NCBI GenBank assembly: GCA_003343885.1 | Contig: QAKH01000079.1 | Span: forward strand, 60,607-124,606 | Source of the DNA: Clostridiales bacterium | GTDB lineage: Bacteria > Bacillota > Clostridia > Oscillospirales > CAG-382 | Reading direction: 5' to 3' | DNA: 64,000 nucleotides | Shown here: piece after piece, positions 1-64,000 of the stretch | How the letters are laid out: each line of letters begins with the position of its first letter | Position numbering within the stretch: the first letter of the stretch is position 1 | Program-made: the position numbers and the translations under genes | Notes under the pieces: model-generated | Databases searched by the model: none | What the model was told of the DNA's origin: nothing | The model's input: only the letters and a program-made list of their open reading frames with translations

Positions 1-1545
1 GTCGGCTTTATCGGGAAACAGGCCGCGGCCACCACCTCCATCGAGGCTATTCAGGGGCTTATCGGTTTCGGGAGTGCAGGGAAACTGTCTTTTGCCCAGA
101 GAAGGGCCATCGTTTCCACCATGCAGGCAGCAGGCGTGGCAGGCCGTGGAGCCATGACAAGGGCTTTGTTGGCCGGAGGCGGCACCATCGGGGCACAGAA
201 CGTTCTCAAGTCCCTGTTCGCCACACAGGTAGCTACCGGAACCGGACTGACCGGCGCTGCCGCCTCATTGAGCGCCATCGGTACGGGTGCCGTGGCGGCA
301 ACGGCCGGCATCGCCGCTTTGGTCGGAGCCCTGGGCTGGGTTGCATACAAAACCTGGAAGGTCAAAGAGGCCAAAGATGCCGTATTGGAGGAGATCGAGC
401 AGAACAGGAAATACCGCTACCCATCCATCGAAGCGCTCTACGCGTCGTTGAGCGACACTTACAGTATGGCCGTCAGGACCAAACGTGCGGTGGAGGAAGT
501 GGTGGCCGGAAAAACCATCGAGGAGGCATCAGGACATAAAATCGGCGCCTTTACGAAGCATTGGTGGGCGGGATTCATGGGCTCCTTTGCGGCCGCTTCG
601 TCGGAAGGCATGATGACTATCAACGATGTCTACAACATGGACGATGCCCGTCAGGATGATATCCGGGACGCCCTTGTCACGTTGGCCAAGCGGGACAGCC
701 AGACACGCATCAATTCGGCGTATGCCGAGCTCGGCAAACTGAACTCCGTGCTGGAGGTGAACGCTTTCCTGAATACCGTGCATGAACGCTTCGGGCAACA
801 GGACAAAGACCTCGACACGAGCCTGTGGCGAATGGTAAACGGCAAGGCGGTGTACAACGACAAGATCGGCGAGATGTCGGAAGCCGTAGCCGCACAGACG
901 TATGACTACGCCCAATACATCAACAATACGACCGTTCCCGAGATTGTCCGCGCAGCCACAGCCTACCGGGACGCCATATCCAGCACCGCCAAGGCTCAGG
1001 AACTCATGCGCAAGGGAGGCTTCGACTTCGAGCAACTGGCAGCCTGGGGCTATTCCCAGAATGCCGAAGGTCATTGGGTGCAGAAAAAGTTGGGAAGCAA
1101 CGCTACCGACGAACAACGTGTAGAGAACATCGCCCACCGAAAGCTGGCCCACACCACGTTGGTTAAGTTTTTTTCTTCCTTACGGCAAACTTTCGGTGGT
1201 TCGGCGGAAGCCGCAGAAAATATTCTCCGTGTGGCAGGCTTTACCCCGGATCTATACAGCAACGAACCCGACTCCAATGATACCAGGCCTTTCTCCAGCA
1301 ACCCGATTACCAACAACGGTCCGGATGACGGAGGGGCCGGAGGAAACTATTCGGGGACGGGACGCCTCTCCTCAGCGGCCCCCAAGCAGGTAATTGTCAA
1401 TATCGACAGTCTGCTGAGTGTACAGACCATCGATCTGATGAAATCTCAGGAAGGACAGACCGAAGAAATACAGAATCTGAAACAACAACTCGCGCAGGCG
1501 CTCATCGATGTCGTGCATGACTTCGATGCCTCTTGGAATGGATGA
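1..1545 (+). CDS. Tail tape measure protein, C-terminal part (5' partial)
   Basis: Frame 1 is open from nt 1 with no stop before the listed Met at 121. It has a Gly/Ala-rich hydrophobic stretch (GTGLTGAAASLSAIGTGAVAATAGIAALVGALGW) typical of tape-measure proteins. It sits directly upstream of the baseplate genes. Confidence 0.6.
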   Translation, partial: VGFIGKQAAATTSIEAIQGLIGFGSAGKLSFAQRRAIVSTMQAAGVAGRGAMTRALLAGGGTIGAQNVLKSLFATQVATGTGLTGAAASLSAIGTGAVAATAGIAALVGALGWVAYKTWKVKEAKDAVLEEIEQNRKYRYPSIEALYASLSDTYSMAVRTKRAVEEVVAGKTIEEASGHKIGAFTKHWWAGFMGSFAAASSEGMMTINDVYNMDDARQDDIRDALVTLAKRDSQTRINSAYAELGKLNSVLEVNAFLNTVHERFGQQDKDLDTSLWRMVNGKAVYNDKIGEMSEAVAAQTYDYAQYINNTTVPEIVRAATAYRDAISSTAKAQELMRKGGFDFEQLAAWGYSQNAEGHWVQKKLGSNATDEQRVENIAHRKLAHTTLVKFFSSLRQTFGGSAEAAENILRVAGFTPDLYSNEPDSNDTRPFSSNPITNNGPDDGGAGGNYSGTGRLSSAAPKQVIVNIDSLLSVQTIDLMKSQEGQTEEIQNLKQQLAQALIDVVHDFDASWNG

Positions 1546-2528
1546 CAAATATGGGAAGACTTTTACAAATGACCGCTTCAACCCTGTTAAGCGGCGGCAT
1601 ACTGAATAACGGAACGCTGGGCGGCTATATCAGCAACGCAACCCGCCTGGCATTGGGCATGGGGCTGGCAGAGCTTCAGGAAGGCCAGGTCCATTATTTC
1701 TCCAAGCATCATGATCTGTTGAAACGGGCGGCCATACAAGTCGCCTCGCAGACGGCATACGGTCTCTTGCGGTCGTACCCGCGTTATCTCAAATATTGGG
1801 AACAACGGGTACGCGACAAGTATCTGGAAGCCCAGTCCCAGTCGAGCCTAGCCAACAAGACCGGGCAGTATTACCAACTTATCAAGGAGCAGCAGGCGGT
1901 GGCCCAAAAAAAGAACTATACGGATACGATCGTAGGCCGTACGGTGGCGGATTATCTGGAACTCTCCATCTCGAAGGAAGGCCGGTATTACGACAACAAG
2001 GAATGCAAGGTAGAACCCAACACGAAATACGGGCTGGTGACATTCGTGGACCTCGGCCCGCAGGTTCAGGTGGCAAGTCGTAACAACATACTTCTGACAC
2101 AGGTACAGGGGCGTGACTATACGCGCAAGGAATTTATTTCCGGCGGTGATCTGGAAATTACCATCAACGGGAAAATCACCTCGAAATATCCCGACGTGTA
2201 CCCCGAAGCGGAAGTGTCGAAGTTCTTGCGGCTGATGCAGTACAAGGGCGTCATCGAATGTGACAACACCGTCCTGAGGCAGTTCAACATCACGCAGCTC
2301 ATCATACAAAGCTATACTTTACAGCCAACGGACTGCCGGAATGTGCAGCCATACTCGGTGACCTGCGTGGCTGTCGAGCCTTCCGAGGCGGTAGAGGTGA
2401 AACTGGCCGAACAGGAAGTGGTGGACACGGCCATCAAGCACACCAACAAATGGATCAAGTATGTTAAATTCGGTACGGAGGTTGTCGATCCGGCGTCCTT
2501 GCTCAAACTTACACAATTATGGCTGTAG
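1542..2528 (+). CDS. Phage tail/baseplate-associated protein, function unassigned
   Basis: Long ORF. The ATG at 1542 overlaps the tape-measure TGA (ATGA), while the track start at 1533 is TTG. Its position between the tape measure and the gpD-like hub matches the P2/Mu gene order. Confidence 0.55.
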   Translation: MTNMGRLLQMTASTLLSGGILNNGTLGGYISNATRLALGMGLAELQEGQVHYFSKHHDLLKRAAIQVASQTAYGLLRSYPRYLKYWEQRVRDKYLEAQSQSSLANKTGQYYQLIKEQQAVAQKKNYTDTIVGRTVADYLELSISKEGRYYDNKECKVEPNTKYGLVTFVDLGPQVQVASRNNILLTQVQGRDYTRKEFISGGDLEITINGKITSKYPDVYPEAEVSKFLRLMQYKGVIECDNTVLRQFNITQLIIQSYTLQPTDCRNVQPYSVTCVAVEPSEAVEVKLAEQEVVDTAIKHTNKWIKYVKFGTEVVDPASLLKLTQLWL

Positions 2529-3877
2529 CGGCTATGGACGTGCTGTGTTGCCGCATCACGGTCGGCGACCCGGACCCCAACAATCCGATGAAGATACTGA
2601 ACGGGGTGGAGATGACGGAGGTACACACAATTGAAATCAACGAGAGCTACAAGAAGTTGATAGGGACAGCCAAAGTAACTTTCCCGAAAGGCTCGGTCTG
2701 CCGTTCAACCATCATCGGCAACATAACTTTGGAAGGCAGGGACGCATCCCGTCTGACGACCGAAATCATGGAAGACGGCGTGCTCATCGAAAAGCGCACG
2801 ACCCAGCGCCTTGTGGACGAGACGACTTTCAAGATCGGCCAGCGCATCAATATCAAACTGGGCTACAACGGGGCCTTGAAAAACATGTTCGACGGATATA
2901 TCACGGCTTATAATTCGGACAGTCATTTCGAAATCGAGTGCGAGAACATGGCCTACAAGCTCAAGTTGAAGACGGCGCCGAAGTTCGAGACACCCGTCGA
3001 GGGTACGAAGGTGGCCGACGTGCTGGGCGAGCGGTACGGACTGCTGAAAGATACGGGCTTCGCGCTCCACAGCCAGACACGCCGTTTCGACATCGAGGTC
3101 GGCAAGATCAAGGTTACGGACAACTTCACCGTGGCCGATGTACTGGAGGCATGGAGCCGCCACAAGGTCTACTGTTTCCTCAAGTACGACAGCTCCTCGG
3201 ACGATGCGATGCCCGCGATCGCCGTGGGGCGCCCGTACTCTGCGTCCCCGAGCCAGCCTCAGTTCCCCTCGGACGGCGAAGGGCCCTTCGTCATACGCTT
3301 CGACAGACATGTGGCGCAGAACAATCTGAAGGTGCTGCGTACGGACCCGCGCTTTCTGGCCGTGCAAGCTAAGGCGTTGGGGGCAGACGAGAAGTTCTTC
3401 GAAGTCACGGTACGCCTGAACCCAGACTATGACCCTTCGAATCCCGACAGCAAGGAGTTCCAGACGGTCAATGCAACGCAGATCTCGAAGAAGACGCACA
3501 AGATAACGGGCAACACCACGGCCGCGGGGGCCGACACCCGCACGAAGGTCGATCTTTCGACCTATACGGTGGTGCCGTACACCTCGACCAATATGCGGAT
3601 CACTTCCGACAAACTCGTCGAGGAGGCCATTGAATACTTCCGGGCCTACAATCTGAACGGCATCACGGGCCACCTGACGATCTTCGGCGACCATGCCCTC
3701 ACACCTGCCTGCCAAGTGGAACTTAGCGACGAGCGCAACCCCTCGAAGAACGGCGTCTACCTTGTCGAAGAGGTCACAACGACATTCGGCACGGGAGGCT
3801 ACCGTCAACGCATCTCGATTCCCTACAAAATCAAAGGAGAGAAAATGACTTACGGGGACGGAAAGAAAAAGAACTGA
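2519..3877 (+). CDS. Baseplate hub / late-control gpD-like (Mu gp44-like) protein
   Basis: 452 aa. The block GQRINIKLGYNGALKNMFDGYITAYNSDSHFEIECENMAYKLK...VADVL resembles the conserved gpD-type core by eye. Synteny just after the tape measure supports the call. Confidence 0.5.
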   Translation: MAVAAMDVLCCRITVGDPDPNNPMKILNGVEMTEVHTIEINESYKKLIGTAKVTFPKGSVCRSTIIGNITLEGRDASRLTTEIMEDGVLIEKRTTQRLVDETTFKIGQRINIKLGYNGALKNMFDGYITAYNSDSHFEIECENMAYKLKLKTAPKFETPVEGTKVADVLGERYGLLKDTGFALHSQTRRFDIEVGKIKVTDNFTVADVLEAWSRHKVYCFLKYDSSSDDAMPAIAVGRPYSASPSQPQFPSDGEGPFVIRFDRHVAQNNLKVLRTDPRFLAVQAKALGADEKFFEVTVRLNPDYDPSNPDSKEFQTVNATQISKKTHKITGNTTAAGADTRTKVDLSTYTVVPYTSTNMRITSDKLVEEAIEYFRAYNLNGITGHLTIFGDHALTPACQVELSDERNPSKNGVYLVEEVTTTFGTGGYRQRISIPYKIKGEKMTYGDGKKKN

Positions 3878-3895
3878 CGTTTTCCGAATGCGTCG

Positions 3896-4936
3896 TTATT
3901 TTTCATTGAGTTCGTTTTCGATTTCCTCGATGGAAGGGAGCGTATTTTTCAATTCTTCAGAGGTTACCTTCATCAGATCGTACTGCGATATGCCGAGGGG
4001 TTGATTCGTTCCTTCCAATGCGTATTCTGCGACGACTCTGTCTTTTGTTTTGCATATAATCAGTCCGATCGTCGGATTGTCTTCAGTGCGTCTAAGCTGC
4101 CTGTTGACAGCAGTAACATAGAAACCTAACTGTCCGAGATACTCCGGTTTGAACTCGGTTACTTTCAGCTCCACGACCGTATAACACCTCAATTTCAGAT
4201 GGTAGAATAGCAGATCTATGAAGTATTCGTTTCCGTTTACCTCCAGTCTGACCTGCCGTCCGACGAATGCGAATCCAGAGCCCAATTCGAGCAGGAAACG
4301 GGTGATGTTCGTGGTTAGGGCATCTTCCAATTCTCGCTCATTGTAGTTCTCACGCATGGTCAGAAAATCGAAATTGTATGGATCTTTCAGCGTCTGTTGT
4401 GCCAGGTCACTCATCGGCTCGGGAAGGTTTTTGCGGAAGTTCGTCAGGGCCTTGCCCTGCGTTTCGAACAATCGGGCATCGAGGAAATTTAGCAGCACGG
4501 CACGGCTCCACCCGTTTTCAAGAGTCTTGCCGACATAAAACAGAGCCTCGTCGATGGTGCGACACTTGGTCAGTATTTCGATATGATGGCGCCACGGGAT
4601 TGAAAATATCGGGGATATTAATTTGTCACCAACTTGGTGACGAATTGTATCGGATTGGCTATAAAATAAATAAAAGCGTTTGCAGTATTTCAGGTTCGTA
4701 GGTGAGAACCCCTGCATATCGGGAAAATCGGCTTTCAGATCGCGGCTCAGGGTGTTGAAAAATCCATTTCCCCATTTCGCTTCCGCCCGGCGTTCCGCGA
4801 TCTCTTTACCAAGATGCCAATACAAGCGCAACAACTCCGTATTTACTCTTACAGCAGCTTTTATCTGGCTTTGGCGGATATGCTGCTTTATCTCCGATAG
4901 CCACTGTTTGTAATCTTTTGCGAGGTCGCCGATCAT
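3896..4936 (-). CDS. yhcG: DUF1016 / YhcG-type PDDEXK-fold nuclease-like protein (moron inside the baseplate module)
   Basis: 346 aa on the opposite strand, visibly more AT-rich than its flanks. The end-to-end sequence pattern (WHLGKEI..., FSIPWRHHIEIL, YNFDFL, FAFVGRQVRLEVNGNEYFIDLLFYHLKLRCYTVVELK, GQLGFY) matches my recollection of the YhcG/DUF1016 family with its D...E-x-K core. Confidence 0.8.
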   Translation of the reverse strand: MIGDLAKDYKQWLSEIKQHIRQSQIKAAVRVNTELLRLYWHLGKEIAERRAEAKWGNGFFNTLSRDLKADFPDMQGFSPTNLKYCKRFYLFYSQSDTIRHQVGDKLISPIFSIPWRHHIEILTKCRTIDEALFYVGKTLENGWSRAVLLNFLDARLFETQGKALTNFRKNLPEPMSDLAQQTLKDPYNFDFLTMRENYNERELEDALTTNITRFLLELGSGFAFVGRQVRLEVNGNEYFIDLLFYHLKLRCYTVVELKVTEFKPEYLGQLGFYVTAVNRQLRRTEDNPTIGLIICKTKDRVVAEYALEGTNQPLGISQYDLMKVTSEELKNTLPSIEEIENELNEK

Positions 4937-4952
4937 TGTGCCATTGTTTTCG

Positions 4953-4960
4953 CAAAAGTA
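4953..4960 (-). promoter_or_regulatory. Candidate Bacteroidetes -7 box (TACTTTTG) for the DUF1016 gene
   Basis: The reverse strand reads TACTTTTG, which fits TAnnTTTG, about 17 nt upstream of the ATG at 4936. The -33 partner is imperfect (TTTC). Confidence 0.4.
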
Positions 4961-5051
4961 ATGATTTTATGCGGATAATCTGGCGAAAGACACTGCATTA
5001 TCACCGTAATGCCCCGATTTTTCCTATTCCTTATGAAAAGCGACTTAGGAT

Positions 5052-5960
5052 ATGGGACAGAAAAGCAAACTCCTCGAGAGCGGCGGCAGCCAGACAGTGA
5101 TCCGCGAGGCGATCCGGCGTATCGCGCTGGGGCGGAGCATCGACCGCGTGGACATGTCGCCCGGCGGCACGGGCGGCGTTGGCACGGCACGTCTTATCCA
5201 CGGTTATGTGGCCAAGGTCCATGACGACCCTTCGGATGCGGAGTTCGCCGAGTACGGCGGCACGATCGACGTGGGCGAATATCCCGACGAGACGGCCTCC
5301 ACGGAGCCGATCATCCATAAGGGCGTGCTGCTTGCAGGTACGCAGGATAACAGCGGCGGCGTGCTGCTCGTTCCGACACTGCTCTCGGACGTTACGATCG
5401 TTTCGGATGCCGCCACGCGCGCGATGTATGTCGTGAACTTCTCGCATGCCGACGTGCTGCAATACAACGCGCACCGCGAGGTCACGATCGGCGTTCGAGA
5501 GACTGAGGAATTGGATACCTCGAGCGACTCGTCGCCCGACTACGACGAGCTGGAAGCTACAGGTAACGAGGCCGCGACGCACTATACGGCCGAGGGGATT
5601 ACGTCAACGGTCAGAAACGACGGCGGCAAGGAAACATCCGTTACGCAGGATGCTGAAAATATCGCCCTGAAGGTCGACCGTGGCGAGCTCAACCTTTCGA
5701 CAGACAAAGCCGAGACGAAGGTCGGCGGGCAGGCCGTAACCGTCACAGGGCAGAAGATCACCCTCGGCGCCGAAGACGCCACGGAACCCATGGTGCTGGG
5801 ACAACAGCTCGCGCAACTGATGATGGAGTTTCTCACGGAGTGTACGAAGGTGATGACTCCGACACTCATGGGTACGATGCCTGCGGTCAACGCTCCGAAT
5901 TTCGCGCCCCTTATCTCCAAGATCCGGAACTTCCTCTCGCAAACCTCCTTCACGAAATGA
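5052..5960 (+). CDS. Phage baseplate structural protein (possible gpV/Mu gp45-like central spike)
   Basis: 302-aa ORF directly after the hub gene (ignoring the moron). Its TGA overlaps the next ATG. The functional call rests on position only. Confidence 0.45.
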   Translation: MGQKSKLLESGGSQTVIREAIRRIALGRSIDRVDMSPGGTGGVGTARLIHGYVAKVHDDPSDAEFAEYGGTIDVGEYPDETASTEPIIHKGVLLAGTQDNSGGVLLVPTLLSDVTIVSDAATRAMYVVNFSHADVLQYNAHREVTIGVRETEELDTSSDSSPDYDELEATGNEAATHYTAEGITSTVRNDGGKETSVTQDAENIALKVDRGELNLSTDKAETKVGGQAVTVTGQKITLGAEDATEPMVLGQQLAQLMMEFLTECTKVMTPTLMGTMPAVNAPNFAPLISKIRNFLSQTSFTK

Positions 5961-7615
5961 GCGTCGAGAAAGACCCCGCCATCGGCTCCCTTACGCCGGG
6001 GAGCCTCTGCCACAGCATCTATACGGAACTTTACAACCGGTTCTTCAACGCGCAGGACCGGCGGGACGACGAGCATCCGTGGGGCGTGGAGGAAGGCGAC
6101 GAGACATCGATCCGGCTGCACAATACGGCCTACGGCTTTGCTGCAGCCATTGCGGGGGCCGTAGGCGGCGATGGCAGCAGTGAAGGCGGCATCCTCATCG
6201 AGTACCTGCGTCGGAGCGGCGGGGATATGTCGGGCCTTTTAAGGGCCCACTACGGCTTCGAGGCGGGTGCGGGTAACCGGACACTTCTTGCGGCCTACAC
6301 CCGTGATGACGGTGCCGGTATCCGCTTCGCAGAAGATATCGACGTGCAGGGCGGCGTCCTGCTTTCCGGACATAGGGTTATCGGTTACGATATCCAGAGC
6401 GACCGTATTACTCTCTCGGCCGCGAAGCTTGATCTGGGCGCAACGGTTCTCACATCGCAGGCTTCAATCCTTGTGGGTGCGGACGACAGCGGCGTACGGA
6501 TCGCCCCGGATAATATTACGGTTGCAGGCAACGCGGTCTTCCACGGCGGCAATGCCAACTGCGCGGATGCGGACTGGACGATGCGCGACGCGAAGGTCGC
6601 AGGCACGTTGTCCGTTGCAGGAGCCGTCGAATTGTCGGGTACGCTTCAGGCCCTGCACGGCGCGGAGCTGGGTACGGCAGGCAAAACGCAACTTCTGCTG
6701 GGCACAGAGTGCCTCACGGCTTTTGCAGACCTCGCCTTGGCCGAGGGATGCGGAATCCGTATGGGCGGCTACACGGTGCTGAAACATGTGTCGGAGACGG
6801 AAGTGCAGCTCTCGGGCGCAAGGGGCAGCCTCTTGCTAGGCGGCGCCCACACCTCGCGTATCCGGCTGCTCTCGGGACTGATGGATACGGATGACAGTTA
6901 CATGCTTCTCTCACCGCACGGAGCAGCCTATTTCCCCGATTCACTTATAGTACGCCACAGTTTCGGCGAGGTGCTGCTTTCAAGCTACCGAACCAATTCC
7001 TCGGATGAGGGCATCACAATCCATAGACGACTGCGGCTGGGCTCGAACACAGGAGCGTATCTCTGTGCGGAGGACGGGGGCATGGCGCTGCACGGCGTCT
7101 TTACGCGGACGCTTCCCGAGGACGGAGCGACGGAACGCACGGCACTGGGCACGCGACTCCGTTACCGCTATTCCGCCGAAGACACGCTCGGCGAAAAGAG
7201 TCCGGCAGGCGTCCTCTCCATAGAAACGGATGCCGCCGCGGTACTTTTCGAAAGTCCGATCCGCAGTGGTAAATCCTTCGGAATCGCCGGTTCCGCAACC
7301 CGCCTTGCCAGCGGTGTCCTATACTTATCCGAAGGGCTCTTCATCTCGGCCGGGGCGGACGGCATCACGCACTACGGCAACACCTACCTCGCGGGCGACG
7401 TGACGAGTGCACGCTTCACGCCGGGGCTCGCGGGCACAGGCTGGGGCGTGCAGCGCAGCGCCGCAACGGGCAATGCCGCGGCAACGTTCGACGAGCTGAC
7501 CGTCCGCAAGCGGATGCGCATTTACGAACTGGAAATACAGAAGACCGATGTCGTTGGCGGAGCGCTGTGGATCAGCCACAGCTTCCGCGGCGACGAGGTC
7601 GAGAGAATACACTGA
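5957..7615 (+). CDS. Phage structural protein (baseplate/fibre-associated), function unassigned
   Basis: The in-frame ATG at 5957 forms an ATGA overlap with the upstream stop. The listed ORF start at 5840 would overlap the upstream gene by 120 nt. Coding is continuous to 7615 in a Gly/Ala/Leu-rich beta-like sequence. Confidence 0.6.
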   Translation: MSVEKDPAIGSLTPGSLCHSIYTELYNRFFNAQDRRDDEHPWGVEEGDETSIRLHNTAYGFAAAIAGAVGGDGSSEGGILIEYLRRSGGDMSGLLRAHYGFEAGAGNRTLLAAYTRDDGAGIRFAEDIDVQGGVLLSGHRVIGYDIQSDRITLSAAKLDLGATVLTSQASILVGADDSGVRIAPDNITVAGNAVFHGGNANCADADWTMRDAKVAGTLSVAGAVELSGTLQALHGAELGTAGKTQLLLGTECLTAFADLALAEGCGIRMGGYTVLKHVSETEVQLSGARGSLLLGGAHTSRIRLLSGLMDTDDSYMLLSPHGAAYFPDSLIVRHSFGEVLLSSYRTNSSDEGITIHRRLRLGSNTGAYLCAEDGGMALHGVFTRTLPEDGATERTALGTRLRYRYSAEDTLGEKSPAGVLSIETDAAAVLFESPIRSGKSFGIAGSATRLASGVLYLSEGLFISAGADGITHYGNTYLAGDVTSARFTPGLAGTGWGVQRSAATGNAAATFDELTVRKRMRIYELEIQKTDVVGGALWISHSFRGDEVERIH

Positions 7616-10600
7616 TGGCAAAGGTCGATTATCCGATATACAAGATCCGCCGGGACCCGCACTCGAAGAAGGTGCAGAGCCTTGCAGTCGGGGATGTGGT
7701 GCGGCGTTCGTATTATGATGCTCCGCGGCAGGTCTATTCGCTGATGGTTGTACTCGATACCGGCACCGAGACTATCGGGAATGCCGAGGTTCCGTATTTT
7801 ACCGGGGCCCTTATCGAAGGAGATGAACCCCGTGGGGAGGAGTTGCTCGACTTCGTGCGTATCACGAACCTTTTCGATACGCAGCGCAGCGGAGCTCTCT
7901 ACCTCACGGCATCGGACAGCGATGCTCCTTACATGGATGTGATCGACTCTCTGGGAAGCGACTTCTCGCTGCTGTACCCCACGATGGGCGGAGGCGATCA
8001 GTATGCTGCGGATCGCAGTCGTTATGCCATGCAGGGAGAGTCGTATCTGACAGAGACCTATACGCAGAGCGAAGGCAATGTTTCGAGGATCTACCGTCTG
8101 ACACGCACGTCGTACGAGGGTACGGGAAAATACGGATTGAAAATGGTTCCGGAGGAAACGGTGAAGGCACCTGAACGGATTCTCGTCTCGTTCAGAATCC
8201 GGGCTTCCGAAACGCTGGAGAATATTCCGGTAACATTCGGATATACGGATGGCTCGCAATCGGATTATTCCGATACACTCGACGCGGATACGCAGTGGGA
8301 ATACCGTTTGGCAGTCTTCACTGTGGACTATTCCAAGCTGTATCAGCGGGCATTCGAAATAGATCTTACGGGTCGACTCGCTCAGGAGTCGTGGCTGGAG
8401 ATAGCCGAACTCAACGTCGTACGTCTTTCGGATCTCGGCGCCTTCGCTCAGGCCGTCAAGGGGCGTATAGGCAATATCAGGGGCATCGTCGATTCCGTTT
8501 TCGGTACGCTGGAAGACTACGGGGCTTATTTCAAGAATCTCTATGCTTCGGGGAACGTCCACATCGCCGGTACGCTGACGGCTGCCGACGAGCAGGGCTT
8601 CGGAAGTACCTTTTACGTGGGTCGTATCCATCGGAACAGCTTCCCGAACAGCTTGCATCCGGCTTTCCATACCAAGTACGAAGCCTTCCCCGACGGTTCG
8701 CCCACAGGCATCGGGGGTTATTGTCATATCTCTTCGGGGACATCGCTTTTGGAAGTATTGGACGAAGTGTGGGCCCGCGACCATCAAGGGCAGAGGTACT
8801 GCTTCTCCTTCTGGGCACGGACAAGTTCTCCTCATACCCTGACCGTAGGCCATGCCCATCAGCCGCAAGTCAGTATCGACCTGACCCGACAGTGGCAGCG
8901 CTTCCATTATTCGTTTTGCGTAGAACGCGTGCAGGGGTCGAAGCCGACCTTCTCCTTCACCAAGGGCAAGGGTTTCTATTTCGCAGCGCCCCAGCTGGAG
9001 CCGGGTTCCCGCCCCACGCCGTACCAACCTACGGACGGGGTGCTGCGCGATACAGACGAGTACGGGGCATGGTTCGCCCGCGGCGGTATCGGCGGTACGA
9101 TCCAGCACCCGCTGTTGCGGCTCGACGACGACGGCTCGGTCCGGGCGGGCGACGACTCTTTTGTCATCAACTCCGACGGCACGGGACACTTCGCCTCGGG
9201 ACGTTTCCGCTGGACGGCAGATACGATTGCCCTTCAGGACTTCACGATACGCTGGGAAGACTTGAGCGAGGAGGCCCGCGAGAACCTCAAGGGCGAGAAA
9301 GGGGACCCCGGAAAACCCGGCAAGGACGGAGTATTGCCGGACTGGGTTGCGGATTGGGACAGCGGGAAGACCGTCATCGACGGGAGCAGCATCATCACCC
9401 CTAAAATCTTTGCCGGAGTTCGCAACAGCGACGGTACAATCACAGGCGTTGCGCTGGGACGCTACGAGCTGCTTTCACGCAATGAGGCCGGACAGTTCCA
9501 GAGTGAGACGATCGACGGGCTGTACGGTTTCCACAGCGGACAGCAAACATTTGCCATAGATACGACGGGCAGCGTAACGTTCGGCCGTGGCGAAGAGTCG
9601 ATCCGTTACGATGCCTCGACGGGGAAAATCTCGTTCGGCAAAACGGTTTCGATGCAGTGGATCGGTGCGACCTACATCGACAAGGACGGTCTTTTCACGG
9701 GCACGCTCTCGGCCGATACGGTGCGGACTATCGTGCTCGACGCCGGGCAGATCACAGCCGGAGTCATCGATGCGGAGCGTCTGAATGTCGACGAACTGAA
9801 AGCCCGGCTTCTGACGGCCGAAAATATCGAGGCCCTGACGCTCGACGTGGAGCGCGGAACGATCGGCGGCTGGACGATCGACAGCGAAGCGATTTTCCGC
9901 GGGGCGAAGAACAATACCCCCGGCGGCTATACGGCAGGTCCGGGCGCCATGACACTCTCCTCGAACGGTCTGCGCGGCTACCGGTGGCGTCTGGAGTCTT
10001 CGGGCGCCGGAGCATTGGCCGGAGGCAACATCCTTTGGGACGATTCGGGAAAGGTAACCTTCTCCGAGGCGGTGAGCTTGCAGTGGACAGCACCTTTGGA
10101 GGCCATTACCGAAACTCTCGAAAAGGAGGTTTCGCCCCGGTTGACGCACATCACTTCGGAAGGTATCTACACAGGGACGCTCACGGCCGCACAAGTCAAT
10201 GCCGCCGCGCTCGACGCAGGCAGCATCCGCACGGGCACGCTCTCTGCGGACCGCCTCGCCGCGGGCAGCATCAAGGCCGAGAAGCTCGATGCGGCCAGTA
10301 TCCGTGCCGACATCATCAATGTCGCCTATATTAGCGGTTTGGAACTGAACTTTACGCGCGGCAGGATCGGCGGCTGGACGGTCGGGGCCTCGACACTCGC
10401 AAGCAGCCATATTCTGCTCGATAGCGGCAACCGGCGTGTGGCGGTCTACGGTGCGGGCGGGAGCTCCACGGCAGGACACCGCGTGCAGATCTACTATAAC
10501 TCGGACAGAGACTTCGGCCTGTGGGCGTCGGATGCTTCCGGGACGCGTGTCGCCGCGCTGGGTTCCATGAATCAAATCGCTGGGTGGAATATCGAAGCTT

Positions 10601-13600
10601 CGCGTATCTGGAAGAATAATGTTTCGCTGAGTGCCGACGGCTCGATCACGAGCGGCTCGAAATGGAGGCTCGGCAACGACGGCTCCGGCGCGCTGGCTTC
10701 GGGCAATATCTCGTGGGACACATACGGCAACGTTACATTCGGGACTTCCGTGTCGCTCCAGTGGACCAGTGCCGCCAATACAGCGCTGGCTTCGGCCAAG
10801 ACATATGCCGATACGAAGAAGAGCGAAGCCGTGAGCGTCGCAGCGGCTGATGCCACGTCGAAAGCTGAGGCAGCCAAGGAACTGGCACGTGCCATGGCAT
10901 TCGGCAAGATGCTCTACCGCGTGCCGGAGTTTTTTCTTGACGGCAGTGTCCACTACAACGGTACGGGCAATTACCTGCCGCAAACTGTGCATCGCACCAT
11001 CGAGCGTGTCGCGGGCTGCCCGAATTCTACGGGCTACGCTCTCAAGTACACCGCTACGGCGTGGAACTCTGCCTCCGATCTGCGCATCGGAGGTTTCCTC
11101 TTCGGCAATGCCTCGCGCGCCAATGCGGTTTTCATCGTACGTATCATCGCGCAGATTCCCATAGGCCGCACCTTGCAGAACTACCACAACGCCTACGGCA
11201 ACGGAGGTACGAGCCGGTGGCTGACCTCCCAAGCCGGCACGGACAAGTGGGAAGAGTACATCTGCAAGGTCGTCTGCGGCAAAGATGGTTCTTTCAGCAC
11301 GGTCAACCATTTCGCCCTCACAGGCGGCAGTACCCCCACCTCTGCAGCACCCGTGGTGTGGTACATCGCCTACGCTACGGTCTTCGATGTCACGGCCTCT
11401 GAGGGCTACATCACGACGCTCGACGCCAACGGTATCTATACAGGTACGCTAACAACGCAGCAGGTCAATGCCGTGGCAATCTCCGCGGCGAGCATCAAGA
11501 CCGGAACGCTTTCGGCGGACCGTCTGGCTGCCGGAAGCATCAAAGCGGATAAGCTCGACGCGGGAAGTATCAAGACAGACATCATCAACGCCTCCTATAT
11601 CAACGGTCTGGAGCTTACCTTCTCGCGGGGTAAGATCGGCGGCTGGACAATAGGCGCCACGTCGCTCTCGGGAGGAAATATTTTACTTGACAGCAACACT
11701 AAACGGTTGGTCGTCTATGGGGCGAATTCCGGCGTGGGGACGGGCAAACGCGTGCAGATATACTACAATTCGGACAAGGACTTCGGCTTCTTTGCCACGA
11801 ACGCGGCGGGAACGTGTATCGCTCAGTTCGGCGCTGCCAATACGGTTGCCGGGTGGAACATCGAGACTTCACGCATCTGGAAAAACAACGTTTCGCTGGG
11901 TGCTGACGGGTCCATTACGAACGGCTCGAAATGGAAACTGAACAATGATGGTTCAGGGTCGATTGCCTCGGGCAATATTTCATGGAACGCCTCCGGTGCT
12001 GTAACCTTCTCTTCGTCTGTGTCGCTTCAGTGGAAGAACGACATCGAAACGGCCAAGAGCGCCAACTATGGCTACCGCTATTATAAACAGGTCATCATCA
12101 ACGGCGAAGAAACGAAATATTATCCCGTTATTTTCAAGGGCGGAGACCAGACCGTGCAGCGCGACATCATGATCCGGCGTGCTTACCACGAACTGGCACC
12201 GGACACATGGTACAGCCCGACGCACAAAGGGGGGCTGAACCTTCTGATCAAAACGAACTTCGGCGGTTGGGGCGGTGTAGAATACGGATGGGATATTTAT
12301 GATCTTCAAGAGAGTTACTGTCGTATGTTCGGCGGTGCGGGACATTGCGGCAATTACTGCATGTTTGCCGTGTTCCTGCGCGGCGGAGGCACTACGGGCG
12401 CCGTATACCACCTCTACTCGGACCAGCCCATCGAGAGCTCTTCCATGAGTCCTTCGCCGATTCCTCCGGCACCGCAGATCGCCTACAACTCGGACCTGAT
12501 CTTCCAGAGCGGCACCTCGATGGCTTACGCTGCGGCACCGCGCACGCTTACGGCTGCCGTCGAGGAGGAGATTCGCCGCCACCGCTTCATTGCGCTGGCA
12601 CAGGGATCCGACACTACGCTCAAGGAACACCCGCTGACCTACATTGGTTCCACGGGTATATACACAGGCACCATCCGCGCCAACCAGATTCAGGTCGATT
12701 CCGCACTCGTCGTGGGCGGCAGTACCTATAACGGCAGTATCTCGGTTCGTAACGCCAGCAATACGGTCAAGGTTACGCTTGACCGCACAGGCATTACAGC
12801 CGTAGGCGGCAAGATCGGTGGCTGGACCCTTACCTCCTCGTCGCTCTATGCAGGAGCTGTATATCTAAGCTCTACGGGTAATATTTATAACGGTTCTTAC
12901 TGGCGTCTGTCGGCCAATGGTTCGGGATACCTTGCCAAGAACAACATCTCGTGGACGGCGGCCGGCGTGCTTACGATGAAAGGCGCGACGATACAGGATG
13001 CCATTATCAAGGGCACCTTGCGCAGCCCCTTCGTGAAGGTCGACGATTCGATCTGGGTCGATGTGGGCGGCAGCAGCTCTTCGACGAACAAACCCGATGC
13101 GGACAAGTACGATAACATCTGCATCATGGCGGGACAGGACTCGGGAGGTTGGAATATCGGGCAGCCGGAACTGCCATGGGATGTGAGCCAGTCGGGCCGC
13201 CGTCTTTGCTTGACACACTATCGCTACGGCAGCGAGTATGTCTACGGCACGAGTACCTTCACGGCACCTGCGGGAAAATATTTTTACGAGAACGGACGTC
13301 TGGCCTCGAAACTCAACATGTCGCGCCAAGTCGTAGAGCTGATAGGCTTCGGCACCTCTTCGACCTTCTACGGATGGATCGTGCTGAACCGCCGCGATCT
13401 TGGCACCACGTCCCAATACGGCGAATACATGCAATACCTGGCCATGGGGTCCGTAACGCTCAATTCCACGAGCAGCCTCACGCTCCGACAGAAGACCTAT
13501 GACGGCAGCAAGGTTACGGTACGCCGTACGGGAGCGGGACTCTTTACTGTGGGATTACCGTGGACTTTGTCCGTGAACAAATACATGGTCATGCTCTCGG

Positions 13601-13749
13601 GCAAGACAAGCCCCGTGCAGAGCACGCCGATCTATGCCACCGTGAAGAACCAATACTCGACCTCTTTTATTGTACAGACACAGGATGACGCCTCGGCCAA
13701 CGACGGATCGTTCAACTTCGTCATCATCTCTACGGCCGATTTCACATAA
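7615..13749 (+). CDS. Giant tail fibre / host-recognition protein (2044 aa)
   Basis: The ATG at 7615 overlaps the upstream TGA (TGATG). It has a short collagen-like run (GEKGDPGKPGKDG). The motif GGWT-x-...W(R/K)L...GSG...GNISW...VTF recurs, and two 203-aa paralogous modules are present. It is Ser/Gly/Thr-rich, as fibres typically are. Confidence 0.8.
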   Translation: MAKVDYPIYKIRRDPHSKKVQSLAVGDVVRRSYYDAPRQVYSLMVVLDTGTETIGNAEVPYFTGALIEGDEPRGEELLDFVRITNLFDTQRSGALYLTASDSDAPYMDVIDSLGSDFSLLYPTMGGGDQYAADRSRYAMQGESYLTETYTQSEGNVSRIYRLTRTSYEGTGKYGLKMVPEETVKAPERILVSFRIRASETLENIPVTFGYTDGSQSDYSDTLDADTQWEYRLAVFTVDYSKLYQRAFEIDLTGRLAQESWLEIAELNVVRLSDLGAFAQAVKGRIGNIRGIVDSVFGTLEDYGAYFKNLYASGNVHIAGTLTAADEQGFGSTFYVGRIHRNSFPNSLHPAFHTKYEAFPDGSPTGIGGYCHISSGTSLLEVLDEVWARDHQGQRYCFSFWARTSSPHTLTVGHAHQPQVSIDLTRQWQRFHYSFCVERVQGSKPTFSFTKGKGFYFAAPQLEPGSRPTPYQPTDGVLRDTDEYGAWFARGGIGGTIQHPLLRLDDDGSVRAGDDSFVINSDGTGHFASGRFRWTADTIALQDFTIRWEDLSEEARENLKGEKGDPGKPGKDGVLPDWVADWDSGKTVIDGSSIITPKIFAGVRNSDGTITGVALGRYELLSRNEAGQFQSETIDGLYGFHSGQQTFAIDTTGSVTFGRGEESIRYDASTGKISFGKTVSMQWIGATYIDKDGLFTGTLSADTVRTIVLDAGQITAGVIDAERLNVDELKARLLTAENIEALTLDVERGTIGGWTIDSEAIFRGAKNNTPGGYTAGPGAMTLSSNGLRGYRWRLESSGAGALAGGNILWDDSGKVTFSEAVSLQWTAPLEAITETLEKEVSPRLTHITSEGIYTGTLTAAQVNAAALDAGSIRTGTLSADRLAAGSIKAEKLDAASIRADIINVAYISGLELNFTRGRIGGWTVGASTLASSHILLDSGNRRVAVYGAGGSSTAGHRVQIYYNSDRDFGLWASDASGTRVAALGSMNQIAGWNIEASRIWKNNVSLSADGSITSGSKWRLGNDGSGALASGNISWDTYGNVTFGTSVSLQWTSAANTALASAKTYADTKKSEAVSVAAADATSKAEAAKELARAMAFGKMLYRVPEFFLDGSVHYNGTGNYLPQTVHRTIERVAGCPNSTGYALKYTATAWNSASDLRIGGFLFGNASRANAVFIVRIIAQIPIGRTLQNYHNAYGNGGTSRWLTSQAGTDKWEEYICKVVCGKDGSFSTVNHFALTGGSTPTSAAPVVWYIAYATVFDVTASEGYITTLDANGIYTGTLTTQQVNAVAISAASIKTGTLSADRLAAGSIKADKLDAGSIKTDIINASYINGLELTFSRGKIGGWTIGATSLSGGNILLDSNTKRLVVYGANSGVGTGKRVQIYYNSDKDFGFFATNAAGTCIAQFGAANTVAGWNIETSRIWKNNVSLGADGSITNGSKWKLNNDGSGSIASGNISWNASGAVTFSSSVSLQWKNDIETAKSANYGYRYYKQVIINGEETKYYPVIFKGGDQTVQRDIMIRRAYHELAPDTWYSPTHKGGLNLLIKTNFGGWGGVEYGWDIYDLQESYCRMFGGAGHCGNYCMFAVFLRGGGTTGAVYHLYSDQPIESSSMSPSPIPPAPQIAYNSDLIFQSGTSMAYAAAPRTLTAAVEEEIRRHRFIALAQGSDTTLKEHPLTYIGSTGIYTGTIRANQIQVDSALVVGGSTYNGSISVRNASNTVKVTLDRTGITAVGGKIGGWTLTSSSLYAGAVYLSSTGNIYNGSYWRLSANGSGYLAKNNISWTAAGVLTMKGATIQDAIIKGTLRSPFVKVDDSIWVDVGGSSSSTNKPDADKYDNICIMAGQDSGGWNIGQPELPWDVSQSGRRLCLTHYRYGSEYVYGTSTFTAPAGKYFYENGRLASKLNMSRQVVELIGFGTSSTFYGWIVLNRRDLGTTSQYGEYMQYLAMGSVTLNSTSSLTLRQKTYDGSKVTVRRTGAGLFTVGLPWTLSVNKYMVMLSGKTSPVQSTPIYATVKNQYSTSFIVQTQDDASANDGSFNFVIISTADFT
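10162..10770 (+). repeat. Intragenic fibre module, copy 1 (609 nt)
   Basis: GIYTGTLTAAQVNAAALDAGSIRTGTLSADRLAAGSIKAEKLD...VSLQWTS. It is the same length as the copy at 11431..12039 and roughly two-thirds identical at the aa level by eye. Confidence 0.8.
11431..12039 (+). repeat. Intragenic fibre module, copy 2 (609 nt)
   Basis: GIYTGTLTTQQVNAVAISAASIKTGTLSADRLAAGSIKADKLD...VSLQWKN. It is in frame and collinear with copy 1. Confidence 0.8.
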
Positions 13750-13818
13750 AAGATGAGCGCGGCTCAAACCATTGCCAGCCGTGCGCCCTAACCTTCGGTA
13801 AACAGCCAAAAAAGCAAT

Positions 13819-14148
13819 ATGGAGATCACCAGCACCATTGTCACGCGCACGGCCCGCCAGCAGACCGAGAAGGCAACTTTCGCTATCGAATATTCGACCG
13901 TCAACGGCACACTGCAACGCGTACAATTCAACATTTACTCTATGGCAAGCGATGCCGCCGCGGAAGAATACCGCGGAAACATCTATTTCGACGGAAACGA
14001 CTTCACCTGCAACCTTCCCTTTTCGGAAGAGATTCCGTACTACGTCGGTAAATCCATAGAGTTTATCCGGCAGATCGTCGAGGAGTGCACCGCGGCCGTA
14101 CCGGCCGCAACCTCGGATGTGCCGGCGCCCGCACGACAATCCAGATAA
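13819..14148 (+). CDS. Hypothetical phage protein (109 aa; candidate fibre accessory by position)
   Basis: ATG-initiated ORF immediately downstream of the giant fibre gene. No motif was recognised. Confidence 0.45.
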   Translation: MEITSTIVTRTARQQTEKATFAIEYSTVNGTLQRVQFNIYSMASDAAAEEYRGNIYFDGNDFTCNLPFSEEIPYYVGKSIEFIRQIVEECTAAVPAATSDVPAPARQSR

Positions 14149-14161
14149 CAAGATACAACGT

Positions 14162-14485
14162 ATGGAAATGACGATCAAAGACCGGCTTTACCTGCCGGCG
14201 CTACTGCCCGACAAGGGTAATTACAGGGAGTTCAACCTCAAGAAGGGCATTCTGCAGAAAATAGCCCTTACGGATGCCGAACGCGAGGCGGTGGGCCTGC
14301 ATCGTGTGGAGGAAACGGACCGCATAGAGTGGGACACGGACAAGGAGACGCCCCTTGTGGCGGACTTCTCACGCGAAGAACTCGACTACCTGCGGGAAGC
14401 GTGCGAGAAACTTTCGGAGAAGACCCTGCCGGATGACATGTGGGCCACAGTAGAGCGCATCTTCGATAACTGTCAGGCGGAGTAA
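14162..14485 (+). CDS. Hypothetical phage protein (107 aa)
   Basis: The ATG at 14162 (MEMTIKDRLYLP...) avoids overlap with the upstream ORF. The product is acidic and helical-looking. Confidence 0.45.
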   Translation: MEMTIKDRLYLPALLPDKGNYREFNLKKGILQKIALTDAEREAVGLHRVEETDRIEWDTDKETPLVADFSREELDYLREACEKLSEKTLPDDMWATVERIFDNCQAE

Positions 14486-14685
14486 ACAATCGTCGGGCGG
14501 AGTAACGAAAAAGGCAGGATCTTGCGGATTCCTGCCTTCTCGCGTTTGCGATCGTATGTTTTTTTCGAGCGATGCACTGTCCGCCGCAGATGCGCAGATT
14601 TGCCGTGTCGCTCGATCTCCGCCTCGCGGTCAGCCTTTCGGTGGGCTTTAAGGTAGTCTTGCTGTGTGATCTTAAATTTTTTCAT
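14473..14685 (-). CDS. Small highly basic protein (70 aa), antisense moron in the tail module
   Basis: MKKFKITQQDYLKAHRKADREAEIERHGKSAHLRRTVHRSKKTYDRKREK... is the only sensible part of the 314-aa antisense ORF. A canonical Bacteroidetes promoter lies about 60 nt upstream on the same strand. Confidence 0.45.
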   Translation of the reverse strand: MKKFKITQQDYLKAHRKADREAEIERHGKSAHLRRTVHRSKKTYDRKREKAGIRKILPFSLLRPTIVYSA

Positions 14686-14747
14686 ACGTCGAATATCAAA
14701 GTTACAACGGCGTGTCCTCCAATGGATATATTTATTCCCATGAATGA

Positions 14748-14778
14748 CAAATATAGCGCATCTCGGGGACAAAACAAA
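14748..14778 (-). promoter_or_regulatory. Bacteroidetes sigma-A-type promoter (-33 TTTG, 19-nt spacer, -7 TATATTTG)
   Basis: The reverse strand reads TTTG (14778..14775), then 19 nt, then TATATTTG (14755..14748). This matches the TTTG/TAnnTTTG consensus and points at the 70-aa ORF. Confidence 0.5.
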
Positions 14779-14871
14779 ATGCGACTTCTGTCCGCTCGGG
14801 TCCCGCTCCACTCCAAACACTTGTCCTGCTCGGTCACTATTCTTCAACCGAACGACATCACGATATGAAGC

Positions 14872-15549
14872 ATGGCACGGGAGGACATACTGGTCGACTC
14901 CACCTATGGAGAGCTGGTTACCGCGGACAATCCAGCGGGCAGAGTCATCTACGACTTCGTTTTGCTGGAAGAGGTCGCGGGTATGGATAACGAACACTAT
15001 GCCTACGGAGAGATTTCCCTCGCACAGGAGGCGGAGAGGCGCTACGACGAGGGCAGCAGTGTCCATGTGCGGATTCCCTATACGGCCGTTTACCTGCCTC
15101 TGCGCGTTCGCTTCCACATTGCGACGCCGGGAGGCGGGGAGCACTATATGGTAAATCCTGCGAACAATACGCCGTGGTTCGATGTGCAGCGTACCGGTGG
15201 CGTTGTCATACGCCTCTCGGAATATGCCGAGGTGAATGCGGACAGCCTCTTCCGCCTCGTGCGGCGAGGCGGCACACTGGAGCTCTATAGTGGTACGGAT
15301 ACGGACGTGCGCATCGGTGCGGCCCTGCGCCAGAACGAGGTCTTCCTGCTGAAAGCCTCTCCGGGAAGCCTCTACCAACACCCGACTACGGGCGTGGGAC
15401 TCATCGACTTCCTGCACGGCAACTTCGAGACGACGGGCCTCGCGGCACGGCTGCAGCGGGAGTTCGAGAACGACAGAATGATCATCAACAACGCATACAT
15501 GGATTCCGAAACGGGCGAGCTACTGCTCGACGTCACGGAGAAGGAATAA
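14872..15549 (+). CDS. Hypothetical phage structural protein (225 aa)
   Basis: ATG ORF with coding-like composition within the structural module. No motif was recognised. Confidence 0.55.
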   Translation: MAREDILVDSTYGELVTADNPAGRVIYDFVLLEEVAGMDNEHYAYGEISLAQEAERRYDEGSSVHVRIPYTAVYLPLRVRFHIATPGGGEHYMVNPANNTPWFDVQRTGGVVIRLSEYAEVNADSLFRLVRRGGTLELYSGTDTDVRIGAALRQNEVFLLKASPGSLYQHPTTGVGLIDFLHGNFETTGLAARLQREFENDRMIINNAYMDSETGELLLDVTEKE

Positions 15550-15561
15550 CAGATACACTCG

Positions 15562-16590
15562 ATGGGACGGTATACGGTAATCACAGGGCAGAACCTCTAT
15601 GACGTATCGCTCGACATCTACGGCTCGATCGAGGGCATCACGGACCTGCTGGTCTCGAACCCCCGGCTGTCGATGGCTTCGGAGCTGCACGCGGGCGACC
15701 GGCTGGACTACTCGGACGACTACCTCATAGATGCCGAGACGGCGGCCTACCTGCGGCGCGAGGGCATCACGCCCGCCAGCGGAGAGCGACGCGTTTATTT
15801 TCGGCAGACATCGCAGCCACGGCGTTTGGAGCTGTGCCTCCCTGCCGCAACATCCGGTGTGTTTTTCTCCCTCTCGGGCCGCGGAATGGCGGAGATCGAC
15901 TGGGGCGACAATGCGCCCCTGCAGACTGTGGGGCTGGAGGTACAGCCTGCGATCCTGCGCCACACCTTCGATAACAGCGTGGCCACGACGCGCATCGTAC
16001 GTCTTTATGGAGACATCGAACTTCGCGAGGCCGACCTCTCGGATCTCGAGGCACAGGAACTCCTGCTGCTGCGGCCTCTGCATGTCGAGGAACTCGCCCT
16101 GCGCTGGTGGCGGGCGCCGCTGAGCTTCCTGCCGCTTATGGAAGGTCTCTATGCCCTCGACCTGCGGGATGCCGTATGCGACGATCTGCGGCCGCTGATC
16201 GAGTGTCGCAACCTTATGCGCCTCGACCTGTCGAGCGCAGAGGTGCAGCGACAGGTGCTCGATGGGTGGCTCACGGATCTCGTGCGCAGACATTACGGCC
16301 GCCGCGCATGCCACGTGACGCTCTCCGTGCGTCCTTCGGGCGAGTACCGTGAACCGGCGCGTGACGAAGAGCTGAACTACATCCTCTCGTGCGGCATGGA
16401 GGCCGTATGGCTGCTGACGCACGAGGAGGCGTGGAACGAGGGCGCCCCATGGCGCTTTACAATCTGCGGCGAAGAGTATGTTTACGAAGCGGTACCGGAA
16501 CCAGAACCCGAGGAACCGGAACCAGAGCCAGAGCCAGAGCCAGAACCCGGACCTACACCTCCTCCGCATTCCGGCGGAGCGAACGATTAA
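15562..16590 (+). CDS. Phage tail protein with a LysM-like N-terminus, LRR-like middle and Glu-Pro repeat tail
   Basis: The N-terminus YTVITGQNLYDVSLDIYGSIEGITDLLVSNP resembles the LysM/gpX-type motif. The middle carries repeated L-x-x-L-x-L segments. The C-terminus is EPEPEEPEPEPEPEPEPGPTPPP. Confidence 0.6.
   Translation: MGRYTVITGQNLYDVSLDIYGSIEGITDLLVSNPRLSMASELHAGDRLDYSDDYLIDAETAAYLRREGITPASGERRVYFRQTSQPRRLELCLPAATSGVFFSLSGRGMAEIDWGDNAPLQTVGLEVQPAILRHTFDNSVATTRIVRLYGDIELREADLSDLEAQELLLLRPLHVEELALRWWRAPLSFLPLMEGLYALDLRDAVCDDLRPLIECRNLMRLDLSSAEVQRQVLDGWLTDLVRRHYGRRACHVTLSVRPSGEYREPARDEELNYILSCGMEAVWLLTHEEAWNEGAPWRFTICGEEYVYEAVPEPEPEEPEPEPEPEPEPGPTPPPHSGGAND
16495..16553 (+). repeat. Glu-Pro coding microsatellite (GAR-CCN repeats)
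   Basis: The sequence ccggaaccagaacccgaggaaccggaaccagagccagagccagagccagaacccgga is seen directly. Confidence 0.85.
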
Positions 16591-16603
16591 GCCACAGAAA
16601 ACG

Positions 16604-17521
16604 ATGAGCAGAACCATACGACAGATATACGAGGAAGCCGTTGCCGAGCGCAACAAACGTCTGGAACTTGCAGAATTTTCGAACGATTCGAAGATGTCGG
16701 TCATGAACGGCGTGGCATGGATGGTCGCGGCGCTGATCTACACCTTCGAGTCGATCCTCGATGTCTTTGCCGTGGATGTCTCCGAGACACTCGACAGCCG
16801 TATCAACGGCACGCCTCGCTACTACGCCGAGGCGCTGCTCAGGTATCAGAAGGGCGACACGCTCCGGGTGCGCGAGGACGGACTGGGGTTCGGCTATGCC
16901 AGCGAGGACCCCACGAAGCGTATCGTCACACAGGTATCCTATACCGAGAGTACGGACGACCGGAACGTGGACAGCAAGCTGATTCTGAAGGTCGCCACTG
17001 GGGAGCGCGGAATGCTGCGTGAGATCGAGGCCGAGGAGTTGATGCAAATCACGGCCTATGTGAACCGCATCAAGTTCGCCGGCACACGCATCGAGGTCAT
17101 CAGCCGTCCGGGCGACGTACTCATTCCCCGCGTTACAGTCTACTGGGACGGCGCGGTACCCGAGGCGGAGCTCTACGACGCTCTCGAGGCTGCGCTGGCC
17201 GAGTATGTCATGAACATAGACTTCGACGCTGCTATCTACGTCAACCGCGTATGGGAGGCGTTGCGACGAGTAGAACATGTCACGGATGTCTGGGCCGACG
17301 CCCGAGCCACACCCGCACAGGGACTCTTTCTCGCTTCGTACGACGGCGACGGACATCTGCAGCCCCCTCAGCACATAGAACGCATGACCCTTACCTCGTC
17401 GGGCTACGTGCGGGAATCTTCAGGCAAGGATGCCGAGGCAGAGCTTCCCACCTTCCGGCAGGCCCTAAAACTTGTAATAGACAACGGATGCGCTACAGAC
17501 TCCCCATCGACAGACTCGTGA
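16604..17521 (+). CDS. Baseplate wedge protein, gpJ/Mu gp47-like (by size and order)
   Basis: The ATG at 16604 gives 305 aa. It is followed by a ~185-aa gene and then a fibre gene, which mirrors the P2 J-I-H order. No catalytic motif is expected for this family. Confidence 0.45.
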   Translation: MSRTIRQIYEEAVAERNKRLELAEFSNDSKMSVMNGVAWMVAALIYTFESILDVFAVDVSETLDSRINGTPRYYAEALLRYQKGDTLRVREDGLGFGYASEDPTKRIVTQVSYTESTDDRNVDSKLILKVATGERGMLREIEAEELMQITAYVNRIKFAGTRIEVISRPGDVLIPRVTVYWDGAVPEAELYDALEAALAEYVMNIDFDAAIYVNRVWEALRRVEHVTDVWADARATPAQGLFLASYDGDGHLQPPQHIERMTLTSSGYVRESSGKDAEAELPTFRQALKLVIDNGCATDSPSTDS

Positions 17522-18045
17522 ACCGTCTGGTCCCGCACTACCTGCCGGGGCGGCGTTTCATACTTTGGGTGCAGAGCCTCGTATGGCCGCTGCAAACCTT
17601 GAACGACCGCTTCTGCGTGTGGGCACACGAGCGACGCATCGAGGCGGCCATGACCTCGCAGGTCTTCTATTTCGAGTGGTTCCTCAATCACCGCTTCGGG
17701 AGCTACTTCGCAGACGCTGCGCAGCGGATAACCATCTCGGAAGGGGCTGCCGTGGGTGTGGACCTCTACTTCGAGGATGCCCGCTACGGACGTCCCTTCA
17801 CCGTGTGGTTCGCGGGCGAGCAGGTTGCGGACACGGAGGAGGAAGCACCCCGGCGCATGTATCTCGAGGCCGAGGAGCGGGCCGTGCTACGCGCGAGCTT
17901 CACGGTCTGCGTGCCTGCCGTTACGCTTCCCGCCAGCGAGTTCGTACACATGCTCACGCACACCGTCGAGCGTTACCGCCTCGCCGGCAAGACCTACCTC
18001 GTCCGTATCGAGGACGGAAAAACGGAGACTCAAACCACACCATAG
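17488..18045 (+). CDS. Baseplate protein, gpI/Mu gp48-like (by size and order)
   Basis: The ATG at 17488 (MRYRLPIDRLVNRLVPHYLP...) gives 185 aa. Its stop overlaps the GTG start of the fibre gene. Confidence 0.4.
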   Translation: MRYRLPIDRLVNRLVPHYLPGRRFILWVQSLVWPLQTLNDRFCVWAHERRIEAAMTSQVFYFEWFLNHRFGSYFADAAQRITISEGAAVGVDLYFEDARYGRPFTVWFAGEQVADTEEEAPRRMYLEAEERAVLRASFTVCVPAVTLPASEFVHMLTHTVERYRLAGKTYLVRIEDGKTETQTTP

Positions 18046-20612
18046 TGAAAGAATACATTGCCAAGACGGGCGGACGTTACACCTACAACGACGACTTGCT
18101 GAACCTGCAGGAACTCGCCCGGAGCATGACCTCGATCTTCGAAGGGTGCTCAAACTTCATCATCTCGGGTTGCGAGGTCGCCGACGGGCGTATCACGCCC
18201 GGCTACGTGTGGATCGGCGGTCGTGTGCGCCCCTTCGAAGGTGCCGCGGAGGTGTCGTTGCCGTACTACATCTACGAGAAGAACCACTACGAGACGATCG
18301 CCTATGCCGGGGACGTGAACAAGCACGGCCGCTGCTGCTATCTATGCTCGGGGGCGACATCGGTTCCACAGACCGAGGACGAGGTGACGGGCGCCCTGCC
18401 GGGCTATATCGAGCTGCACGAGGATTATGCACCGCGTTTCATAGACAAGTTCATCGGCCGTTATGCCGTATTGCTGGAAAGCCCTTTCGCACGACAGACA
18501 GTTCATAAAGACCTCACGTTGGCAGGCTCCGTGAGTGTGGAGAAGCAGTTCGAATGCAAGACGGGCTTCTCTGTCGTCTCTCCCGACGGAAGCTACAGCC
18601 TGCAGGGGCTGGTGCGGGATCCGGGAGCTGCGGAAGTGTCACTCTGCCATCAGGAGCAGCCCGTCAGTCGCGTGGAGATCGCCACCGACGGGTCCTTCAC
18701 ACTCTATGGGCAGGATGAGACACCTCTCGTGCGCGTGAGCGGCGAGGGCGTGCACATCCCGCACCTTACGGCCGTCAGCGGCCGCCTTGGAGCGCTCCAT
18801 ATCGAAGGCGGCGACCTGTTCAACACAGCCGACAATACGGACGAGGGTACGGTGAGCGTGAACCGTCGCGGATATCGCGGCGCCGAAGACCGCTACCGCA
18901 ATTTCGCGGTATACGATGGCCGCAACTCCGTGCCCCTGCTGCTGGCGGAAGGACGGACAGGAACAGTCGCGGTCGCGGGAGGCTTTGAGGTGCGTAGCGC
19001 CGCCGGGGGCATAACCCTGCGCAACACGCTCTACGACAAGAAGGAGGCAGCGCTGCAGAACCTCCTTCAGTGGCAGGACAAGGAGGGTGTGCGCATTGCA
19101 TGGCTGGGTTACGGAAACGGGGAATCGGTACACTTGAGCCTGCACAACGATTTGGGCGGTCTCACGCTCAGCGCTCGCAGTTGGGTAGACGTCGCCTCGG
19201 AACTGCGCATCGCAGGAAGGCCCATTGCGGAGCTATACGTCTCGCAGGCTTCCTTCACGCAGGCACTGGCCGCAAAGGTGAATGCGGTCGAGGGCAAGGG
19301 GCTCAGCACGGAAGACTTCACCACGGAGTACCGCCGCAAGTTGGACGCCATTGTCGCAGGCAGCCTCATGGAGGGCAGCGCGGGCTTCGCAACCACGGAG
19401 GACGTATCCCGTGCGTTGGGCGGCAAACTCAATTGTGCGGACAACCTTGCGGATCTCGCGGACAAGGCCGCGGCCCGCAACGTGCTGGAGGTCTATTCCT
19501 CTTCGGAATGCGACGGCCGTTTCCTGCAGACAAAAAACTTCCTCGCGGAGTTCGCATCCCTTACGGCTGCAGAAGTCGAAGGCAAGAGCCCCGAGGAGAT
19601 CATTGCCCTGAAGCAGGAGCGTCAGCAGCGGGCTCGCGAGAACCTCGACGCCGAACGCCGGGGCACAGGGGATATGAAACTTTCCAAAGCCTCGAATCTC
19701 GCGGATGTGGAGGATAAGGATAAGGCACGTCACAACATCAACGTTTATTCGATCGAGGAGGTGGATGCGCTGCTGGCTGGGAAGCTGGACAACGACGCCG
19801 CCTATCAGGGTGCAGTCTTCACCACAGAACATAAGGCCAAACTCGAGGCGATACGCACGGGAACCTTCGCCGGCAGGGACGAAAGCGGCGGCCAGCAGAA
19901 CCAGAGCGAGGGCTACGTGACGACCTCGTCCGTGGTGCGCGAACTCTCGAAGTACGCCCCGCGGCTCATGGCGGGCTACAACACGCAGGACAAGGCTACG
20001 GTGGCTGCCAATCTGGAACTCTATACCCGCAACGAGTCGGACGGCCGTTTCGCGGCACTCGGGCAGTCGCTGCAGGATTACGTCTCGTACCTCGTCCGTC
20101 AGGGCAAGGCGACGGTCGAGGCCCGTAAGGCGCTGCGCGGGGTACTTGCCGCTGCCGGCGTGGATGATCTTATCGCCTATGTACGCCGTGACCAGAACCT
20201 CGCGGATCTTACGTTCAAGGACGACAATGCCCGGCGCTTGGCGTGCCAGAATATCGGTGCTGCCTATGCTCCGGAGTACGAGAAGAAGATTACGGACACG
20301 GGGTGGCTCGAATGCGGCGGCGAGAATGCCGGAACGCTTTGGGCCCGGCAGATCGGCAACATCGTCTGCGTGCAGGGCATCATCAACACGGCCCTGCGTT
20401 CGTCGAACAACTGGGGCTCCATCGCCACGATCCCCAACGTCATCTCCCCGCCTCGCTTCGGCTGCCGGCAGACGATGGCCAATTTCAACGACGACCACGT
20501 CTACAACCGTGGCTGCTCGTTCGTCATCAAGGCCGGTTCGCGTACGATCCTCATGCACGAGAGCGGGGCTTACAACGTAACTACAGAGCTCAGTTTCTCT
20601 TATATGACCTAA
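18045..20612 (+). CDS. Second tail fibre protein (855 aa)
   Basis: A GTG at 18045 overlaps the upstream TAG (TAGTG). The upstream 160 codons of the listed ORF are Arg/Gly-rich and lie inside other genes. The motif NLAD(L/V).DK..AR.N(L/I).VYS recurs at least four times, as in fibre shaft repeats. Confidence 0.65.
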   Translation: MKEYIAKTGGRYTYNDDLLNLQELARSMTSIFEGCSNFIISGCEVADGRITPGYVWIGGRVRPFEGAAEVSLPYYIYEKNHYETIAYAGDVNKHGRCCYLCSGATSVPQTEDEVTGALPGYIELHEDYAPRFIDKFIGRYAVLLESPFARQTVHKDLTLAGSVSVEKQFECKTGFSVVSPDGSYSLQGLVRDPGAAEVSLCHQEQPVSRVEIATDGSFTLYGQDETPLVRVSGEGVHIPHLTAVSGRLGALHIEGGDLFNTADNTDEGTVSVNRRGYRGAEDRYRNFAVYDGRNSVPLLLAEGRTGTVAVAGGFEVRSAAGGITLRNTLYDKKEAALQNLLQWQDKEGVRIAWLGYGNGESVHLSLHNDLGGLTLSARSWVDVASELRIAGRPIAELYVSQASFTQALAAKVNAVEGKGLSTEDFTTEYRRKLDAIVAGSLMEGSAGFATTEDVSRALGGKLNCADNLADLADKAAARNVLEVYSSSECDGRFLQTKNFLAEFASLTAAEVEGKSPEEIIALKQERQQRARENLDAERRGTGDMKLSKASNLADVEDKDKARHNINVYSIEEVDALLAGKLDNDAAYQGAVFTTEHKAKLEAIRTGTFAGRDESGGQQNQSEGYVTTSSVVRELSKYAPRLMAGYNTQDKATVAANLELYTRNESDGRFAALGQSLQDYVSYLVRQGKATVEARKALRGVLAAAGVDDLIAYVRRDQNLADLTFKDDNARRLACQNIGAAYAPEYEKKITDTGWLECGGENAGTLWARQIGNIVCVQGIINTALRSSNNWGSIATIPNVISPPRFGCRQTMANFNDDHVYNRGCSFVIKAGSRTILMHESGAYNVTTELSFSYMT

Positions 20613-20730
20613 AATCTTATTACAATGAAAAAGAGAGTGAACATCACGCGCGACGTGGAGAGCCGCCGCAACATCGCACGGGGCGCAGGTTTCGCAGTGC
20701 CTGCCGCTTCACCCGACAAAACCGAATGTC

Positions 20731-21249
20731 ATGACACGAAGAACGAAGAGTCGCTGCCGGAAGGTATCCCTACGTCCTCCGCAGCCCGGAACAAAAAATC
20801 GCGGGGGACGCCCGCGGGGAAGCTTTAAGCGCTTCCCTTTCAACCAGACGCCCATAGGGTTCATGCTCTACAACGAGGCGCCTGCGGTCTACAACATTCT
20901 GATGCTGCTCTGCCCGCATTCACAGCGAAGATTCCCGCATCCGCAGACCGTGGCTCTCGTCTGTACAGCCTCGGACGACCCTGCGCTGCGCAAGCCCAAA
21001 TTCCGCCGTTACATGAAACGCTACGAGCGAGAGGGTTGCTACTGCCGCCGCGGCAAGCTCCTCACGCCCGAGCGCGAGCGTTACTATGCCCGCCTGCGGC
21101 GTACATTGCTGGATCGCTACATCGTGGATCATTGGGCGCAAATCGTACGCATGCAGAGCATGGAAGAAATAACACACGCAAGCACCACTGTCGAAATCCC
21201 GCATTGGGAAAGCGACGTTATCCGCGCCTACGTCAAGAATTTGAAATAA
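20731..21249 (+). CDS. Hypothetical basic protein (172 aa; start uncertain)
   Basis: ORF at the end of the structural module, with an AT-hook-like GGRPRGS. It overlaps the alternative 67-aa ORF at 20625..20828, so the true start may be a downstream Met (MLYNEAP). Confidence 0.4.
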   Translation: MTRRTKSRCRKVSLRPPQPGTKNRGGRPRGSFKRFPFNQTPIGFMLYNEAPAVYNILMLLCPHSQRRFPHPQTVALVCTASDDPALRKPKFRRYMKRYEREGCYCRRGKLLTPERERYYARLRRTLLDRYIVDHWAQIVRMQSMEEITHASTTVEIPHWESDVIRAYVKNLK

Positions 21250-21274
21250 TTCATAAAAAACTAAATATCCGATA

Positions 21275-21306
21275 TTTGCATTTTCAAAACAAGACCTATA
21301 ATTTTG
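21275..21306 (+). promoter_or_regulatory. Bacteroidetes sigma-A-type promoter (TTTG, 20 nt, TAATTTTG) heading the replication module
   Basis: TTTG at 21275..21278 and TAATTTTG at 21299..21306 fit the -33/-7 consensus and spacing. Confidence 0.55.
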
Positions 21307-21379
21307 CAGTGCGCTTCCTTGAAAGAAAACGCGTTCAATTTGATGGTTCCCCGCCTCTTCGGGGAGCGTGATAGTTAAG

Positions 21380-21412
21380 CCGGAGCTGCGAGCATCGAGC
21401 ACCGGTTTTTTT
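21380..21412 (+). terminator. Intrinsic-terminator-like hairpin plus T7 run inside the leader (candidate attenuator)
   Basis: ccgg-a-gct...agc-a-ccgg forms a 4+3 bp stem followed by ttttttt. It lies about 75 nt downstream of the predicted promoter and about 95 nt before the ATG at 21508. Confidence 0.45.
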
Positions 21413-21507
21413 CACGGCATATCGAGTAAACCAGACGGTTCCCGGCAGTACCGAAGCCGGATCAGAGCCCCGATCCTCGGCAGTATTAACTATCACACAT
21501 CGCAACC

Positions 21508-22752
21508 ATGATGCAAGACAATTACGACGTACGGGGTACCGAGGGTGCCTCTGTGGAGGAACTCTTCCTCTCTCAGGAGGAGTCGTTTTCCGAGGCGCAG
21601 GCCCGCGCCATTGAAGAGAACAAATCGTTCGCCAAAACCGAGTTCTTCCGTTTCGACAGGCTGGGAACCTATCGCCTGCGCGTACTGCCCATCGCCCCGA
21701 GCCGGACGGATACTGTAGAGCGCCGCGGGTACGAGTATCCCGTCCGGCAGTTGCTGATGGAACTCCAGCGCCCCGCAGGCGGGGAGAAGACGCAGAGCAT
21801 GTATGTCACCGTACCCCGTGCCACGGAGGCCGGCTATACGCTCGATCTCATCGACACCTACCGTCGTCTGGCCTCCGAGGCCGCCCGCACAGCAGGTGAT
21901 GAGAAGCTCGCCGAAAAGATAGCGGGCGGCAGCTATGGAGGGGGTCTCAAATTCGGATACGGACATGCCATGTACGTCATCGATCTGAAGGAACGCGCCA
22001 AAGGACTGCAATTGCTCACGCTCTCGCACGCACAGTTCAAGGAACTCGACGAACGACGCTTCAAACTCTGGGAAAAGAAACTCCAGAAGAATCCCCAGCA
22101 TCCGTGTCCCATCTCATCCGTGTATAGCGCCTATCCCGTGGAAGTCGAGAAGCGTCGCAATGGAGGCAAGACCGAATATTGCTTCTCCATAGACAACGAG
22201 TCCGACAATGAGGGCCTTTCGAAGGAAGAGCTCACGATACTCCTGAACAGTCCCCGCATTCCGGAGATCATCTATCGCTATACGCGCTACCATTTCGAGG
22301 CGACGCTCGTCTTCCTCACCCAGTGCGACACCCGCTACGGTCTACGCGTGATGCAGAGCTCAGAGATGACAGAGGCCGTGGAAACCTTCCGCGCCGAGAT
22401 ACCTAAAGAGGATACTTCATCGTTCAGCTTCGATCGCCGTACGAAAGAGGCACGCGAGAATGCAGCTGCCGGAGCCCTTACGCTCGAGGGCCTGTGCAAC
22501 CGCTTCGAGGAGCTCCGGGCCAAGGGTTTGGGCGACAAAACCGAAGAGGGGCAAGAACTGAGGGCCATGCTCCGCAGTTTCATCGAGCAGGAGAAACTTC
22601 CGGTGCGCGTCACACGCTCGGCGACTAACGATGAGCTGCTCGACATGATCGAGGATGCCGTCGCAGACACGGCCGCGGCACAAGATGACCCTGAAGCCGC
22701 ACCGGCAGCCGCCGGGATGCAGGAGGAGGTTTCTGCACCTCGCAGGCGATAA
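21508..22752 (+). CDS. T4 gp32-like single-stranded DNA-binding protein
   Basis: GTYRLRVLPIAP resembles the gp32 (A)VIRFLPS strand. The collinear blocks AMYVIDLKE...FKLWEKK and CPISS...YPVEVEKRRNGGKTEY follow. The acidic Ala/Asp/Glu C-terminal tail is typical of SSBs. It is the first gene of the replication module. Confidence 0.55.
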   Translation: MMQDNYDVRGTEGASVEELFLSQEESFSEAQARAIEENKSFAKTEFFRFDRLGTYRLRVLPIAPSRTDTVERRGYEYPVRQLLMELQRPAGGEKTQSMYVTVPRATEAGYTLDLIDTYRRLASEAARTAGDEKLAEKIAGGSYGGGLKFGYGHAMYVIDLKERAKGLQLLTLSHAQFKELDERRFKLWEKKLQKNPQHPCPISSVYSAYPVEVEKRRNGGKTEYCFSIDNESDNEGLSKEELTILLNSPRIPEIIYRYTRYHFEATLVFLTQCDTRYGLRVMQSSEMTEAVETFRAEIPKEDTSSFSFDRRTKEARENAAAGALTLEGLCNRFEELRAKGLGDKTEEGQELRAMLRSFIEQEKLPVRVTRSATNDELLDMIEDAVADTAAAQDDPEAAPAAAGMQEEVSAPRRR

Positions 22753-22783
22753 ACATTCCTGACGTCGATTCTTTTCATCTTAC

Positions 22784-22810
22784 GGGGGCGCACCGTGCGC
22801 ACCCCTTTTT
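22784..22810 (+). terminator. Rho-independent terminator-like hairpin after the SSB gene
   Basis: gggggcgcaccgtgcgcacccc followed by ttttt. Confidence 0.55.
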
Positions 22811-22824
22811 CAACGATTTGACTC

Positions 22825-23889
22825 ATGACAAGAGATAAACGACCGTGCATGCTTCTGATGAACGACATGCACGTCTCCAAAAACGATATTGCCGAATTCG
22901 ACCGTAACTGGGACGAAGCGCTGGCACTCTGTCGCGAGCGCAGCATCCGCGATATAGCCCTTGGCGGCGACCTTTTCCAAAGCCGCAGCGCGCAGACGCT
23001 CGACGTCCTGCTCGCGGTACACGACGCCCTGCTGCGTGCAGCCGGGGCCGGCATCCGTCTTACGATTGCCGAAGGCAATCACGACAAGGTGAATCAGGAA
23101 GACCTGCGCGGCTACTGCCACGTCTTCGACTGCCACCCTTCGGTCACGGTCGTAGACGACATCCTGACGCTCGATGACCCTGCGTGGGCGTTCTCACTAC
23201 ACATGATGGGCTATTTCCCCGAAGGCGGAAGCTTTACGTCGCGTCTGGCGGCCCTTGCGACGAGCGGTCTTGTGGAGGGCAAACTCAACTACCTCTATAT
23301 CCACGAGGGCGTGAACGGAGCCCTCGCCACGGCAGCGCCGTGCGAGCTGCCGCCCCGCATTTTCGAACCCTTCGACCGTGTCTTCGCGGGGCATTACCAC
23401 AATCGCGCCGTCGTGCCCGGCACCCGTATCGAATACGTCGGATCGAGCCGCCAGTTCAACTTCGGCGAGGATGAAGCCAAAGGCTATACCATCCTCTGCA
23501 CGGACGGTTCGTCGGAGTTCGTGCAGAACGAGGCCAACATCCGCTATAAGGTCCTCGATACGTCGGCCGATAAGGTCGGCATACACCTTTTCGACCGCAT
23601 CGACGAGCTGCGCGCCGACGTCCGCTGCCGCCTCAAGGTTCGTGTGCGGGCTTCGCAGACCGACACCGTGGACCGCCAGCGGCTGCTCGATGCCGGAGCC
23701 AACAAGGTCGAAGTCCTCAGCGACACCGCCCCGATACCGGCCGCGCCCGAGGAAGATGTGCTCGACAAATTCGACGGCGCACGCCTGCGCCGCGCTTACG
23801 AGGACTTCTGCGCAGGGAGAGGCATCGACGACGTGGAGCTCGGAATCGCTTACCTTAACAAAATAGACCGTACATCATGTGGTATCTGA
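22825..23889 (+). CDS. sbcD: SbcD/Mre11-type metallophosphoesterase nuclease (T4 gp47-like)
   Basis: The calcineurin-like motifs appear in order: LLMNDMHV, GGDLF, EGNHD, YIHEG and GHYHN. It is translationally overlapped with the SbcC-like gene. Confidence 0.8.
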   Translation: MTRDKRPCMLLMNDMHVSKNDIAEFDRNWDEALALCRERSIRDIALGGDLFQSRSAQTLDVLLAVHDALLRAAGAGIRLTIAEGNHDKVNQEDLRGYCHVFDCHPSVTVVDDILTLDDPAWAFSLHMMGYFPEGGSFTSRLAALATSGLVEGKLNYLYIHEGVNGALATAAPCELPPRIFEPFDRVFAGHYHNRAVVPGTRIEYVGSSRQFNFGEDEAKGYTILCTDGSSEFVQNEANIRYKVLDTSADKVGIHLFDRIDELRADVRCRLKVRVRASQTDTVDRQRLLDAGANKVEVLSDTAPIPAAPEEDVLDKFDGARLRRAYEDFCAGRGIDDVELGIAYLNKIDRTSCGI

Positions 23890-26195
23890 AACATATCTCC
23901 GCAACCGATATATGCTCCTTCCGCACGCTGGACTATGCGCCGGCCGAAGGTACGACGACGCTCATATTCGGGCACAATGCCGACAACGAGTCGCAGCGCA
24001 GCAACGGAGCAGGCAAGTCGACGCTCATCGAAGCCATCACGCTCGGACTGACGGGTAGCCCCTTGCGCAAGGTCCGCGCCGAGGAGGTCGTAAACGATGC
24101 GGCCGAAGAGTGCCGTGTGACCCTTACGCTCGGCAACCGGGCCACGGGCGAGGAGATGCGCATCGAGCGTACCGTACCCCGCCGTGGTACGGCTTCGGTG
24201 CGATGCCTGCTCACGCAGGACGGGAAAACCGGAGAGGTAGCGCAGCCCAGCGTCGACGCCGCCAATCGCTACATCCTCGAACGGCTCGGCATCACACGCG
24301 AGGAGCTCTTCTTCGCATTCATTCTCTCGCGTCACCGTTATGCGGACTTCCTCTCGGCATCGGACCGGGAGAAAAAGGAGATCATCAACCGCTTCAGCGG
24401 CGGCGACAGCGTGGACCGTGCCATCGCCTCGGTCGGAGAAGACCTTGTGCCGCTGCAGGAGGAACTGCGGGCTGCGGAGCTGGAGATAGCCTCCATCGAC
24501 GGGCGTATCGCAATGCTATCCGAGCAGATCGCTCACGAAGAGGAGTCCCGCAGCGAAAAGGAACTTTCTCGGAAACAGAAGATCGCCTCGATACATGAAA
24601 CGATAGCCGCCAAGCGGAGTGCTGTGCGCGAGTGCGGCGAGGAGATCGCCCGTCAGGAGCGGTTCTTGTGCCGCATCGCCGAAGCCGAGGGTCGAGTGCA
24701 GAAGGTGGAGGACTCCGCAGAGCCGCTTGCGGCGTGTATGACCCGCGTACGGGAATTGCTCGCACCCCTGACAGATGCTCCGCTGACGGATTGGGGGCAT
24801 GTGGCGGCGGACAAACACAAGGAGATAGAGACCTCCCGGGCGGAGATGGACAAGTGGACGCAGATCATAGCAGGAATAGGCCATAAGCTGGCCACGGCAG
24901 AGGTAGAACTTATCCTGCGGCGCAAAGAGTTCGACTGCTTCAAGGAGGAGGCTGCGGAGAAAGGCGTCGCACTGTGCGACCAAATGCGCAGCCTCGAAGA
25001 ACGCCTTACACGGATGAATGCCGAAGTCGTGGAACTGCAGCGGCGCAAGCGTACCGTGACGGCGGCTGTAGAGACGCTCCACGCGCGTCTGGCAGGCGTG
25101 GTGGAGTGCCCTGCCTGCGCACATCGTTTTCTTGTAGCAGACGGTGCATTCGACGTGGCGGCGGCGCAAGGGCAGCTCGAAGGTCGCGAAGCGGAGCTCA
25201 CACAGGTGAAGCAGGAACTTCAGGACAACGAACTCGAAGCCGAGAAGGTCGCGCAGATGATAACCGCCGTGCAGACCCGCACCCGCGAGCTGGAGGCCCT
25301 GCGCCGCGGCTGGGAGGAGCGTATGGCCAAGGCCACGCGTGCCGTAGACGCAGCGGAATACGAGATGGAGGGCGCGAAGTTCAATATGCAGCGCATCCGC
25401 GACCATGTCGCCGCACGTACCCGCGAGGTAGAAGATATGCGTCGTGCACTCTTCGACGAAGCATGCGACCGCCTCGTCGACCTTCGCAAGGCCGCGGAAC
25501 GGTCGATCGATGAATGCCGCGAGCGTATGGCGGCAGCCGAAAGCTCCATAGAGACCTTGCGGCAGACGGCCGCCGAGCTCGAACATGCCACGGCATCGGA
25601 ACTTGCGGCATCGCTCCGCAAATCGCTGAAAGAGTACCGGCGCCGAAACTCGGAACTGATGGCGCGGCACTCGCAGGCCGTGGAACGGCGTACGGCGCTG
25701 GAAACGCAGCAGCAACGTTTCGTGCTCTTTCGGACCTATCTGGCCAACACGAAGATAGAGGCTCTCGCAGGTATGATAAACCGCGTACTCGAAGACCTCG
25801 GCTCCGACCTGCGCGTGAATCTCGCAGGGTACACGACCCTCAAGAGCGGTGTCGTGCGCGAGAAGATCTCCGTCACGGTGATACGCGACGGAATGGATGC
25901 CGGCAGCATCCTGAAACTTTCCGAGGGGGAGCGGGCACGCGTGAACACCGCCTCGATCCTCGCCATGCAACGGCTGGTGAACGGCAATTGCCCCTACGGC
26001 GGAGGACTCGACCTGCTCTGCATGGATGAAATCCTTGACGCCGTGGACGCGGATGGACTTGCAAGCGTCTTCGCGGCGCTCAACAAGCAGTCCGTGACGG
26101 CGCTGGTCGTATCCCACGGACTCGTGCAGGAGAACTATCCTCACCGCATAACCGTCACGAAGGAGAATGGAGCTTCGCGGATCGAACGGCAGTAG
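23877..26195 (+). CDS. sbcC: SbcC/Rad50-type SMC-like ATPase (T4 gp46-like)
   Basis: Walker A NGAGKST, a long heptad-rich coiled coil with a central CPAC zinc-hook, the signature LSEGERARV and Walker B LLCMDEILD. Confidence 0.85.
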   Translation: MWYLKHISATDICSFRTLDYAPAEGTTTLIFGHNADNESQRSNGAGKSTLIEAITLGLTGSPLRKVRAEEVVNDAAEECRVTLTLGNRATGEEMRIERTVPRRGTASVRCLLTQDGKTGEVAQPSVDAANRYILERLGITREELFFAFILSRHRYADFLSASDREKKEIINRFSGGDSVDRAIASVGEDLVPLQEELRAAELEIASIDGRIAMLSEQIAHEEESRSEKELSRKQKIASIHETIAAKRSAVRECGEEIARQERFLCRIAEAEGRVQKVEDSAEPLAACMTRVRELLAPLTDAPLTDWGHVAADKHKEIETSRAEMDKWTQIIAGIGHKLATAEVELILRRKEFDCFKEEAAEKGVALCDQMRSLEERLTRMNAEVVELQRRKRTVTAAVETLHARLAGVVECPACAHRFLVADGAFDVAAAQGQLEGREAELTQVKQELQDNELEAEKVAQMITAVQTRTRELEALRRGWEERMAKATRAVDAAEYEMEGAKFNMQRIRDHVAARTREVEDMRRALFDEACDRLVDLRKAAERSIDECRERMAAAESSIETLRQTAAELEHATASELAASLRKSLKEYRRRNSELMARHSQAVERRTALETQQQRFVLFRTYLANTKIEALAGMINRVLEDLGSDLRVNLAGYTTLKSGVVREKISVTVIRDGMDAGSILKLSEGERARVNTASILAMQRLVNGNCPYGGGLDLLCMDEILDAVDADGLASVFAALNKQSVTALVVSHGLVQENYPHRITVTKENGASRIERQ

Positions 26196-26686
26196 ACTCA
26201 CACGCAGCCGCCGAACGCACCTCGCGTTCTACCGCACGCTCCGGAAGGCCCCTCTCCGAAACGGCATACGGTGCATCGTGGCGAGGATGTGAACTTCAAC
26301 GCCCACAACCGCGACCTAAAGCAAGTCTCCGAGCTGCGGGGCATCCCGCTCTTCCTGCGCGAAGAGCGGAACCCGTTGCCCGTGGAGTGCGTGAACGCCG
26401 CCACAACTCAAGAAATGGACAGCGGGAGACGGACGGACCGACAAGAGCCGCCTGATCGCCGCATGCCGCAATGACTGCCGCTTTGCCCCTGCCTCGTATG
26501 ACGGGGCCGATGCTTTTTTGCTCTCCCACGACCTCGTACGCAAGTACCGTCTGCCATAACAGGTCCGTGCACTCCTTATCCCGCCTGCGGGGCGGCTGTC
26601 TCGCCACTCCGTCCAGTTCCCATTTGATGCTAACCATAAGCCGACAGATCCCATGAAGATGAGTAATGACACAATAAGTCGGCCAC

Positions 26687-27301
26687 GTGAAAGCACAACA
26701 GTCCCTGATTTCCCACATAGATACCGAACAGTCCGTACGTCAGCGCACGGAACTCTTCGAGCGCCTCATATTCCCCAACCGCAATCTCGTATATAAGATC
26801 TGCATGCGCTTCACATCGCGCTGGCAGGATGTCGAGGAGAACTACAACGAGTGTCTGGCGAATCTCTATCGCTACGTACACACCTACGACCCGGGGAAGA
26901 ACCTTGCCAACTGGATATTCATTTGCTGCAAACGCCTGATATACGATCTGGACCGACGCAGGGCGGCATTCAAGACCTCGGACGACCTCGATCCCGAACA
27001 CATCATCAGCCACCACGCCGAAGATACCGACCGTATGAGCGGCAACTGCATGGGACTCGATAACTACCGGGAGCTCTATAGCGACGACATCCTGCGGGCT
27101 CTCGACCGACTGAATCCCATATACCGGGAGGCGCTGCTCCTGCAGCAGGCCGGATACAAGCTCGAAGAGATCATGGAAATAACACACCGCAACGGCACGC
27201 TCCGTACACCGAATATCGAGACGGTCAAGAGCCGTCTGTTCCTCGCCAAACTGAAGATGCGCCAAATGATCGACCGCGATGGAAACAGCCGCAATGAGTA
27301 A
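26687..27301 (+). CDS. Phage-encoded sigma-70-family (ECF-like, two-domain) sigma factor
   Basis: GTG start, with an in-frame TAA 9 nt upstream. It has a region-2-like block (LYRYVHTYDPGKNLANWIFICCKRLIYDLDRRR) and a region-4 HTH-like block (YREALLLQQAGYKLEEIMEI...TVKSRLFLAKLKMRQ). Confidence 0.7.
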   Translation: MKAQQSLISHIDTEQSVRQRTELFERLIFPNRNLVYKICMRFTSRWQDVEENYNECLANLYRYVHTYDPGKNLANWIFICCKRLIYDLDRRRAAFKTSDDLDPEHIISHHAEDTDRMSGNCMGLDNYRELYSDDILRALDRLNPIYREALLLQQAGYKLEEIMEITHRNGTLRTPNIETVKSRLFLAKLKMRQMIDRDGNSRNE

Positions 27302-27896
27302 GTGGGCCCTGCAACTCGTGCAGCTGCTCGCAAGTCGTTGCATAGACCCCGCATTCCGATTCCCCGCAGGTGCCGCGGCCCAGCATACGGTGGCGGCCTG
27401 CATGGAGGCGCTGGAGCGAGAGTTCGCGGGCGTGAGCCGTCAACGGATCGTAGACTTCTGCGTATGTCAGGTGTATGCCATGACCTTTTACAAGAAAGGG
27501 ACGCTCCGGCAGCGGTGGCGCGTCGCCCACTCCTTCGGGGCCAAGGCGCTGGAACGATTCCGCCGCAACGAACAGAGGCACCGCTATTGGGAGGATCGCT
27601 GGCTCGCGCAGCACGGAATCGTGCGTGCGCAACTCGTGGAGATGCTCCGCGACCGCACGCAGCACCCGCTCGCGAAGTTCATATATCCCGAATACGAGGA
27701 CCGCACCAAGCGCCGGCAGGCGGGCTCGGAGGCGGGGCTTTACATATGCACGCGGTCGACGCTCCTGTGGACGCCCTTCTCGCCCGTATGCCGTGCATGC
27801 GCCATGGCCGTTCAGTGCCGCACGCTGGAGCAGCGACGCTATCCGGAACTGCTGCGAATACGCGAAGAGCAATACGGGAAAGGAGGCGGCAGATGA
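27294..27896 (+). CDS. Hypothetical protein coupled to the sigma factor (C-terminal Cys cluster)
   Basis: The ATG at 27294 overlaps the end of the sigma gene. Its TGA overlaps the helicase ATG. C-x13-C-x2-C-x5-C lies near the C-terminus. Confidence 0.5.
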   Translation: MSKWALQLVQLLASRCIDPAFRFPAGAAAQHTVAACMEALEREFAGVSRQRIVDFCVCQVYAMTFYKKGTLRQRWRVAHSFGAKALERFRRNEQRHRYWEDRWLAQHGIVRAQLVEMLRDRTQHPLAKFIYPEYEDRTKRRQAGSEAGLYICTRSTLLWTPFSPVCRACAMAVQCRTLEQRRYPELLRIREEQYGKGGGR

Positions 27897-29248
27897 CGGC
27901 ATCGCGCAACGCACTCTCGGCCGAGTATCTCTACGAACTCTACTCGACGGCCATACGCCACGAGGCCGTATGCGCCGTACTCGTAGCGCACATGCGGCGC
28001 GAGTACCTTCCCGACCGTACATTCCAACATATTCACGAGTTTTTCGTGAACCATTACCGGACCTACAAATCGCCGCCCTCATATGCCATGCTTGCGCAGA
28101 CATTCGCCTCGGATTACGATGCACTGGAACTGGTGAACACTTTCCGTGAGTACGACGGAGAAAACAACCCCGAAGCGGTTGTCGACATGCTCGAAACGTA
28201 CATCAAGGGTGTGCGTCTGCAGGCCGTATACTCCGAGGTGGGGAAACTCTACAACCAGAGCCGGCAGGCCGAGGCCGAAGCGAAACTCAAGGAATACGCC
28301 GAGTGGCTCGCGGGATTCACACTCAAGGATTCGGCATTCGTGGACGTGGTGAAGACCTTCGCCATGCGTTTTCATCGCAACCGCCGCCGTGAGGAGGAGC
28401 TGCAGGCATCGGGCGTGAAGCCCGTCACACGCTTTTATATTCCCGATCTGGACGAACTGAATGCCGGACGCAGCCTCCGCGGACAGCTATCGTGCATCCT
28501 CGCGTCGACGGGCGTGGGAAAGAGCCACATGGCAAAACATATAGGCTTGCGGGCCGACATCGACGACGGACTGCACGTGCTGCATTTCCAGCTCGAAGGT
28601 TCCGAAGAAGAGGCACTCAATGCATACAGCGGGGGACTCATAGCCCGCAACGCCTTCTATTTCGAGCGGGGGCATATCGCCGAGGTGGAGATGCGCCGCT
28701 TCGAAAAGGAGATCGAGCGCTATGCCGGGAGTATAACCGTACGGTCGTTCCCACGCTTCGCGGCACGCATATCTACTATCGATATCCGAAACGGCATCGC
28801 CGAATACCGCAAAATCAACGCCCGAACGCCCGACATCGTCATCATCGACTCGATGGACCTCTTGAACGACGCCTCCCGCCGCCAGTGGGGAGCCGAGCAC
28901 GAACGCTCGAAGCGCATCGCCGTGGCGAACGACCTGAAGGACCTTGCTGCCGACGAGAATGTATGGATGGTCGTCACGTATCAGGCGACGATCGAAAACC
29001 GCGACTGGCTAAACGACGAGAACAACGTCCTCACGGAGTACAACTGCTCGGAGGCGAAGGGGCTCGCACGGCCATGCACCCACCTTATATCGCTAAATCA
29101 GTCCGCGGCCGAGCGCGAGGCCAACGTCATGCGTCTGCATGTGGCAAAGAGCCGGTTCTTTCGCAAGGGAGATACTTTTCGCATAGCCACGGACTATGAC
29201 AACGAAACCTTTTACGATTCGGCAAGGACGCTGGGACTCAGACGGTAA
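27893..29248 (+). CDS. dnaB: DnaB-like replicative helicase (RecA-fold)
   Basis: The ATG at 27893 forms an ATGA overlap; the upstream part of the listed ORF is Arg/Pro/Gly junk. Walker A ILASTGVGKSH and Walker B DIVIIDSMDLL are present, with replisome neighbours on both sides. Confidence 0.75.
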   Translation: MTASRNALSAEYLYELYSTAIRHEAVCAVLVAHMRREYLPDRTFQHIHEFFVNHYRTYKSPPSYAMLAQTFASDYDALELVNTFREYDGENNPEAVVDMLETYIKGVRLQAVYSEVGKLYNQSRQAEAEAKLKEYAEWLAGFTLKDSAFVDVVKTFAMRFHRNRRREEELQASGVKPVTRFYIPDLDELNAGRSLRGQLSCILASTGVGKSHMAKHIGLRADIDDGLHVLHFQLEGSEEEALNAYSGGLIARNAFYFERGHIAEVEMRRFEKEIERYAGSITVRSFPRFAARISTIDIRNGIAEYRKINARTPDIVIIDSMDLLNDASRRQWGAEHERSKRIAVANDLKDLAADENVWMVVTYQATIENRDWLNDENNVLTEYNCSEAKGLARPCTHLISLNQSAAEREANVMRLHVAKSRFFRKGDTFRIATDYDNETFYDSARTLGLRR

Positions 29249-30275
29249 ATTCGGATGATGTTTGTTCTTGCCTTTCTTTCTCCATCGTTTGGTATTCCTT
29301 CAATAACACTTTTACCCGATGGTATGCAGAATCGTCTTTCCCTTCCCCTTTTTCGAACAACACGATATCCTCTCGATATACATCGTCGAGGATATCGTAT
29401 TTCAGAAGTAATCGCACCATATCGAAACTCGATTTTTCCCATACCGCATTGAATACACCAAATGCCAACTCATAGCGGGATAATTGAGCACGATATAAAT
29501 GTGCATAGTATGCTTTGTCCGTATCGTTGAGAGAAGATTGGTCGATAGTATTAAGGACATAATACATATTCCGGAAATATTGTCCGAGAAAATGTCCATT
29601 CTCTTCATAAAGTTGCCCGTACACTTCGGCAACAGCTTGGACTCTGTCTTTCGCTGATAGTTTATCGCTATATGCAATGGTCAGGGCTATGGCGGACCAT
29701 TCTTGCTTGTTAGTGTCTACGCATTTGATATCTCGGTACATATTTATCTTAATTTCCGAAACAGTTTTTTTTGTTTCAGCGAACAATTTAGATTGGCAGT
29801 CTGTCAGTTTTGGAAAACGGGATGTGCCGTTGTTATTGGTTTTCAACCCGCGTATAATCAAATGTAATGCAAGATATTTATCCGCCTGTCGGGTATAGGC
29901 TCTGAATGCGTCATATCCGGATATTGTATTTCCGTTCTCCTGATATATGACCGCCTCGACTTTCTGCTGATGCAGGCCGAGCAGATTAAAAATCTGTTCC
30001 CGCTCGGCATTCTTACGCCCTTCATATACCGTCCGAATAGCGATAATAAAAGCCAGAGATCCGAACACTGCACCCCAAAGCGTACCGAACGCGATCCACG
30101 CATTATAATCGGAAGACAAACCATCATGGTAAATACAGAAATAACAGATAATTGGTGGTATGGAGAATATGCCACCTATAATCCACCAAAAACAAGGGGA
30201 AGCTGGTTGCATTGTGGCCGTTACCGCCTTTATCATTATAGCTTTTATTGCCTTGATTTTTTCCATTTTTTTCAT
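29238..30275 (-). CDS. Membrane protein resembling putative phage abortive-infection (AbiC-like) proteins
   Basis: The Met at 30275 (MKKMEKIK...) shares one nt with the upstream TAA (TAATG). Two N-terminal TM helices are present (FWWIIGGIFSIPPIICYFCIY; AWIAFGTLWGAVFGSLAFIIAI). The block GHFLGQYFRNMYYVLNTID...YYAHLYRAQLSRYELAFGVFNAV recalls that family from memory. The gene is AT-rich and on the opposite strand to the replication genes. Confidence 0.55.
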   Translation of the reverse strand: MKKMEKIKAIKAIMIKAVTATMQPASPCFWWIIGGIFSIPPIICYFCIYHDGLSSDYNAWIAFGTLWGAVFGSLAFIIAIRTVYEGRKNAEREQIFNLLGLHQQKVEAVIYQENGNTISGYDAFRAYTRQADKYLALHLIIRGLKTNNNGTSRFPKLTDCQSKLFAETKKTVSEIKINMYRDIKCVDTNKQEWSAIALTIAYSDKLSAKDRVQAVAEVYGQLYEENGHFLGQYFRNMYYVLNTIDQSSLNDTDKAYYAHLYRAQLSRYELAFGVFNAVWEKSSFDMVRLLLKYDILDDVYREDIVLFEKGEGKDDSAYHRVKVLLKEYQTMEKERQEQTSSEFTV

Positions 30276-31441
30276 TATGATTTGGTGCTCAGCATGGGTT
30301 TCAGTTTGCCGTCGATAAAATGATTCGGTTTCCAACCGGTCAGTAGCTTGTCTACAAAAAAAGTATCTGCGGCTGATACTACTGTACCAACAACAGGTAT
30401 TAAACTGGATAGTTCCGTAACAGTAAAGCGTGCTGCTTTGACACCTTTTTTGTCCGCCAGCGTCGGAGCCAAAACTTCGTTTATATATTGATTGACCAGA
30501 TCGGCATCCCGGTCGATTGTTCCTAGCCACTTCCTGAATTTATCGCCTTCTTCGAGTAATTTAAGTAGCTGTTCACCAGTTATCTGTCCTGCGACGAATG
30601 CTGTCCCGATACTGGGACAATCTGCCAAGACATGCTTGTTAAATTCTATGATCTCTCCTTCGCTTTTGCGTGTTCGCTGTATGACATCGGCGATTTGCAG
30701 ATTCATCAGCGATGAGTGCAGATCGCTGGTAGCAAACTCACTCATAAACTGTCCTGCGATGTAATTGTCGCCCCGGGCCTCGGCCAATGCCAATATGATT
30801 GAAGAGTAACTGAGACCGGCTTGTTCCCGTTTGGTGAATATGTTATTGATCGTATCGAAATCAATATTGGACCGAACGCTATATGTTGCGGAAAATGGAC
30901 CAACGGGATGTTGGTCCTTTACGATATCAATGCGTAAAGGTTCTACCTGGACATATTCTGGAACATAGGTGTGTAGTATTTCTGCCACAGCCTGGGTTAG
31001 GTAGACAGTATTTAGGAAGTCTGCATCAATCATTTGCCCAATAACAGGCTCATAAGCATGCGCCTGAGCAATTTCAGAGAAACTATCAGCAAATTTCATA
31101 TTGTACATACTGTTGTGAACTACCTGTTGATGGGCTGTATAAAGGATGTTGTGCACACTGACATTATTACCACGGAACAACTCTACTCCATAGTGGATGT
31201 CGGCGCCAAATGGTTGTGTTGCAACACCCAGAATATTCTGTCGGATATGAAGTTTCAAGCGTCTGCTTTCAATCAGTTCTCGCAATGTATCTTCACCGAA
31301 TGTCTTCAATAGTGTTACCATTTCGGCCGTATGCGCCAATACGTTAACCTCTCCGTAAAAAAGCATCGTGTCAATAAGGAACGACATATCGAGTCGTCCA
31401 TCGTTCAATTCTCTGGATTTAATGCAAATCTTCTCGAACAT
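30275..31441 (-). CDS. Unknown 388-aa protein, upstream partner of the Abi-like gene
   Basis: Clean ATG ORF, AT-rich and coupled to the downstream gene. No P-loop, nuclease or other motif was recognised. It has a hydrophobic C-terminal segment (LSSLIPVVGTVVSAADTFFV). Confidence 0.65.
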   Translation of the reverse strand: MFEKICIKSRELNDGRLDMSFLIDTMLFYGEVNVLAHTAEMVTLLKTFGEDTLRELIESRRLKLHIRQNILGVATQPFGADIHYGVELFRGNNVSVHNILYTAHQQVVHNSMYNMKFADSFSEIAQAHAYEPVIGQMIDADFLNTVYLTQAVAEILHTYVPEYVQVEPLRIDIVKDQHPVGPFSATYSVRSNIDFDTINNIFTKREQAGLSYSSIILALAEARGDNYIAGQFMSEFATSDLHSSLMNLQIADVIQRTRKSEGEIIEFNKHVLADCPSIGTAFVAGQITGEQLLKLLEEGDKFRKWLGTIDRDADLVNQYINEVLAPTLADKKGVKAARFTVTELSSLIPVVGTVVSAADTFFVDKLLTGWKPNHFIDGKLKPMLSTKS

Positions 31442-31527
31442 GTTTTGTTACATTTTTCACATATCGAATTTACTTATTTTTTCGTATTTGCCCAACTTTT
31501 CTATTCGATGTTGGACTATTCCTTTAT

Positions 31528-32559
31528 GTGCGAACAGACGATAACACATACCTTATCGAGGAACTAACTCGTGAACTTTCGGCCCGCCGCGACGGATCGC
31601 GTCGCAACCTCATAGCCCGGTGTCCTTACTGCGGCAAGGAGGGTAAGTACGGCGTTTATATCGGTCCCGAGACGGCCCGCAAGAAACCTTTCATGGCGCA
31701 CTGCTTCTCGTGCGGGGCTTCGACGCACTCGTTGGAGCGAACGCTCGAAGCCCTCGGGCGCATGGACCTGCTGCCGACGCGCACGACCGACCCCGAAGCC
31801 AAGCTGGACTGCAGCCTGCTCTTTCCGCTCGATGCGGGCGAGGAGATCGACGATGGACTGGGTATCGTGGAGCTGCCGGAGTTCTGGCGCCGCACCTTCC
31901 TGCATCCTTACCTCAAGGGACGCGGCTTCACGGCCGACGACTACGAGTTCTTTCCGGTGGGAACCACACGGGGCCTGAACTTCCGCTACGACGATTACGT
32001 GATTTTTCCGGTTATCGACTCCGGCGACACGGTAGGATACGTCGCCCGCCATCTTTGGCCCAAGGCCGAGATCGATGCCTACAACCGCCGGGCGAAATTC
32101 ACGGGCGACTACGCCATACGGCGCTTTCGCAACTCCACGCAAAACGACTTCGTGAAGCTGCTTTACAACTATGACGCGGTACATGAGGACAGCACCGAGA
32201 CGGTCGTTCTCTGTGAGGGCATATTCGACGTGGTGGCTCTCACACGCAAGCTCGACCTATACGAGTCGGAGCGCGTGGCCGCCGTAGCCACCTTCGGAAA
32301 GAAAATATCGCAGGCCCAGATTTACAAGCTTCAGACGAAAGGCGTGCGCAACGTCGTGGTGGGATACGACGGGGATGCTGTGGACGCCACGAAGAAGACG
32401 GCCGAGGAACTAAGCCGCTACTTCGAGGTGCTCGTGGCCGACATTCCCGATCCCAAAAAGGACTGGGAAGACCTCTCTCCGCAGGAGATCTACGACATCT
32501 TCGCCTACCGCCTCAAAACGCCCGTCGAGTACAAAATCAATAAAATCCAGCAACTATGA
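31528..32559 (+). CDS. dnaG: DnaG-type primase (zinc finger plus Toprim)
   Basis: GTG start. Zinc ribbon CPYCGKEGK...HCFSCG is followed by Toprim-like VVLCEGIFDVVAL and VVGYDGDAVDA. Its TGA overlaps the dnaE ATG. Confidence 0.75.
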   Translation: MRTDDNTYLIEELTRELSARRDGSRRNLIARCPYCGKEGKYGVYIGPETARKKPFMAHCFSCGASTHSLERTLEALGRMDLLPTRTTDPEAKLDCSLLFPLDAGEEIDDGLGIVELPEFWRRTFLHPYLKGRGFTADDYEFFPVGTTRGLNFRYDDYVIFPVIDSGDTVGYVARHLWPKAEIDAYNRRAKFTGDYAIRRFRNSTQNDFVKLLYNYDAVHEDSTETVVLCEGIFDVVALTRKLDLYESERVAAVATFGKKISQAQIYKLQTKGVRNVVVGYDGDAVDATKKTAEELSRYFEVLVADIPDPKKDWEDLSPQEIYDIFAYRLKTPVEYKINKIQQL

Positions 32560-34262
32560 ACGATCTAACCCGATGGCTCGACAGCCAAAATATAGACTAC
32601 TGTGTCATGGACAACGAGGTGGTCGATATACCGGAGTTCGGCCGCCTGTTCCGCGCCGACCTTACGGGCGTGAAGAGTATCTTCCGCCAGCGGGGAGATG
32701 AGCAGGTCTTCAACCTGATGGAAGACCCGCAGACTCTTATCGACGAGGGTATTTTTCACGTCGCCTTTCCATTCGGCGACAACTGGTACTACTATGACCT
32801 GCGCGGGGAGTTTTCCCTGAATATCCTGCGGCATATCGGTCGGCCCAAGCCTGACGGGTGCGATGTCGAGTTCGTCAATCTGGGCGTTCACACTCCCTAC
32901 GAACTGCTCAACGCTTCGGGCGATATCGGGGCATGGGTCCGAAAGGCCAAATGGATGGGCCATACGGCCCTCGGTCTCTGCGATCGCAATACGATGGCCG
33001 GAACACTGGCGTTCCAGAAAGAGTGCGCCAAGGCTGGAATTAAGCGCGTCTTCGGCTATTCGCTCACGCTGGATGGCGACGGAACGGAAGTCCCGTTGAA
33101 GGTCTACTGCCAGAGCCAGCAGGGATTGCAAAACCTGCTGCGCATCCAGAAAGCGGTGATGGTGGACCGCGAGGACGGGAGGATCGACATGGAGCGCCTC
33201 ATGGCCCACGGACGCGGCAATGTCCTCGTGCTTGGAACGCTCGCAGCGGAGTGGATGACGGAGAACCGCCCGGCCATCGGGCGACTGCGCGAAGCCTTCG
33301 AGGCCCTCTACTACCAGATCGATCCCACGGAGTTCAAGGCCGACCGTATCGACGTGCAGCGGCTGGAGAATATGCGGCGATACTTCCACGAGTTCTGCAA
33401 GAAAGGCGTGTTCGAGGTGGAACCGGTGCTGATTCCCGATTGCTACTACATCGACCAAGCCGACGCCCGCAGCAAAATCATACTCAACAAGATCGCCACG
33501 GGCGCCGCGCACGAGCAGAGCAACGAACAGTATTTCCGATCCGCCGGAGAGCTTCGGGACAAGCTGCGGCCGTTGTTCGACCCCGAGCGGTGGGATGTGG
33601 ACGAACTGTTCCGGCGGATGTGCCGCAATACGGTCGTGATCGCCCAAGGGGCCGAAGCGGCATACCGGACGGACGCCGTCTTCATGCCGCGCTACGACAT
33701 GACGCCGGACGAGAAAGCGAAGTACGGCGACACGCATACGATGTTCCTTTCGCTGCTCGAAGAGGGTTTTTCCAGATTGGTACCTGCGGAAAAAGAAGCC
33801 GAATATCGGGAGCGTCTCGATAAGGAGATTTATATCCTCGAATCGACGGACAACATAGACTACTTGCTGGTTCAGTACGACACCGTGAACTGGGCGCGCC
33901 GCAACGGCATCCTCGTAGGCTGCGGTCGAGGCTCGGCGGGCGGCTGTCTGGCCTTGTACCTGCTGGGCATCACGCTGATCGACCCTGTGAAGTACGGTCT
34001 GTTGTTCGAGCGTTTCCTACTGCCCGAACGCGCCGGATTGTATGCGGCCTGCACCACGCGTATCGTAGGACGCATCGACTCGAAGGACAGCTACCGCATC
34101 GGATTGGAGAACAGCCGCGAGATCCTGCTGGACCGCGATGCCCGGCTCGTGGTACGCCGCGGCGACGAACAGATCGAGGTCTATGCCGACGAACTTCGGG
34201 AAGGAGACGACATCTTGTTCGACAACCGCGATTTACTGTTTGAAATAGACCGACAATCATGA
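32556..34262 (+). CDS. dnaE: DNA polymerase III alpha (DnaE), N-terminal fragment: PHP domain and first half of palm
   Basis: The PHP motif VNLGVHTPYELLNASG is present. GCGRGSAGGCLALYLLGITLIDPVKYGLLFERFLLPER matches the conserved GRGS...LLFERFLNPER block. A 70-aa Cys-initiated extension follows before the stop. Confidence 0.85.
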   Translation: MNDLTRWLDSQNIDYCVMDNEVVDIPEFGRLFRADLTGVKSIFRQRGDEQVFNLMEDPQTLIDEGIFHVAFPFGDNWYYYDLRGEFSLNILRHIGRPKPDGCDVEFVNLGVHTPYELLNASGDIGAWVRKAKWMGHTALGLCDRNTMAGTLAFQKECAKAGIKRVFGYSLTLDGDGTEVPLKVYCQSQQGLQNLLRIQKAVMVDREDGRIDMERLMAHGRGNVLVLGTLAAEWMTENRPAIGRLREAFEALYYQIDPTEFKADRIDVQRLENMRRYFHEFCKKGVFEVEPVLIPDCYYIDQADARSKIILNKIATGAAHEQSNEQYFRSAGELRDKLRPLFDPERWDVDELFRRMCRNTVVIAQGAEAAYRTDAVFMPRYDMTPDEKAKYGDTHTMFLSLLEEGFSRLVPAEKEAEYRERLDKEIYILESTDNIDYLLVQYDTVNWARRNGILVGCGRGSAGGCLALYLLGITLIDPVKYGLLFERFLLPERAGLYAACTTRIVGRIDSKDSYRIGLENSREILLDRDARLVVRRGDEQIEVYADELREGDDILFDNRDLLFEIDRQS

Positions 34263-36430
34263 GAATAACGAAGATCACACACGAAAAAGCTCCGGTCGAA
34301 GCTCTCGATACGGAGGCAGACGAGGGCTACCTGCAAGGTCCCGGCCGCGTGCTGGCCGACGTCGATGTCGATTATCAGGCCGACCGTCGTCAGGAGGTCA
34401 AGGAGTATCTGGAGCGCCGCTACAATATCGAAGGGCGGCAGCGGGTCTTCTCGGCCGGGACTTTCTCGACCATGAAGCTCAAAGCCTGCCTGAAGGACGT
34501 CTGCCGCGTGCATAAGATTCCCGTGTCGCTGGCTAACTATATCTCGGCGATCATCGGCTCTTCCGATGCGACATGGACCGACCTGTTCCGCCTTGCGGCC
34601 CGCACGCCCAAAGTCCGCAAGTTCGTGAACGATTACCCGCAGGCCGTCGAAGATATGCGCCCGCTGCTGGGCCAGCCTCGTTCGGCCTCGGTGCACGCCT
34701 CGGCCATCCTGATCACGCCGGAGCACCGGGACGGAGAGCCGTCCGAATGTTTCGACTTCACGCCCGTAAAACGGGTGGACGGCATGCTCGTCAGCGAGCT
34801 GGACGGCTACTCGTTGGATGAAGTGGGTCTTCTGAAGAACGACTGCCTCGGCATTCTGGAACTTACGAAGATACAGTCCGTACTGAATGAAATCAACCGT
34901 ATCTACGATTCGGGCATCTCCTTCGAAAAGATCGTACTCAGCGGACTGGATGACGAAAAGACCTACGGACTGCTCTGCGAAGGCTACACGGCCAACATCT
35001 TCCAGCTATCCTCGGCAGGCATGACCCGTTATCTGCAGGATATGCAGCCGGCGTCGATCGGTGATCTGATCGCGGCCAATGCGCTCTACCGTCCGGCAAC
35101 GCTCGACTCCGGCGCGGCGGAGAACTACCTGCGCTGCCGTCTGGGCGAGGTCGCTCCGGTCTACCTGTGGGGAACGTACGATGCCCTGAAAGATACCTGC
35201 GGGCAGTTGATCTATCAGGAGCAGGTCAGCCGCCTCGTCCGCGACGTGGGCGGCTTTTCATTGGCCGAAGGTGTGCGGCTCGTCAAGCTGATCTCCAAGA
35301 AAAAGATCGACGTTATTCATGCTATGCGGGAGAAGTTCATGACGGGAGCAGCAGAGAAGGGATGCCCGAAGGACGACGCCCTGCGCATCTGGGATCTGAT
35401 CGAAAGCGCCGGAAGCTATCTCTTCAACCTATCCCACGCCTCGGCCTACGCGATTACGGCTTACGTCGGTGCATGGCTCAAGGCTAACTATCCCACGGCC
35501 TTCTATACCGTGGCCCTGCAATACGCCGATGACAAGGAGATCGTTACGCTGATGTCCGAAATGGAGCGGTGCTCTGCAGCCCGTATCGTGCCGCCCGACA
35601 TCAACCTCTCGCAGGTGCAGTTTTATACCGACTACCATAGCGACAGTATCTACTGGTCGTTCGGCCGTATCAAAATGGTCGGCGTCCGAACGGCGGAACA
35701 TATCGTTCGCGAGCGGGAGCGATTCGGAGAGTTTACGGGTGTCGGGGATTTCGTCCGCCGTATCTTCCGCCACCGGCTCAAGAAATACCGTACTTGGGAG
35801 GACGACCTTCCGCCAGCCGAGGCGGAACGTGTTCCCGTAAACGCCCGCCATGTCCGTAACCTGATTTTGGCCGGCTGCTTCGATACGGTGGAACGTATCG
35901 CATCTGTTACCGAGCGTTACGGCATCCTTCAGCGTGCCGCCGCGGAGCTGGGTTTCGCGCTCGACGAGCGGGACTATCCGCCGGAAGAGATCGCCAAGCA
36001 CCACTTCTGGGCCCGGCAGCAGATCGCCGTGTCGGGCATCGGATCCGTGGACTACCGCCGCATCTTCGACGAGTCGGCAGTTCGTGCCCGCATCAAGGGC
36101 CGCGCGTCGTACATGAGCCTTCACGACGCCCTCGTGATGGAGAACGAAGGGAAAAAAGTCGCCGTCTGTGCAACCGTAACCGATGTGGAGGAGCTATCCT
36201 ATAAGGACAGGATGACGGGCGACCGGGTCGCTTTTTGCAAGATTATATTGCAACAGAACACCGACACGATCGAGGCGGTCTGCTGGAACGACTTTTTCAG
36301 CGCCCGCCGTGCCGAGATCATGAGGCTCAAGGACCGTATTGTGGTACTCACGGGTATCATCCGTTACAGCGACTTCTCGGGCGCCAACACCCTGCATACG
36401 ACCAAAACATCCATATTATCGCAAGAGTGA
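34259..36430 (+). CDS. dnaE: DNA polymerase III alpha (DnaE), C-terminal fragment: catalytic Asp motif, fingers, HhH, OB fold
   Basis: ATGA overlap with the N-fragment. After about 33 extra residues comes ADVDVDY (equivalent to PDFDVDF). GLLKNDCLGILELT, YLFNLSHASAYAITAYVGAWLKANYP and a C-terminal OB-like segment follow. Confidence 0.85.
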   Translation: MRITKITHEKAPVEALDTEADEGYLQGPGRVLADVDVDYQADRRQEVKEYLERRYNIEGRQRVFSAGTFSTMKLKACLKDVCRVHKIPVSLANYISAIIGSSDATWTDLFRLAARTPKVRKFVNDYPQAVEDMRPLLGQPRSASVHASAILITPEHRDGEPSECFDFTPVKRVDGMLVSELDGYSLDEVGLLKNDCLGILELTKIQSVLNEINRIYDSGISFEKIVLSGLDDEKTYGLLCEGYTANIFQLSSAGMTRYLQDMQPASIGDLIAANALYRPATLDSGAAENYLRCRLGEVAPVYLWGTYDALKDTCGQLIYQEQVSRLVRDVGGFSLAEGVRLVKLISKKKIDVIHAMREKFMTGAAEKGCPKDDALRIWDLIESAGSYLFNLSHASAYAITAYVGAWLKANYPTAFYTVALQYADDKEIVTLMSEMERCSAARIVPPDINLSQVQFYTDYHSDSIYWSFGRIKMVGVRTAEHIVRERERFGEFTGVGDFVRRIFRHRLKKYRTWEDDLPPAEAERVPVNARHVRNLILAGCFDTVERIASVTERYGILQRAAAELGFALDERDYPPEEIAKHHFWARQQIAVSGIGSVDYRRIFDESAVRARIKGRASYMSLHDALVMENEGKKVAVCATVTDVEELSYKDRMTGDRVAFCKIILQQNTDTIEAVCWNDFFSARRAEIMRLKDRIVVLTGIIRYSDFSGANTLHTTKTSILSQE

Positions 36431-36960
36431 GACCCATTATCATTGCCATCGTGGGTGCTTCGGGTTCCGGCAAGACCACGCTATCGAAGTACCTGCAACG
36501 TAAATACGGCATTCCCGCCATCGTATCGACCACCACACGCCCGCGCCGCGAGGGTGAGGTCGAAGGCGAGGATTATTTCTTCGTGCGCAGCACCCGGGGC
36601 ATCGGCCGGGAAGCGATGCTGACCTATACCCGGTTCGGGAAGCACGAATACTTTTCTCTGCGCAGACAGCTCCCTGAGTCCGGGTACTGCACTTACGTCG
36701 TGGACGAGAACGGCATCCGCGCCCTCAAACAGACGGCCGGAACGGAGTACGACGTCTTTACGGTCTACATTTCCTGCCGTACGGAAAATCTACCATTCCG
36801 AGGCGTCGATGCCGAGCGTATCGAGCGCGACAGCCACCGCCGTCAGGTCGATTACTCCCTGATCGACGTGGTGCTGGGGAATAACGGCACCGAGGCGGAA
36901 TTCCGCGAAGGGGCCGACAAACTGATGCAAATTATCGGACAATGGCAGCACCTGCGGTAG
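36427..36960 (+). CDS. Guanylate-kinase-like P-loop nucleotide kinase
   Basis: A GTG at 36427 overlaps the dnaE TGA (GTGA). IVGASGSGKTT P-loop, and TTRPRREGEVEGEDYFFV matches the GMP-kinase signature region. Confidence 0.7.
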   Translation: MRPIIIAIVGASGSGKTTLSKYLQRKYGIPAIVSTTTRPRREGEVEGEDYFFVRSTRGIGREAMLTYTRFGKHEYFSLRRQLPESGYCTYVVDENGIRALKQTAGTEYDVFTVYISCRTENLPFRGVDAERIERDSHRRQVDYSLIDVVLGNNGTEAEFREGADKLMQIIGQWQHLR

Positions 36961-37706
36961 AGAATAGGATATACACGGCTATCGGTCTCGACTTCGAGAC
37001 CGGAGGGCTTGATCCCGTGCGTTGCGCCTGTACGCAGATCGCCCTCGAAGCCATCCGGCTCGATACGCTGGAGGTGTTCGACCGTTATGCGGCTTATATC
37101 GCCCAGTACTGCAAGCAGGAGCTGGGTGCGGCCCGCCGCAAGGTGCTCCGCTCGAAGCACGAGCTGGCGCAGCCCACCGAGCGGATGGACTACGAGCCGC
37201 GAGCGCTTGAATATTCGGGCATCACGATGGAGCGTCTCGAAGCGCAGGGCGTCGATCTGAAAGAGGTCGCCGGGGCCGTGCTCCGCTTCGCCGAACGGGC
37301 GACGCTCAGCAAGGGCACACAGTGCAAGCCGGTACTCATCGGCCAGAATATCACCTTCGACATCGGCTTTCTTACGCAGCTGATGAGCTATGCCGGCCTT
37401 ACGAAGGAGTACGAGAAAACGTTTGCCGGAAAAACGGACTTCTATGGCAACTTCCAGCCTCTCTATCTGGATACGATCCTGCTGGCACGGCTGGCATTGG
37501 CCGCCGATACCGGAGTTACGTCCTACAAGCTGGAGCTGGTGGCCGAGCGGCTCGGTATCGAGCTCGACGACGCCCATGATGCCGGAGCCGACGTCGCGGC
37601 GACGCTTGAGATCGTCCGAGTCTGCGCGGCCCGTATGCGTAACAGTGAGGGCGCCGTGACAGAAACCGCCCCCAAGGAGAAGACCAGAAATCACTTTCTG
37701 ATATGA
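36942..37706 (+). CDS. dnaQ: DnaQ-like DEDDh 3'-5' exonuclease
   Basis: Exo I IGLDFETGGLD, Exo II LIGQNITFDIGFL and Exo III DAHDAGADVAAT. Confidence 0.8.
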   Translation: MAAPAVENRIYTAIGLDFETGGLDPVRCACTQIALEAIRLDTLEVFDRYAAYIAQYCKQELGAARRKVLRSKHELAQPTERMDYEPRALEYSGITMERLEAQGVDLKEVAGAVLRFAERATLSKGTQCKPVLIGQNITFDIGFLTQLMSYAGLTKEYEKTFAGKTDFYGNFQPLYLDTILLARLALAADTGVTSYKLELVAERLGIELDDAHDAGADVAATLEIVRVCAARMRNSEGAVTETAPKEKTRNHFLI

Positions 37707-38014
37707 CGAAGGAACAGAACGACAATGTAGTGCTCGGCCGCAATGAGCGGGGCGAGGAGACAATCACCTTCCGCGTGGAGGATCTCACGACTTATGGCGT
37801 GCTGGGGGCCGACGGCACCGAGTTCATGGCCGCGATCTCGGGCTACGGCCTCGATATCGCCTTCAACCTGAAACTCATCAACTCGCTGGCGGATGCCGAG
37901 GCGATGGCAGACGCCATGGCCGACGTCTTCTACGAAGCGCTCATGGCACAGCTTATAGACCGGAAACGGATACAGGTCAAACCTGCCGGGGCACAGGATC
38001 CTATTCTTGGATAG
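37703..38014 (+). CDS. Hypothetical acidic protein (103 aa)
   Basis: ATGA-coupled ORF between the exonuclease and the small terminase. Confidence 0.5.
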   Translation: MTKEQNDNVVLGRNERGEETITFRVEDLTTYGVLGADGTEFMAAISGYGLDIAFNLKLINSLADAEAMADAMADVFYEALMAQLIDRKRIQVKPAGAQDPILG

Positions 38015-38027
38015 AAGGCAAGATACA

Positions 38028-38570
38028 ATGAAACAGGACGAAATACAGGTTGTCGAAGCTGAAGCGGTGCATCTCGCGGCACTGGACGGGCCGCCGCAGC
38101 TTACCGAGGCGCAGGAGCGTTTCTGTCAATTCTACGTTTGCGGCGGCATGCAGTACGCCGGGCAGGCGGACAGGTGTTACCGCGAGGTGTTCGACATAAA
38201 GCATGGCGATACGGAGGCTGCGGCACGCCGCCTCGTGCATAACCCCGCCGTCATGGCACGCATCCGCGAACTCGGCACGGAGATGATCTCCGAAACGGAA
38301 AGCATCGCCGTCAAGATGCAGATAAGTCGCACGCTCCGCAACATACTGGAAGAGACGGCGACGGGCATCTACCGCGACCGCTTCGGCAACCCCCTCTCCC
38401 CAGCGCCCCTACGGGCCGTGGCCGTGAATGCCGCCAAGGCCCTTATGGAGATGTATCCCGTCAAGAACGGCGGCGAGGCGAAGTTCAAGATCGAAGGTAG
38501 CGACAACAACATCGTCTTCAATGTCATCGTGCCACGCATGGAAAACACCCCCACCCATGACGAGGGATAA
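38028..38570 (+). CDS. Terminase small subunit
   Basis: ATG at 38028 (the track start at 38007 is TTG). LTEAQERFCQFYVCGG...AGQADRCYREVF...AAARRLVHNPAVMARIRELG resembles the Terminase_2-type HTH N-terminus. Confidence 0.6.
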   Translation: MKQDEIQVVEAEAVHLAALDGPPQLTEAQERFCQFYVCGGMQYAGQADRCYREVFDIKHGDTEAAARRLVHNPAVMARIRELGTEMISETESIAVKMQISRTLRNILEETATGIYRDRFGNPLSPAPLRAVAVNAAKALMEMYPVKNGGEAKFKIEGSDNNIVFNVIVPRMENTPTHDEG

Positions 38571-38739
38571 GGGCGGAAGGAGACGCAGATGCTCCCGCCG
38601 CGACGTCGAGAGGATCGTGTACCTGGTACTGATCGTCCTTGCGGCGCTATACGGACTCGTAAACAGCGAGGCCGCCGTGAGCCTGCTGGGGGCCATTAAA
38701 GACGCCTTTTCACTATTGATAAATACCGCGACACCATGA
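38557..38739 (+). CDS. Small single-pass membrane protein (60 aa; holin-like by size only)
   Basis: Internal Met of the listed ORF. It has a basic N-terminus and then the TM helix IVYLVLIVLAALYGLV. It overlaps both neighbouring genes. Confidence 0.4.
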   Translation: MTRDKGGRRRRCSRRDVERIVYLVLIVLAALYGLVNSEAAVSLLGAIKDAFSLLINTATP

Positions 38740-39038
38740 GCGCTACAACCGAAAAATTCAGAAAATTCGTGGAGGACAACTTCAAAATCATCGTTACCGT
38801 GCTGGCTTTTTTCGTAACGATGTACGTGCAGCACACCAACAACACGGCCCGCATCGCCGAACTGCAGGGCAAGTGTGTCGATCTGGAGACCAAAATCGCC
38901 GATCAGTACGACCGTATCAACGCCATCAAGCTCGACAAGGCCGTATTCGAGGCTACTATGACACAGTTTACCTCCATACAGTACGACCTGCGCGAGATGC
39001 GGGCCGACATCAAGGAACTGCTTAAAAACAAACAGTAA
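38736..39038 (+). CDS. Membrane-anchored coiled-coil protein (100 aa)
   Basis: TM helix IIVTVLAFFVTMYV followed by a heptad-like helix. ATGA-coupled. Confidence 0.5.
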   Translation: MSATTEKFRKFVEDNFKIIVTVLAFFVTMYVQHTNNTARIAELQGKCVDLETKIADQYDRINAIKLDKAVFEATMTQFTSIQYDLREMRADIKELLKNKQ

Positions 39039-39039
39039 A

Positions 39040-39258
39040 ATGAAAAACGTTACGGACAGAGTGAGGGTCGTCCCCTCCGTAGAATTGAGCGACATGCGGC
39101 TTTCGGGCCTGGCAGGGCGTTGCGGCACGGTGACCGAGCAGGTGCTGGCCGTTCCCGGCCGGCTGATCGGCTGTATGGTGCTGCTCGACAAGCCTTTCCA
39201 GAATGAGCACCTGTGGTTCATACCCCAAGACGCCCTCGAAGATGAAGCGGACCGTTAA
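39040..39258 (+). CDS. Hypothetical small protein (72 aa)
   Basis: ATG ORF 1 nt after the upstream stop. Confidence 0.45.
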   Translation: MKNVTDRVRVVPSVELSDMRLSGLAGRCGTVTEQVLAVPGRLIGCMVLLDKPFQNEHLWFIPQDALEDEADR

Positions 39259-39838
39259 TCGCATGCTGCTCGTCGCAGTGGGGCTCCTCCTGCTCGCCAC
39301 GGGCGTCCTGTGGCAGCGCAACGCTTACCTCAAGGAGGAACGGAACCGCTATCGGAGCAATACCGAAGCACTGCTCTCGGACATGAAGCGCATACGCATC
39401 GACTCGACAACGCTCGCCGTGGATGCGAACACACTGCGGCTGCGGATCGACGAGTATAAGCGCCTGCGGGCTGAGGATGCCGAGAAAATCCGAAGACTCG
39501 GCGTGAAAGTCAAAAACCTCGAAGCTGCGGCGCGCCACGAAATCGAGATTACCGGGCCGATAGATGCAGTGGTACGCGATACGGTGGTCATACGGGATAC
39601 CGTACCGATATTACGTCAGAAAGTGGAGATGATAACGCCTCATATCCAACTGGCGGGGCTTATCGAGAACGGACGTCTGAAAGGTGAAATCCGTGTGCCT
39701 GTAACGCTGCGGCAGGCCGTGTGGGTCGAATATAAGGGCTGGTGGTTCTGGCGTAGAGTGAAAGCCATACACCAGACCATAGCCGGGGATAACCCATATG
39801 TCGATATCCGATACTCGGAATATATCCGAATCGAGTGA
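39242..39838 (+). CDS. Membrane-anchored coiled-coil protein (198 aa; possible spanin/lysis accessory)
   Basis: The Met at 39242 gives a signal-anchor (MLLVAVGLLLLATGVLW) followed by a long charged helix. It is the last phage-like gene. Confidence 0.5.
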   Translation: MKRTVNRMLLVAVGLLLLATGVLWQRNAYLKEERNRYRSNTEALLSDMKRIRIDSTTLAVDANTLRLRIDEYKRLRAEDAEKIRRLGVKVKNLEAAARHEIEITGPIDAVVRDTVVIRDTVPILRQKVEMITPHIQLAGLIENGRLKGEIRVPVTLRQAVWVEYKGWWFWRRVKAIHQTIAGDNPYVDIRYSEYIRIE

Positions 39839-39935
39839 TTTTCCAAAATTCTTTACTACCTTTGTTTCACTAAATAATTATACAAGAACCGGAAAGACGA
39901 AAGAATTGACATAAGATAGCTTTTAGCTGTTTATT

Positions 39936-40063
39936 CCAGATCTGAAAATCGCCAACTTCAACTTACGGGAATAGACAAGCGGGGCTCGTGTATTGCACTA
40001 TTATCGTGCGGCACGAGCTTGACTTGTTCCATAAGTGGGTGTTTGGCGATACCTCGGATCTGG
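39936..40063. ncRNA. Candidate structured RNA or recombination site: 128-nt imperfect extended hairpin
   Basis: Nested complementary segments: ccagatc/gatctgg, tcgccaac/gtttggcga, actta/taagt, gga/tcc, acaag/cttgt and gctcgtg/cacgagc. A T-rich run at 40086..40095 follows. It is non-coding and lies at the phage/non-phage junction. The strand is undetermined. Confidence 0.35.
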
Positions 40064-40115
40064 ACAATGTCGGGTTCGTGCTTTCTTATTTTTTTAATTC
40101 GTTGTTCTATAACGT

Positions 40116-40754
40116 ATGCCGGCAAAATCCAATAGCACTCCCGCGGAGCGATTGAAAATAGTCATAGAAAATGCAGGGATGAGTACATACGCACTATCTC
40201 GTCATATAGGGTTTCAGCGTCCGGAAAATCTCTATCAGATCTTGCGCGGAAAATGCGGGATCAGCAAGAATATGGCAAATATCATTCATCAGAAATTTCC
40301 GCGATATTCTATCGACTGGCTTATTTACGGCGACAACGATTCTCAAGAAACTCTTCACGATAACATTGTCCGTATTCCGCTTTATAACAATTATGAAACG
40401 ATGTTATTCCCGCCGGTTCTTCCAGCGGACGAAATACTTATATTTTCTTCGACTCTTGCCGCAAATGCGCAGATAGCCATCACATATGCCGATGAGCGGT
40501 TCAACCCGGATTCTCGCAAATCTGTATTATTATTACGAAAGAAGGCTGTGGCAGAGGAAATTTGTTATGGGAATATGTACTTCATCGTTGCCGATCATCT
40601 GCGCCTTGTGCGTCGTGTATACAAATCTCCCGGGAATTCGAAGCGACTCCGATTAGCCGTCTCGCCAGAAACCGCCGCCGATGATACAACGATCGAGCGA
40701 ATACAAATTCGTTCGATGTGGATTGTTTGCACGGTTATCAGTCGTATGATCTGA
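40116..40754 (+). CDS. XRE-type HTH regulator with a LexA/S24-like C-terminal domain (repressor-like)
   Basis: The N-terminus has an HTH (MSTYALSRHIGFQRPENLYQILRGKCGISKNMANII). The C-terminal beta-rich part (MYFIVADHLRLVRRVYKSPGNSKRLRLAVSPE) resembles the S24 fold, but no GDSM-type Ser motif is seen. Confidence 0.55.
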   Translation: MPAKSNSTPAERLKIVIENAGMSTYALSRHIGFQRPENLYQILRGKCGISKNMANIIHQKFPRYSIDWLIYGDNDSQETLHDNIVRIPLYNNYETMLFPPVLPADEILIFSSTLAANAQIAITYADERFNPDSRKSVLLLRKKAVAEEICYGNMYFIVADHLRLVRRVYKSPGNSKRLRLAVSPETAADDTTIERIQIRSMWIVCTVISRMI

Positions 40755-40912
40755 AAGCCGAATGCTTCCCTCCTGCTACATCACGGGTAAAATTTCAATG
40801 GCATATGAAGAAAAAATCCACGGGAAGCATCTGATACTAAAATATTGAAGCATATTCGATCCGTTGAAAAACGGAACACGCGAGGCCACTTCTCCGGCAT
40901 GCCATAGAAAAT

Positions 40913-41623
40913 TCAATCGAATTCGTTGACGCCGACCCCCAAGTATTGGCAAGCCTTTTTCTTGCTGATTCCATCTTTGATCATACGTTCGTAACTCTCC
41001 CGCTTTTGGTTGTGCCCCTCGATTCGGTCGAACAACATCCCGACCAATATATCCACTGCTTCCGAAAAGGCCGCTTCACCTTCGGGGGTGTTAAAATCGA
41101 TCTTACAAAAAGGGGCTCGCTCCCTGTGCAAGATCAAATAATAGACACCCGAAATCAGCAGGGCAATAACGCCGCGGATATTGATATGGGCAGACTTGAA
41201 CAGGACATCGTAATATTCGACCAGATTCAGGTTCATCAGATCTCTTATCTGAGCCGTTCTTCTGGTCGTATCATTATCCGTAGACATTTCCCAGAGCAAT
41301 AACTTCTGCATGACGGCATTATTGCATAACTCTTTGTACAGTGTCTTCAGTGTTTTCGCAAAAAACGACTTGGGGCCCAAATCGCTTAGCTCCGACATCT
41401 TGATCGTGTCGTTGATCCAGAAGTCGTATCTTTGGGCTAACTTGTCATAAAGATTGTCGATAGAGCCATAGCGTCTATAAAAGACGGGAGGCTCCAAACT
41501 GGCATTGGCCATCAGTTCCGTTACAAGCACTTTGTCGAATCCGTTTCGGATGACCAATTTCTCGAGCTCGGTCATGACGGCATTGTCTATTTCAGCATTC
41601 GTGCGTCTCACCCTCCCTGCCAT
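40913..41623 (-). CDS. TetR/AcrR-family transcriptional regulator
   Basis: N-terminal TetR HTH pattern (IDNAVMTELEKLVIRNGFDKVLVTELMANASLEPPVFYRRYGSIDNLY) followed by a helical ligand-domain-sized remainder. Confidence 0.8.
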   Translation of the reverse strand: MAGRVRRTNAEIDNAVMTELEKLVIRNGFDKVLVTELMANASLEPPVFYRRYGSIDNLYDKLAQRYDFWINDTIKMSELSDLGPKSFFAKTLKTLYKELCNNAVMQKLLLWEMSTDNDTTRRTAQIRDLMNLNLVEYYDVLFKSAHINIRGVIALLISGVYYLILHRERAPFCKIDFNTPEGEAAFSEAVDILVGMLFDRIEGHNQKRESYERMIKDGISKKKACQYLGVGVNEFD

Positions 41624-41795
41624 TTTGTATAATCCGATTTATAGTTATAATGAATGTATGTATAATTCCGCCTCAAAAATAGTGAAAAATGGATGGCATG
41701 GCAAGAATTTATTTCTGTTTGCGGTTAATTGCAATCAAGACCGCATCGAACATTCTTGCTCTTCCTACAGTTTAGATCAATGATAAGGATGTAAC

Positions 41796-41833
41796 AAAAG
41801 AGAGACGGGAATTCAGTTCTCGTTCTCTCTTTT
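41796..41833 (-). terminator. Terminator-like hairpin downstream of the PLP-enzyme gene
   Basis: aaaagagagacg ... cgttctctctttt forms an inverted repeat about 45 nt after the stop at 41878 on the - strand. Confidence 0.45.
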
Positions 41834-41877
41834 ATTCGTCGTTATATCATGGCTGCTTCGATGGTGGGTAGTCGAGT

Positions 41878-43083
41878 TTAGATAATCCCGTATTTTTTAC
41901 CTGTTTCGTAAAAGACATCGAGCAAGCGATCGCAATCTTCTTGAGTGTGGCATGACATCACGCCGATTCGGATACGACACATCTTGGGAGGAACGACCGG
42001 CGGGAAGATCGCATTTACAAATATTCCCCGGTCGTAAATATCTTTTATCAGATCAGTCAGCACATACTCATCGCCTATGATTACGGGAATGATGGGTGTA
42101 ACAGAATGTAATGTATTGAATCCCATCTCATTCAATCGTGAACGTACATAATTATGATTCCGGTCGAGCGCTTCTCTTTGTTCCGGATGTCTCTTGAAAT
42201 CCTGCAACACTTCGTATGCGGCAGCGCATACACTTTGAGGAAGGGCCGTCGAGTACATGTTGCTCCGTGCATAAACTCTCAGGTAATCGATGATTTTCTG
42301 ACTTGCCGTGATGAATCCGCCGACTGTCCCGATCGCCTTGCTCAAGGTGCCGGTCACGATGATGTTATCACGCTCTGTGATACCGAAATGACTCAAGGTG
42401 CCAGCGCCCCCGTCCCCGATAATACCTGTCGCATGTGCATCGTCGATCAATAAGAGCGCATTGTATTTCTTTGCAAGGCGCAGCAATTCCGGCAGATTCG
42501 CAAGGTCTCCGTCCATGCTGAATACGCCATCGGTAACAATCATGATTCCGTATGGATATTGTTCCGCATTCTGCGAAAGAATCTTTTCCAGAGAGCGCAT
42601 GTCGCTATGAAGGTAGCGTGTCATTTTCGCTCCCGACATCAATGCTCCGTCGATGAGGCTCGCGTGGTTCAGCTTATCGAATACCAATAAATTATTCGAA
42701 CCGACCAAACCTACCAAGGCTCCAATATTGGCCGTGAAGCCGGAGGAAAACAAGATCGTATCGTCAAATCCGAGCAATTGCGAAATTTCTTTCTCCAATT
42801 TATTCTGATAATCCGATGTTCCGCTCAACAAAGGTACTCCGCCCGTACCTATGCCGCATTGCTGGATTACTTCGGCAGCTTTCTTGACCGCCGCCGGGCA
42901 AATCGTTGCATTCAGATAGCTGTTAGAGCCGAACATCAGCATCTTGTTTACCTGACCGGTATGCCTGTCCAAAATTTCGACTTCTCGATCACATGCGGAA
43001 ATCATGGGGGATCGGGCATATATATTCAGCCCCATTCTTTCATGCTCTTTGAAATGCGATTGAAAATTTTCAATCTTCGCCAT
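41878..43083 (-). CDS. Alpha-oxoamine synthase family PLP enzyme (Spt / BioF / KBL / cysteate-acyltransferase-like)
   Basis: FGSNSYL, SGFTANIG, DDAHATG and the PLP-lysine motif GTLSKAIG occur in family order. The Met at 43083 (MAKIENF) is preferred over the one at 43140. The specific subfamily cannot be assigned by eye. Confidence 0.85.
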   Translation of the reverse strand: MAKIENFQSHFKEHERMGLNIYARSPMISACDREVEILDRHTGQVNKMLMFGSNSYLNATICPAAVKKAAEVIQQCGIGTGGVPLLSGTSDYQNKLEKEISQLLGFDDTILFSSGFTANIGALVGLVGSNNLLVFDKLNHASLIDGALMSGAKMTRYLHSDMRSLEKILSQNAEQYPYGIMIVTDGVFSMDGDLANLPELLRLAKKYNALLLIDDAHATGIIGDGGAGTLSHFGITERDNIIVTGTLSKAIGTVGGFITASQKIIDYLRVYARSNMYSTALPQSVCAAAYEVLQDFKRHPEQREALDRNHNYVRSRLNEMGFNTLHSVTPIIPVIIGDEYVLTDLIKDIYDRGIFVNAIFPPVVPPKMCRIRIGVMSCHTQEDCDRLLDVFYETGKKYGII

Positions 43084-43374
43084 AATGTTGCCGCCCGGGC
43101 TCGTTTTACACGCTGCGTAGTCGATTTTGAAGCTCTTCATATGAATATTGATGATGGATTAAACCCCTATATTGATATTCGTATTATGCATAACGTTGTT
43201 TTGTATATACAAATATATAATATTTATTTTAACACATATCCAATAAGTCTATATTTTTTTTGCTTGGCAATTCAAATTCGCTGGTAAGCGGCAAAATACG
43301 AGCGAAATCATATTCCGGAAATATTTTCACTCATTTTTTTAGATAAATAAATTGAATCTAAAATGTTTTTTGTA

Positions 43375-43382
43375 TATATTTG
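43375..43382 (+). promoter_or_regulatory. Candidate -7 box (TATATTTG) upstream of the rSAM gene
   Basis: It fits TAnnTTTG and lies about 60 nt before the ATG at 43444, within a 300-nt AT-rich divergent intergenic region. The -33 element is weak (ATTG). Confidence 0.35.
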
Positions 43383-43443
43383 TTGTGGGCTAATGGCTAT
43401 CTATACGATTCAGATCCTCTGAAGGGTTGCGAAAGTATCGGAT

Positions 43444-44766
43444 ATGAGTTCGGATACGGTGTACAGTACCGGGTGGAATTTATTAAATGTGAGCACGAGT
43501 ATGGATAATCGGCGAATTTTGAATGATCGACGTATTACACGTGATGAAGTTCTATCTTCATTGGTCAATTTGCGTCAATTAACCTTTGAGGTTACCGATG
43601 CATGTAACCTGCAATGCAAGTATTGCGGGTACGGCGACTTATATTTCGGGTACGACAAACGCGAAACGAAATTTCTGGCATTCGAACAAGGCAGGATCCT
43701 TCTCGATTATCTCGTGTCTTTGTGGCGCACATGTCCAGCACATTCTGCCGCACCGCGAACTTATCTCAGTTTTTATGGCGGAGAACCGTTGATGAACATG
43801 GATTTCATCACGCGCATGGTCGATTATGTCGAAAAACTCGATGTGCATAGAAATTTCAATTTTTCGATGACGACCAACGCCATGTTGCTCGATCGCTATA
43901 CGGACTATCTTGTCGAGAAGCGTTTTCACTTGTTGATCAGTCTCGATGGCGATAAATATGGACAAAGTTACAGGGTAACTCATGACGGGAAGAATTCGTT
44001 CGATCGGGTCTATAAAAACGTAAAGGACCTACAGGCGAAATATCCGGACTATTTTACCCGATATGTAGAATTCAATGCCGTGCTTCATAACCGCAACAGC
44101 GTTGCCCGAACACATGATTTCATCATGCGCGAATTCGGGAAGAAACCGACCATATCGGAACTGAACAATTCGGGGATTCGTCCTGATAAGGTGGAGGAGT
44201 TCCAGCAAACCTACCGGAACATGATCGAGAGTTTGCACGAATCGGAAAACTACGAAAAACTTGCTGAAGAGATGTTTGTGGCAGAACCTAATACACATGA
44301 TTTGCTATTGTATTTGCACCAATACAGCGGGAACGTGTTCAGGGACTACAACAGCCTTTTCCTGGACGAATCCAAACTGCACTACACTCCAACGGGAACC
44401 TGTTCTCCATTCAGTAAGAAACTGTTCGTTACGGTCAATGGCAAAATTCTGCAATGCGAGCGCATAGATCATAAATTCGCTCTCGGACAGTTATCTGCAA
44501 ATGGAGTTTCCCTCGACTTGGATGCTATCGTAGCACGATTCAATGGCTATCTGGAGAAACTGCAACGTCAGTGTTCGCTCTGTTACAGGAAAAGAAGTTG
44601 TATTCAGTGTATGTACTATATTGAGGATCTGGACGCGACACAACCAATCTGCCGCGGCTATATGAACCAAGAGACATTCGAACAGTATTCGTCGTATTGT
44701 TTGGCTCATCTCGCCCGTCATCCGCATTTGTACAAGAAGTTGATGGAAGATGTTTTGATAGACTAA
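43444..44766 (+). CDS. Radical SAM/SPASM peptide maturase (GG-Bacteroidales type)
   Basis: CNLQCKYC (CxxxCxxC) lies in FEVTDACNLQCKYCGYG. C-terminal SPASM-like Cys clusters are present (CSPFSKKLFVTVNGKILQCE; CSLCYRKRSCIQCMY). GG-leader precursor genes sit adjacent. Confidence 0.85.
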   Translation: MSSDTVYSTGWNLLNVSTSMDNRRILNDRRITRDEVLSSLVNLRQLTFEVTDACNLQCKYCGYGDLYFGYDKRETKFLAFEQGRILLDYLVSLWRTCPAHSAAPRTYLSFYGGEPLMNMDFITRMVDYVEKLDVHRNFNFSMTTNAMLLDRYTDYLVEKRFHLLISLDGDKYGQSYRVTHDGKNSFDRVYKNVKDLQAKYPDYFTRYVEFNAVLHNRNSVARTHDFIMREFGKKPTISELNNSGIRPDKVEEFQQTYRNMIESLHESENYEKLAEEMFVAEPNTHDLLLYLHQYSGNVFRDYNSLFLDESKLHYTPTGTCSPFSKKLFVTVNGKILQCERIDHKFALGQLSANGVSLDLDAIVARFNGYLEKLQRQCSLCYRKRSCIQCMYYIEDLDATQPICRGYMNQETFEQYSSYCLAHLARHPHLYKKLMEDVLID

Positions 44767-44778
44767 ATTGCGAATCCC

Positions 44779-45996
44779 ATGAAACAGAAACTTACGCTTT
44801 CTCCCGATACATTTCTTTGGCGAAAAGGAACGGAAGGCTTGTTATACGAGTCGGCGCGAGAAACCATGTTCCATTTCAACGTAACGGATTCGATCAGAGA
44901 ATTATGCCGAGTATTCGAGGATTATGATAATTTGTATTCCGCATCGTTCGATCCGGAAACTCTCGATAATGATGCACGGTCATTCATCAATGAAATCACA
45001 ACCCGGGGATTCGGCCGGATTACATCTTCTGAAACTCCGATTATTTCTCTGCCGCCGATGCTCAATATTCAGCACGACATCAAACGGCTGAAGAAGGATC
45101 CGGAGCGTGAGATCGGAGAAAATGTTTTGGAATATCTGTCTTCTTTAACCATATACATCGGAGGTCTATGTTGTAACAAGTCTTATTTCAAACAGATTAT
45201 TTATCCGATCTGTTCGGAGGAGCATCTGAGCAGTGAAACGATTGTTCGATTCTTGGACAAAGTATGGACTCCGTCGCTGCAGAGAATCAATTTGGTCGTT
45301 TCGGATGTTACCGATCGAGAGATCATCCAGATGGAGCAACGTTTGAAGGCATATAAAGAACAAATCGTATTCTATGTTCTCTATGCGGGTTTACATGATA
45401 AAACAACTGCGCCATATACGCTCGCTAAAGCCGGATATAGGGTACGTTTCATCTGCGAACAGCCAGACAATGTGCCGAAGGCATTCGACATGGAAAAGCC
45501 GATGGAAAAAGAACAGCGGTTGTCGCTCCCGTTCGGATACGATTTAATCGTCCGGAACGACCGCGAATACAGAGAATGGAGTGAACTGGTGGAAAAACTT
45601 GAAGTGAAAGACTTTGCAATGGTTCCGGTATATGACGATAACAAGGAATTTTTCGACTGCAACGTATTCCTTTCCGAAGCGGACATTAAACAAATCCGAT
45701 TGTCCCGTCGCGAAATTTTCGCTCACCAGGCAGTCAATATCGAAGCATTCGGTAATTTGATAGTAATGCCTGACGGCCGGATTTATTCGGATGTAACGGC
45801 GCCGTCTCTCGGGACGATCGACGATTCGATATACGATCTAATCGTCCGTGAATTGCAAGAGAATTATGCATGGCGAAAAATTCGCGACTCCGAATCCTGC
45901 AAGAATTGCGTTTATCAGTGGTTATGTCCGTCGCCGTCGCCATATGAACGAGCCACCGGGAAAAAGACGGTTTGTACGTTCCGAGAAAACGGATGA
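44779..45996 (+). CDS. Pseudo-rSAM / SPASM-remnant protein (paralogue lacking CxxxCxxC)
   Basis: 405 aa directly after the maturase. No CxxxCxxC is present. The C-terminal CKNCVYQWLCPSP is a SPASM-like remnant. It matches my recollection of the pseudo-rSAM partner family of GG-Bacteroidales systems. Confidence 0.65.
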   Translation: MKQKLTLSPDTFLWRKGTEGLLYESARETMFHFNVTDSIRELCRVFEDYDNLYSASFDPETLDNDARSFINEITTRGFGRITSSETPIISLPPMLNIQHDIKRLKKDPEREIGENVLEYLSSLTIYIGGLCCNKSYFKQIIYPICSEEHLSSETIVRFLDKVWTPSLQRINLVVSDVTDREIIQMEQRLKAYKEQIVFYVLYAGLHDKTTAPYTLAKAGYRVRFICEQPDNVPKAFDMEKPMEKEQRLSLPFGYDLIVRNDREYREWSELVEKLEVKDFAMVPVYDDNKEFFDCNVFLSEADIKQIRLSRREIFAHQAVNIEAFGNLIVMPDGRIYSDVTAPSLGTIDDSIYDLIVRELQENYAWRKIRDSESCKNCVYQWLCPSPSPYERATGKKTVCTFRENG

Positions 45997-46003
45997 GTTT
46001 CAT

Positions 46004-46097
46004 GTTCGGGCTTGCCATCCGAATATGAAGAGCCACCCCGCGAGGAAGCAAAACCGAGTGCGACAGCCAATAAGTTTAACTAAAACACAGAAAGGCA
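46004..46097 (+). repeat. Precursor-upstream element, copy 1 (two hairpins plus 50-nt core at 46048..46097)
   Basis: Core gcaaaaccgagtgcgacagccaataagtttaactaaaacacagaaaggca. It ends 123 nt before the ATG at 46221 and starts 8 nt after the upstream stop. Confidence 0.85.
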
Positions 46098-46220
46098 TCA
46101 AGAGACGAAACAATTCTCCGGATTTCGGAATAGGATTTGGCGAACGACGGATACGGACACTCCGTCGCAGGACAAAAATCCGATAAAAATCTGTTGTATA
46201 AAACTTAAAACTCGAGAACC

Positions 46221-46472
46221 ATGAAATCGCTCAAGGTAAATCAGATCGAAAAGGCACGCCTTTCAAAAACGGAAATGGCTTACGTCACTGGAGGTGAAAG
46301 TTGTGGTTGTGCATGCCTGTATGCCGATTCGGGAGGGTCATCGACAGCGAGCAACAAGAATGCGAATGCAGCCAGCGGTTTGCATTCGCCCGGTATGCTT
46401 CACATCACAGGCTATATGAATGAAGATGGATCATGGACCCTGTGTGATAAGTGGGTACTTATAGCTAAGTAA
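46221..46472 (+). CDS. GG-leader peptide precursor A1 (25-aa leader, 58-aa core)
   Basis: MKSLKVNQIEKARLSKTEMAYVTGG | ESCGCACLYADSGGSS... The double-glycine leader is nearly identical to those of A2 and A3. Confidence 0.85.
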   Translation: MKSLKVNQIEKARLSKTEMAYVTGGESCGCACLYADSGGSSTASNKNANAASGLHSPGMLHITGYMNEDGSWTLCDKWVLIAK

Positions 46473-46500
46473 TCCATGGAATCTTAATAGATTGTATTTC

Positions 46501-46586
46501 AAACGCAAAATCAATTATATCTCATTATGCCCAAATGAATCCTTATCCCATCGGAGAGCATGATAAGGTTGATTGGTTTTGCGTTT
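46501..46586 (+). terminator. Nested hairpin structure just after precursor A1 (attenuator/stabiliser candidate)
   Basis: aaacgcaaaatcaat pairs with attggttttgcgttt (15 bp with one G-U). The inner pair is ccttatc/gataagg. No clear U-tract follows. Confidence 0.45.
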
Positions 46587-46611
46587 TGATCCCGTATAAA
46601 ATCATTCAGTT

Positions 46612-47799
46612 ATGAGCAAGTTCCTATACCCCCTGCTGCTCCTGCAATTCGTCGTGGTTTCCTGTTCGTCGCACGGACAGACGCCGCCGGCTGCCGACAA
46701 CACGAATTTGCGCATCGATCAGGACAGAATCATTACCCCCGTCGTAATCAACGCAACGGATACGCTCGAAATGCTGTTCGATACGGGATGCTTGGTCGGC
46801 TGCATGCTGCCGCAGTCGCTCGCCGAAAATTACGCCGACTCTCTGACCGTTACGCAGCCCGGAGCCGTCGTATCGCATATCGCGGTCAAGGATATATCGC
46901 TCGGCGGCCAATCGCTGAACGACAACAGGATTTACCATGTTCCCGACGAAGAGTTTGACGTTGTCGGGCCCGTCGACTTGCCATGTGTTATTGCTCCGGC
47001 GTATGCTACCGAAGAACGAATTTGGTGTTTCGATTTCGATAACCGCATGTTTTCCATTCGCGAGACGGACACCTTGCCCGAGAACGCCATTGTTTATCCA
47101 TTGCTATTTGCGAAGTATAAGGACCGGAAGATCGCTCCGTTCGTCAATATTCCGATGACCTTGTCTTACGGCGACCGCTCTTTGTCGACGGATTATGTCT
47201 ATCTGCTCGACACCGGCACGCCGTACGGATTCTGCATTACGGACCCTCCGGCAGAGCTGGAAGATTTCGTTTCGCGCATTCCCCATTGGAAAATCGAGGA
47301 TCGTTTTAGCGCGGAGATTCCCGACCGGCAGCATTTGGATTTCGAAGTCGACATCGATATGCCGCCCTTTGTCCTGCCGGACGTGCGCTGTGATTTCGAT
47401 ACGGGATTGAGAAGCTTTGCAGAAGAATTCAAGAACTTTCTTCCCGGTATCGGCAAACCGATCGTAGGCACGCTCGGCATGCGCATACTCAAGCATTTCA
47501 ATATGATCCTCGATTTCAGGAACGACCGGCTCATACTCACTCCGGCACAGCGTACCTATCCCTCCAAACCGGTGAACCGGACAGGGTTCTGGTGCGATTC
47601 GCAAGGGGTGGTAACGAGAATCCGCACGAACGATGCTGCCTACGGGCAAGGGCTTCGTCTCAAAGACACCGTTATGACCGTCGACGGCATCCGGTGGACC
47701 GACATCCCCGAGGAGAAGAGGGAAGATATATATTCTACGGAAGAGCGTACCGTCTGGGAAATCCGTTCAGCGGATGGAACCAAAAAGATAATCATCTGA
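46612..47799 (+). CDS. Lipoprotein with two retropepsin-like DTG motifs and a C-terminal PDZ-like domain
   Basis: Signal/lipobox LLLLQFVVVSC. The two motifs are LFDTGC and LLDTGTP. The C-terminal GLRLKDTVMTVDGIRW is PDZ-like. Confidence 0.6.
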   Translation: MSKFLYPLLLLQFVVVSCSSHGQTPPAADNTNLRIDQDRIITPVVINATDTLEMLFDTGCLVGCMLPQSLAENYADSLTVTQPGAVVSHIAVKDISLGGQSLNDNRIYHVPDEEFDVVGPVDLPCVIAPAYATEERIWCFDFDNRMFSIRETDTLPENAIVYPLLFAKYKDRKIAPFVNIPMTLSYGDRSLSTDYVYLLDTGTPYGFCITDPPAELEDFVSRIPHWKIEDRFSAEIPDRQHLDFEVDIDMPPFVLPDVRCDFDTGLRSFAEEFKNFLPGIGKPIVGTLGMRILKHFNMILDFRNDRLILTPAQRTYPSKPVNRTGFWCDSQGVVTRIRTNDAAYGQGLRLKDTVMTVDGIRWTDIPEEKREDIYSTEERTVWEIRSADGTKKIII

Positions 47800-47831
47800 A
47801 AACGGACTGCGGATAACCCGCCGGAGTTTCA

Positions 47832-47921
47832 TGCGGCTTTGCCAGCCCGACAAAAAACTTCCCGCGGGGAAACAAAACCGAGTGCGACAGCTCATAAGTT
47901 CAACTAAAACACAAAAAGGCA
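47832..47921 (+). repeat. Precursor-upstream element, copy 2 (core 47872..47921)
   Basis: Core acaaaaccgagtgcgacagctcataagttcaactaaaacacaaaaaggca. It ends 124 nt before the ATG at 48046. Confidence 0.85.
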
Positions 47922-48045
47922 GCAAGAGGTAATATAATTCTCCGGATTTCGGAGCAGGATTCGGAGAACAGCGGATCCGGATAACTCCGTCGCAAGGCAA
48001 AAATCCGATAAAAATCTGTTGTATAAAACCTAAAACACGAGAACC

Positions 48046-48291
48046 ATGAAATCGCTTAAAGTGAATCAGATCGAGAAAAACAACCTTTCGGAAAAGGAAA
48101 TGAGCAGCGTCAAAGGTGGAAATGTCTGCAATTGCGCCTGTTATTATCGAAATGTCGGCGGCTCCTCCATCGAGGCGAACGGACAGGCCAATTGGGCTGG
48201 AAATAAAAATTCGATTCATAAAACAGTCGACTCAGCCCTTATGATAGATGATGGCAATGGAGGTTGCCGTGATTTTTGGCGAACGAAATAA
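48046..48291 (+). CDS. GG-leader peptide precursor A2 (25-aa leader, 56-aa core)
   Basis: MKSLKVNQIEKNNLSEKEMSSVKGG | NVCNCACYYRNVGGSS... Confidence 0.85.
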   Translation: MKSLKVNQIEKNNLSEKEMSSVKGGNVCNCACYYRNVGGSSIEANGQANWAGNKNSIHKTVDSALMIDDGNGGCRDFWRTK

Positions 48292-48358
48292 TGAGACTTA
48301 TCAATAACTATATAAGCTATAGTATATTGGAGAGTTTACATTGAAGCGGACGATTATC

Positions 48359-49594
48359 ATGTTTCGGATACTCATTATTTTCATTCTGTTCCTCGCTTCG
48401 GCCTGCATCCGTCGGGACGAAGGAGCGCAGTCGCACGTTCCGGTATGCACCCTCGAACCCGCAGCTGCGAGATTCGAGTACGACATGATAGGACATCCGG
48501 TCATCGAAACGAAGTTGGATTCCGCTCATACGTGTAAGCTGATTTTCGATACGGGAAGTGCCGGAATGCTCGTCCTGGACAAGTGCTTTGCAGAAAAGAG
48601 CGGCCTGATCGACCGGTTCCGCCCTACGGAGACACTGAAGTCGGGATGGGATTTCAGGCGAGACATTCCCAGCATGACCGTGGAGCACCCCGTCTCGATA
48701 TCGATCGGGAATAGTCGGGTCTGCTATTCCGAATGTCGGATCGTGGACGGGCGCTCTTTGAACATGCTTGCGGCCGACGGCATTTTCTCCATTCCGCTCG
48801 AAGAGACCCGCACGTGGGAGCTCGACTGCGAAAACAAATGCCTCGCCGTATACGATTGGCCCGTTTTCTCGTTGCCGGGTATCTCCTTGCAGCTGGATGT
48901 CGTCGGGAACCAGTTCGTTATCCGGGATTTCCCGTTTCGGTTTCATTGCCGGAACGAATACGTGCGGCCACGGGTCGATTTGGTATTGGATACCGGAAGC
49001 CCCGCATCCCTCGTCTATCTGTATGCCGAGCCCGACAGTACGATGCGTGCGGTCCTGAACGACGAGACCACACGCAAATACGTCTGTCCTTCCAAGAACG
49101 GAGTCTTACCGACTTGCTATCGGCTGAATGAATATGGATTATTGAACCGCAAATTATGGATCGAGCACCGCGAACTGTTGCGTCCGTGGCGTATTTCGGG
49201 AGAGCGCGAGATGGTTGTGGCAGGCATGGACTTTTCGAAGTCGTTCAATCTGCGGTTCCATCCGGCCCGACACCGTATCGAACTGTTCCCCATCGCATAC
49301 GTCTCCCTGCAGGAGGATCAGAGCCGGCAGGAAGGGATGGCCGGATTCTGTTTCCGGGCTTTCCAAAGCAGGGAGGGGCACGCCGTAGTCGATTTCGTGA
49401 AGGAAGGATCGTATTGGCAGGATTTCGGTGTGGAAGAAGGGGATGTGATTCTCGATGTGGACGGTCGGCGGTTGTTCGACCTTCCCCGCTCTTATTTCGA
49501 CGAAACAGAATCCGAGCATTCGTTTACGATCGTTCGGGACCGGGATACGCTGTTCATCCGTTCCGGAACACCTCCGACCAGCGGAACCCCATGA
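48359..49594 (+). CDS. Paralogous double-DTG aspartic-protease-like lipoprotein with a PDZ-like C-terminus
   Basis: The ATG at 48359 (the track TTG is at 48341) gives MFRILIIFILFLASAC. The two motifs are IFDTGSAG and VLDTGSPAS. The C-terminal GVEEGDVILDVDGRRL is PDZ-like. Confidence 0.6.
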   Translation: MFRILIIFILFLASACIRRDEGAQSHVPVCTLEPAAARFEYDMIGHPVIETKLDSAHTCKLIFDTGSAGMLVLDKCFAEKSGLIDRFRPTETLKSGWDFRRDIPSMTVEHPVSISIGNSRVCYSECRIVDGRSLNMLAADGIFSIPLEETRTWELDCENKCLAVYDWPVFSLPGISLQLDVVGNQFVIRDFPFRFHCRNEYVRPRVDLVLDTGSPASLVYLYAEPDSTMRAVLNDETTRKYVCPSKNGVLPTCYRLNEYGLLNRKLWIEHRELLRPWRISGEREMVVAGMDFSKSFNLRFHPARHRIELFPIAYVSLQEDQSRQEGMAGFCFRAFQSREGHAVVDFVKEGSYWQDFGVEEGDVILDVDGRRLFDLPRSYFDETESEHSFTIVRDRDTLFIRSGTPPTSGTP

Positions 49595-49608
49595 CTTCCA
49601 TTCGTATC

Positions 49609-49702
49609 ATTCGGACTTGCCATCCGAATATGAAGAGCCACCCCGCGAGGAAGCAAAACCGAGTGCGACAGCTCATATGTTCAACTAAAACACAGAAAGG
49701 CA
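49609..49702 (+). repeat. Precursor-upstream element, copy 3 (core 49653..49702)
   Basis: Hairpin attcgga-cttgcca-tccgaat followed by core gcaaaaccgagtgcgacagctcatatgttcaactaaaacacagaaaggca. It ends 121 nt before the ATG at 49824. Confidence 0.85.
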
Positions 49703-49823
49703 GTGCAGAGATAGAGTTATTTTCCGGATTGACGGAATGTTACCCGGAAAACGGCAGATTGAATCGTTCTGACGAAAAACAAAAGTTTCAGTTGTGATGT
49801 ATAACCTGTAAAAAACGAAGATT

Positions 49824-50072
49824 ATGAAATCGCTCAAGGTAAATCAGATTGAAAAAAACAATCTTTCGGAAAAGGAGATGCAACACATAGCCGGGGGCAA
49901 ACCAGCAGGAATGTGTGGTTGCGGCTGTATGTATGAGGGCCATGGCGGGTCTTCATCCATGGACAACGGACTGGCAAATGCCGATACCGGAATTTGGACC
50001 GGGGATAAATTCACATGCATCCAGTCCGTAATCGTCGTAGCTAAAAGGAAGGACAATTTAACTACCGAATAG
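49824..50072 (+). CDS. GG-leader peptide precursor A3 (25-aa leader, 57-aa core)
   Basis: MKSLKVNQIEKNNLSEKEMQHIAGG | KPAGMCGCGCMYEGHGGSS... Confidence 0.85.
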   Translation: MKSLKVNQIEKNNLSEKEMQHIAGGKPAGMCGCGCMYEGHGGSSSMDNGLANADTGIWTGDKFTCIQSVIVVAKRKDNLTTE

Positions 50073-50081
50073 CTTCCATCC

Positions 50082-50112
50082 TTACCTGCGGCTCGGAATG
50101 GGCCGCAGGTAA
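50082..50112 (+). terminator. 11-bp hairpin just after precursor A3
   Basis: ttacctgcggc ... gccgcaggtaa, starting 10 nt after the stop. Confidence 0.5.
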
Positions 50113-50128
50113 ATAAAAACTTTTGCTT

Positions 50129-51064
50129 ATGAGAACTTTCTTGATCTTGCTGTCTGCACTCTCGATTTCGTGGTTGACGGCTTCGGCGCAGCATTATTCT
50201 CCGGAGGTCAGAGACCCGGGCGCAAAATATCCGATCGACACCTGCCGTCTCTGCGTAACCTACGACTTCGCCTATGTGGAAGATACGTTGGATATGAAGA
50301 TCCTGCACGACCGCACGCTGCTCGAAATAGGACCGAGCACGAGTCGCTATTACAGTCAGTACACCGATCGGATCGACTCAATGGCCTATCTTTATTATGT
50401 GGATATTCCGCCGACGGATATCGCCCGTCTGGAGAGTGGCATCCCATTGTGGGACTGGATGCAACCCGATGAACAGGCGTGGTATTGCGATGTATATACT
50501 TTCCCGAAGGAGAAGAAACGGATGGTCTCCACCCGCTTCCTAAAGGAAGAATACCGATACGACGAGCCGGTCGAAGCGCTGGACTGGCGGATCACGGAAC
50601 AGACGGATACGGTTGCGGGGTATCTCTGCCGCAAGGCGGTCGCGACCTTCCGCGGCAGAACATGGGAGGCATGGTTCGCGCCGGAGATTCCTCAGGCGCA
50701 CGGACCGTGGAAGCTGGGCGGTCTGCCCGGGCTGATTCTGAAAGCTGCCGACACGGAGGGGCTCTTCCGCTGGACGGCGATCGGACTGGAACAACCCGTC
50801 GGACGGATGATTCACGACTATGCGGACAAGGCGCTGAACGGTACGAACCGTCATGAGCTCATCATTCCGTCGCACAAGAAAGTCAAGTGTTCGCGTAAGG
50901 ACGTCGACCGCCTGTGGCGCAGGCAGTGGCTGGCCCCGTTGACGATGATGTTTCTGGACGGAGAGGAGCATATCATCTACGACATGAGTACGCAAAAGAC
51001 GGTCGAGATCGACATCAACTACATCCCCGAGGGCTATTATCCGAAACTGGAACTGGACATATGA
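50129..51064 (+). CDS. GLPGLI-family secreted protein
   Basis: Signal peptide MRTFLILLSALSISWLTASAQ. The family signature is ...GPWKLGGLPGLILKA... preceded by GYLCRKAVATFRGRTWEAWFAPEIP. Confidence 0.75.
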   Translation: MRTFLILLSALSISWLTASAQHYSPEVRDPGAKYPIDTCRLCVTYDFAYVEDTLDMKILHDRTLLEIGPSTSRYYSQYTDRIDSMAYLYYVDIPPTDIARLESGIPLWDWMQPDEQAWYCDVYTFPKEKKRMVSTRFLKEEYRYDEPVEALDWRITEQTDTVAGYLCRKAVATFRGRTWEAWFAPEIPQAHGPWKLGGLPGLILKAADTEGLFRWTAIGLEQPVGRMIHDYADKALNGTNRHELIIPSHKKVKCSRKDVDRLWRRQWLAPLTMMFLDGEEHIIYDMSTQKTVEIDINYIPEGYYPKLELDI

Positions 51065-51073
51065 ATTTTTCCG

Positions 51074-51168
51074 ATTCGGACTTGCCATCCGAATACGAAA
51101 AAGCCTTCCCGCGAGGAAGCAAAACCGAGTGCGACAGCTCATAAGTTCAACTAAAACGCAGAAAGGCA
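51074..51168 (+). repeat. Precursor-upstream element, copy 4 (core 51119..51168)
   Basis: Same attcgga-cttgcca-tccgaat hairpin, then a cttcc-cgcga-ggaag hairpin, then core gcaaaaccgagtgcgacagctcataagttcaactaaaacgcagaaaggca. It ends 122 nt before the ATG at 51291. Confidence 0.85.
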
Positions 51169-51290
51169 CTGCAAAGATAATAATCTTTCAGAATCATTCT
51201 TACGATTCAGAGAGCGGCAGTTCAAGGAATACTGTCGAAAAGCAAAAGTCCTAATCCAAATAGTATTAAAATCGACCAAAAACTACAATT

Positions 51291-51512
51291 ATGAAATCGA
51301 TGAAAGATTTTGCTGCACAGCAGCTCTCGAAAAAGCAGATGAACGATGTAAAAGGCGGCGCCTTCTGCCGAGCTTACAGCAAAGCGAGCGGACAAGAAAT
51401 CGCTCATGGTAATTTTCCTGGCCAGACAACTGCCGGTGCGACCGTAAAAATGGAGATCGAACTCAATCGGGCCGGCTGGCAACAGGGAAGCTATACGGTA
51501 AGCTGCGCATAG
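51291..51512 (+). CDS. GG-leader peptide precursor B1 (23-aa leader, 50-aa core)
   Basis: MKSMKDFAAQQLSKKQMNDVKGG | AFCRAYSK...SYTVSCA. Cys at core position 3 and at the penultimate position. Confidence 0.8.
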   Translation: MKSMKDFAAQQLSKKQMNDVKGGAFCRAYSKASGQEIAHGNFPGQTTAGATVKMEIELNRAGWQQGSYTVSCA

Positions 51513-51521
51513 TTCATAAAA

Positions 51522-51549
51522 AAGAGACAGGGGATATCCCCTGTCTCTT
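51522..51549 (+). terminator. 12-bp perfect hairpin just after precursor B1
   Basis: aagagacagggg-atat-cccctgtctctt, starting 10 nt after the stop. An A-run lies before it and no U-run follows on the + strand. Confidence 0.5.
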
Positions 51550-51581
51550 ACCTGCCTCCATCACCTTTAGAAACTGCCATT

Positions 51582-52889
51582 ATGAAACATCCACTTGTTT
51601 ATCTGCTTTTTTTGTTTTCGACAATCAACGTCTGCGGGCAGCATCCGTCTTCCGTCCGCATATCGGGTTCGGTCGCCGACAGTCTCGATGCCGAGGGCCG
51701 CACAGCTTATCTGTTCACCTATTTCGACAATCAGGCGGCCTTCATCGATTCCTGCCGGATTTGCGGCGGGCGTTTCGTGTTGGAGGGGCGGATTCCGTTC
51801 GACGAAGTGGCGGCCGAGGTTCTCATCGAACGCGTACCGCTCTCTTCCGGCTCGATCGTCGTCCGAAGCGGCGACCGGATAGACTTCGCATTCGCGCCGC
51901 TGGGGCGGATGGGCCGTCCGGAGGTATCGGGGTCCGAATCCCAAGAGGAGCTGTGCAGCGTCCTCGGGGCTCCGGTCGTAACACTGCGCAAACGGTTGCA
52001 AGCCGAATCTCTGAATTTGTCGCCCGACGACGACCGCCGTGCAGCACTCGCAACACGTATCGACTCCTGCTTCCGCGCCGAAGGGCTGTTGTGGCGGGAG
52101 CTGCTGCGGACCACCCGAAGCGGGTTCAATGCGGTATATGCCTGCCTCAATCTTTTGCCGGATCTGTCGGAGAGCGAACAGACCGAGACATACGCATATA
52201 TCCGTGCAAAATTCCCCGACAATGCGAATCTTTCGATGCTTACGGGAACGACTCCTTCCGGTGAACCCATACCCGCGATGACGCCCGAGAGCCGCGAGGC
52301 ATTCAACCGTTATGCCTGCATCGTAGGCGATCCGCTCCCTTACCCGGACCCGGTCGAAGAAGAAGCCGGATTCGAACTCACGATAGCCCCTCCGGGTTCC
52401 GCGATTTCGGACGCGGACAACCCCACGGATGCAGACGAAGACAAACCGGCGATCCCGTATCGCTGCGGGGATACCGTCGTCAGCTTCAGTCTGCCCGACA
52501 GAGAGGGCAAGGAAACGTCGTGGCGCAGCCTGCAAACGCCTTACGTGCTGATCGATTTCTGGGCCTCGTGGTGCCTTCCGTGCCGCGAGGAGATGCCGGG
52601 GCTGCTGGCTGCGGCCCGCGATTACGAAAGAACGCTTGCGGTATACGCCGTATCCATCGACGAGAACCTGAACCGCTGGAAGCAGGCCGTAGAGGCTGAC
52701 GGGAGCGGCACGGCGCTGACCCATGTAATCCTGCGCAAGGACGATCCGGACTACGACCGTCTGTTCCGAATGTTCGGTATCGAGACCATCCCGCACAACT
52801 TCCTGCTGGATGCCGACGGGAAGATCGTCGCCGTCGATCTGCGCGGCGATGCGCTGCGCTCGAAGCTCGAAGAGCTGCAACGGGAATAA
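51582..52889 (+). CDS. TlpA/AhpC-like thioredoxin-fold thiol:disulfide oxidoreductase (secreted)
   Basis: Signal peptide present. The active site is FWASWCLPCREEMP (CxxC). The N-terminal beta-rich domain is typical of Bacteroidetes TlpA-like proteins. Confidence 0.8.
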   Translation: MKHPLVYLLFLFSTINVCGQHPSSVRISGSVADSLDAEGRTAYLFTYFDNQAAFIDSCRICGGRFVLEGRIPFDEVAAEVLIERVPLSSGSIVVRSGDRIDFAFAPLGRMGRPEVSGSESQEELCSVLGAPVVTLRKRLQAESLNLSPDDDRRAALATRIDSCFRAEGLLWRELLRTTRSGFNAVYACLNLLPDLSESEQTETYAYIRAKFPDNANLSMLTGTTPSGEPIPAMTPESREAFNRYACIVGDPLPYPDPVEEEAGFELTIAPPGSAISDADNPTDADEDKPAIPYRCGDTVVSFSLPDREGKETSWRSLQTPYVLIDFWASWCLPCREEMPGLLAAARDYERTLAVYAVSIDENLNRWKQAVEADGSGTALTHVILRKDDPDYDRLFRMFGIETIPHNFLLDADGKIVAVDLRGDALRSKLEELQRE

Positions 52890-52958
52890 CGTTTCGGGAA
52901 ACGCTGCCGAGGTAAAAACTCGCACCGAAACAATATTCCAAGAACCAATATAATGTTG

Positions 52959-53058
52959 AATCCGGTTTTGCCGGCCTGATTCGACGAAAAAGCCCTCCCC
53001 TGGTGGGAACAAAACCGATTGCGACAGCTCATAAGTTCAACTAAAACGCAGAAAGGCA
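52959..53058 (+). repeat. Precursor-upstream element, copy 5 (core 53009..53058)
   Basis: Core acaaaaccgattgcgacagctcataagttcaactaaaacgcagaaaggca. It ends 123 nt before the ATG at 53182. Confidence 0.85.
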
Positions 53059-53181
53059 TAAGAAAATGGAATTCTTTTCCGGATCATCGGGATATGAATC
53101 GGGAAACGGCAGTTCAGGACGCCTGTCGAGATGCAAAAGTCCGGACCGAAACAGAATTCAAAATCGACAAAAACTACGACT

Positions 53182-53394
53182 ATGAAAACGAACATGAAAA
53201 ATTTTGCAGCACAGCAACTGACGAAAAAACAGATGAACGAAGCCAAGGGCGGATGGCGCTGTCTTGTTGTCACCAAATGGGGCGAAGGCGATAGCCCGAA
53301 CGAAGGCTATTGGATCGATGTACCTGGTAATAACGCCAACGAGGCTGCAAACAATATCAAACGCCCGGCAGATGCGATTGGCATTGTTTGCTAA
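53182..53394 (+). CDS. GG-leader peptide precursor B2 (24-aa leader, 46-aa core)
   Basis: MKTNMKNFAAQQLTKKQMNEAKGG | WRCLVVTK...AIGIVC. The start was chosen by homology to B1/B3 and by the constant 123-nt distance from the upstream core. The track ORF starts 51 nt earlier. Confidence 0.8.
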   Translation: MKTNMKNFAAQQLTKKQMNEAKGGWRCLVVTKWGEGDSPNEGYWIDVPGNNANEAANNIKRPADAIGIVC

Positions 53395-53406
53395 ATAGAA
53401 CTCGGG

Positions 53407-53439
53407 GAGTTGTTCGTCGAATTTTTTGACGAACAACTC
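53407..53439 (+). terminator. 12-bp hairpin just after precursor B2
   Basis: gagttgttcgtc-gaatttttt-gacgaacaactc. Confidence 0.5.
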
Positions 53440-53476
53440 TTCCTGACAAGCCCGATGACAATTTCAAGCAAGTTCG

Positions 53477-54373
53477 ATGACAAAATTCACTTATATAATT
53501 ACCTTGTTGTCATGCCTTTCGGCTTCGGCTCAGCGTATCGTTCCGCTCTCCGAAATGAAACGCACCATGCCGGTCTATTCAGGTACTTATATCCCGAATT
53601 TCGAGAGTTTTTATTCTACTGCCGAGCGGGAGGAGATCGATGATATCGCCCTGCGTGTCATCTACGACCTCACCGTTCGGATCGATACGCTGGTGCGCCA
53701 TGACAGAATCGTTGCCGAAACGGGGAGCCGCTACACAAGTTTCTACAGTCTGTACCTTCGGGAACTATCAAAGAACCATACCGACCGGAACCGAAGAACT
53801 TCTTATGAGTGGATGGACTCGTGCAGCGTACAATATTCCGCGGCACTTTACGTCGATCTCCGCCGCCGGATACTCGAAGAATGCGTGTTGTTGCCCAACA
53901 TCGATAATCTGTTCCATACCTATGATGAACCGCTGCCGGCAATCGAATGGGAACTTGACGACGCTGTTTGCGGGATTCTGGGATACCGCTGCATGAAGGC
54001 TCGGTGTTCATTCCGGGGGCGGGAATGGAGTGTTTGGTATGCCCCGGATCTTCCTGTAATTGCCGGATTCTGGAAATTCCACGGTTTGCCGGGGATGGTT
54101 TTGGCCGCCAAAGACGCTTCCGGAGAGTACAGCTTCAGGGCTATCGGCATCGAGAAGCCCGCAGAACCGATGCTTCGTTACAAGGTGCCCTCCCGCAAGA
54201 TGTCGCGCGAGCGGGTGCAAAAGGCCGCTCGCACTGTCTACAACAATCCGATCGACTCGTTCTTTGCCGAGACGGGACAAAACTATTTCGTGACGCTTCA
54301 GGATGGCCAACCTCGGCTCATTACCCATGATCAATGCAGTCCGATTCCCTATAATCCGCTTGAGCTGGAGTAA
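53477..54373 (+). CDS. GLPGLI-family secreted protein
   Basis: Signal peptide MTKFTYIITLLSCLSASAQ. The signature is GYRCMKARCSFRGREWSVWYAPDLPVIAGFWKFHGLPGMVLAA. Confidence 0.75.
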   Translation: MTKFTYIITLLSCLSASAQRIVPLSEMKRTMPVYSGTYIPNFESFYSTAEREEIDDIALRVIYDLTVRIDTLVRHDRIVAETGSRYTSFYSLYLRELSKNHTDRNRRTSYEWMDSCSVQYSAALYVDLRRRILEECVLLPNIDNLFHTYDEPLPAIEWELDDAVCGILGYRCMKARCSFRGREWSVWYAPDLPVIAGFWKFHGLPGMVLAAKDASGEYSFRAIGIEKPAEPMLRYKVPSRKMSRERVQKAARTVYNNPIDSFFAETGQNYFVTLQDGQPRLITHDQCSPIPYNPLELE

Positions 54374-54422
54374 AAATATACTTGTTAAGCATTTGCCCCC
54401 CCCAAAAAAATCCACCTTTGCC

Positions 54423-57074
54423 ATGCGTACACTCCCGATACTTTTTGTTGCCTTGCTGCTCCTCGGAACCGCCGAAAATCTCCGGGCTCAGGAGCGAATA
54501 ATCATCAGCGGTACACTCCGCGATGCGGCGACGTCGCGTCCGGTGGAGAGTGCGAACGTGCTGTTGCAGGACACGGCCCGGCGTGCCGTGTACAATTATG
54601 CCATCACGGGCGACGACGGCGTCTACCGGCTCGAATATCGGGGCGATGCCGACTCGCTGGCGGTGGCGGTTACGGGATTCAACATCCATGAAGAGGTGCG
54701 TTTCGTCGCGGCACGGACGCAGCGGGTGGATTTCGCAGTCAGGGAAAACCCGACCGAAATTCGCGAAGTGATAGTCAGGGCTCCGGCCGTTACGCGCCGT
54801 CGGGATACGCTGACCTACACGGTGGCCAAATATGCCGACGTGACGGACCGCTCGATCGGGGACGTGCTGCGGAAGATGCCGGGCATCGAGGTGGCGAAGT
54901 CGGGCGAGGTCAAATACAACGGCAAGGCGATCAACAAATTCTACATCGAGGGTCTGGACATGCTCGAAGGGCGCTACGGCATCGCGACGAACAACGTGCG
55001 GGCACAGGACATCGCCTCGGTCGAGGTCTACGAGAACCACCAGCCGATCAAGGCGCTCAAGGACCTCGTCGCCTCGAACCAAGCGGCCCTGAATCTCAAG
55101 CTCAAGAAAGAGGCCAGGGGGACGTGGAACTCCACGCTCCAACTGGGCGCGGGCTACAAGCCGTGGATGTGGAACGCCGAGGCGACGGCGATGTACTTCG
55201 GCCGCAATTTCCAGACGATTGACACCTACAAGACCAACAACACGGGCGACGACGTCTCGCGCGAATTGACGAGTTTCTACGACGGTCTGGACGCCACCTC
55301 GTCGCTCTTGGGCATACACCGTCCGACCGAGCCTTCGCTCGACAAGGAACGGTACCTCGACAACGAGATCCATACCGTCTCGACGAACGCCATCGTCAAA
55401 TTGCGCAAGGATCTCGAACTGACGGCCAACGCCCATTACATCCACGATTTCCAGACCTCGGAGGGCGGGTCCATAACAACCTACTACCTGCCCGATGCCG
55501 TACCGCTCGTGATCGAGGAACAGACCTTTGCCGACCGCCGCACCGACCGCACGGAGGTGAACCTGCAGCTGCGCTCGAACACCGAGCGACACTACCTTCA
55601 GGAGAAGCTGACCTTCGGCGGTCAGTGGGACACCGACTACGGGCGGGTAGTGAACGACGGCGAGCGGGTCGACCAGCGCTTCCGGCTTCCGAAGATCACG
55701 CTGCGGAACCTCTTCACCGGCGTGCGGCGCTGGAGCCGCTGGGCGGTGAACTTCCGCTCGGAGACCGACTACACGACGCAACCGACGTCGCTGCGCATCC
55801 GCCCGATGCTCTACCCGGAAGTCTTCGACGCCCCGGCGGATTATCCCGATGCGCTCCAGACGCTCGACAGCCGGCGCTTCCGCACCCGTAACTCGGCCTT
55901 TACCTCCTATATCGTGGGGCGGTGGAATTTCACGCTCAATGCGGCGCTCAACGCGCAGGCGGAGCGTATGGAATCGGCACTCTCGGCCATGAACGCCGCG
56001 GGCGCAACCCTCCCGGCGCCCGACACCCTGCGCAACGACATCTACTGGCGGCGTCTGGACTTCGTCGCGGGGCCGAGCGTCGGCTACCATATCGGCGACC
56101 GCTTCTCGGCGACCCTCTATGTGCCGCTGGACTTCATGTCGCTGCGTACCGAAGACCGCAATCTCGGCCGGACCGTTACGGACAACCGCCTGCTCATCAC
56201 CCCATCGCTGTCGCTGCAGTCGAACCTCACCTACAACCTCAAGTTCTCGGCCCGGGCATCGTACAACGAGCTGATCGGCGGACTGTACGACACTTACAGC
56301 GGCTACATCCTCTCCGACTACCGGATGATCGCCAGCAAGGAGGGCGACATCAGCCGCACGCGCATGCAGAACTATACGGCGTCGCTCACCTACGGCAATG
56401 CCATCCGCGCACTGTTCGGTTCGATCGACGCATCCTACTATCGCTCCGAGCGCAACCTTATCTACGGCACGACATACGAAGGGTCGTTGAGCCGCATCGA
56501 GGCCATTGCGATGGACAACAGCTCGGACGGCTTCAGCGTCAGCGGCAAGATCAGCAAGCGTTTCGACGGCATCTCGACGACGGCGAACCTCTCGGGAGGG
56601 TTCTCGCGCTCGTGGAGCGAGGTGCTGCGGCAGGGGGTGCTGATGCCGACCCGCTACGACATGGCCTCGGCCGGGCTGGGCTTCAATACGCAGTTCACGA
56701 ATGCCGTGCGGATGGATTATACGGCGGAATACCGACGCAGCATGAGCCGGATCGACGGTGCGGCGCTCGATCCGATCGACGTGCTGCGGCAGGATGTCGC
56801 GGTGAACTTCATCATCCGCAAGCGTTGGATCTGCCGCCTCGGAGGCGAACACTATTACAATGCCGCAATCGGCGGGACGGACCGGCACATGTTTTTCCTC
56901 GACGCCTCGCTCACATGGAAAACCGAGCGCATGGAGTACGGCATCGAAGCCCGGAACCTGCTGGACTGCGGTGCGTTCCGCTCTGCTTTCCAGTCCGATA
57001 TTACGGATTACGTATATTCCTACCGTCTGCGACCTGCATCGGTGATGTTCACGATCAAGTTCAGTTTGAGATAA
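54423..57074 (+). CDS. TonB-dependent-receptor-like outer-membrane barrel with a carboxypeptidase-regulatory-like N-domain
   Basis: The Met at 54423 gives a signal peptide (MRTLPILFVALLLLGTAENLRAQ). An IISGTLRD...DGVYRLEY Ig-like domain follows. A plug-like segment is present (SIGDVLRKMPGIEV...KFYIEGLDM). The long remainder has an alternating beta-pattern and ends in an aromatic-containing terminal strand (VMFTIKFSLR). Confidence 0.7.
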   Translation: MRTLPILFVALLLLGTAENLRAQERIIISGTLRDAATSRPVESANVLLQDTARRAVYNYAITGDDGVYRLEYRGDADSLAVAVTGFNIHEEVRFVAARTQRVDFAVRENPTEIREVIVRAPAVTRRRDTLTYTVAKYADVTDRSIGDVLRKMPGIEVAKSGEVKYNGKAINKFYIEGLDMLEGRYGIATNNVRAQDIASVEVYENHQPIKALKDLVASNQAALNLKLKKEARGTWNSTLQLGAGYKPWMWNAEATAMYFGRNFQTIDTYKTNNTGDDVSRELTSFYDGLDATSSLLGIHRPTEPSLDKERYLDNEIHTVSTNAIVKLRKDLELTANAHYIHDFQTSEGGSITTYYLPDAVPLVIEEQTFADRRTDRTEVNLQLRSNTERHYLQEKLTFGGQWDTDYGRVVNDGERVDQRFRLPKITLRNLFTGVRRWSRWAVNFRSETDYTTQPTSLRIRPMLYPEVFDAPADYPDALQTLDSRRFRTRNSAFTSYIVGRWNFTLNAALNAQAERMESALSAMNAAGATLPAPDTLRNDIYWRRLDFVAGPSVGYHIGDRFSATLYVPLDFMSLRTEDRNLGRTVTDNRLLITPSLSLQSNLTYNLKFSARASYNELIGGLYDTYSGYILSDYRMIASKEGDISRTRMQNYTASLTYGNAIRALFGSIDASYYRSERNLIYGTTYEGSLSRIEAIAMDNSSDGFSVSGKISKRFDGISTTANLSGGFSRSWSEVLRQGVLMPTRYDMASAGLGFNTQFTNAVRMDYTAEYRRSMSRIDGAALDPIDVLRQDVAVNFIIRKRWICRLGGEHYYNAAIGGTDRHMFFLDASLTWKTERMEYGIEARNLLDCGAFRSAFQSDITDYVYSYRLRPASVMFTIKFSLR

Positions 57075-57084
57075 GCGATATAAA

Positions 57085-58629
57085 ATGAATATGAATCGTA
57101 CCATACCGTCTTTGCTGCATCTTTTTCTGCGAAAGCTGTGCATGCGCATCGACCTGCTTCGGATTCGGGAGGCGTATGCCGACCATCCTCTGCCGCGCAG
57201 CATCCGGTCGCTCAGCGACACGCTGGATGAGTTGCATGTACCCAACATGGTATGCCGACTGGAGTTCGGGCAGCTCTTCGAGATCGAGGGTCCGTTTGTC
57301 GTCAAGGCAGGAGAGGAGGAATATCCTTTCTTTCTGGTAGAATCGCTCGACCGCGAGCGGCAGGTGATCGGTCTGCGCACGGTTGCGGGCCGGCGTCTCG
57401 AAGTTCCGTTCGATAGCTTCCGCGCACTATGGGACGGCACGGTGCTCTTGGCTGAAAGAGGCGAAGAGACGAAAGAGACCTCCGTACCGGTATATTGGAT
57501 CAGGCAGGGGTTGGCGTTTCTCGACCGGTCATGGGGCTATTGGCTCGTCGGGCTGTGTGCCGTGCTGCCGTCGGTCATCGCGCTGCGTTCGCCCGACCTT
57601 GCGGATTCCCGTTTCTTAGTAAAAACGGCGGGCGTCGTCGTTTCGCTCGTGGCCATCGTCAAAGCCTCGTTCGACCCGCATCTTGTGCAGCGGTTCTGCC
57701 GTCTCGGGAAACATTCGGATTGCAATGCGGTTTTCCGTTCGGCCGGGGCGAAGCTCTTCGGATGGATCTCGCTCGGCGAATTGTCGTTGACTTATTTTGT
57801 CGCATCGCTCGTATGGGGCGTATTCGTAGCGACGAATCCCGCGTCTGTATTCCTCGGGCTCGACATATTGGCATTGCCGTTCGTCGGCTATTCGCTGATT
57901 TGGCAAATCCGCCGGAGACAGTGGTGTACGCTGTGTCTTGCGATCGATGCCATCCTACTGACCGATTTCGGGGCGGAATTGCTTCTTCAGAATACTGCGA
58001 CAGCAGCCAGTCGGCCGTTCCTGCTTTTCGACTGGCTGACTTTCGGTGTGTGTTTCGCTATCGCAATGCTGGCTATACGGCGCATCGTCGTGACGGTAGA
58101 AGTCGCGGCGAAATATCCCCGCGAAAAGTATGCACGAGAGCGTTTGTTGTGCGACCCGGACCTCTTTTGGCAGTTGCTCGCCCGTCAGAACGAGGAGCCG
58201 GTTCACAGCGATGCCGCGTCTCCGACAAGCAATTTCGTCGAGGCCGAACATACCATAACGGTCGTAATGAATCCTTCTTGCCCGAAATGCGCCCGGGTCC
58301 ACCGGGCATTCCGTGGATTGGAAGATTATCGTATCGACTTGATATTTATCGTGAACGAAGGAGACAAGAGTTCCTTCGATGCGGCAGTGCGGATGATTTC
58401 ATCGGGGATTGTGAACGAATGGCCCCGAACCGACCGGATCATCGGCGAATGGTTCGACCGGAGAGTATTGCCGGATTGGCTCGGAATACATCCGTTAGCG
58501 GAGGCGGATTTACGGGAGCAGATGGAATACTGCCGCAAGATCGGCATTACGGGAACTCCGACGGTACTTATAGACAACCGACGTTTGCCGGACGTGTATG
58601 ACGTCGAAGATTTGAAAATATTATTATGA
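57085..58629 (+). CDS. Three-part fusion: C39-like (non-catalytic) N-domain, VKOR membrane domain and thioredoxin/DsbA-like domain
   Basis: The N-domain PFVVKAGEEEYPFFLVESLDRE...FRALWDGTVLLAE resembles the C39 fold but lacks the Cys/His motifs. The VKOR loop Cys pair is CRLGKHSDC and the active-site pair is CTLC, within 4-5 TM helices. The C-terminus has NPSCPKC (CxxC). Confidence 0.7.
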   Translation: MNMNRTIPSLLHLFLRKLCMRIDLLRIREAYADHPLPRSIRSLSDTLDELHVPNMVCRLEFGQLFEIEGPFVVKAGEEEYPFFLVESLDRERQVIGLRTVAGRRLEVPFDSFRALWDGTVLLAERGEETKETSVPVYWIRQGLAFLDRSWGYWLVGLCAVLPSVIALRSPDLADSRFLVKTAGVVVSLVAIVKASFDPHLVQRFCRLGKHSDCNAVFRSAGAKLFGWISLGELSLTYFVASLVWGVFVATNPASVFLGLDILALPFVGYSLIWQIRRRQWCTLCLAIDAILLTDFGAELLLQNTATAASRPFLLFDWLTFGVCFAIAMLAIRRIVVTVEVAAKYPREKYARERLLCDPDLFWQLLARQNEEPVHSDAASPTSNFVEAEHTITVVMNPSCPKCARVHRAFRGLEDYRIDLIFIVNEGDKSSFDAAVRMISSGIVNEWPRTDRIIGEWFDRRVLPDWLGIHPLAEADLREQMEYCRKIGITGTPTVLIDNRRLPDVYDVEDLKILL

Positions 58630-58645
58630 CAGAGGTCTTATCATG

Positions 58646-58744
58646 TCCCGAAGTCCTGCCCGCTCCGGGATATGAAAAACCTTCCCGCGAAAAAGAAAAA
58701 CCGAGTGTGACAGCTCATAAGTTCAACTAAAATGCAGAAAGGCA
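58646..58744 (+). repeat. Precursor-upstream element, copy 6 (core 58695..58744)
   Basis: Core gaaaaaccgagtgtgacagctcataagttcaactaaaatgcagaaaggca. It ends 121 nt before the ATG at 58866. Confidence 0.85.
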
Positions 58745-58865
58745 CCGCAAAAGTAACATTATTTTCCGGATTAACGGAATGTTATCCGGGAAACGACGGT
58801 TATAGGACATCCGTCGAAACGAAAAAGTCTGGAAACTTTTTGTTTCATACTCAAAAACTACAATT

Positions 58866-59084
58866 ATGAGAACCATGAAAAATTTTGCTGCACAGCAGCT
58901 CTCGATGCAGCAGATGATGCAAATCCTCGGAGGAAAGTATCAAGTCAGTGTTTATGCAGCAGATGGACGTTTCCTCAATCGTATTACCGTTGACGGTGTG
59001 AGCAGTTCCCGCGAAGCTGCAGAATTGGTGCTTTCTCTCTATGGGCCGGGACATTATGCGATTGCCGGTCGTATAGTAGAATAG
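58866..59084 (+). CDS. GG-leader peptide precursor B3 (23-aa leader, 49-aa Cys-free core)
   Basis: MRTMKNFAAQQLSMQQMMQILGG | KYQVSVYAADGRF...AIAGRIVE. Confidence 0.8.
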   Translation: MRTMKNFAAQQLSMQQMMQILGGKYQVSVYAADGRFLNRITVDGVSSSREAAELVLSLYGPGHYAIAGRIVE

Positions 59085-59094
59085 TTCGTATCAA

Positions 59095-59129
59095 GGTTTA
59101 AGGCAACTTTTCATTGGTTGCCTTAAACC
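59095..59129 (+). terminator. 13-bp hairpin just after precursor B3
   Basis: ggtttaaggcaac-ttttcattg-gttgccttaaacc. Confidence 0.5.
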
Positions 59130-59157
59130 GATTTGCTCTTGTTCAATATCTATTCCA

Positions 59158-60030
59158 ATGAAACAGTTTATCTTAATCGTATTCTTAATCCATGCGGGAC
59201 TCTCATCTGCCCAAGACCGGTTTTTCTATCTCGGGCAGCCGTATATCTACAAGGATTCAGTGTTGCTCGATCAAAGTCGGTTGAATCTGATCTATCGGCA
59301 CGAATTCCGTGTCGACACATCCGCTTCGCCGATGTGGAGTAATGTGAAGATGCAGGTCGGACGGAAGGTCGTCAAGCAGACCGACCTGCATGTCTATTTT
59401 ACGAATCTATGGCGTAAAATCTCGGAGGAGACTCCCGGCATCGTGCCGGATCGAGAGCAGGCGGAGTTGATATCGAACGGGAATTGCAATCATCCATATT
59501 TTGCAGAAATGACGATGTTCCCATCCGAGAACGCACTACGGATTACGTGCTGCAATTACCTTCTGGGAAGCCACTCCGGTCCGTTTGTCTATGACGAATC
59601 CATCCCGGAGATGGAATGGCAACTGCTCGACGGTGCAGACAGCGTGGCCGGTTATGCGTGCAAAATCGCCCAGACCCACTTTCGGGGAAGGGTTTGGAAA
59701 GCGTGGTATACGCTACAAATTCCTATCCCTACAGGTCCGTGGAAACTACACGGATTGCCGGGAATCATTCTACGCGCTGTCGATCAAACAGGAACCTACT
59801 CTTTTGAGTGTATCGGAATCGAAACTGACCCGCAGTCGATATACGAGTATGTCCCGATGAGGTCGACGGCCGTAACGCGCACTCAATATCTGCGCTACGA
59901 GCGCAGGTATCATGAAGACCCGCAAAGCGTGCGGGGCGATGCTGCCGATATTTTCAAACTGGGACAAGACGGTGTAACGAATATCGATACCGATTGGCAA
60001 ATCCCGTATTATCCGATAGAATTTGAATAA
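59158..60030 (+). CDS. GLPGLI-family secreted protein
   Basis: Signal peptide MKQFILIVFLIHAGLSSAQ. The signature is GYACKIAQTHFRGRVWKAWYTLQIPIPTGPWKLHGLPGIILRA. Confidence 0.75.
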   Translation: MKQFILIVFLIHAGLSSAQDRFFYLGQPYIYKDSVLLDQSRLNLIYRHEFRVDTSASPMWSNVKMQVGRKVVKQTDLHVYFTNLWRKISEETPGIVPDREQAELISNGNCNHPYFAEMTMFPSENALRITCCNYLLGSHSGPFVYDESIPEMEWQLLDGADSVAGYACKIAQTHFRGRVWKAWYTLQIPIPTGPWKLHGLPGIILRAVDQTGTYSFECIGIETDPQSIYEYVPMRSTAVTRTQYLRYERRYHEDPQSVRGDAADIFKLGQDGVTNIDTDWQIPYYPIEFE

Positions 60031-60048
60031 AAGATAAATTTATACCAT

Positions 60049-60128
60049 TTCCCCACTACACCCAACTCGGTGTCATGGATTGCTGCCTGACGTCGCTGCG
60101 GATCGTCGCGCAGTTCTACGGCCGGCAC
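60049..60128 (+). pseudogene. Decayed duplicate of the first ~80 nt of the C39-ABC transporter gene
   Basis: It aligns to 60807..60887 with one indel and about 8 substitutions, and the last 39 nt (60089..60127 vs 60848..60886) are identical. The ATG is lost (ataccA vs atgagg). DCGPT has changed to DCCLT. It ends in TAA at the breakpoint. Confidence 0.8.
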
Positions 60129-60800
60129 TAAGAGATTTCTGAACGCGTGAGAAGATAGACGATCTGAGCCTTCGGGTTGGTTATAACTTCAGCTATCTAA
60201 GCCGATACTGTTTAGGGGTTCAGTTATTCTGAGCCCTTTATCTTGAGAATAGGTAGACAAATGCACTTCCTTGGAAAAGGTATTTTGATTCACCTCTACA
60301 TCATTTCTGTTGTATGTATTTTTTGTATATCAATATAATTATTTAATTTTAATTCAAAACACATTTAGGTTTGCCAATAAATTCATTAAGGCAATAAATA
60401 TATATTTATCAGGTGATTACATTGTGCAAATCGCAAGATGTGTAATTTTTATAGGCAAATATAGTATATCTAAAATTATTTTTGTATATTCGTTCTCAGA
60501 TACTATTTATAGTTAATGATGAGCCATAATATTCACGTACCCCATTGTTGAGCATTGCTTATCCGTTACCCGATTCGGAGGTTAAGATCATCGGGTTCGG
60601 GGCATATCACGGTTCGGCGAAAACCGAGACTGCCGAACTTATTGTCCTCGAACGGTTGATCGAAGCAAAGCGGCTCGGCTGCCACTATAGATGTTTGGGA
60701 CAATCCTCTTAGATGTAATATGCTAATTACAGATACACTGAAGTTGATTGAATCTGATGTACATAAGATAATACGACACTAAACTATCGAAAATGTTTTT

Positions 60801-63077
60801 ATGAGGTTCCCTCACTATACCCAACTCGATGCAATGGATTGCGGCCCGACGTCGCTGCGGATCGTCGCGCAGTTCTACGGCCGGCATTACTCGCTGCAAA
60901 ATCTGCGCGAGCGGTGCCACATCACGCGCGAAGGCGTCTCTCTGCTGGGGATCAGCGATGCTGCGGAGTCGATCGGTTTCCGTACTACGGGCGTCAAGAT
61001 CACGTGGCATCAACTGCGCGACGAAGCCAACCTGCCGTGCATCGTCCACTGGAACCAGCAGCATTTCGTGGTGGTCTACAGAATCGCCCGCAAACGCGGT
61101 AAATGGTGGGTATATGTCTCCGATCCGGCATCGGGACTGCTCAAATACACCGAGGAGCAGTTTCTGAAGGCATGGATACAAAGTCGGGAACTGCCGAACC
61201 GCACGGAATCGGCCGCTCGCCCGCAGCAGGAAGTCCCTTCGCTCGCTTCCGCCGATTTCCTTGCCGGCCCGGCCAACGGCAAAGGCATCGCCCTGTTGCT
61301 GGAGCCTACGCCCCAATTCTACAAGGAAAAGGGCGACGAGGACAAGCGGCTGAAACTGGGTTATCTGCTGCAATATCTGCGGCCCTATAAAAACTACCTT
61401 GCACAGCTCGCGCTGGCGATGCTCACAGCCAGCATACTGAGCCTTATCCTGCCGTTCCTCACACAGTCGGTCGTCGACAAGGGCATCGGTACGGGCAATC
61501 TCTCGTTCGTGGTGATGATGCTCATCGCCCAAGTGGTGCTGGTGTTGGGCCAGTTGGCCAATAACCTCATCCGCTCGTGGCTGATGCTACACATGACCAC
61601 CCGGATCAGCATTTCGCTCATCTCGGACTTTTTGGCCAAGCTCATGCGTCTTCCGATCGCCTTCTTCGATTCGAAGATGGTGGGCGACATCATGCAGCGC
61701 ATCGGCGACTACGACCGCATTCAGTCGTTCCTCACGGGCTCGTTGCTGAGCATGGCGATGGCCGTCGTGTCGTTCGTCATCTACGGAGCCGTGATGGGCG
61801 GCTACGACCCGACGATTCTCGGCATCTTCCTGTTGGGCAGTGCACTCTACATCGGCTGGATCCTGCTCTTCATGAAGCGTCGCCGCAAGCTCGACTACAT
61901 GCGCTTCCAAGAGGCGGCAGCCAACCAGAGCAACATCGTGCAGCTCATCAATGGTATGCAGGACATCAAACTCAACGACTGCGAAAAACAGAAACGCTGG
62001 GAATGGGAGCGCATTCAGGCGCGGCTGTTCCAAGTCTCCATCAAAGGGCTCGTTCTGGGGCAGACGCAGGAGGTGGGCGGCACGTTCATCGACCAGACCA
62101 AGAACGTCGTCATCTCGTTCCTCGCAGCCTCGGCCGTCATCGAGGGCGATATGACCCTCGGCATGATGGTCGCCCTGCAATACATCATCGGTCAGCTCAA
62201 CGCACCGCTGTCGCAGTTCATCCAATTCGTGCAGGCGACGCAGGATGCGAAGATCTCGCTCGAACGCCTTTCGGAAATTCAGGAGAAAGACGACGAGGAG
62301 CCGGCCGACGAAGAACGCATCCGCATGATTCCCGACAATGCCGACATCGAATTCCGGGGCGTAACGTTCCAATACGACGGCCCGCACTCGGCCAAAGCGC
62401 TCGACGACGTGTCGGTAACGATCCCGGCGGACAAGGTTACGGCCATTGTCGGGGCGAGCGGCTCGGGGAAGACCACGATGCTCAAGCTGATGCTGGGCTT
62501 CTACACGCCGACCTCGGGCGAAGTGCTGCTCCATGACCGCCGCATCGCGCAGTACAGCCCGTCGTGCTGGCGCCGGGCATGCGGTACGGTCATGCAGGAG
62601 GGATACATCTTTTCGGATACCATAGCCGGTAATATCGGCGTCTCGGACGAACGGCCCGACATGGAGCGGGTGCGCCGCGCCACGCGCATCGCCAACATCG
62701 ACACCTTCATCGACGAACTGCCCTTGGGCTACAACACGAAGATCGGTGCCGACGGACACGGACTGAGCGTCGGGCAGAAACAGAGGCTTCTGATCGCGCG
62801 GGCCGCCTACAAGGATGCGAAGTACCTCTTCTTCGACGAGGCGACCAACTCTTTGGACGCGAACAACGAACGCACGATCATGGAGCGCCTCGACCGGCTC
62901 TTCGAGAACAAGACGGTCGTGGTGGTGGCGCACCGCCTCTCGACGGTCCGCAATGCCGACAAAATCGTCGTATTGGACCACGGACGCATCGTCGAACAGG
63001 GTACGCACGACGAGCTGACGGCCAAACGGGGATATTATTACGAACTGGTGAGAAATCAGTTGGAATTGGGAAATTGA
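60801..63077 (+). CDS. Bacteriocin/RiPP-processing ABC transporter with an N-terminal C39 peptidase domain
   Basis: The C39 catalytic Cys lies in QLDAMDCGPTSL and the His in HWNQQHFVVVY. Six TM segments are present. Walker A GASGSGKTT, signature LSVGQKQR and Walker B LFFDEATNSLD. Confidence 0.9.
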   Translation: MRFPHYTQLDAMDCGPTSLRIVAQFYGRHYSLQNLRERCHITREGVSLLGISDAAESIGFRTTGVKITWHQLRDEANLPCIVHWNQQHFVVVYRIARKRGKWWVYVSDPASGLLKYTEEQFLKAWIQSRELPNRTESAARPQQEVPSLASADFLAGPANGKGIALLLEPTPQFYKEKGDEDKRLKLGYLLQYLRPYKNYLAQLALAMLTASILSLILPFLTQSVVDKGIGTGNLSFVVMMLIAQVVLVLGQLANNLIRSWLMLHMTTRISISLISDFLAKLMRLPIAFFDSKMVGDIMQRIGDYDRIQSFLTGSLLSMAMAVVSFVIYGAVMGGYDPTILGIFLLGSALYIGWILLFMKRRRKLDYMRFQEAAANQSNIVQLINGMQDIKLNDCEKQKRWEWERIQARLFQVSIKGLVLGQTQEVGGTFIDQTKNVVISFLAASAVIEGDMTLGMMVALQYIIGQLNAPLSQFIQFVQATQDAKISLERLSEIQEKDDEEPADEERIRMIPDNADIEFRGVTFQYDGPHSAKALDDVSVTIPADKVTAIVGASGSGKTTMLKLMLGFYTPTSGEVLLHDRRIAQYSPSCWRRACGTVMQEGYIFSDTIAGNIGVSDERPDMERVRRATRIANIDTFIDELPLGYNTKIGADGHGLSVGQKQRLLIARAAYKDAKYLFFDEATNSLDANNERTIMERLDRLFENKTVVVVAHRLSTVRNADKIVVLDHGRIVEQGTHDELTAKRGYYYELVRNQLELGN

Positions 63078-63090
63078 ATTTGATCGGAAA

Positions 63091-64000
63091 ATGTTTCAGA
63101 CCATGAGAATCAAAGTATTGTTTATCTTCATTTCCCTGCTTGTTGTTTGCCCGACACATGGACAGGATAGCTATGTCTCGCCCAAAATAGAGGAGTATAT
63201 CGATTTTATCGACGACTGCCATACCTCACCCGTAGATTATGTAATGGGGCTGTTCGACAGATACGACGTCGTTATTCTGGGTGAACGGGATCACCGGGAC
63301 ACGACGCAATACGACCTGATCGAGCAGATTATGTCCGACCCCCGGTTTATCGATCAGGTCGGGCTTATAATGACAGAGGTCGGGGTTTACAACATGGCCG
63401 GAACGGTCGATTGCATCGTCAACGCCAGTTATGCGTCGGATCGGGAGTTCGAGACCGCGCTATGGGATGCCTATCAAAATCTGGATTACACGCCTTTGTG
63501 GGAGAATACCAATTTCCATCAGTACCTCTGTTCCGTTTATCGGATCAACAAGCGTCTCCCGACGGAAAAAAAGCTGCATATCTCATGTACCGACGTTCCG
63601 TTTTCATGGCATCAGACGGAAGGGCTGACGCACGAACAATTTCAGGATTTCCTGCACATATGGGATTACAAAGACATCGTTATGGGCAACAACGCCTTGA
63701 CGGAGTTGTATAAATTGTTCGACGGCCCCGATCCACGTAAAAAAGCATTGATCATTTTCAACTCGCCGCACTCCTTTTTAACCGGTCCGAACAGCCGACC
63801 GGCCCCCTACGCCGGGCAGATCATCGCGGAGCGATTTCCGGGCCGGGTCGCCAACGTGGCGATTAACTGGGCAAAAAGGCGGAATGGGTATCGGGGCCTG
63901 ACGCAAAACGGGAAATGGGATGCTGCATTTGCTGCGTGCGGAAACAAAAGCATTGGATTCGATCTGGCGGGCACGCCTTTCGGGGAGGATCGGTTCGACT
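63091..64000 (+). CDS. Secreted hypothetical protein (3' partial; runs off the window)
   Basis: The ORF is absent from the supplied track because no stop is reached; I translated it by hand in frame 1 without finding stops. Signal peptide MFQTMRIKVLFIFISLLVVCPTHGQ. VVILGERDHRD faintly recalls ChaN/Tiki-type GE..H proteins (weak). Confidence 0.6.
   Translation, partial: MFQTMRIKVLFIFISLLVVCPTHGQDSYVSPKIEEYIDFIDDCHTSPVDYVMGLFDRYDVVILGERDHRDTTQYDLIEQIMSDPRFIDQVGLIMTEVGVYNMAGTVDCIVNASYASDREFETALWDAYQNLDYTPLWENTNFHQYLCSVYRINKRLPTEKKLHISCTDVPFSWHQTEGLTHEQFQDFLHIWDYKDIVMGNNALTELYKLFDGPDPRKKALIIFNSPHSFLTGPNSRPAPYAGQIIAERFPGRVANVAINWAKRRNGYRGLTQNGKWDAAFAACGNKSIGFDLAGTPFGEDRFD

Follow-up and report, generated by a model that had tools for sequence, protein, structure and literature searches.

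Introduction

Polysaccharide utilization loci of Bacteroides carry cis-antisense small RNAs, among them DonS (Cao et al. 2016, as summarized by Ryan et al. 2020, PMC7366714), which in that summary is reported to repress its locus, and related antisense RNAs of B. thetaiotaomicron are anti-correlated with their susC genes (PMC7366714). Pairs that look similar to type I toxin-antitoxin systems have also been noted in B. thetaiotaomicron (PMC7366714). In such systems, of which tisB/istR-1, shoB/ohsC and zorO/orzO are examples, a ~70-nt divergent small RNA lies upstream of a gene for a small peptide, whose 5′ leader is long and structured. The E. coli cis-antisense small RNA GadY, from the gadX-gadW intergenic region, reportedly directs cleavage of a polycistronic mRNA. 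Lantibiotic clusters have a hairpin or attenuator after the structural gene and a dedicated promoter before the precursor, and we know of no antisense RNA gene described in lantibiotic-type RiPP operons. Gut Bacteroidales commonly carry RiPP clusters of the TIGR04148/49/50 type; we found no literature report on their regulation, and a mining paper covering clusters with pseudo-rSAM genes describes no upstream element.

Here we analyze one such cluster, from a gut Alistipes, in which a 50-nt core is repeated upstream of six precursor genes for antibiotic-like peptides within a window of 64,000 nucleotides (the whole stretch of DNA analyzed). In our best explanation, to which we give about half of our confidence, each cassette repeat would combine a putative ~71-nt small RNA gene on the minus strand with a folded plus-strand leader on the peptide message, and the two together may set how much peptide is made. 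This arrangement would resemble DonS, as far as the summary portrays it, in phylum and putative promoter type, in placing a short RNA opposite an operon at the head of a regulated gene, and in forming a family at many loci. It differs from DonS so portrayed in showing no sequence similarity, with nothing in Rfam for the element here, and in that the target would be a RiPP precursor leader rather than susC, six copies lie within one operon, and the small RNA is putative. Like GadY it would be an intergenic antisense RNA inside an operon, and a long duplex could split the transcript into separately stable pieces, as we model below; GadY, however, is a proteobacterial RNA whose site of action is a 3′ UTR overlap and which works with Hfq and RNase III, whereas cleavage here is only proposed. 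To our knowledge, Bacteroidetes lack Hfq. The small peptide gene, long structured leader and putative ~70-nt divergent RNA recall type I toxin-antitoxin pairs, but here the genes encode GG-leader RiPP precursors, accompanied by a maturase and a C39 exporter, rather than short hydrophobic toxins, and we found no separate patch complementary to the small RNA around the precursor start codon. We rejected toxin-antitoxin identity, as five of the six downstream open reading frames match TIGR04149 (three above cutoff) and the sixth has a GG leader. As in lantibiotic-type clusters, hairpins bracket the precursors on both sides, as would suit a precursor transcript that is short and stable inside a longer operon, but no dedicated precursor promoter is visible.

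Results

The window carries a TIGR04148/04150 radical-SAM RiPP cluster in which a radical SAM (rSAM) maturase, a pseudo-rSAM partner and GG-leader precursors occur together. The maturase gene (43444-44766, plus strand; TIGR04148, 527.9 bits against a cutoff of 300) heads the operon downstream of a canonical -7 box read from the sequence (TATATTTG, ~43375-43382), and the pseudo-rSAM partner follows (44779-45996, plus strand; TIGR04150, 277.5 bits against 250). Behind them lie six precursor genes, all on the plus strand. Precursors 1 to 3 (46221-46472, 48046-48291 and 49824-50072) pass TIGR04149 with 33.8-45.8 bits (NCBIfam cutoff 25), precursor 4 (51291-51512) falls just under the cutoff, precursor 5 (53182-53394) matches weakly, and precursor 6 (58866-59084), which has no TIGR04149 match, has an MK..FAAQQL...GG leader in common with the others. 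The cluster also encodes a C39 ABC exporter, and we found no sigma factor or activator gene inside it. Since all of its genes are co-directional and only 20-60 nt separate core-less precursors of the same clusters from the gene before them, read-through of the operon from the promoter upstream of the rSAM gene is probable; with such short distances read-through is to be assumed, and no dedicated promoter is needed. A strong hairpin follows every precursor gene. The precursor core peptides are hypervariable across human gut samples, the number and order of cassettes vary among genomes, and the cluster lies on, or adjoins, mobile DNA.

A reading made earlier from the sequence only had reported six indel-free 50-nt cores with at most three mismatches. 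Five behave as described (47872-47921, 49653-49702, 51119-51168, 53009-53058 and 58695-58744, with 0-3 mismatches and 0 indels relative to the quoted 50-mer and 0 matches expected in shuffles), copy 4 at 51119 being an exact match, whereas copy 1 (46048-46097) is genuine (nhmmer E=1.5e-22) but has four mismatches. The distance from core end to precursor ATG, given as 121-124 nt, was measured at 123, 124, 121, 122, 123 and 121 nt in copies 1 to 6, with the start of precursor 5 taken as the ATG at 53182 and an upstream in-frame ATG at 53131 set aside. A wider sample gave 87 distinct copies from related Alistipes metagenome-assembled genomes (MAGs) and human-gut contigs. Their layout is that of the window, almost all in the same place and orientation, and mostly 118-129 nt separate core end and precursor ATG. 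An exact-pattern genome scan found the core in only four Alistipes MAG contigs, which indicates a lineage-restricted element; loci with 67%, 64% and 55% rSAM identity do not have it, and the plasmid and phage collections held no match. Searching the whole window against Rfam 15 on both strands gave 0 hits at the gathering score, and at E<=5 over 45900-59200 there were chance-level hits only, none on the element.

Conservation of the core is unbroken over its 50 nt and has sharp edges. Across loci whose rSAM protein is only 76-84% identical, the core remains ~90% identical while the flanking spacer has diverged. By inspection, the core has no dyad symmetry except GTTNAAC. In one mosaic copy, L022_1442 (L-numbers are labels of related loci and copies), a copy-4-type upstream flank is joined to a copy-5-type leader, which places a recombination breakpoint inside the core, and in L075_3750 all similarity ends exactly at the core 5′ edge.

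The ~120-nt spacer between core and start codon is a plus-strand 5′ leader RNA of the precursor mRNA, with a structure kept by compensatory changes. Where a single spacer hairpin had been described, we find two conserved ones, H3 and H4, in each of the leaders of precursors 1 to 6 (46098-46220, 47922-48045, 49703-49823, 51169-51290, 53059-53181 and 58745-58865, all plus strand). Leader 1 has H3 at ~46114-46144 and H4 at 46145-46167, then the A-rich CAAAAATCC; H3 and H4 occupy ~51185-51214 and 51215-51237 in leader 4, H3 is formed by UUUUCCGG...CCGGAAAA in leader 3, and it lies at 58762-58793 in leader 6. The base of H3 together with H4 is 94.6% paired, and 9 of 13 pairs are changed on both sides. 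Covariation bears this out with a score of 0.216 against 0.154 in shuffles (0 of 500 shuffles reach it). A consensus G:U in H4 exists on the plus strand only, and the plus-strand fold of H3 is the better one in 52 variants, against 12 for the minus. We found no ligand pocket or expression platform in the spacer, which consists of two simple hairpins with no pairing to the start region, and no plus-strand terminator after H3/H4. Leader and core also occur apart: the leader stands without the core at L005:16775, L017, L045, L058, L033 and the distant locus L079, and the core without the leader in L004. The suggestion of a conserved 5′ leader RNA thus survives for the spacer, given its compensatory changes and plus-only G:U, but not for the core, whose plus-strand fold has z ~0.

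Both of the hairpins reported 5′ of the core are present, with stems that vary between copies and positions that are kept. H1 of copy 4 (51075-51093; TTCGGA-CTTGCCA-TCCGAA) has approximate equivalents at 46005-46023, 47835-47847, 49610-49628, 52958-52982 and 58646-58670; its stem covaries, its CTTGCC-type loop is kept, and its non-Watson-Crick counts are about equal (75 G:U vs 84 A:C), favoring neither strand. H2 is kept through sequences as different as CUUCC/GGAAG, UCCCA/UGGGA, UUUCCU/AGGAAA, AUCCUC/GAGGGU and CUUCUU/AGGAAG. Read on the minus strand, its non-Watson-Crick pairs number 72 G:U vs 10 A:C, in a hairpin-finder run in which a few of the picked hairpins use the U run itself, and the minus-strand fold is better in 44 of 51 variants. 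On the plus strand H2 breaks in several subfamilies through C:A mismatches, positions that pair on the minus strand. The stem is followed on the minus strand by at least 4 T within 7 nt in 67 of 68 distinct copies, and a terminator scan of that strand flagged sites at copies 2 (47873-47857), 4 (51119-51105) and 5 (53009-52996 and 53009-52995). A 5-6 bp hairpin kept by covariation and followed by a U-rich tail has the makeup of an intrinsic terminator on the minus strand; we regard H2 with its tail as terminator-like, although the stem is short.

The Bacteroidetes sigma-ABfr promoter motif is TAnnTTTG centered at -7, usually with TTTG near -33, an element that is not universal in the phylum (PMC7366714). 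On the minus strand, TAnnTTTG occurs at one fixed offset just past the plus-strand 3′ edge of the core, perfect in 21 of 68 copies, matching at five of six positions in 20 and poor in 27. Within the window it is perfect in copies 4 (TATCTTTG, 51172-51179) and 6 (TACTTTTG, 58748-58755, at the same offset as copy 4), five of six in copy 3 (TATCTCTG, 49706-49713) and poor in copies 1 (46101-46108), 2 and 5. The free positions of the motif are the variable ones (TATC, TACT, TATT), and the copies that diverge most still have the box (perfect in L008 and L061, five of six in L062), as does the L004 copy, where the gene downstream is not a precursor gene. Conservation starts 4 nt past the box G, as seen in copy 4, which is the +1 expected for a -7-centered motif. 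No TTTG lies 19-21 nt upstream of the minus-strand box, as a -33 element would, in the copies inspected; a second GAnnTTTG site stands 75 nt further right in most copies. On the plus strand, the absence of a canonical promoter from the leaders was confirmed, with no position-conserved TAnnTTTG between -120 and the ATG across the 87 copies, and full-pattern promoter sites in the whole window number only 2, both away from the leaders. The core with the hairpin 5′ of it thus makes more sense on the minus strand, the only one on which H2, its U tail and the -7 box come out correctly.

Taken together as a unit, the 50-nt core, H2 and the A-run before H2 would make up a minus-strand small RNA gene of ~71 nt, driven by the -7 box, starting at the core's last base, running leftwards through the core and stopping at H2 and its U tail. 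The putative small RNAs of the window, all minus strand, would be 46027-46097 (copy 1, with terminator hairpin and a degenerate U tail), 47851-47921 (copy 2; UUCCC-CGC-GGGAA, then UUUUUU), 49632-49702 (copy 3), 51098-51168 (copy 4; CUUCC-UCGCG-GGAAG, then GC-UUUUU), 52987-53058 (copy 5; UUCCC-ACCA-GGGGA, then GGC-UUUUU) and 58674-58744 (copy 6; CUUUU-UCGCG-GGAAG, which through two G:U pairs forms on the minus strand only).

Folding favors the same strand in part of the family. In copies 4, 6, L008 and L061 the minus-strand folds have z=-3.5 to -4.1, with plus-strand z ~0 (copy 4, -26.8 kcal/mol, z=-3.7 vs -0.7; copy 6, z=-3.5 vs -0.3), and copy 1 gives z=-2.1 vs 0.0; no fold of a plus-strand core RNA beats shuffles (z ~0). 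In a 22-pair model of the RNA body, 92.8% of cells pair on the minus strand vs 69.4% on the plus, and at consensus Watson-Crick pairs the minus-strand reading gives 112 G:U vs 50 A:C variants, although the copies are related by descent and such cell counts overstate the number of independent events. Covariation in the body is weak (0.177 vs 0.166 in shuffles, 5 of 500 shuffles reaching the score). The idea that loops of the minus-strand model vary more than its stems had to be given up, paired and unpaired positions being equally conserved (p=0.41). So did the view that every copy adopts a rod fold: outside the main subfamily the long closing stem is no longer the best fold, with z ~0 in copies 2, 5 (z=+0.2), L062, L071 and L001, and the argument therefore relies on the local hairpin and U tail.

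Several other candidates were rejected. A small protein on the minus strand (MPFCVLVELMSCRTRFCFLAG...) has no codon-position bias: for the open reading frame MPFCVLVELMSC..., entropy by codon position is 0.48, 0.42 and 0.45, with no third-position bias, the start codon varies (ATG 47, GTG 10, CTG 9, other 2; n=68) and the stop is not conserved. A plus-strand core hairpin, GAGT...GCTC, is broken in copies 1 and 5. Duplex energies between the small RNA and precursor start regions equal those of shuffles (mean z=-0.08), so no trans target emerged at precursor start sites, and within the window no core match of at least 12 nt lies outside the six copies, with 10-mers at chance number.

Discussion

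This analysis establishes the two-module anatomy of the repeat, the strand of its hairpins, its terminator-like and promoter-like features and the lack of a coding signal. From these sequence features we infer that the small RNA is made and pairs with the read-through transcript. If the operon is read through, the small RNA would be perfectly antisense to its transcript at the head of each precursor leader, where pairing could have one of two outcomes, cleavage just upstream of H3 or repression of the transcript. The former would free a precursor mRNA bracketed by H3/H4, with the A-rich stretch behind them, and by the strong hairpin after the precursor gene. Several points count against this reading. 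A good -7 box is missing from 27 of 68 copies, among them copies 1, 2 and 5 of the window, covariation in the RNA body is weak, and a purely cis-antisense RNA needs no 50 nt of near-invariant sequence, so that the picture still lacks a partner in trans, be it a protein or another RNA.

The main rival, which we consider unlikely, keeps the core on the plus strand as a promoter or operator for an alternative sigma factor or activator encoded elsewhere. The precursor would then have its own strong start just upstream of H3, and the minus-strand hairpin and U tail would do no more than keep divergent transcription out of the upstream gene. The conserved block has the size of a promoter, with 16-20 nt between its end and the first leader hairpin; a promoter would equally be expected to keep one orientation and one place ahead of the precursors, as the block does at 118-129 nt from the ATG. 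RiPP precursors usually need more transcript than their enzymes, a need that such a promoter would suit; with no canonical plus-strand promoter present a non-canonical one is conceivable, and Bacteroides has a second, non-canonical promoter class (PM2). Yet a dedicated plus-strand promoter, one of the options in the sequence-only reading, gained no backing, as scan and inspection of the plus strand revealed no sigma-ABfr, sigma-54-like or obvious ECF-like pattern, with neither GG-N10-GC nor AAC...CGT fitting the core by eye. Nor is the conservation that of two boxes and a free spacer, being continuous over 50 nt; inspection shows no dyad for a dimeric regulator beyond GTTNAAC, the cluster encodes no sigma factor or activator, and the core-less precursors of these clusters evidently rely on read-through for their expression. 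Such a promoter would also leave unexplained the minus-strand -7 box with its variable n positions and the onset of conservation at its +1. Somewhat less probable again is a core that acts as single-stranded plus-strand RNA within the read-through transcript, a landing site between H2 and H3 for an RNA-binding protein or ribonuclease, with no antisense RNA at all. The core is A/C-rich and unstructured (z ~0) with hairpins on both flanks, the downstream leader is certainly plus-strand RNA, the strong hairpin after each precursor suits a processed, stabilized mini-transcript, and equal conservation of loops and stems in the minus-strand model looks as if primary sequence were being read. Against this, H2 is broken by C:A on the plus strand in several subfamilies and pairs on the minus, and the U tail, the minus-strand -7 box and the 112:50 excess of G:U over A:C would have no explanation.

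We think it very unlikely that the core serves chiefly as a substrate for DNA recombination, with near-identical copies letting cassettes swap, duplicate or be deleted by homologous or site-specific exchange. The breakpoint within L022_1442, the loss of similarity exactly at the core edge in L075_3750, the varying number and order of cassettes and the mobile setting all speak for it, but any conserved sequence can be expected to recombine as a side effect, and the terminator, the -7 box and between-species conservation would be left over. Neither the cluster in the window nor the called genes of those related loci that we inspected included a recombinase gene that we recognized, and there are no integron-like inverted-repeat sites and no dyad symmetry in the core; an integron attC or other site-specific recombination site was rejected, for want of flanking inverted repeats and of a recombinase among the cluster genes examined. 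Scarcely credible, and disfavored, is the view that the core has no function and is left over from cassette duplication, with gene conversion keeping the copies alike. The tandem array of six cassettes in one locus would suit such a remnant, as would the mosaic copies, which suggest conversion; a core ~90% identical where rSAM is only 76-84% identical and the spacer has diverged does not, and neither do its sharp edges or the hairpins kept by compensatory change.

The proposed antisense small RNA has a wider extension, which we offer tentatively and consider doubtful. A per-cassette antisense RNA that excises or silences each precursor message would amount to cassette-wise dosage control of a hypervariable peptide arsenal, and the near-invariant 50 nt would let any copy act in trans on any cassette while also serving as homology for cassette shuffling. 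For sequence scans, the lesson is that a sharply bounded conserved upstream block can be an opposite-strand gene rather than a promoter. If the small RNA reading is true, mutating the -7 box or the core would provide a handle to switch on silent-looking clusters, and the repeat would represent a new small RNA family, with no Rfam match, together with a new covariation-supported leader motif, both tied to hypervariable gut peptides.

Results

The RiPP cluster lies on the plus strand throughout and comprises a TIGR04148 radical-SAM (rSAM) maturase (43444-44766), a TIGR04150 pseudo-rSAM protein directly after it (44779-45996), six GG-leader precursor genes 3' of the latter with interspersed accessory genes (GLPGLI/Porph_ging proteins, a thioredoxin-like lipoprotein, a TonB-receptor-like protein and a VKOR-thioredoxin fusion) and, as its last gene, a C39-peptidase ABC exporter (60801-63077). 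A canonical Bacteroidetes -7 box, TATATTTG, is located ~60 nt 5' of the rSAM gene. Precursors 1 and 2 are followed by two paralogous secreted-looking proteins of 395 and 417 aa (46612-47799 and 48341-49594) that had no Pfam match. We recognized by eye an XRE-HTH/S24-like repressor (40116-40754, plus strand) and a TetR-like protein (40913-41623, minus strand), neither with a Pfam match; the same two neighbors, as 212-aa and 221-aa genes, adjoin the cluster in three related loci (L005-L007), and both are candidates for controlling the operon promoter at ~43375. A Toprim primase-like gene, a split DnaE-like polymerase and an RNase T-like exonuclease lie a few kb 5' of the cluster (31528-37706), and in another related locus (L008, 1-9329) conjugative-transposon genes (TraG, relaxase, MobC) adjoin the cluster, which may reside on mobile DNA and travel with it.

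The repeat described in the sequence-only reading, a 50-nt core 5' of every precursor, is confirmed with small corrections. The 50-mer recurs without indels at 47872, 49653, 51119, 53009 and 58695 with 0-3 mismatches each (0 copies expected by chance); the limit of three mismatches claimed for all six copies holds for these five, while the genuine copy at 46048 has four. Both the distance from core end to ATG (121-124 nt in each of the six) and the two hairpins 5' of the core (H1 and H2) were found as described, and the spacer contains two hairpins (H3 and H4) rather than the single one reported. Each precursor is also followed by a strong hairpin of 12-22 bp (z -3.8 to -6.2; 46499-46589, 48292-48340, 50082-50112, 51522-51549, 53405-53445 and 59095-59129), none with a clean plus-strand U tail and one, at 51522-51549, with a U tail on the minus strand; these may be 3' stabilizers or attenuators of the precursor transcripts.

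The suggestion of a conserved 5' leader RNA survives for the spacer but not for the core, which reads better on the minus strand. H4 and the base of H3 were together 94.6% paired over 57 distinct sequences, with both sides altered in 9 of 13 pairs and a covariation score of 0.216 versus 0.154 in shuffles, none of 500 of which equaled it. H4 includes a consensus G:U pair and a switch from A:U to G:C (33 versus 18 sequences), and the plus-strand fold of H3 was the better one in 52 variants, the minus-strand fold in 12. By these measures of sequence the leader is a plus-strand RNA. Upstream, H1 (51075-51093 in copy 4; equivalents at 46005-46023, 47835-47847, 49610-49628, 52958-52982 and 58646-58670) keeps a CTTGCC-type loop on stems that differ wholly between copies. 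GGCA at the core's 3' end complements the UGCC of this loop; a CGCC loop is matched by GGCG at the core in two loci, and two other loci do not fit.

On the plus strand, core plus H2 showed no folding beyond the level of shuffles (z -0.7 to +0.8), and we found no position-conserved TAnnTTTG. On the minus strand, a U-rich tail follows H2 in 67 of 68 distinct copies, and a terminator scanner flagged copies 2, 4 and 5 on this strand. H2 is maintained through differing stem sequences, and its non-Watson-Crick pairs in a hairpin-finder run, in which a few of the chosen hairpins take in the U run itself, were G:U in 72 cases versus A:C in 10 when read on the minus strand. Copy 6 illustrates this bias: its H2 is CUUUU/GGAAG when read on the minus strand and has C:A mismatches at two pairs when read on the plus strand. 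Just past the opposite edge of the core, the minus strand carries a TAnnTTTG at a constant offset. It is perfect in 21/68 copies and matches at five of six positions in 20/68, with its variation confined to the two unconstrained positions (TATC, TACT, TATT); a good box is missing there in 27/68, including window copies 1, 2 and 5, and no -33 element was seen 5' of it. Given a motif centered at -7 (PMC7366714), conservation, which sets in 4 nt after the G of the box, begins at the predicted +1. With a predicted start at one end and a terminator at the other, the conserved block would span a transcription unit of ~71 nt, in copy 4 from 51168 (the last core base) to ~51098 (the U tail) behind a box at 51172-51179 (TATCTTTG), all on the minus strand.

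After H4, a plus-strand motif CAAA(A/G)(G/A)TCC is conserved at core+124 to core+136 (e.g. 51243-51252). In most copies it reads GAnnTTTG on the minus strand, 75 nt right of the first box site, with the first T present in no copy. This overlapping site might be a weak second antisense promoter used in place of a poor -7 box, or a mere A-rich plus-strand motif.

The body of the proposed RNA also favored the minus strand, where a 22-pair model was 92.8% paired versus 69.4% on the plus strand. Variants of its pairs with a Watson-Crick consensus were G:U in 112 cases versus A:C in 50, counts that inflate the number of independent events because the copies share ancestry. Minus-strand folds scored z=-3.5 to -4.1 for copies 4 and 6 and for two related loci (L008 and L061); other folds beat the one with the long closing stem in copies 2 and 5 and equally in the most divergent copies. 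Body covariation was weak (5/500 shuffles equaled it), and stems and loops were conserved to the same degree. A minus-strand ORF over the core proved not to be coding, and we found no extra complementarity of the proposed RNA to precursor start regions or elsewhere in the window.

An exact-pattern scan of species-representative genomes returned only four Alistipes MAG contigs, and a looser pattern returned 66 metagenome stretches, nearly all labeled human gut; pooled with other loci these gave 87 distinct copies. A GG-leader peptide gene lies 3' of the core in 83 of them, mostly at 118-129 nt, and the core peptides of the precursors are very diverse. The core is ~90% identical in loci whose rSAM is 84% and 76% identical, where spacers have diverged, and absent at 67%, 64% and 55% identity; the element is thus under purifying selection but confined to an Alistipes-centered lineage. 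Neither strand matched Rfam, the repeat belongs to no Rfam family, and plasmid and phage collections gave no match. One locus (L022, ~1442) carries a mosaic copy with a copy-4-type upstream flank and a copy-5-type leader, in another (L075, ~3750) similarity ends exactly at the core's 5' edge, and a third (L001, ~6457) has an 8-nt deletion within the 3' part of the core; such copies suggest recombination inside the core. A precursor pseudogene follows one core copy (L005, 20725-21060), its leader-peptide frame meeting an in-frame TAG after ...KKQMN.

Core and leader are separable. The loci fetched contain 92 precursor-like genes, 79 with the core and 13 lacking it, a tally biased by the core itself having been the route to most loci. 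Several core-less genes retain the downstream half of the spacer (H3 and H4, or H4 alone) and others begin only ~20 nt after the preceding gene; in a distant locus (L079) the core is missing but H3, H4 and the A-rich tail are present, and in L004 a receptor-like gene follows the core after a spacer of unrelated sequence. This layout implies that precursors lacking the core can only be transcribed by read-through.

Discussion

Comparison of the copies establishes, at the level of sequence, the anatomy of the element and the strand of its parts, and its most likely reading is a cis-antisense small RNA together with a structured leader, repeated in each cassette of a RiPP operon. Every cassette would carry a ~71-nt small RNA gene opposite the operon strand. 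Co-directional genes, tiny gaps at core-less precursors and a single canonical promoter at the head suggest that the operon is read through, in which case the small RNA would match its transcript perfectly, in antisense, just 5' of H3. We infer that this RNA is made and acts on the transcript: pairing would form a ~70-bp duplex whose cleavage would free a precursor mRNA with H3/H4 on one side and the strong post-gene hairpin on the other, or might instead mark the transcript for decay or disturb read-through. This model does not account for the near-invariance of all 50 nt, which points to a further partner of the core.

That the core is a promoter recognized by an unknown sigma factor or activator is unlikely: its position and orientation fit, but the minus-strand features are left unfitted. 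Sigma-54-like and ECF-like promoter patterns did not fit the core by eye. Sequence conservation would suit a single-stranded plus-strand site for a protein or RNase, a reading we hold quite improbable given the strand bias of H2. Mosaic copies lend something to the idea of a recombination substrate, which we nonetheless rate very low, as recombination is probably a by-product, and conservation between species contradicts a neutral remnant, to which we give almost no credence.

The nearest system for the proposed processing role of the antisense RNA is GadY of E. coli, and the nearest functional analogue within the phylum is the DonS-type antisense RNA of polysaccharide utilization loci. Type I toxin-antitoxin pairs are arranged in the same way, but the peptide genes of this cluster encode RiPP precursors. 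The proposed antisense RNA is of interest as it would be directly checkable in public stranded metatranscriptomes.
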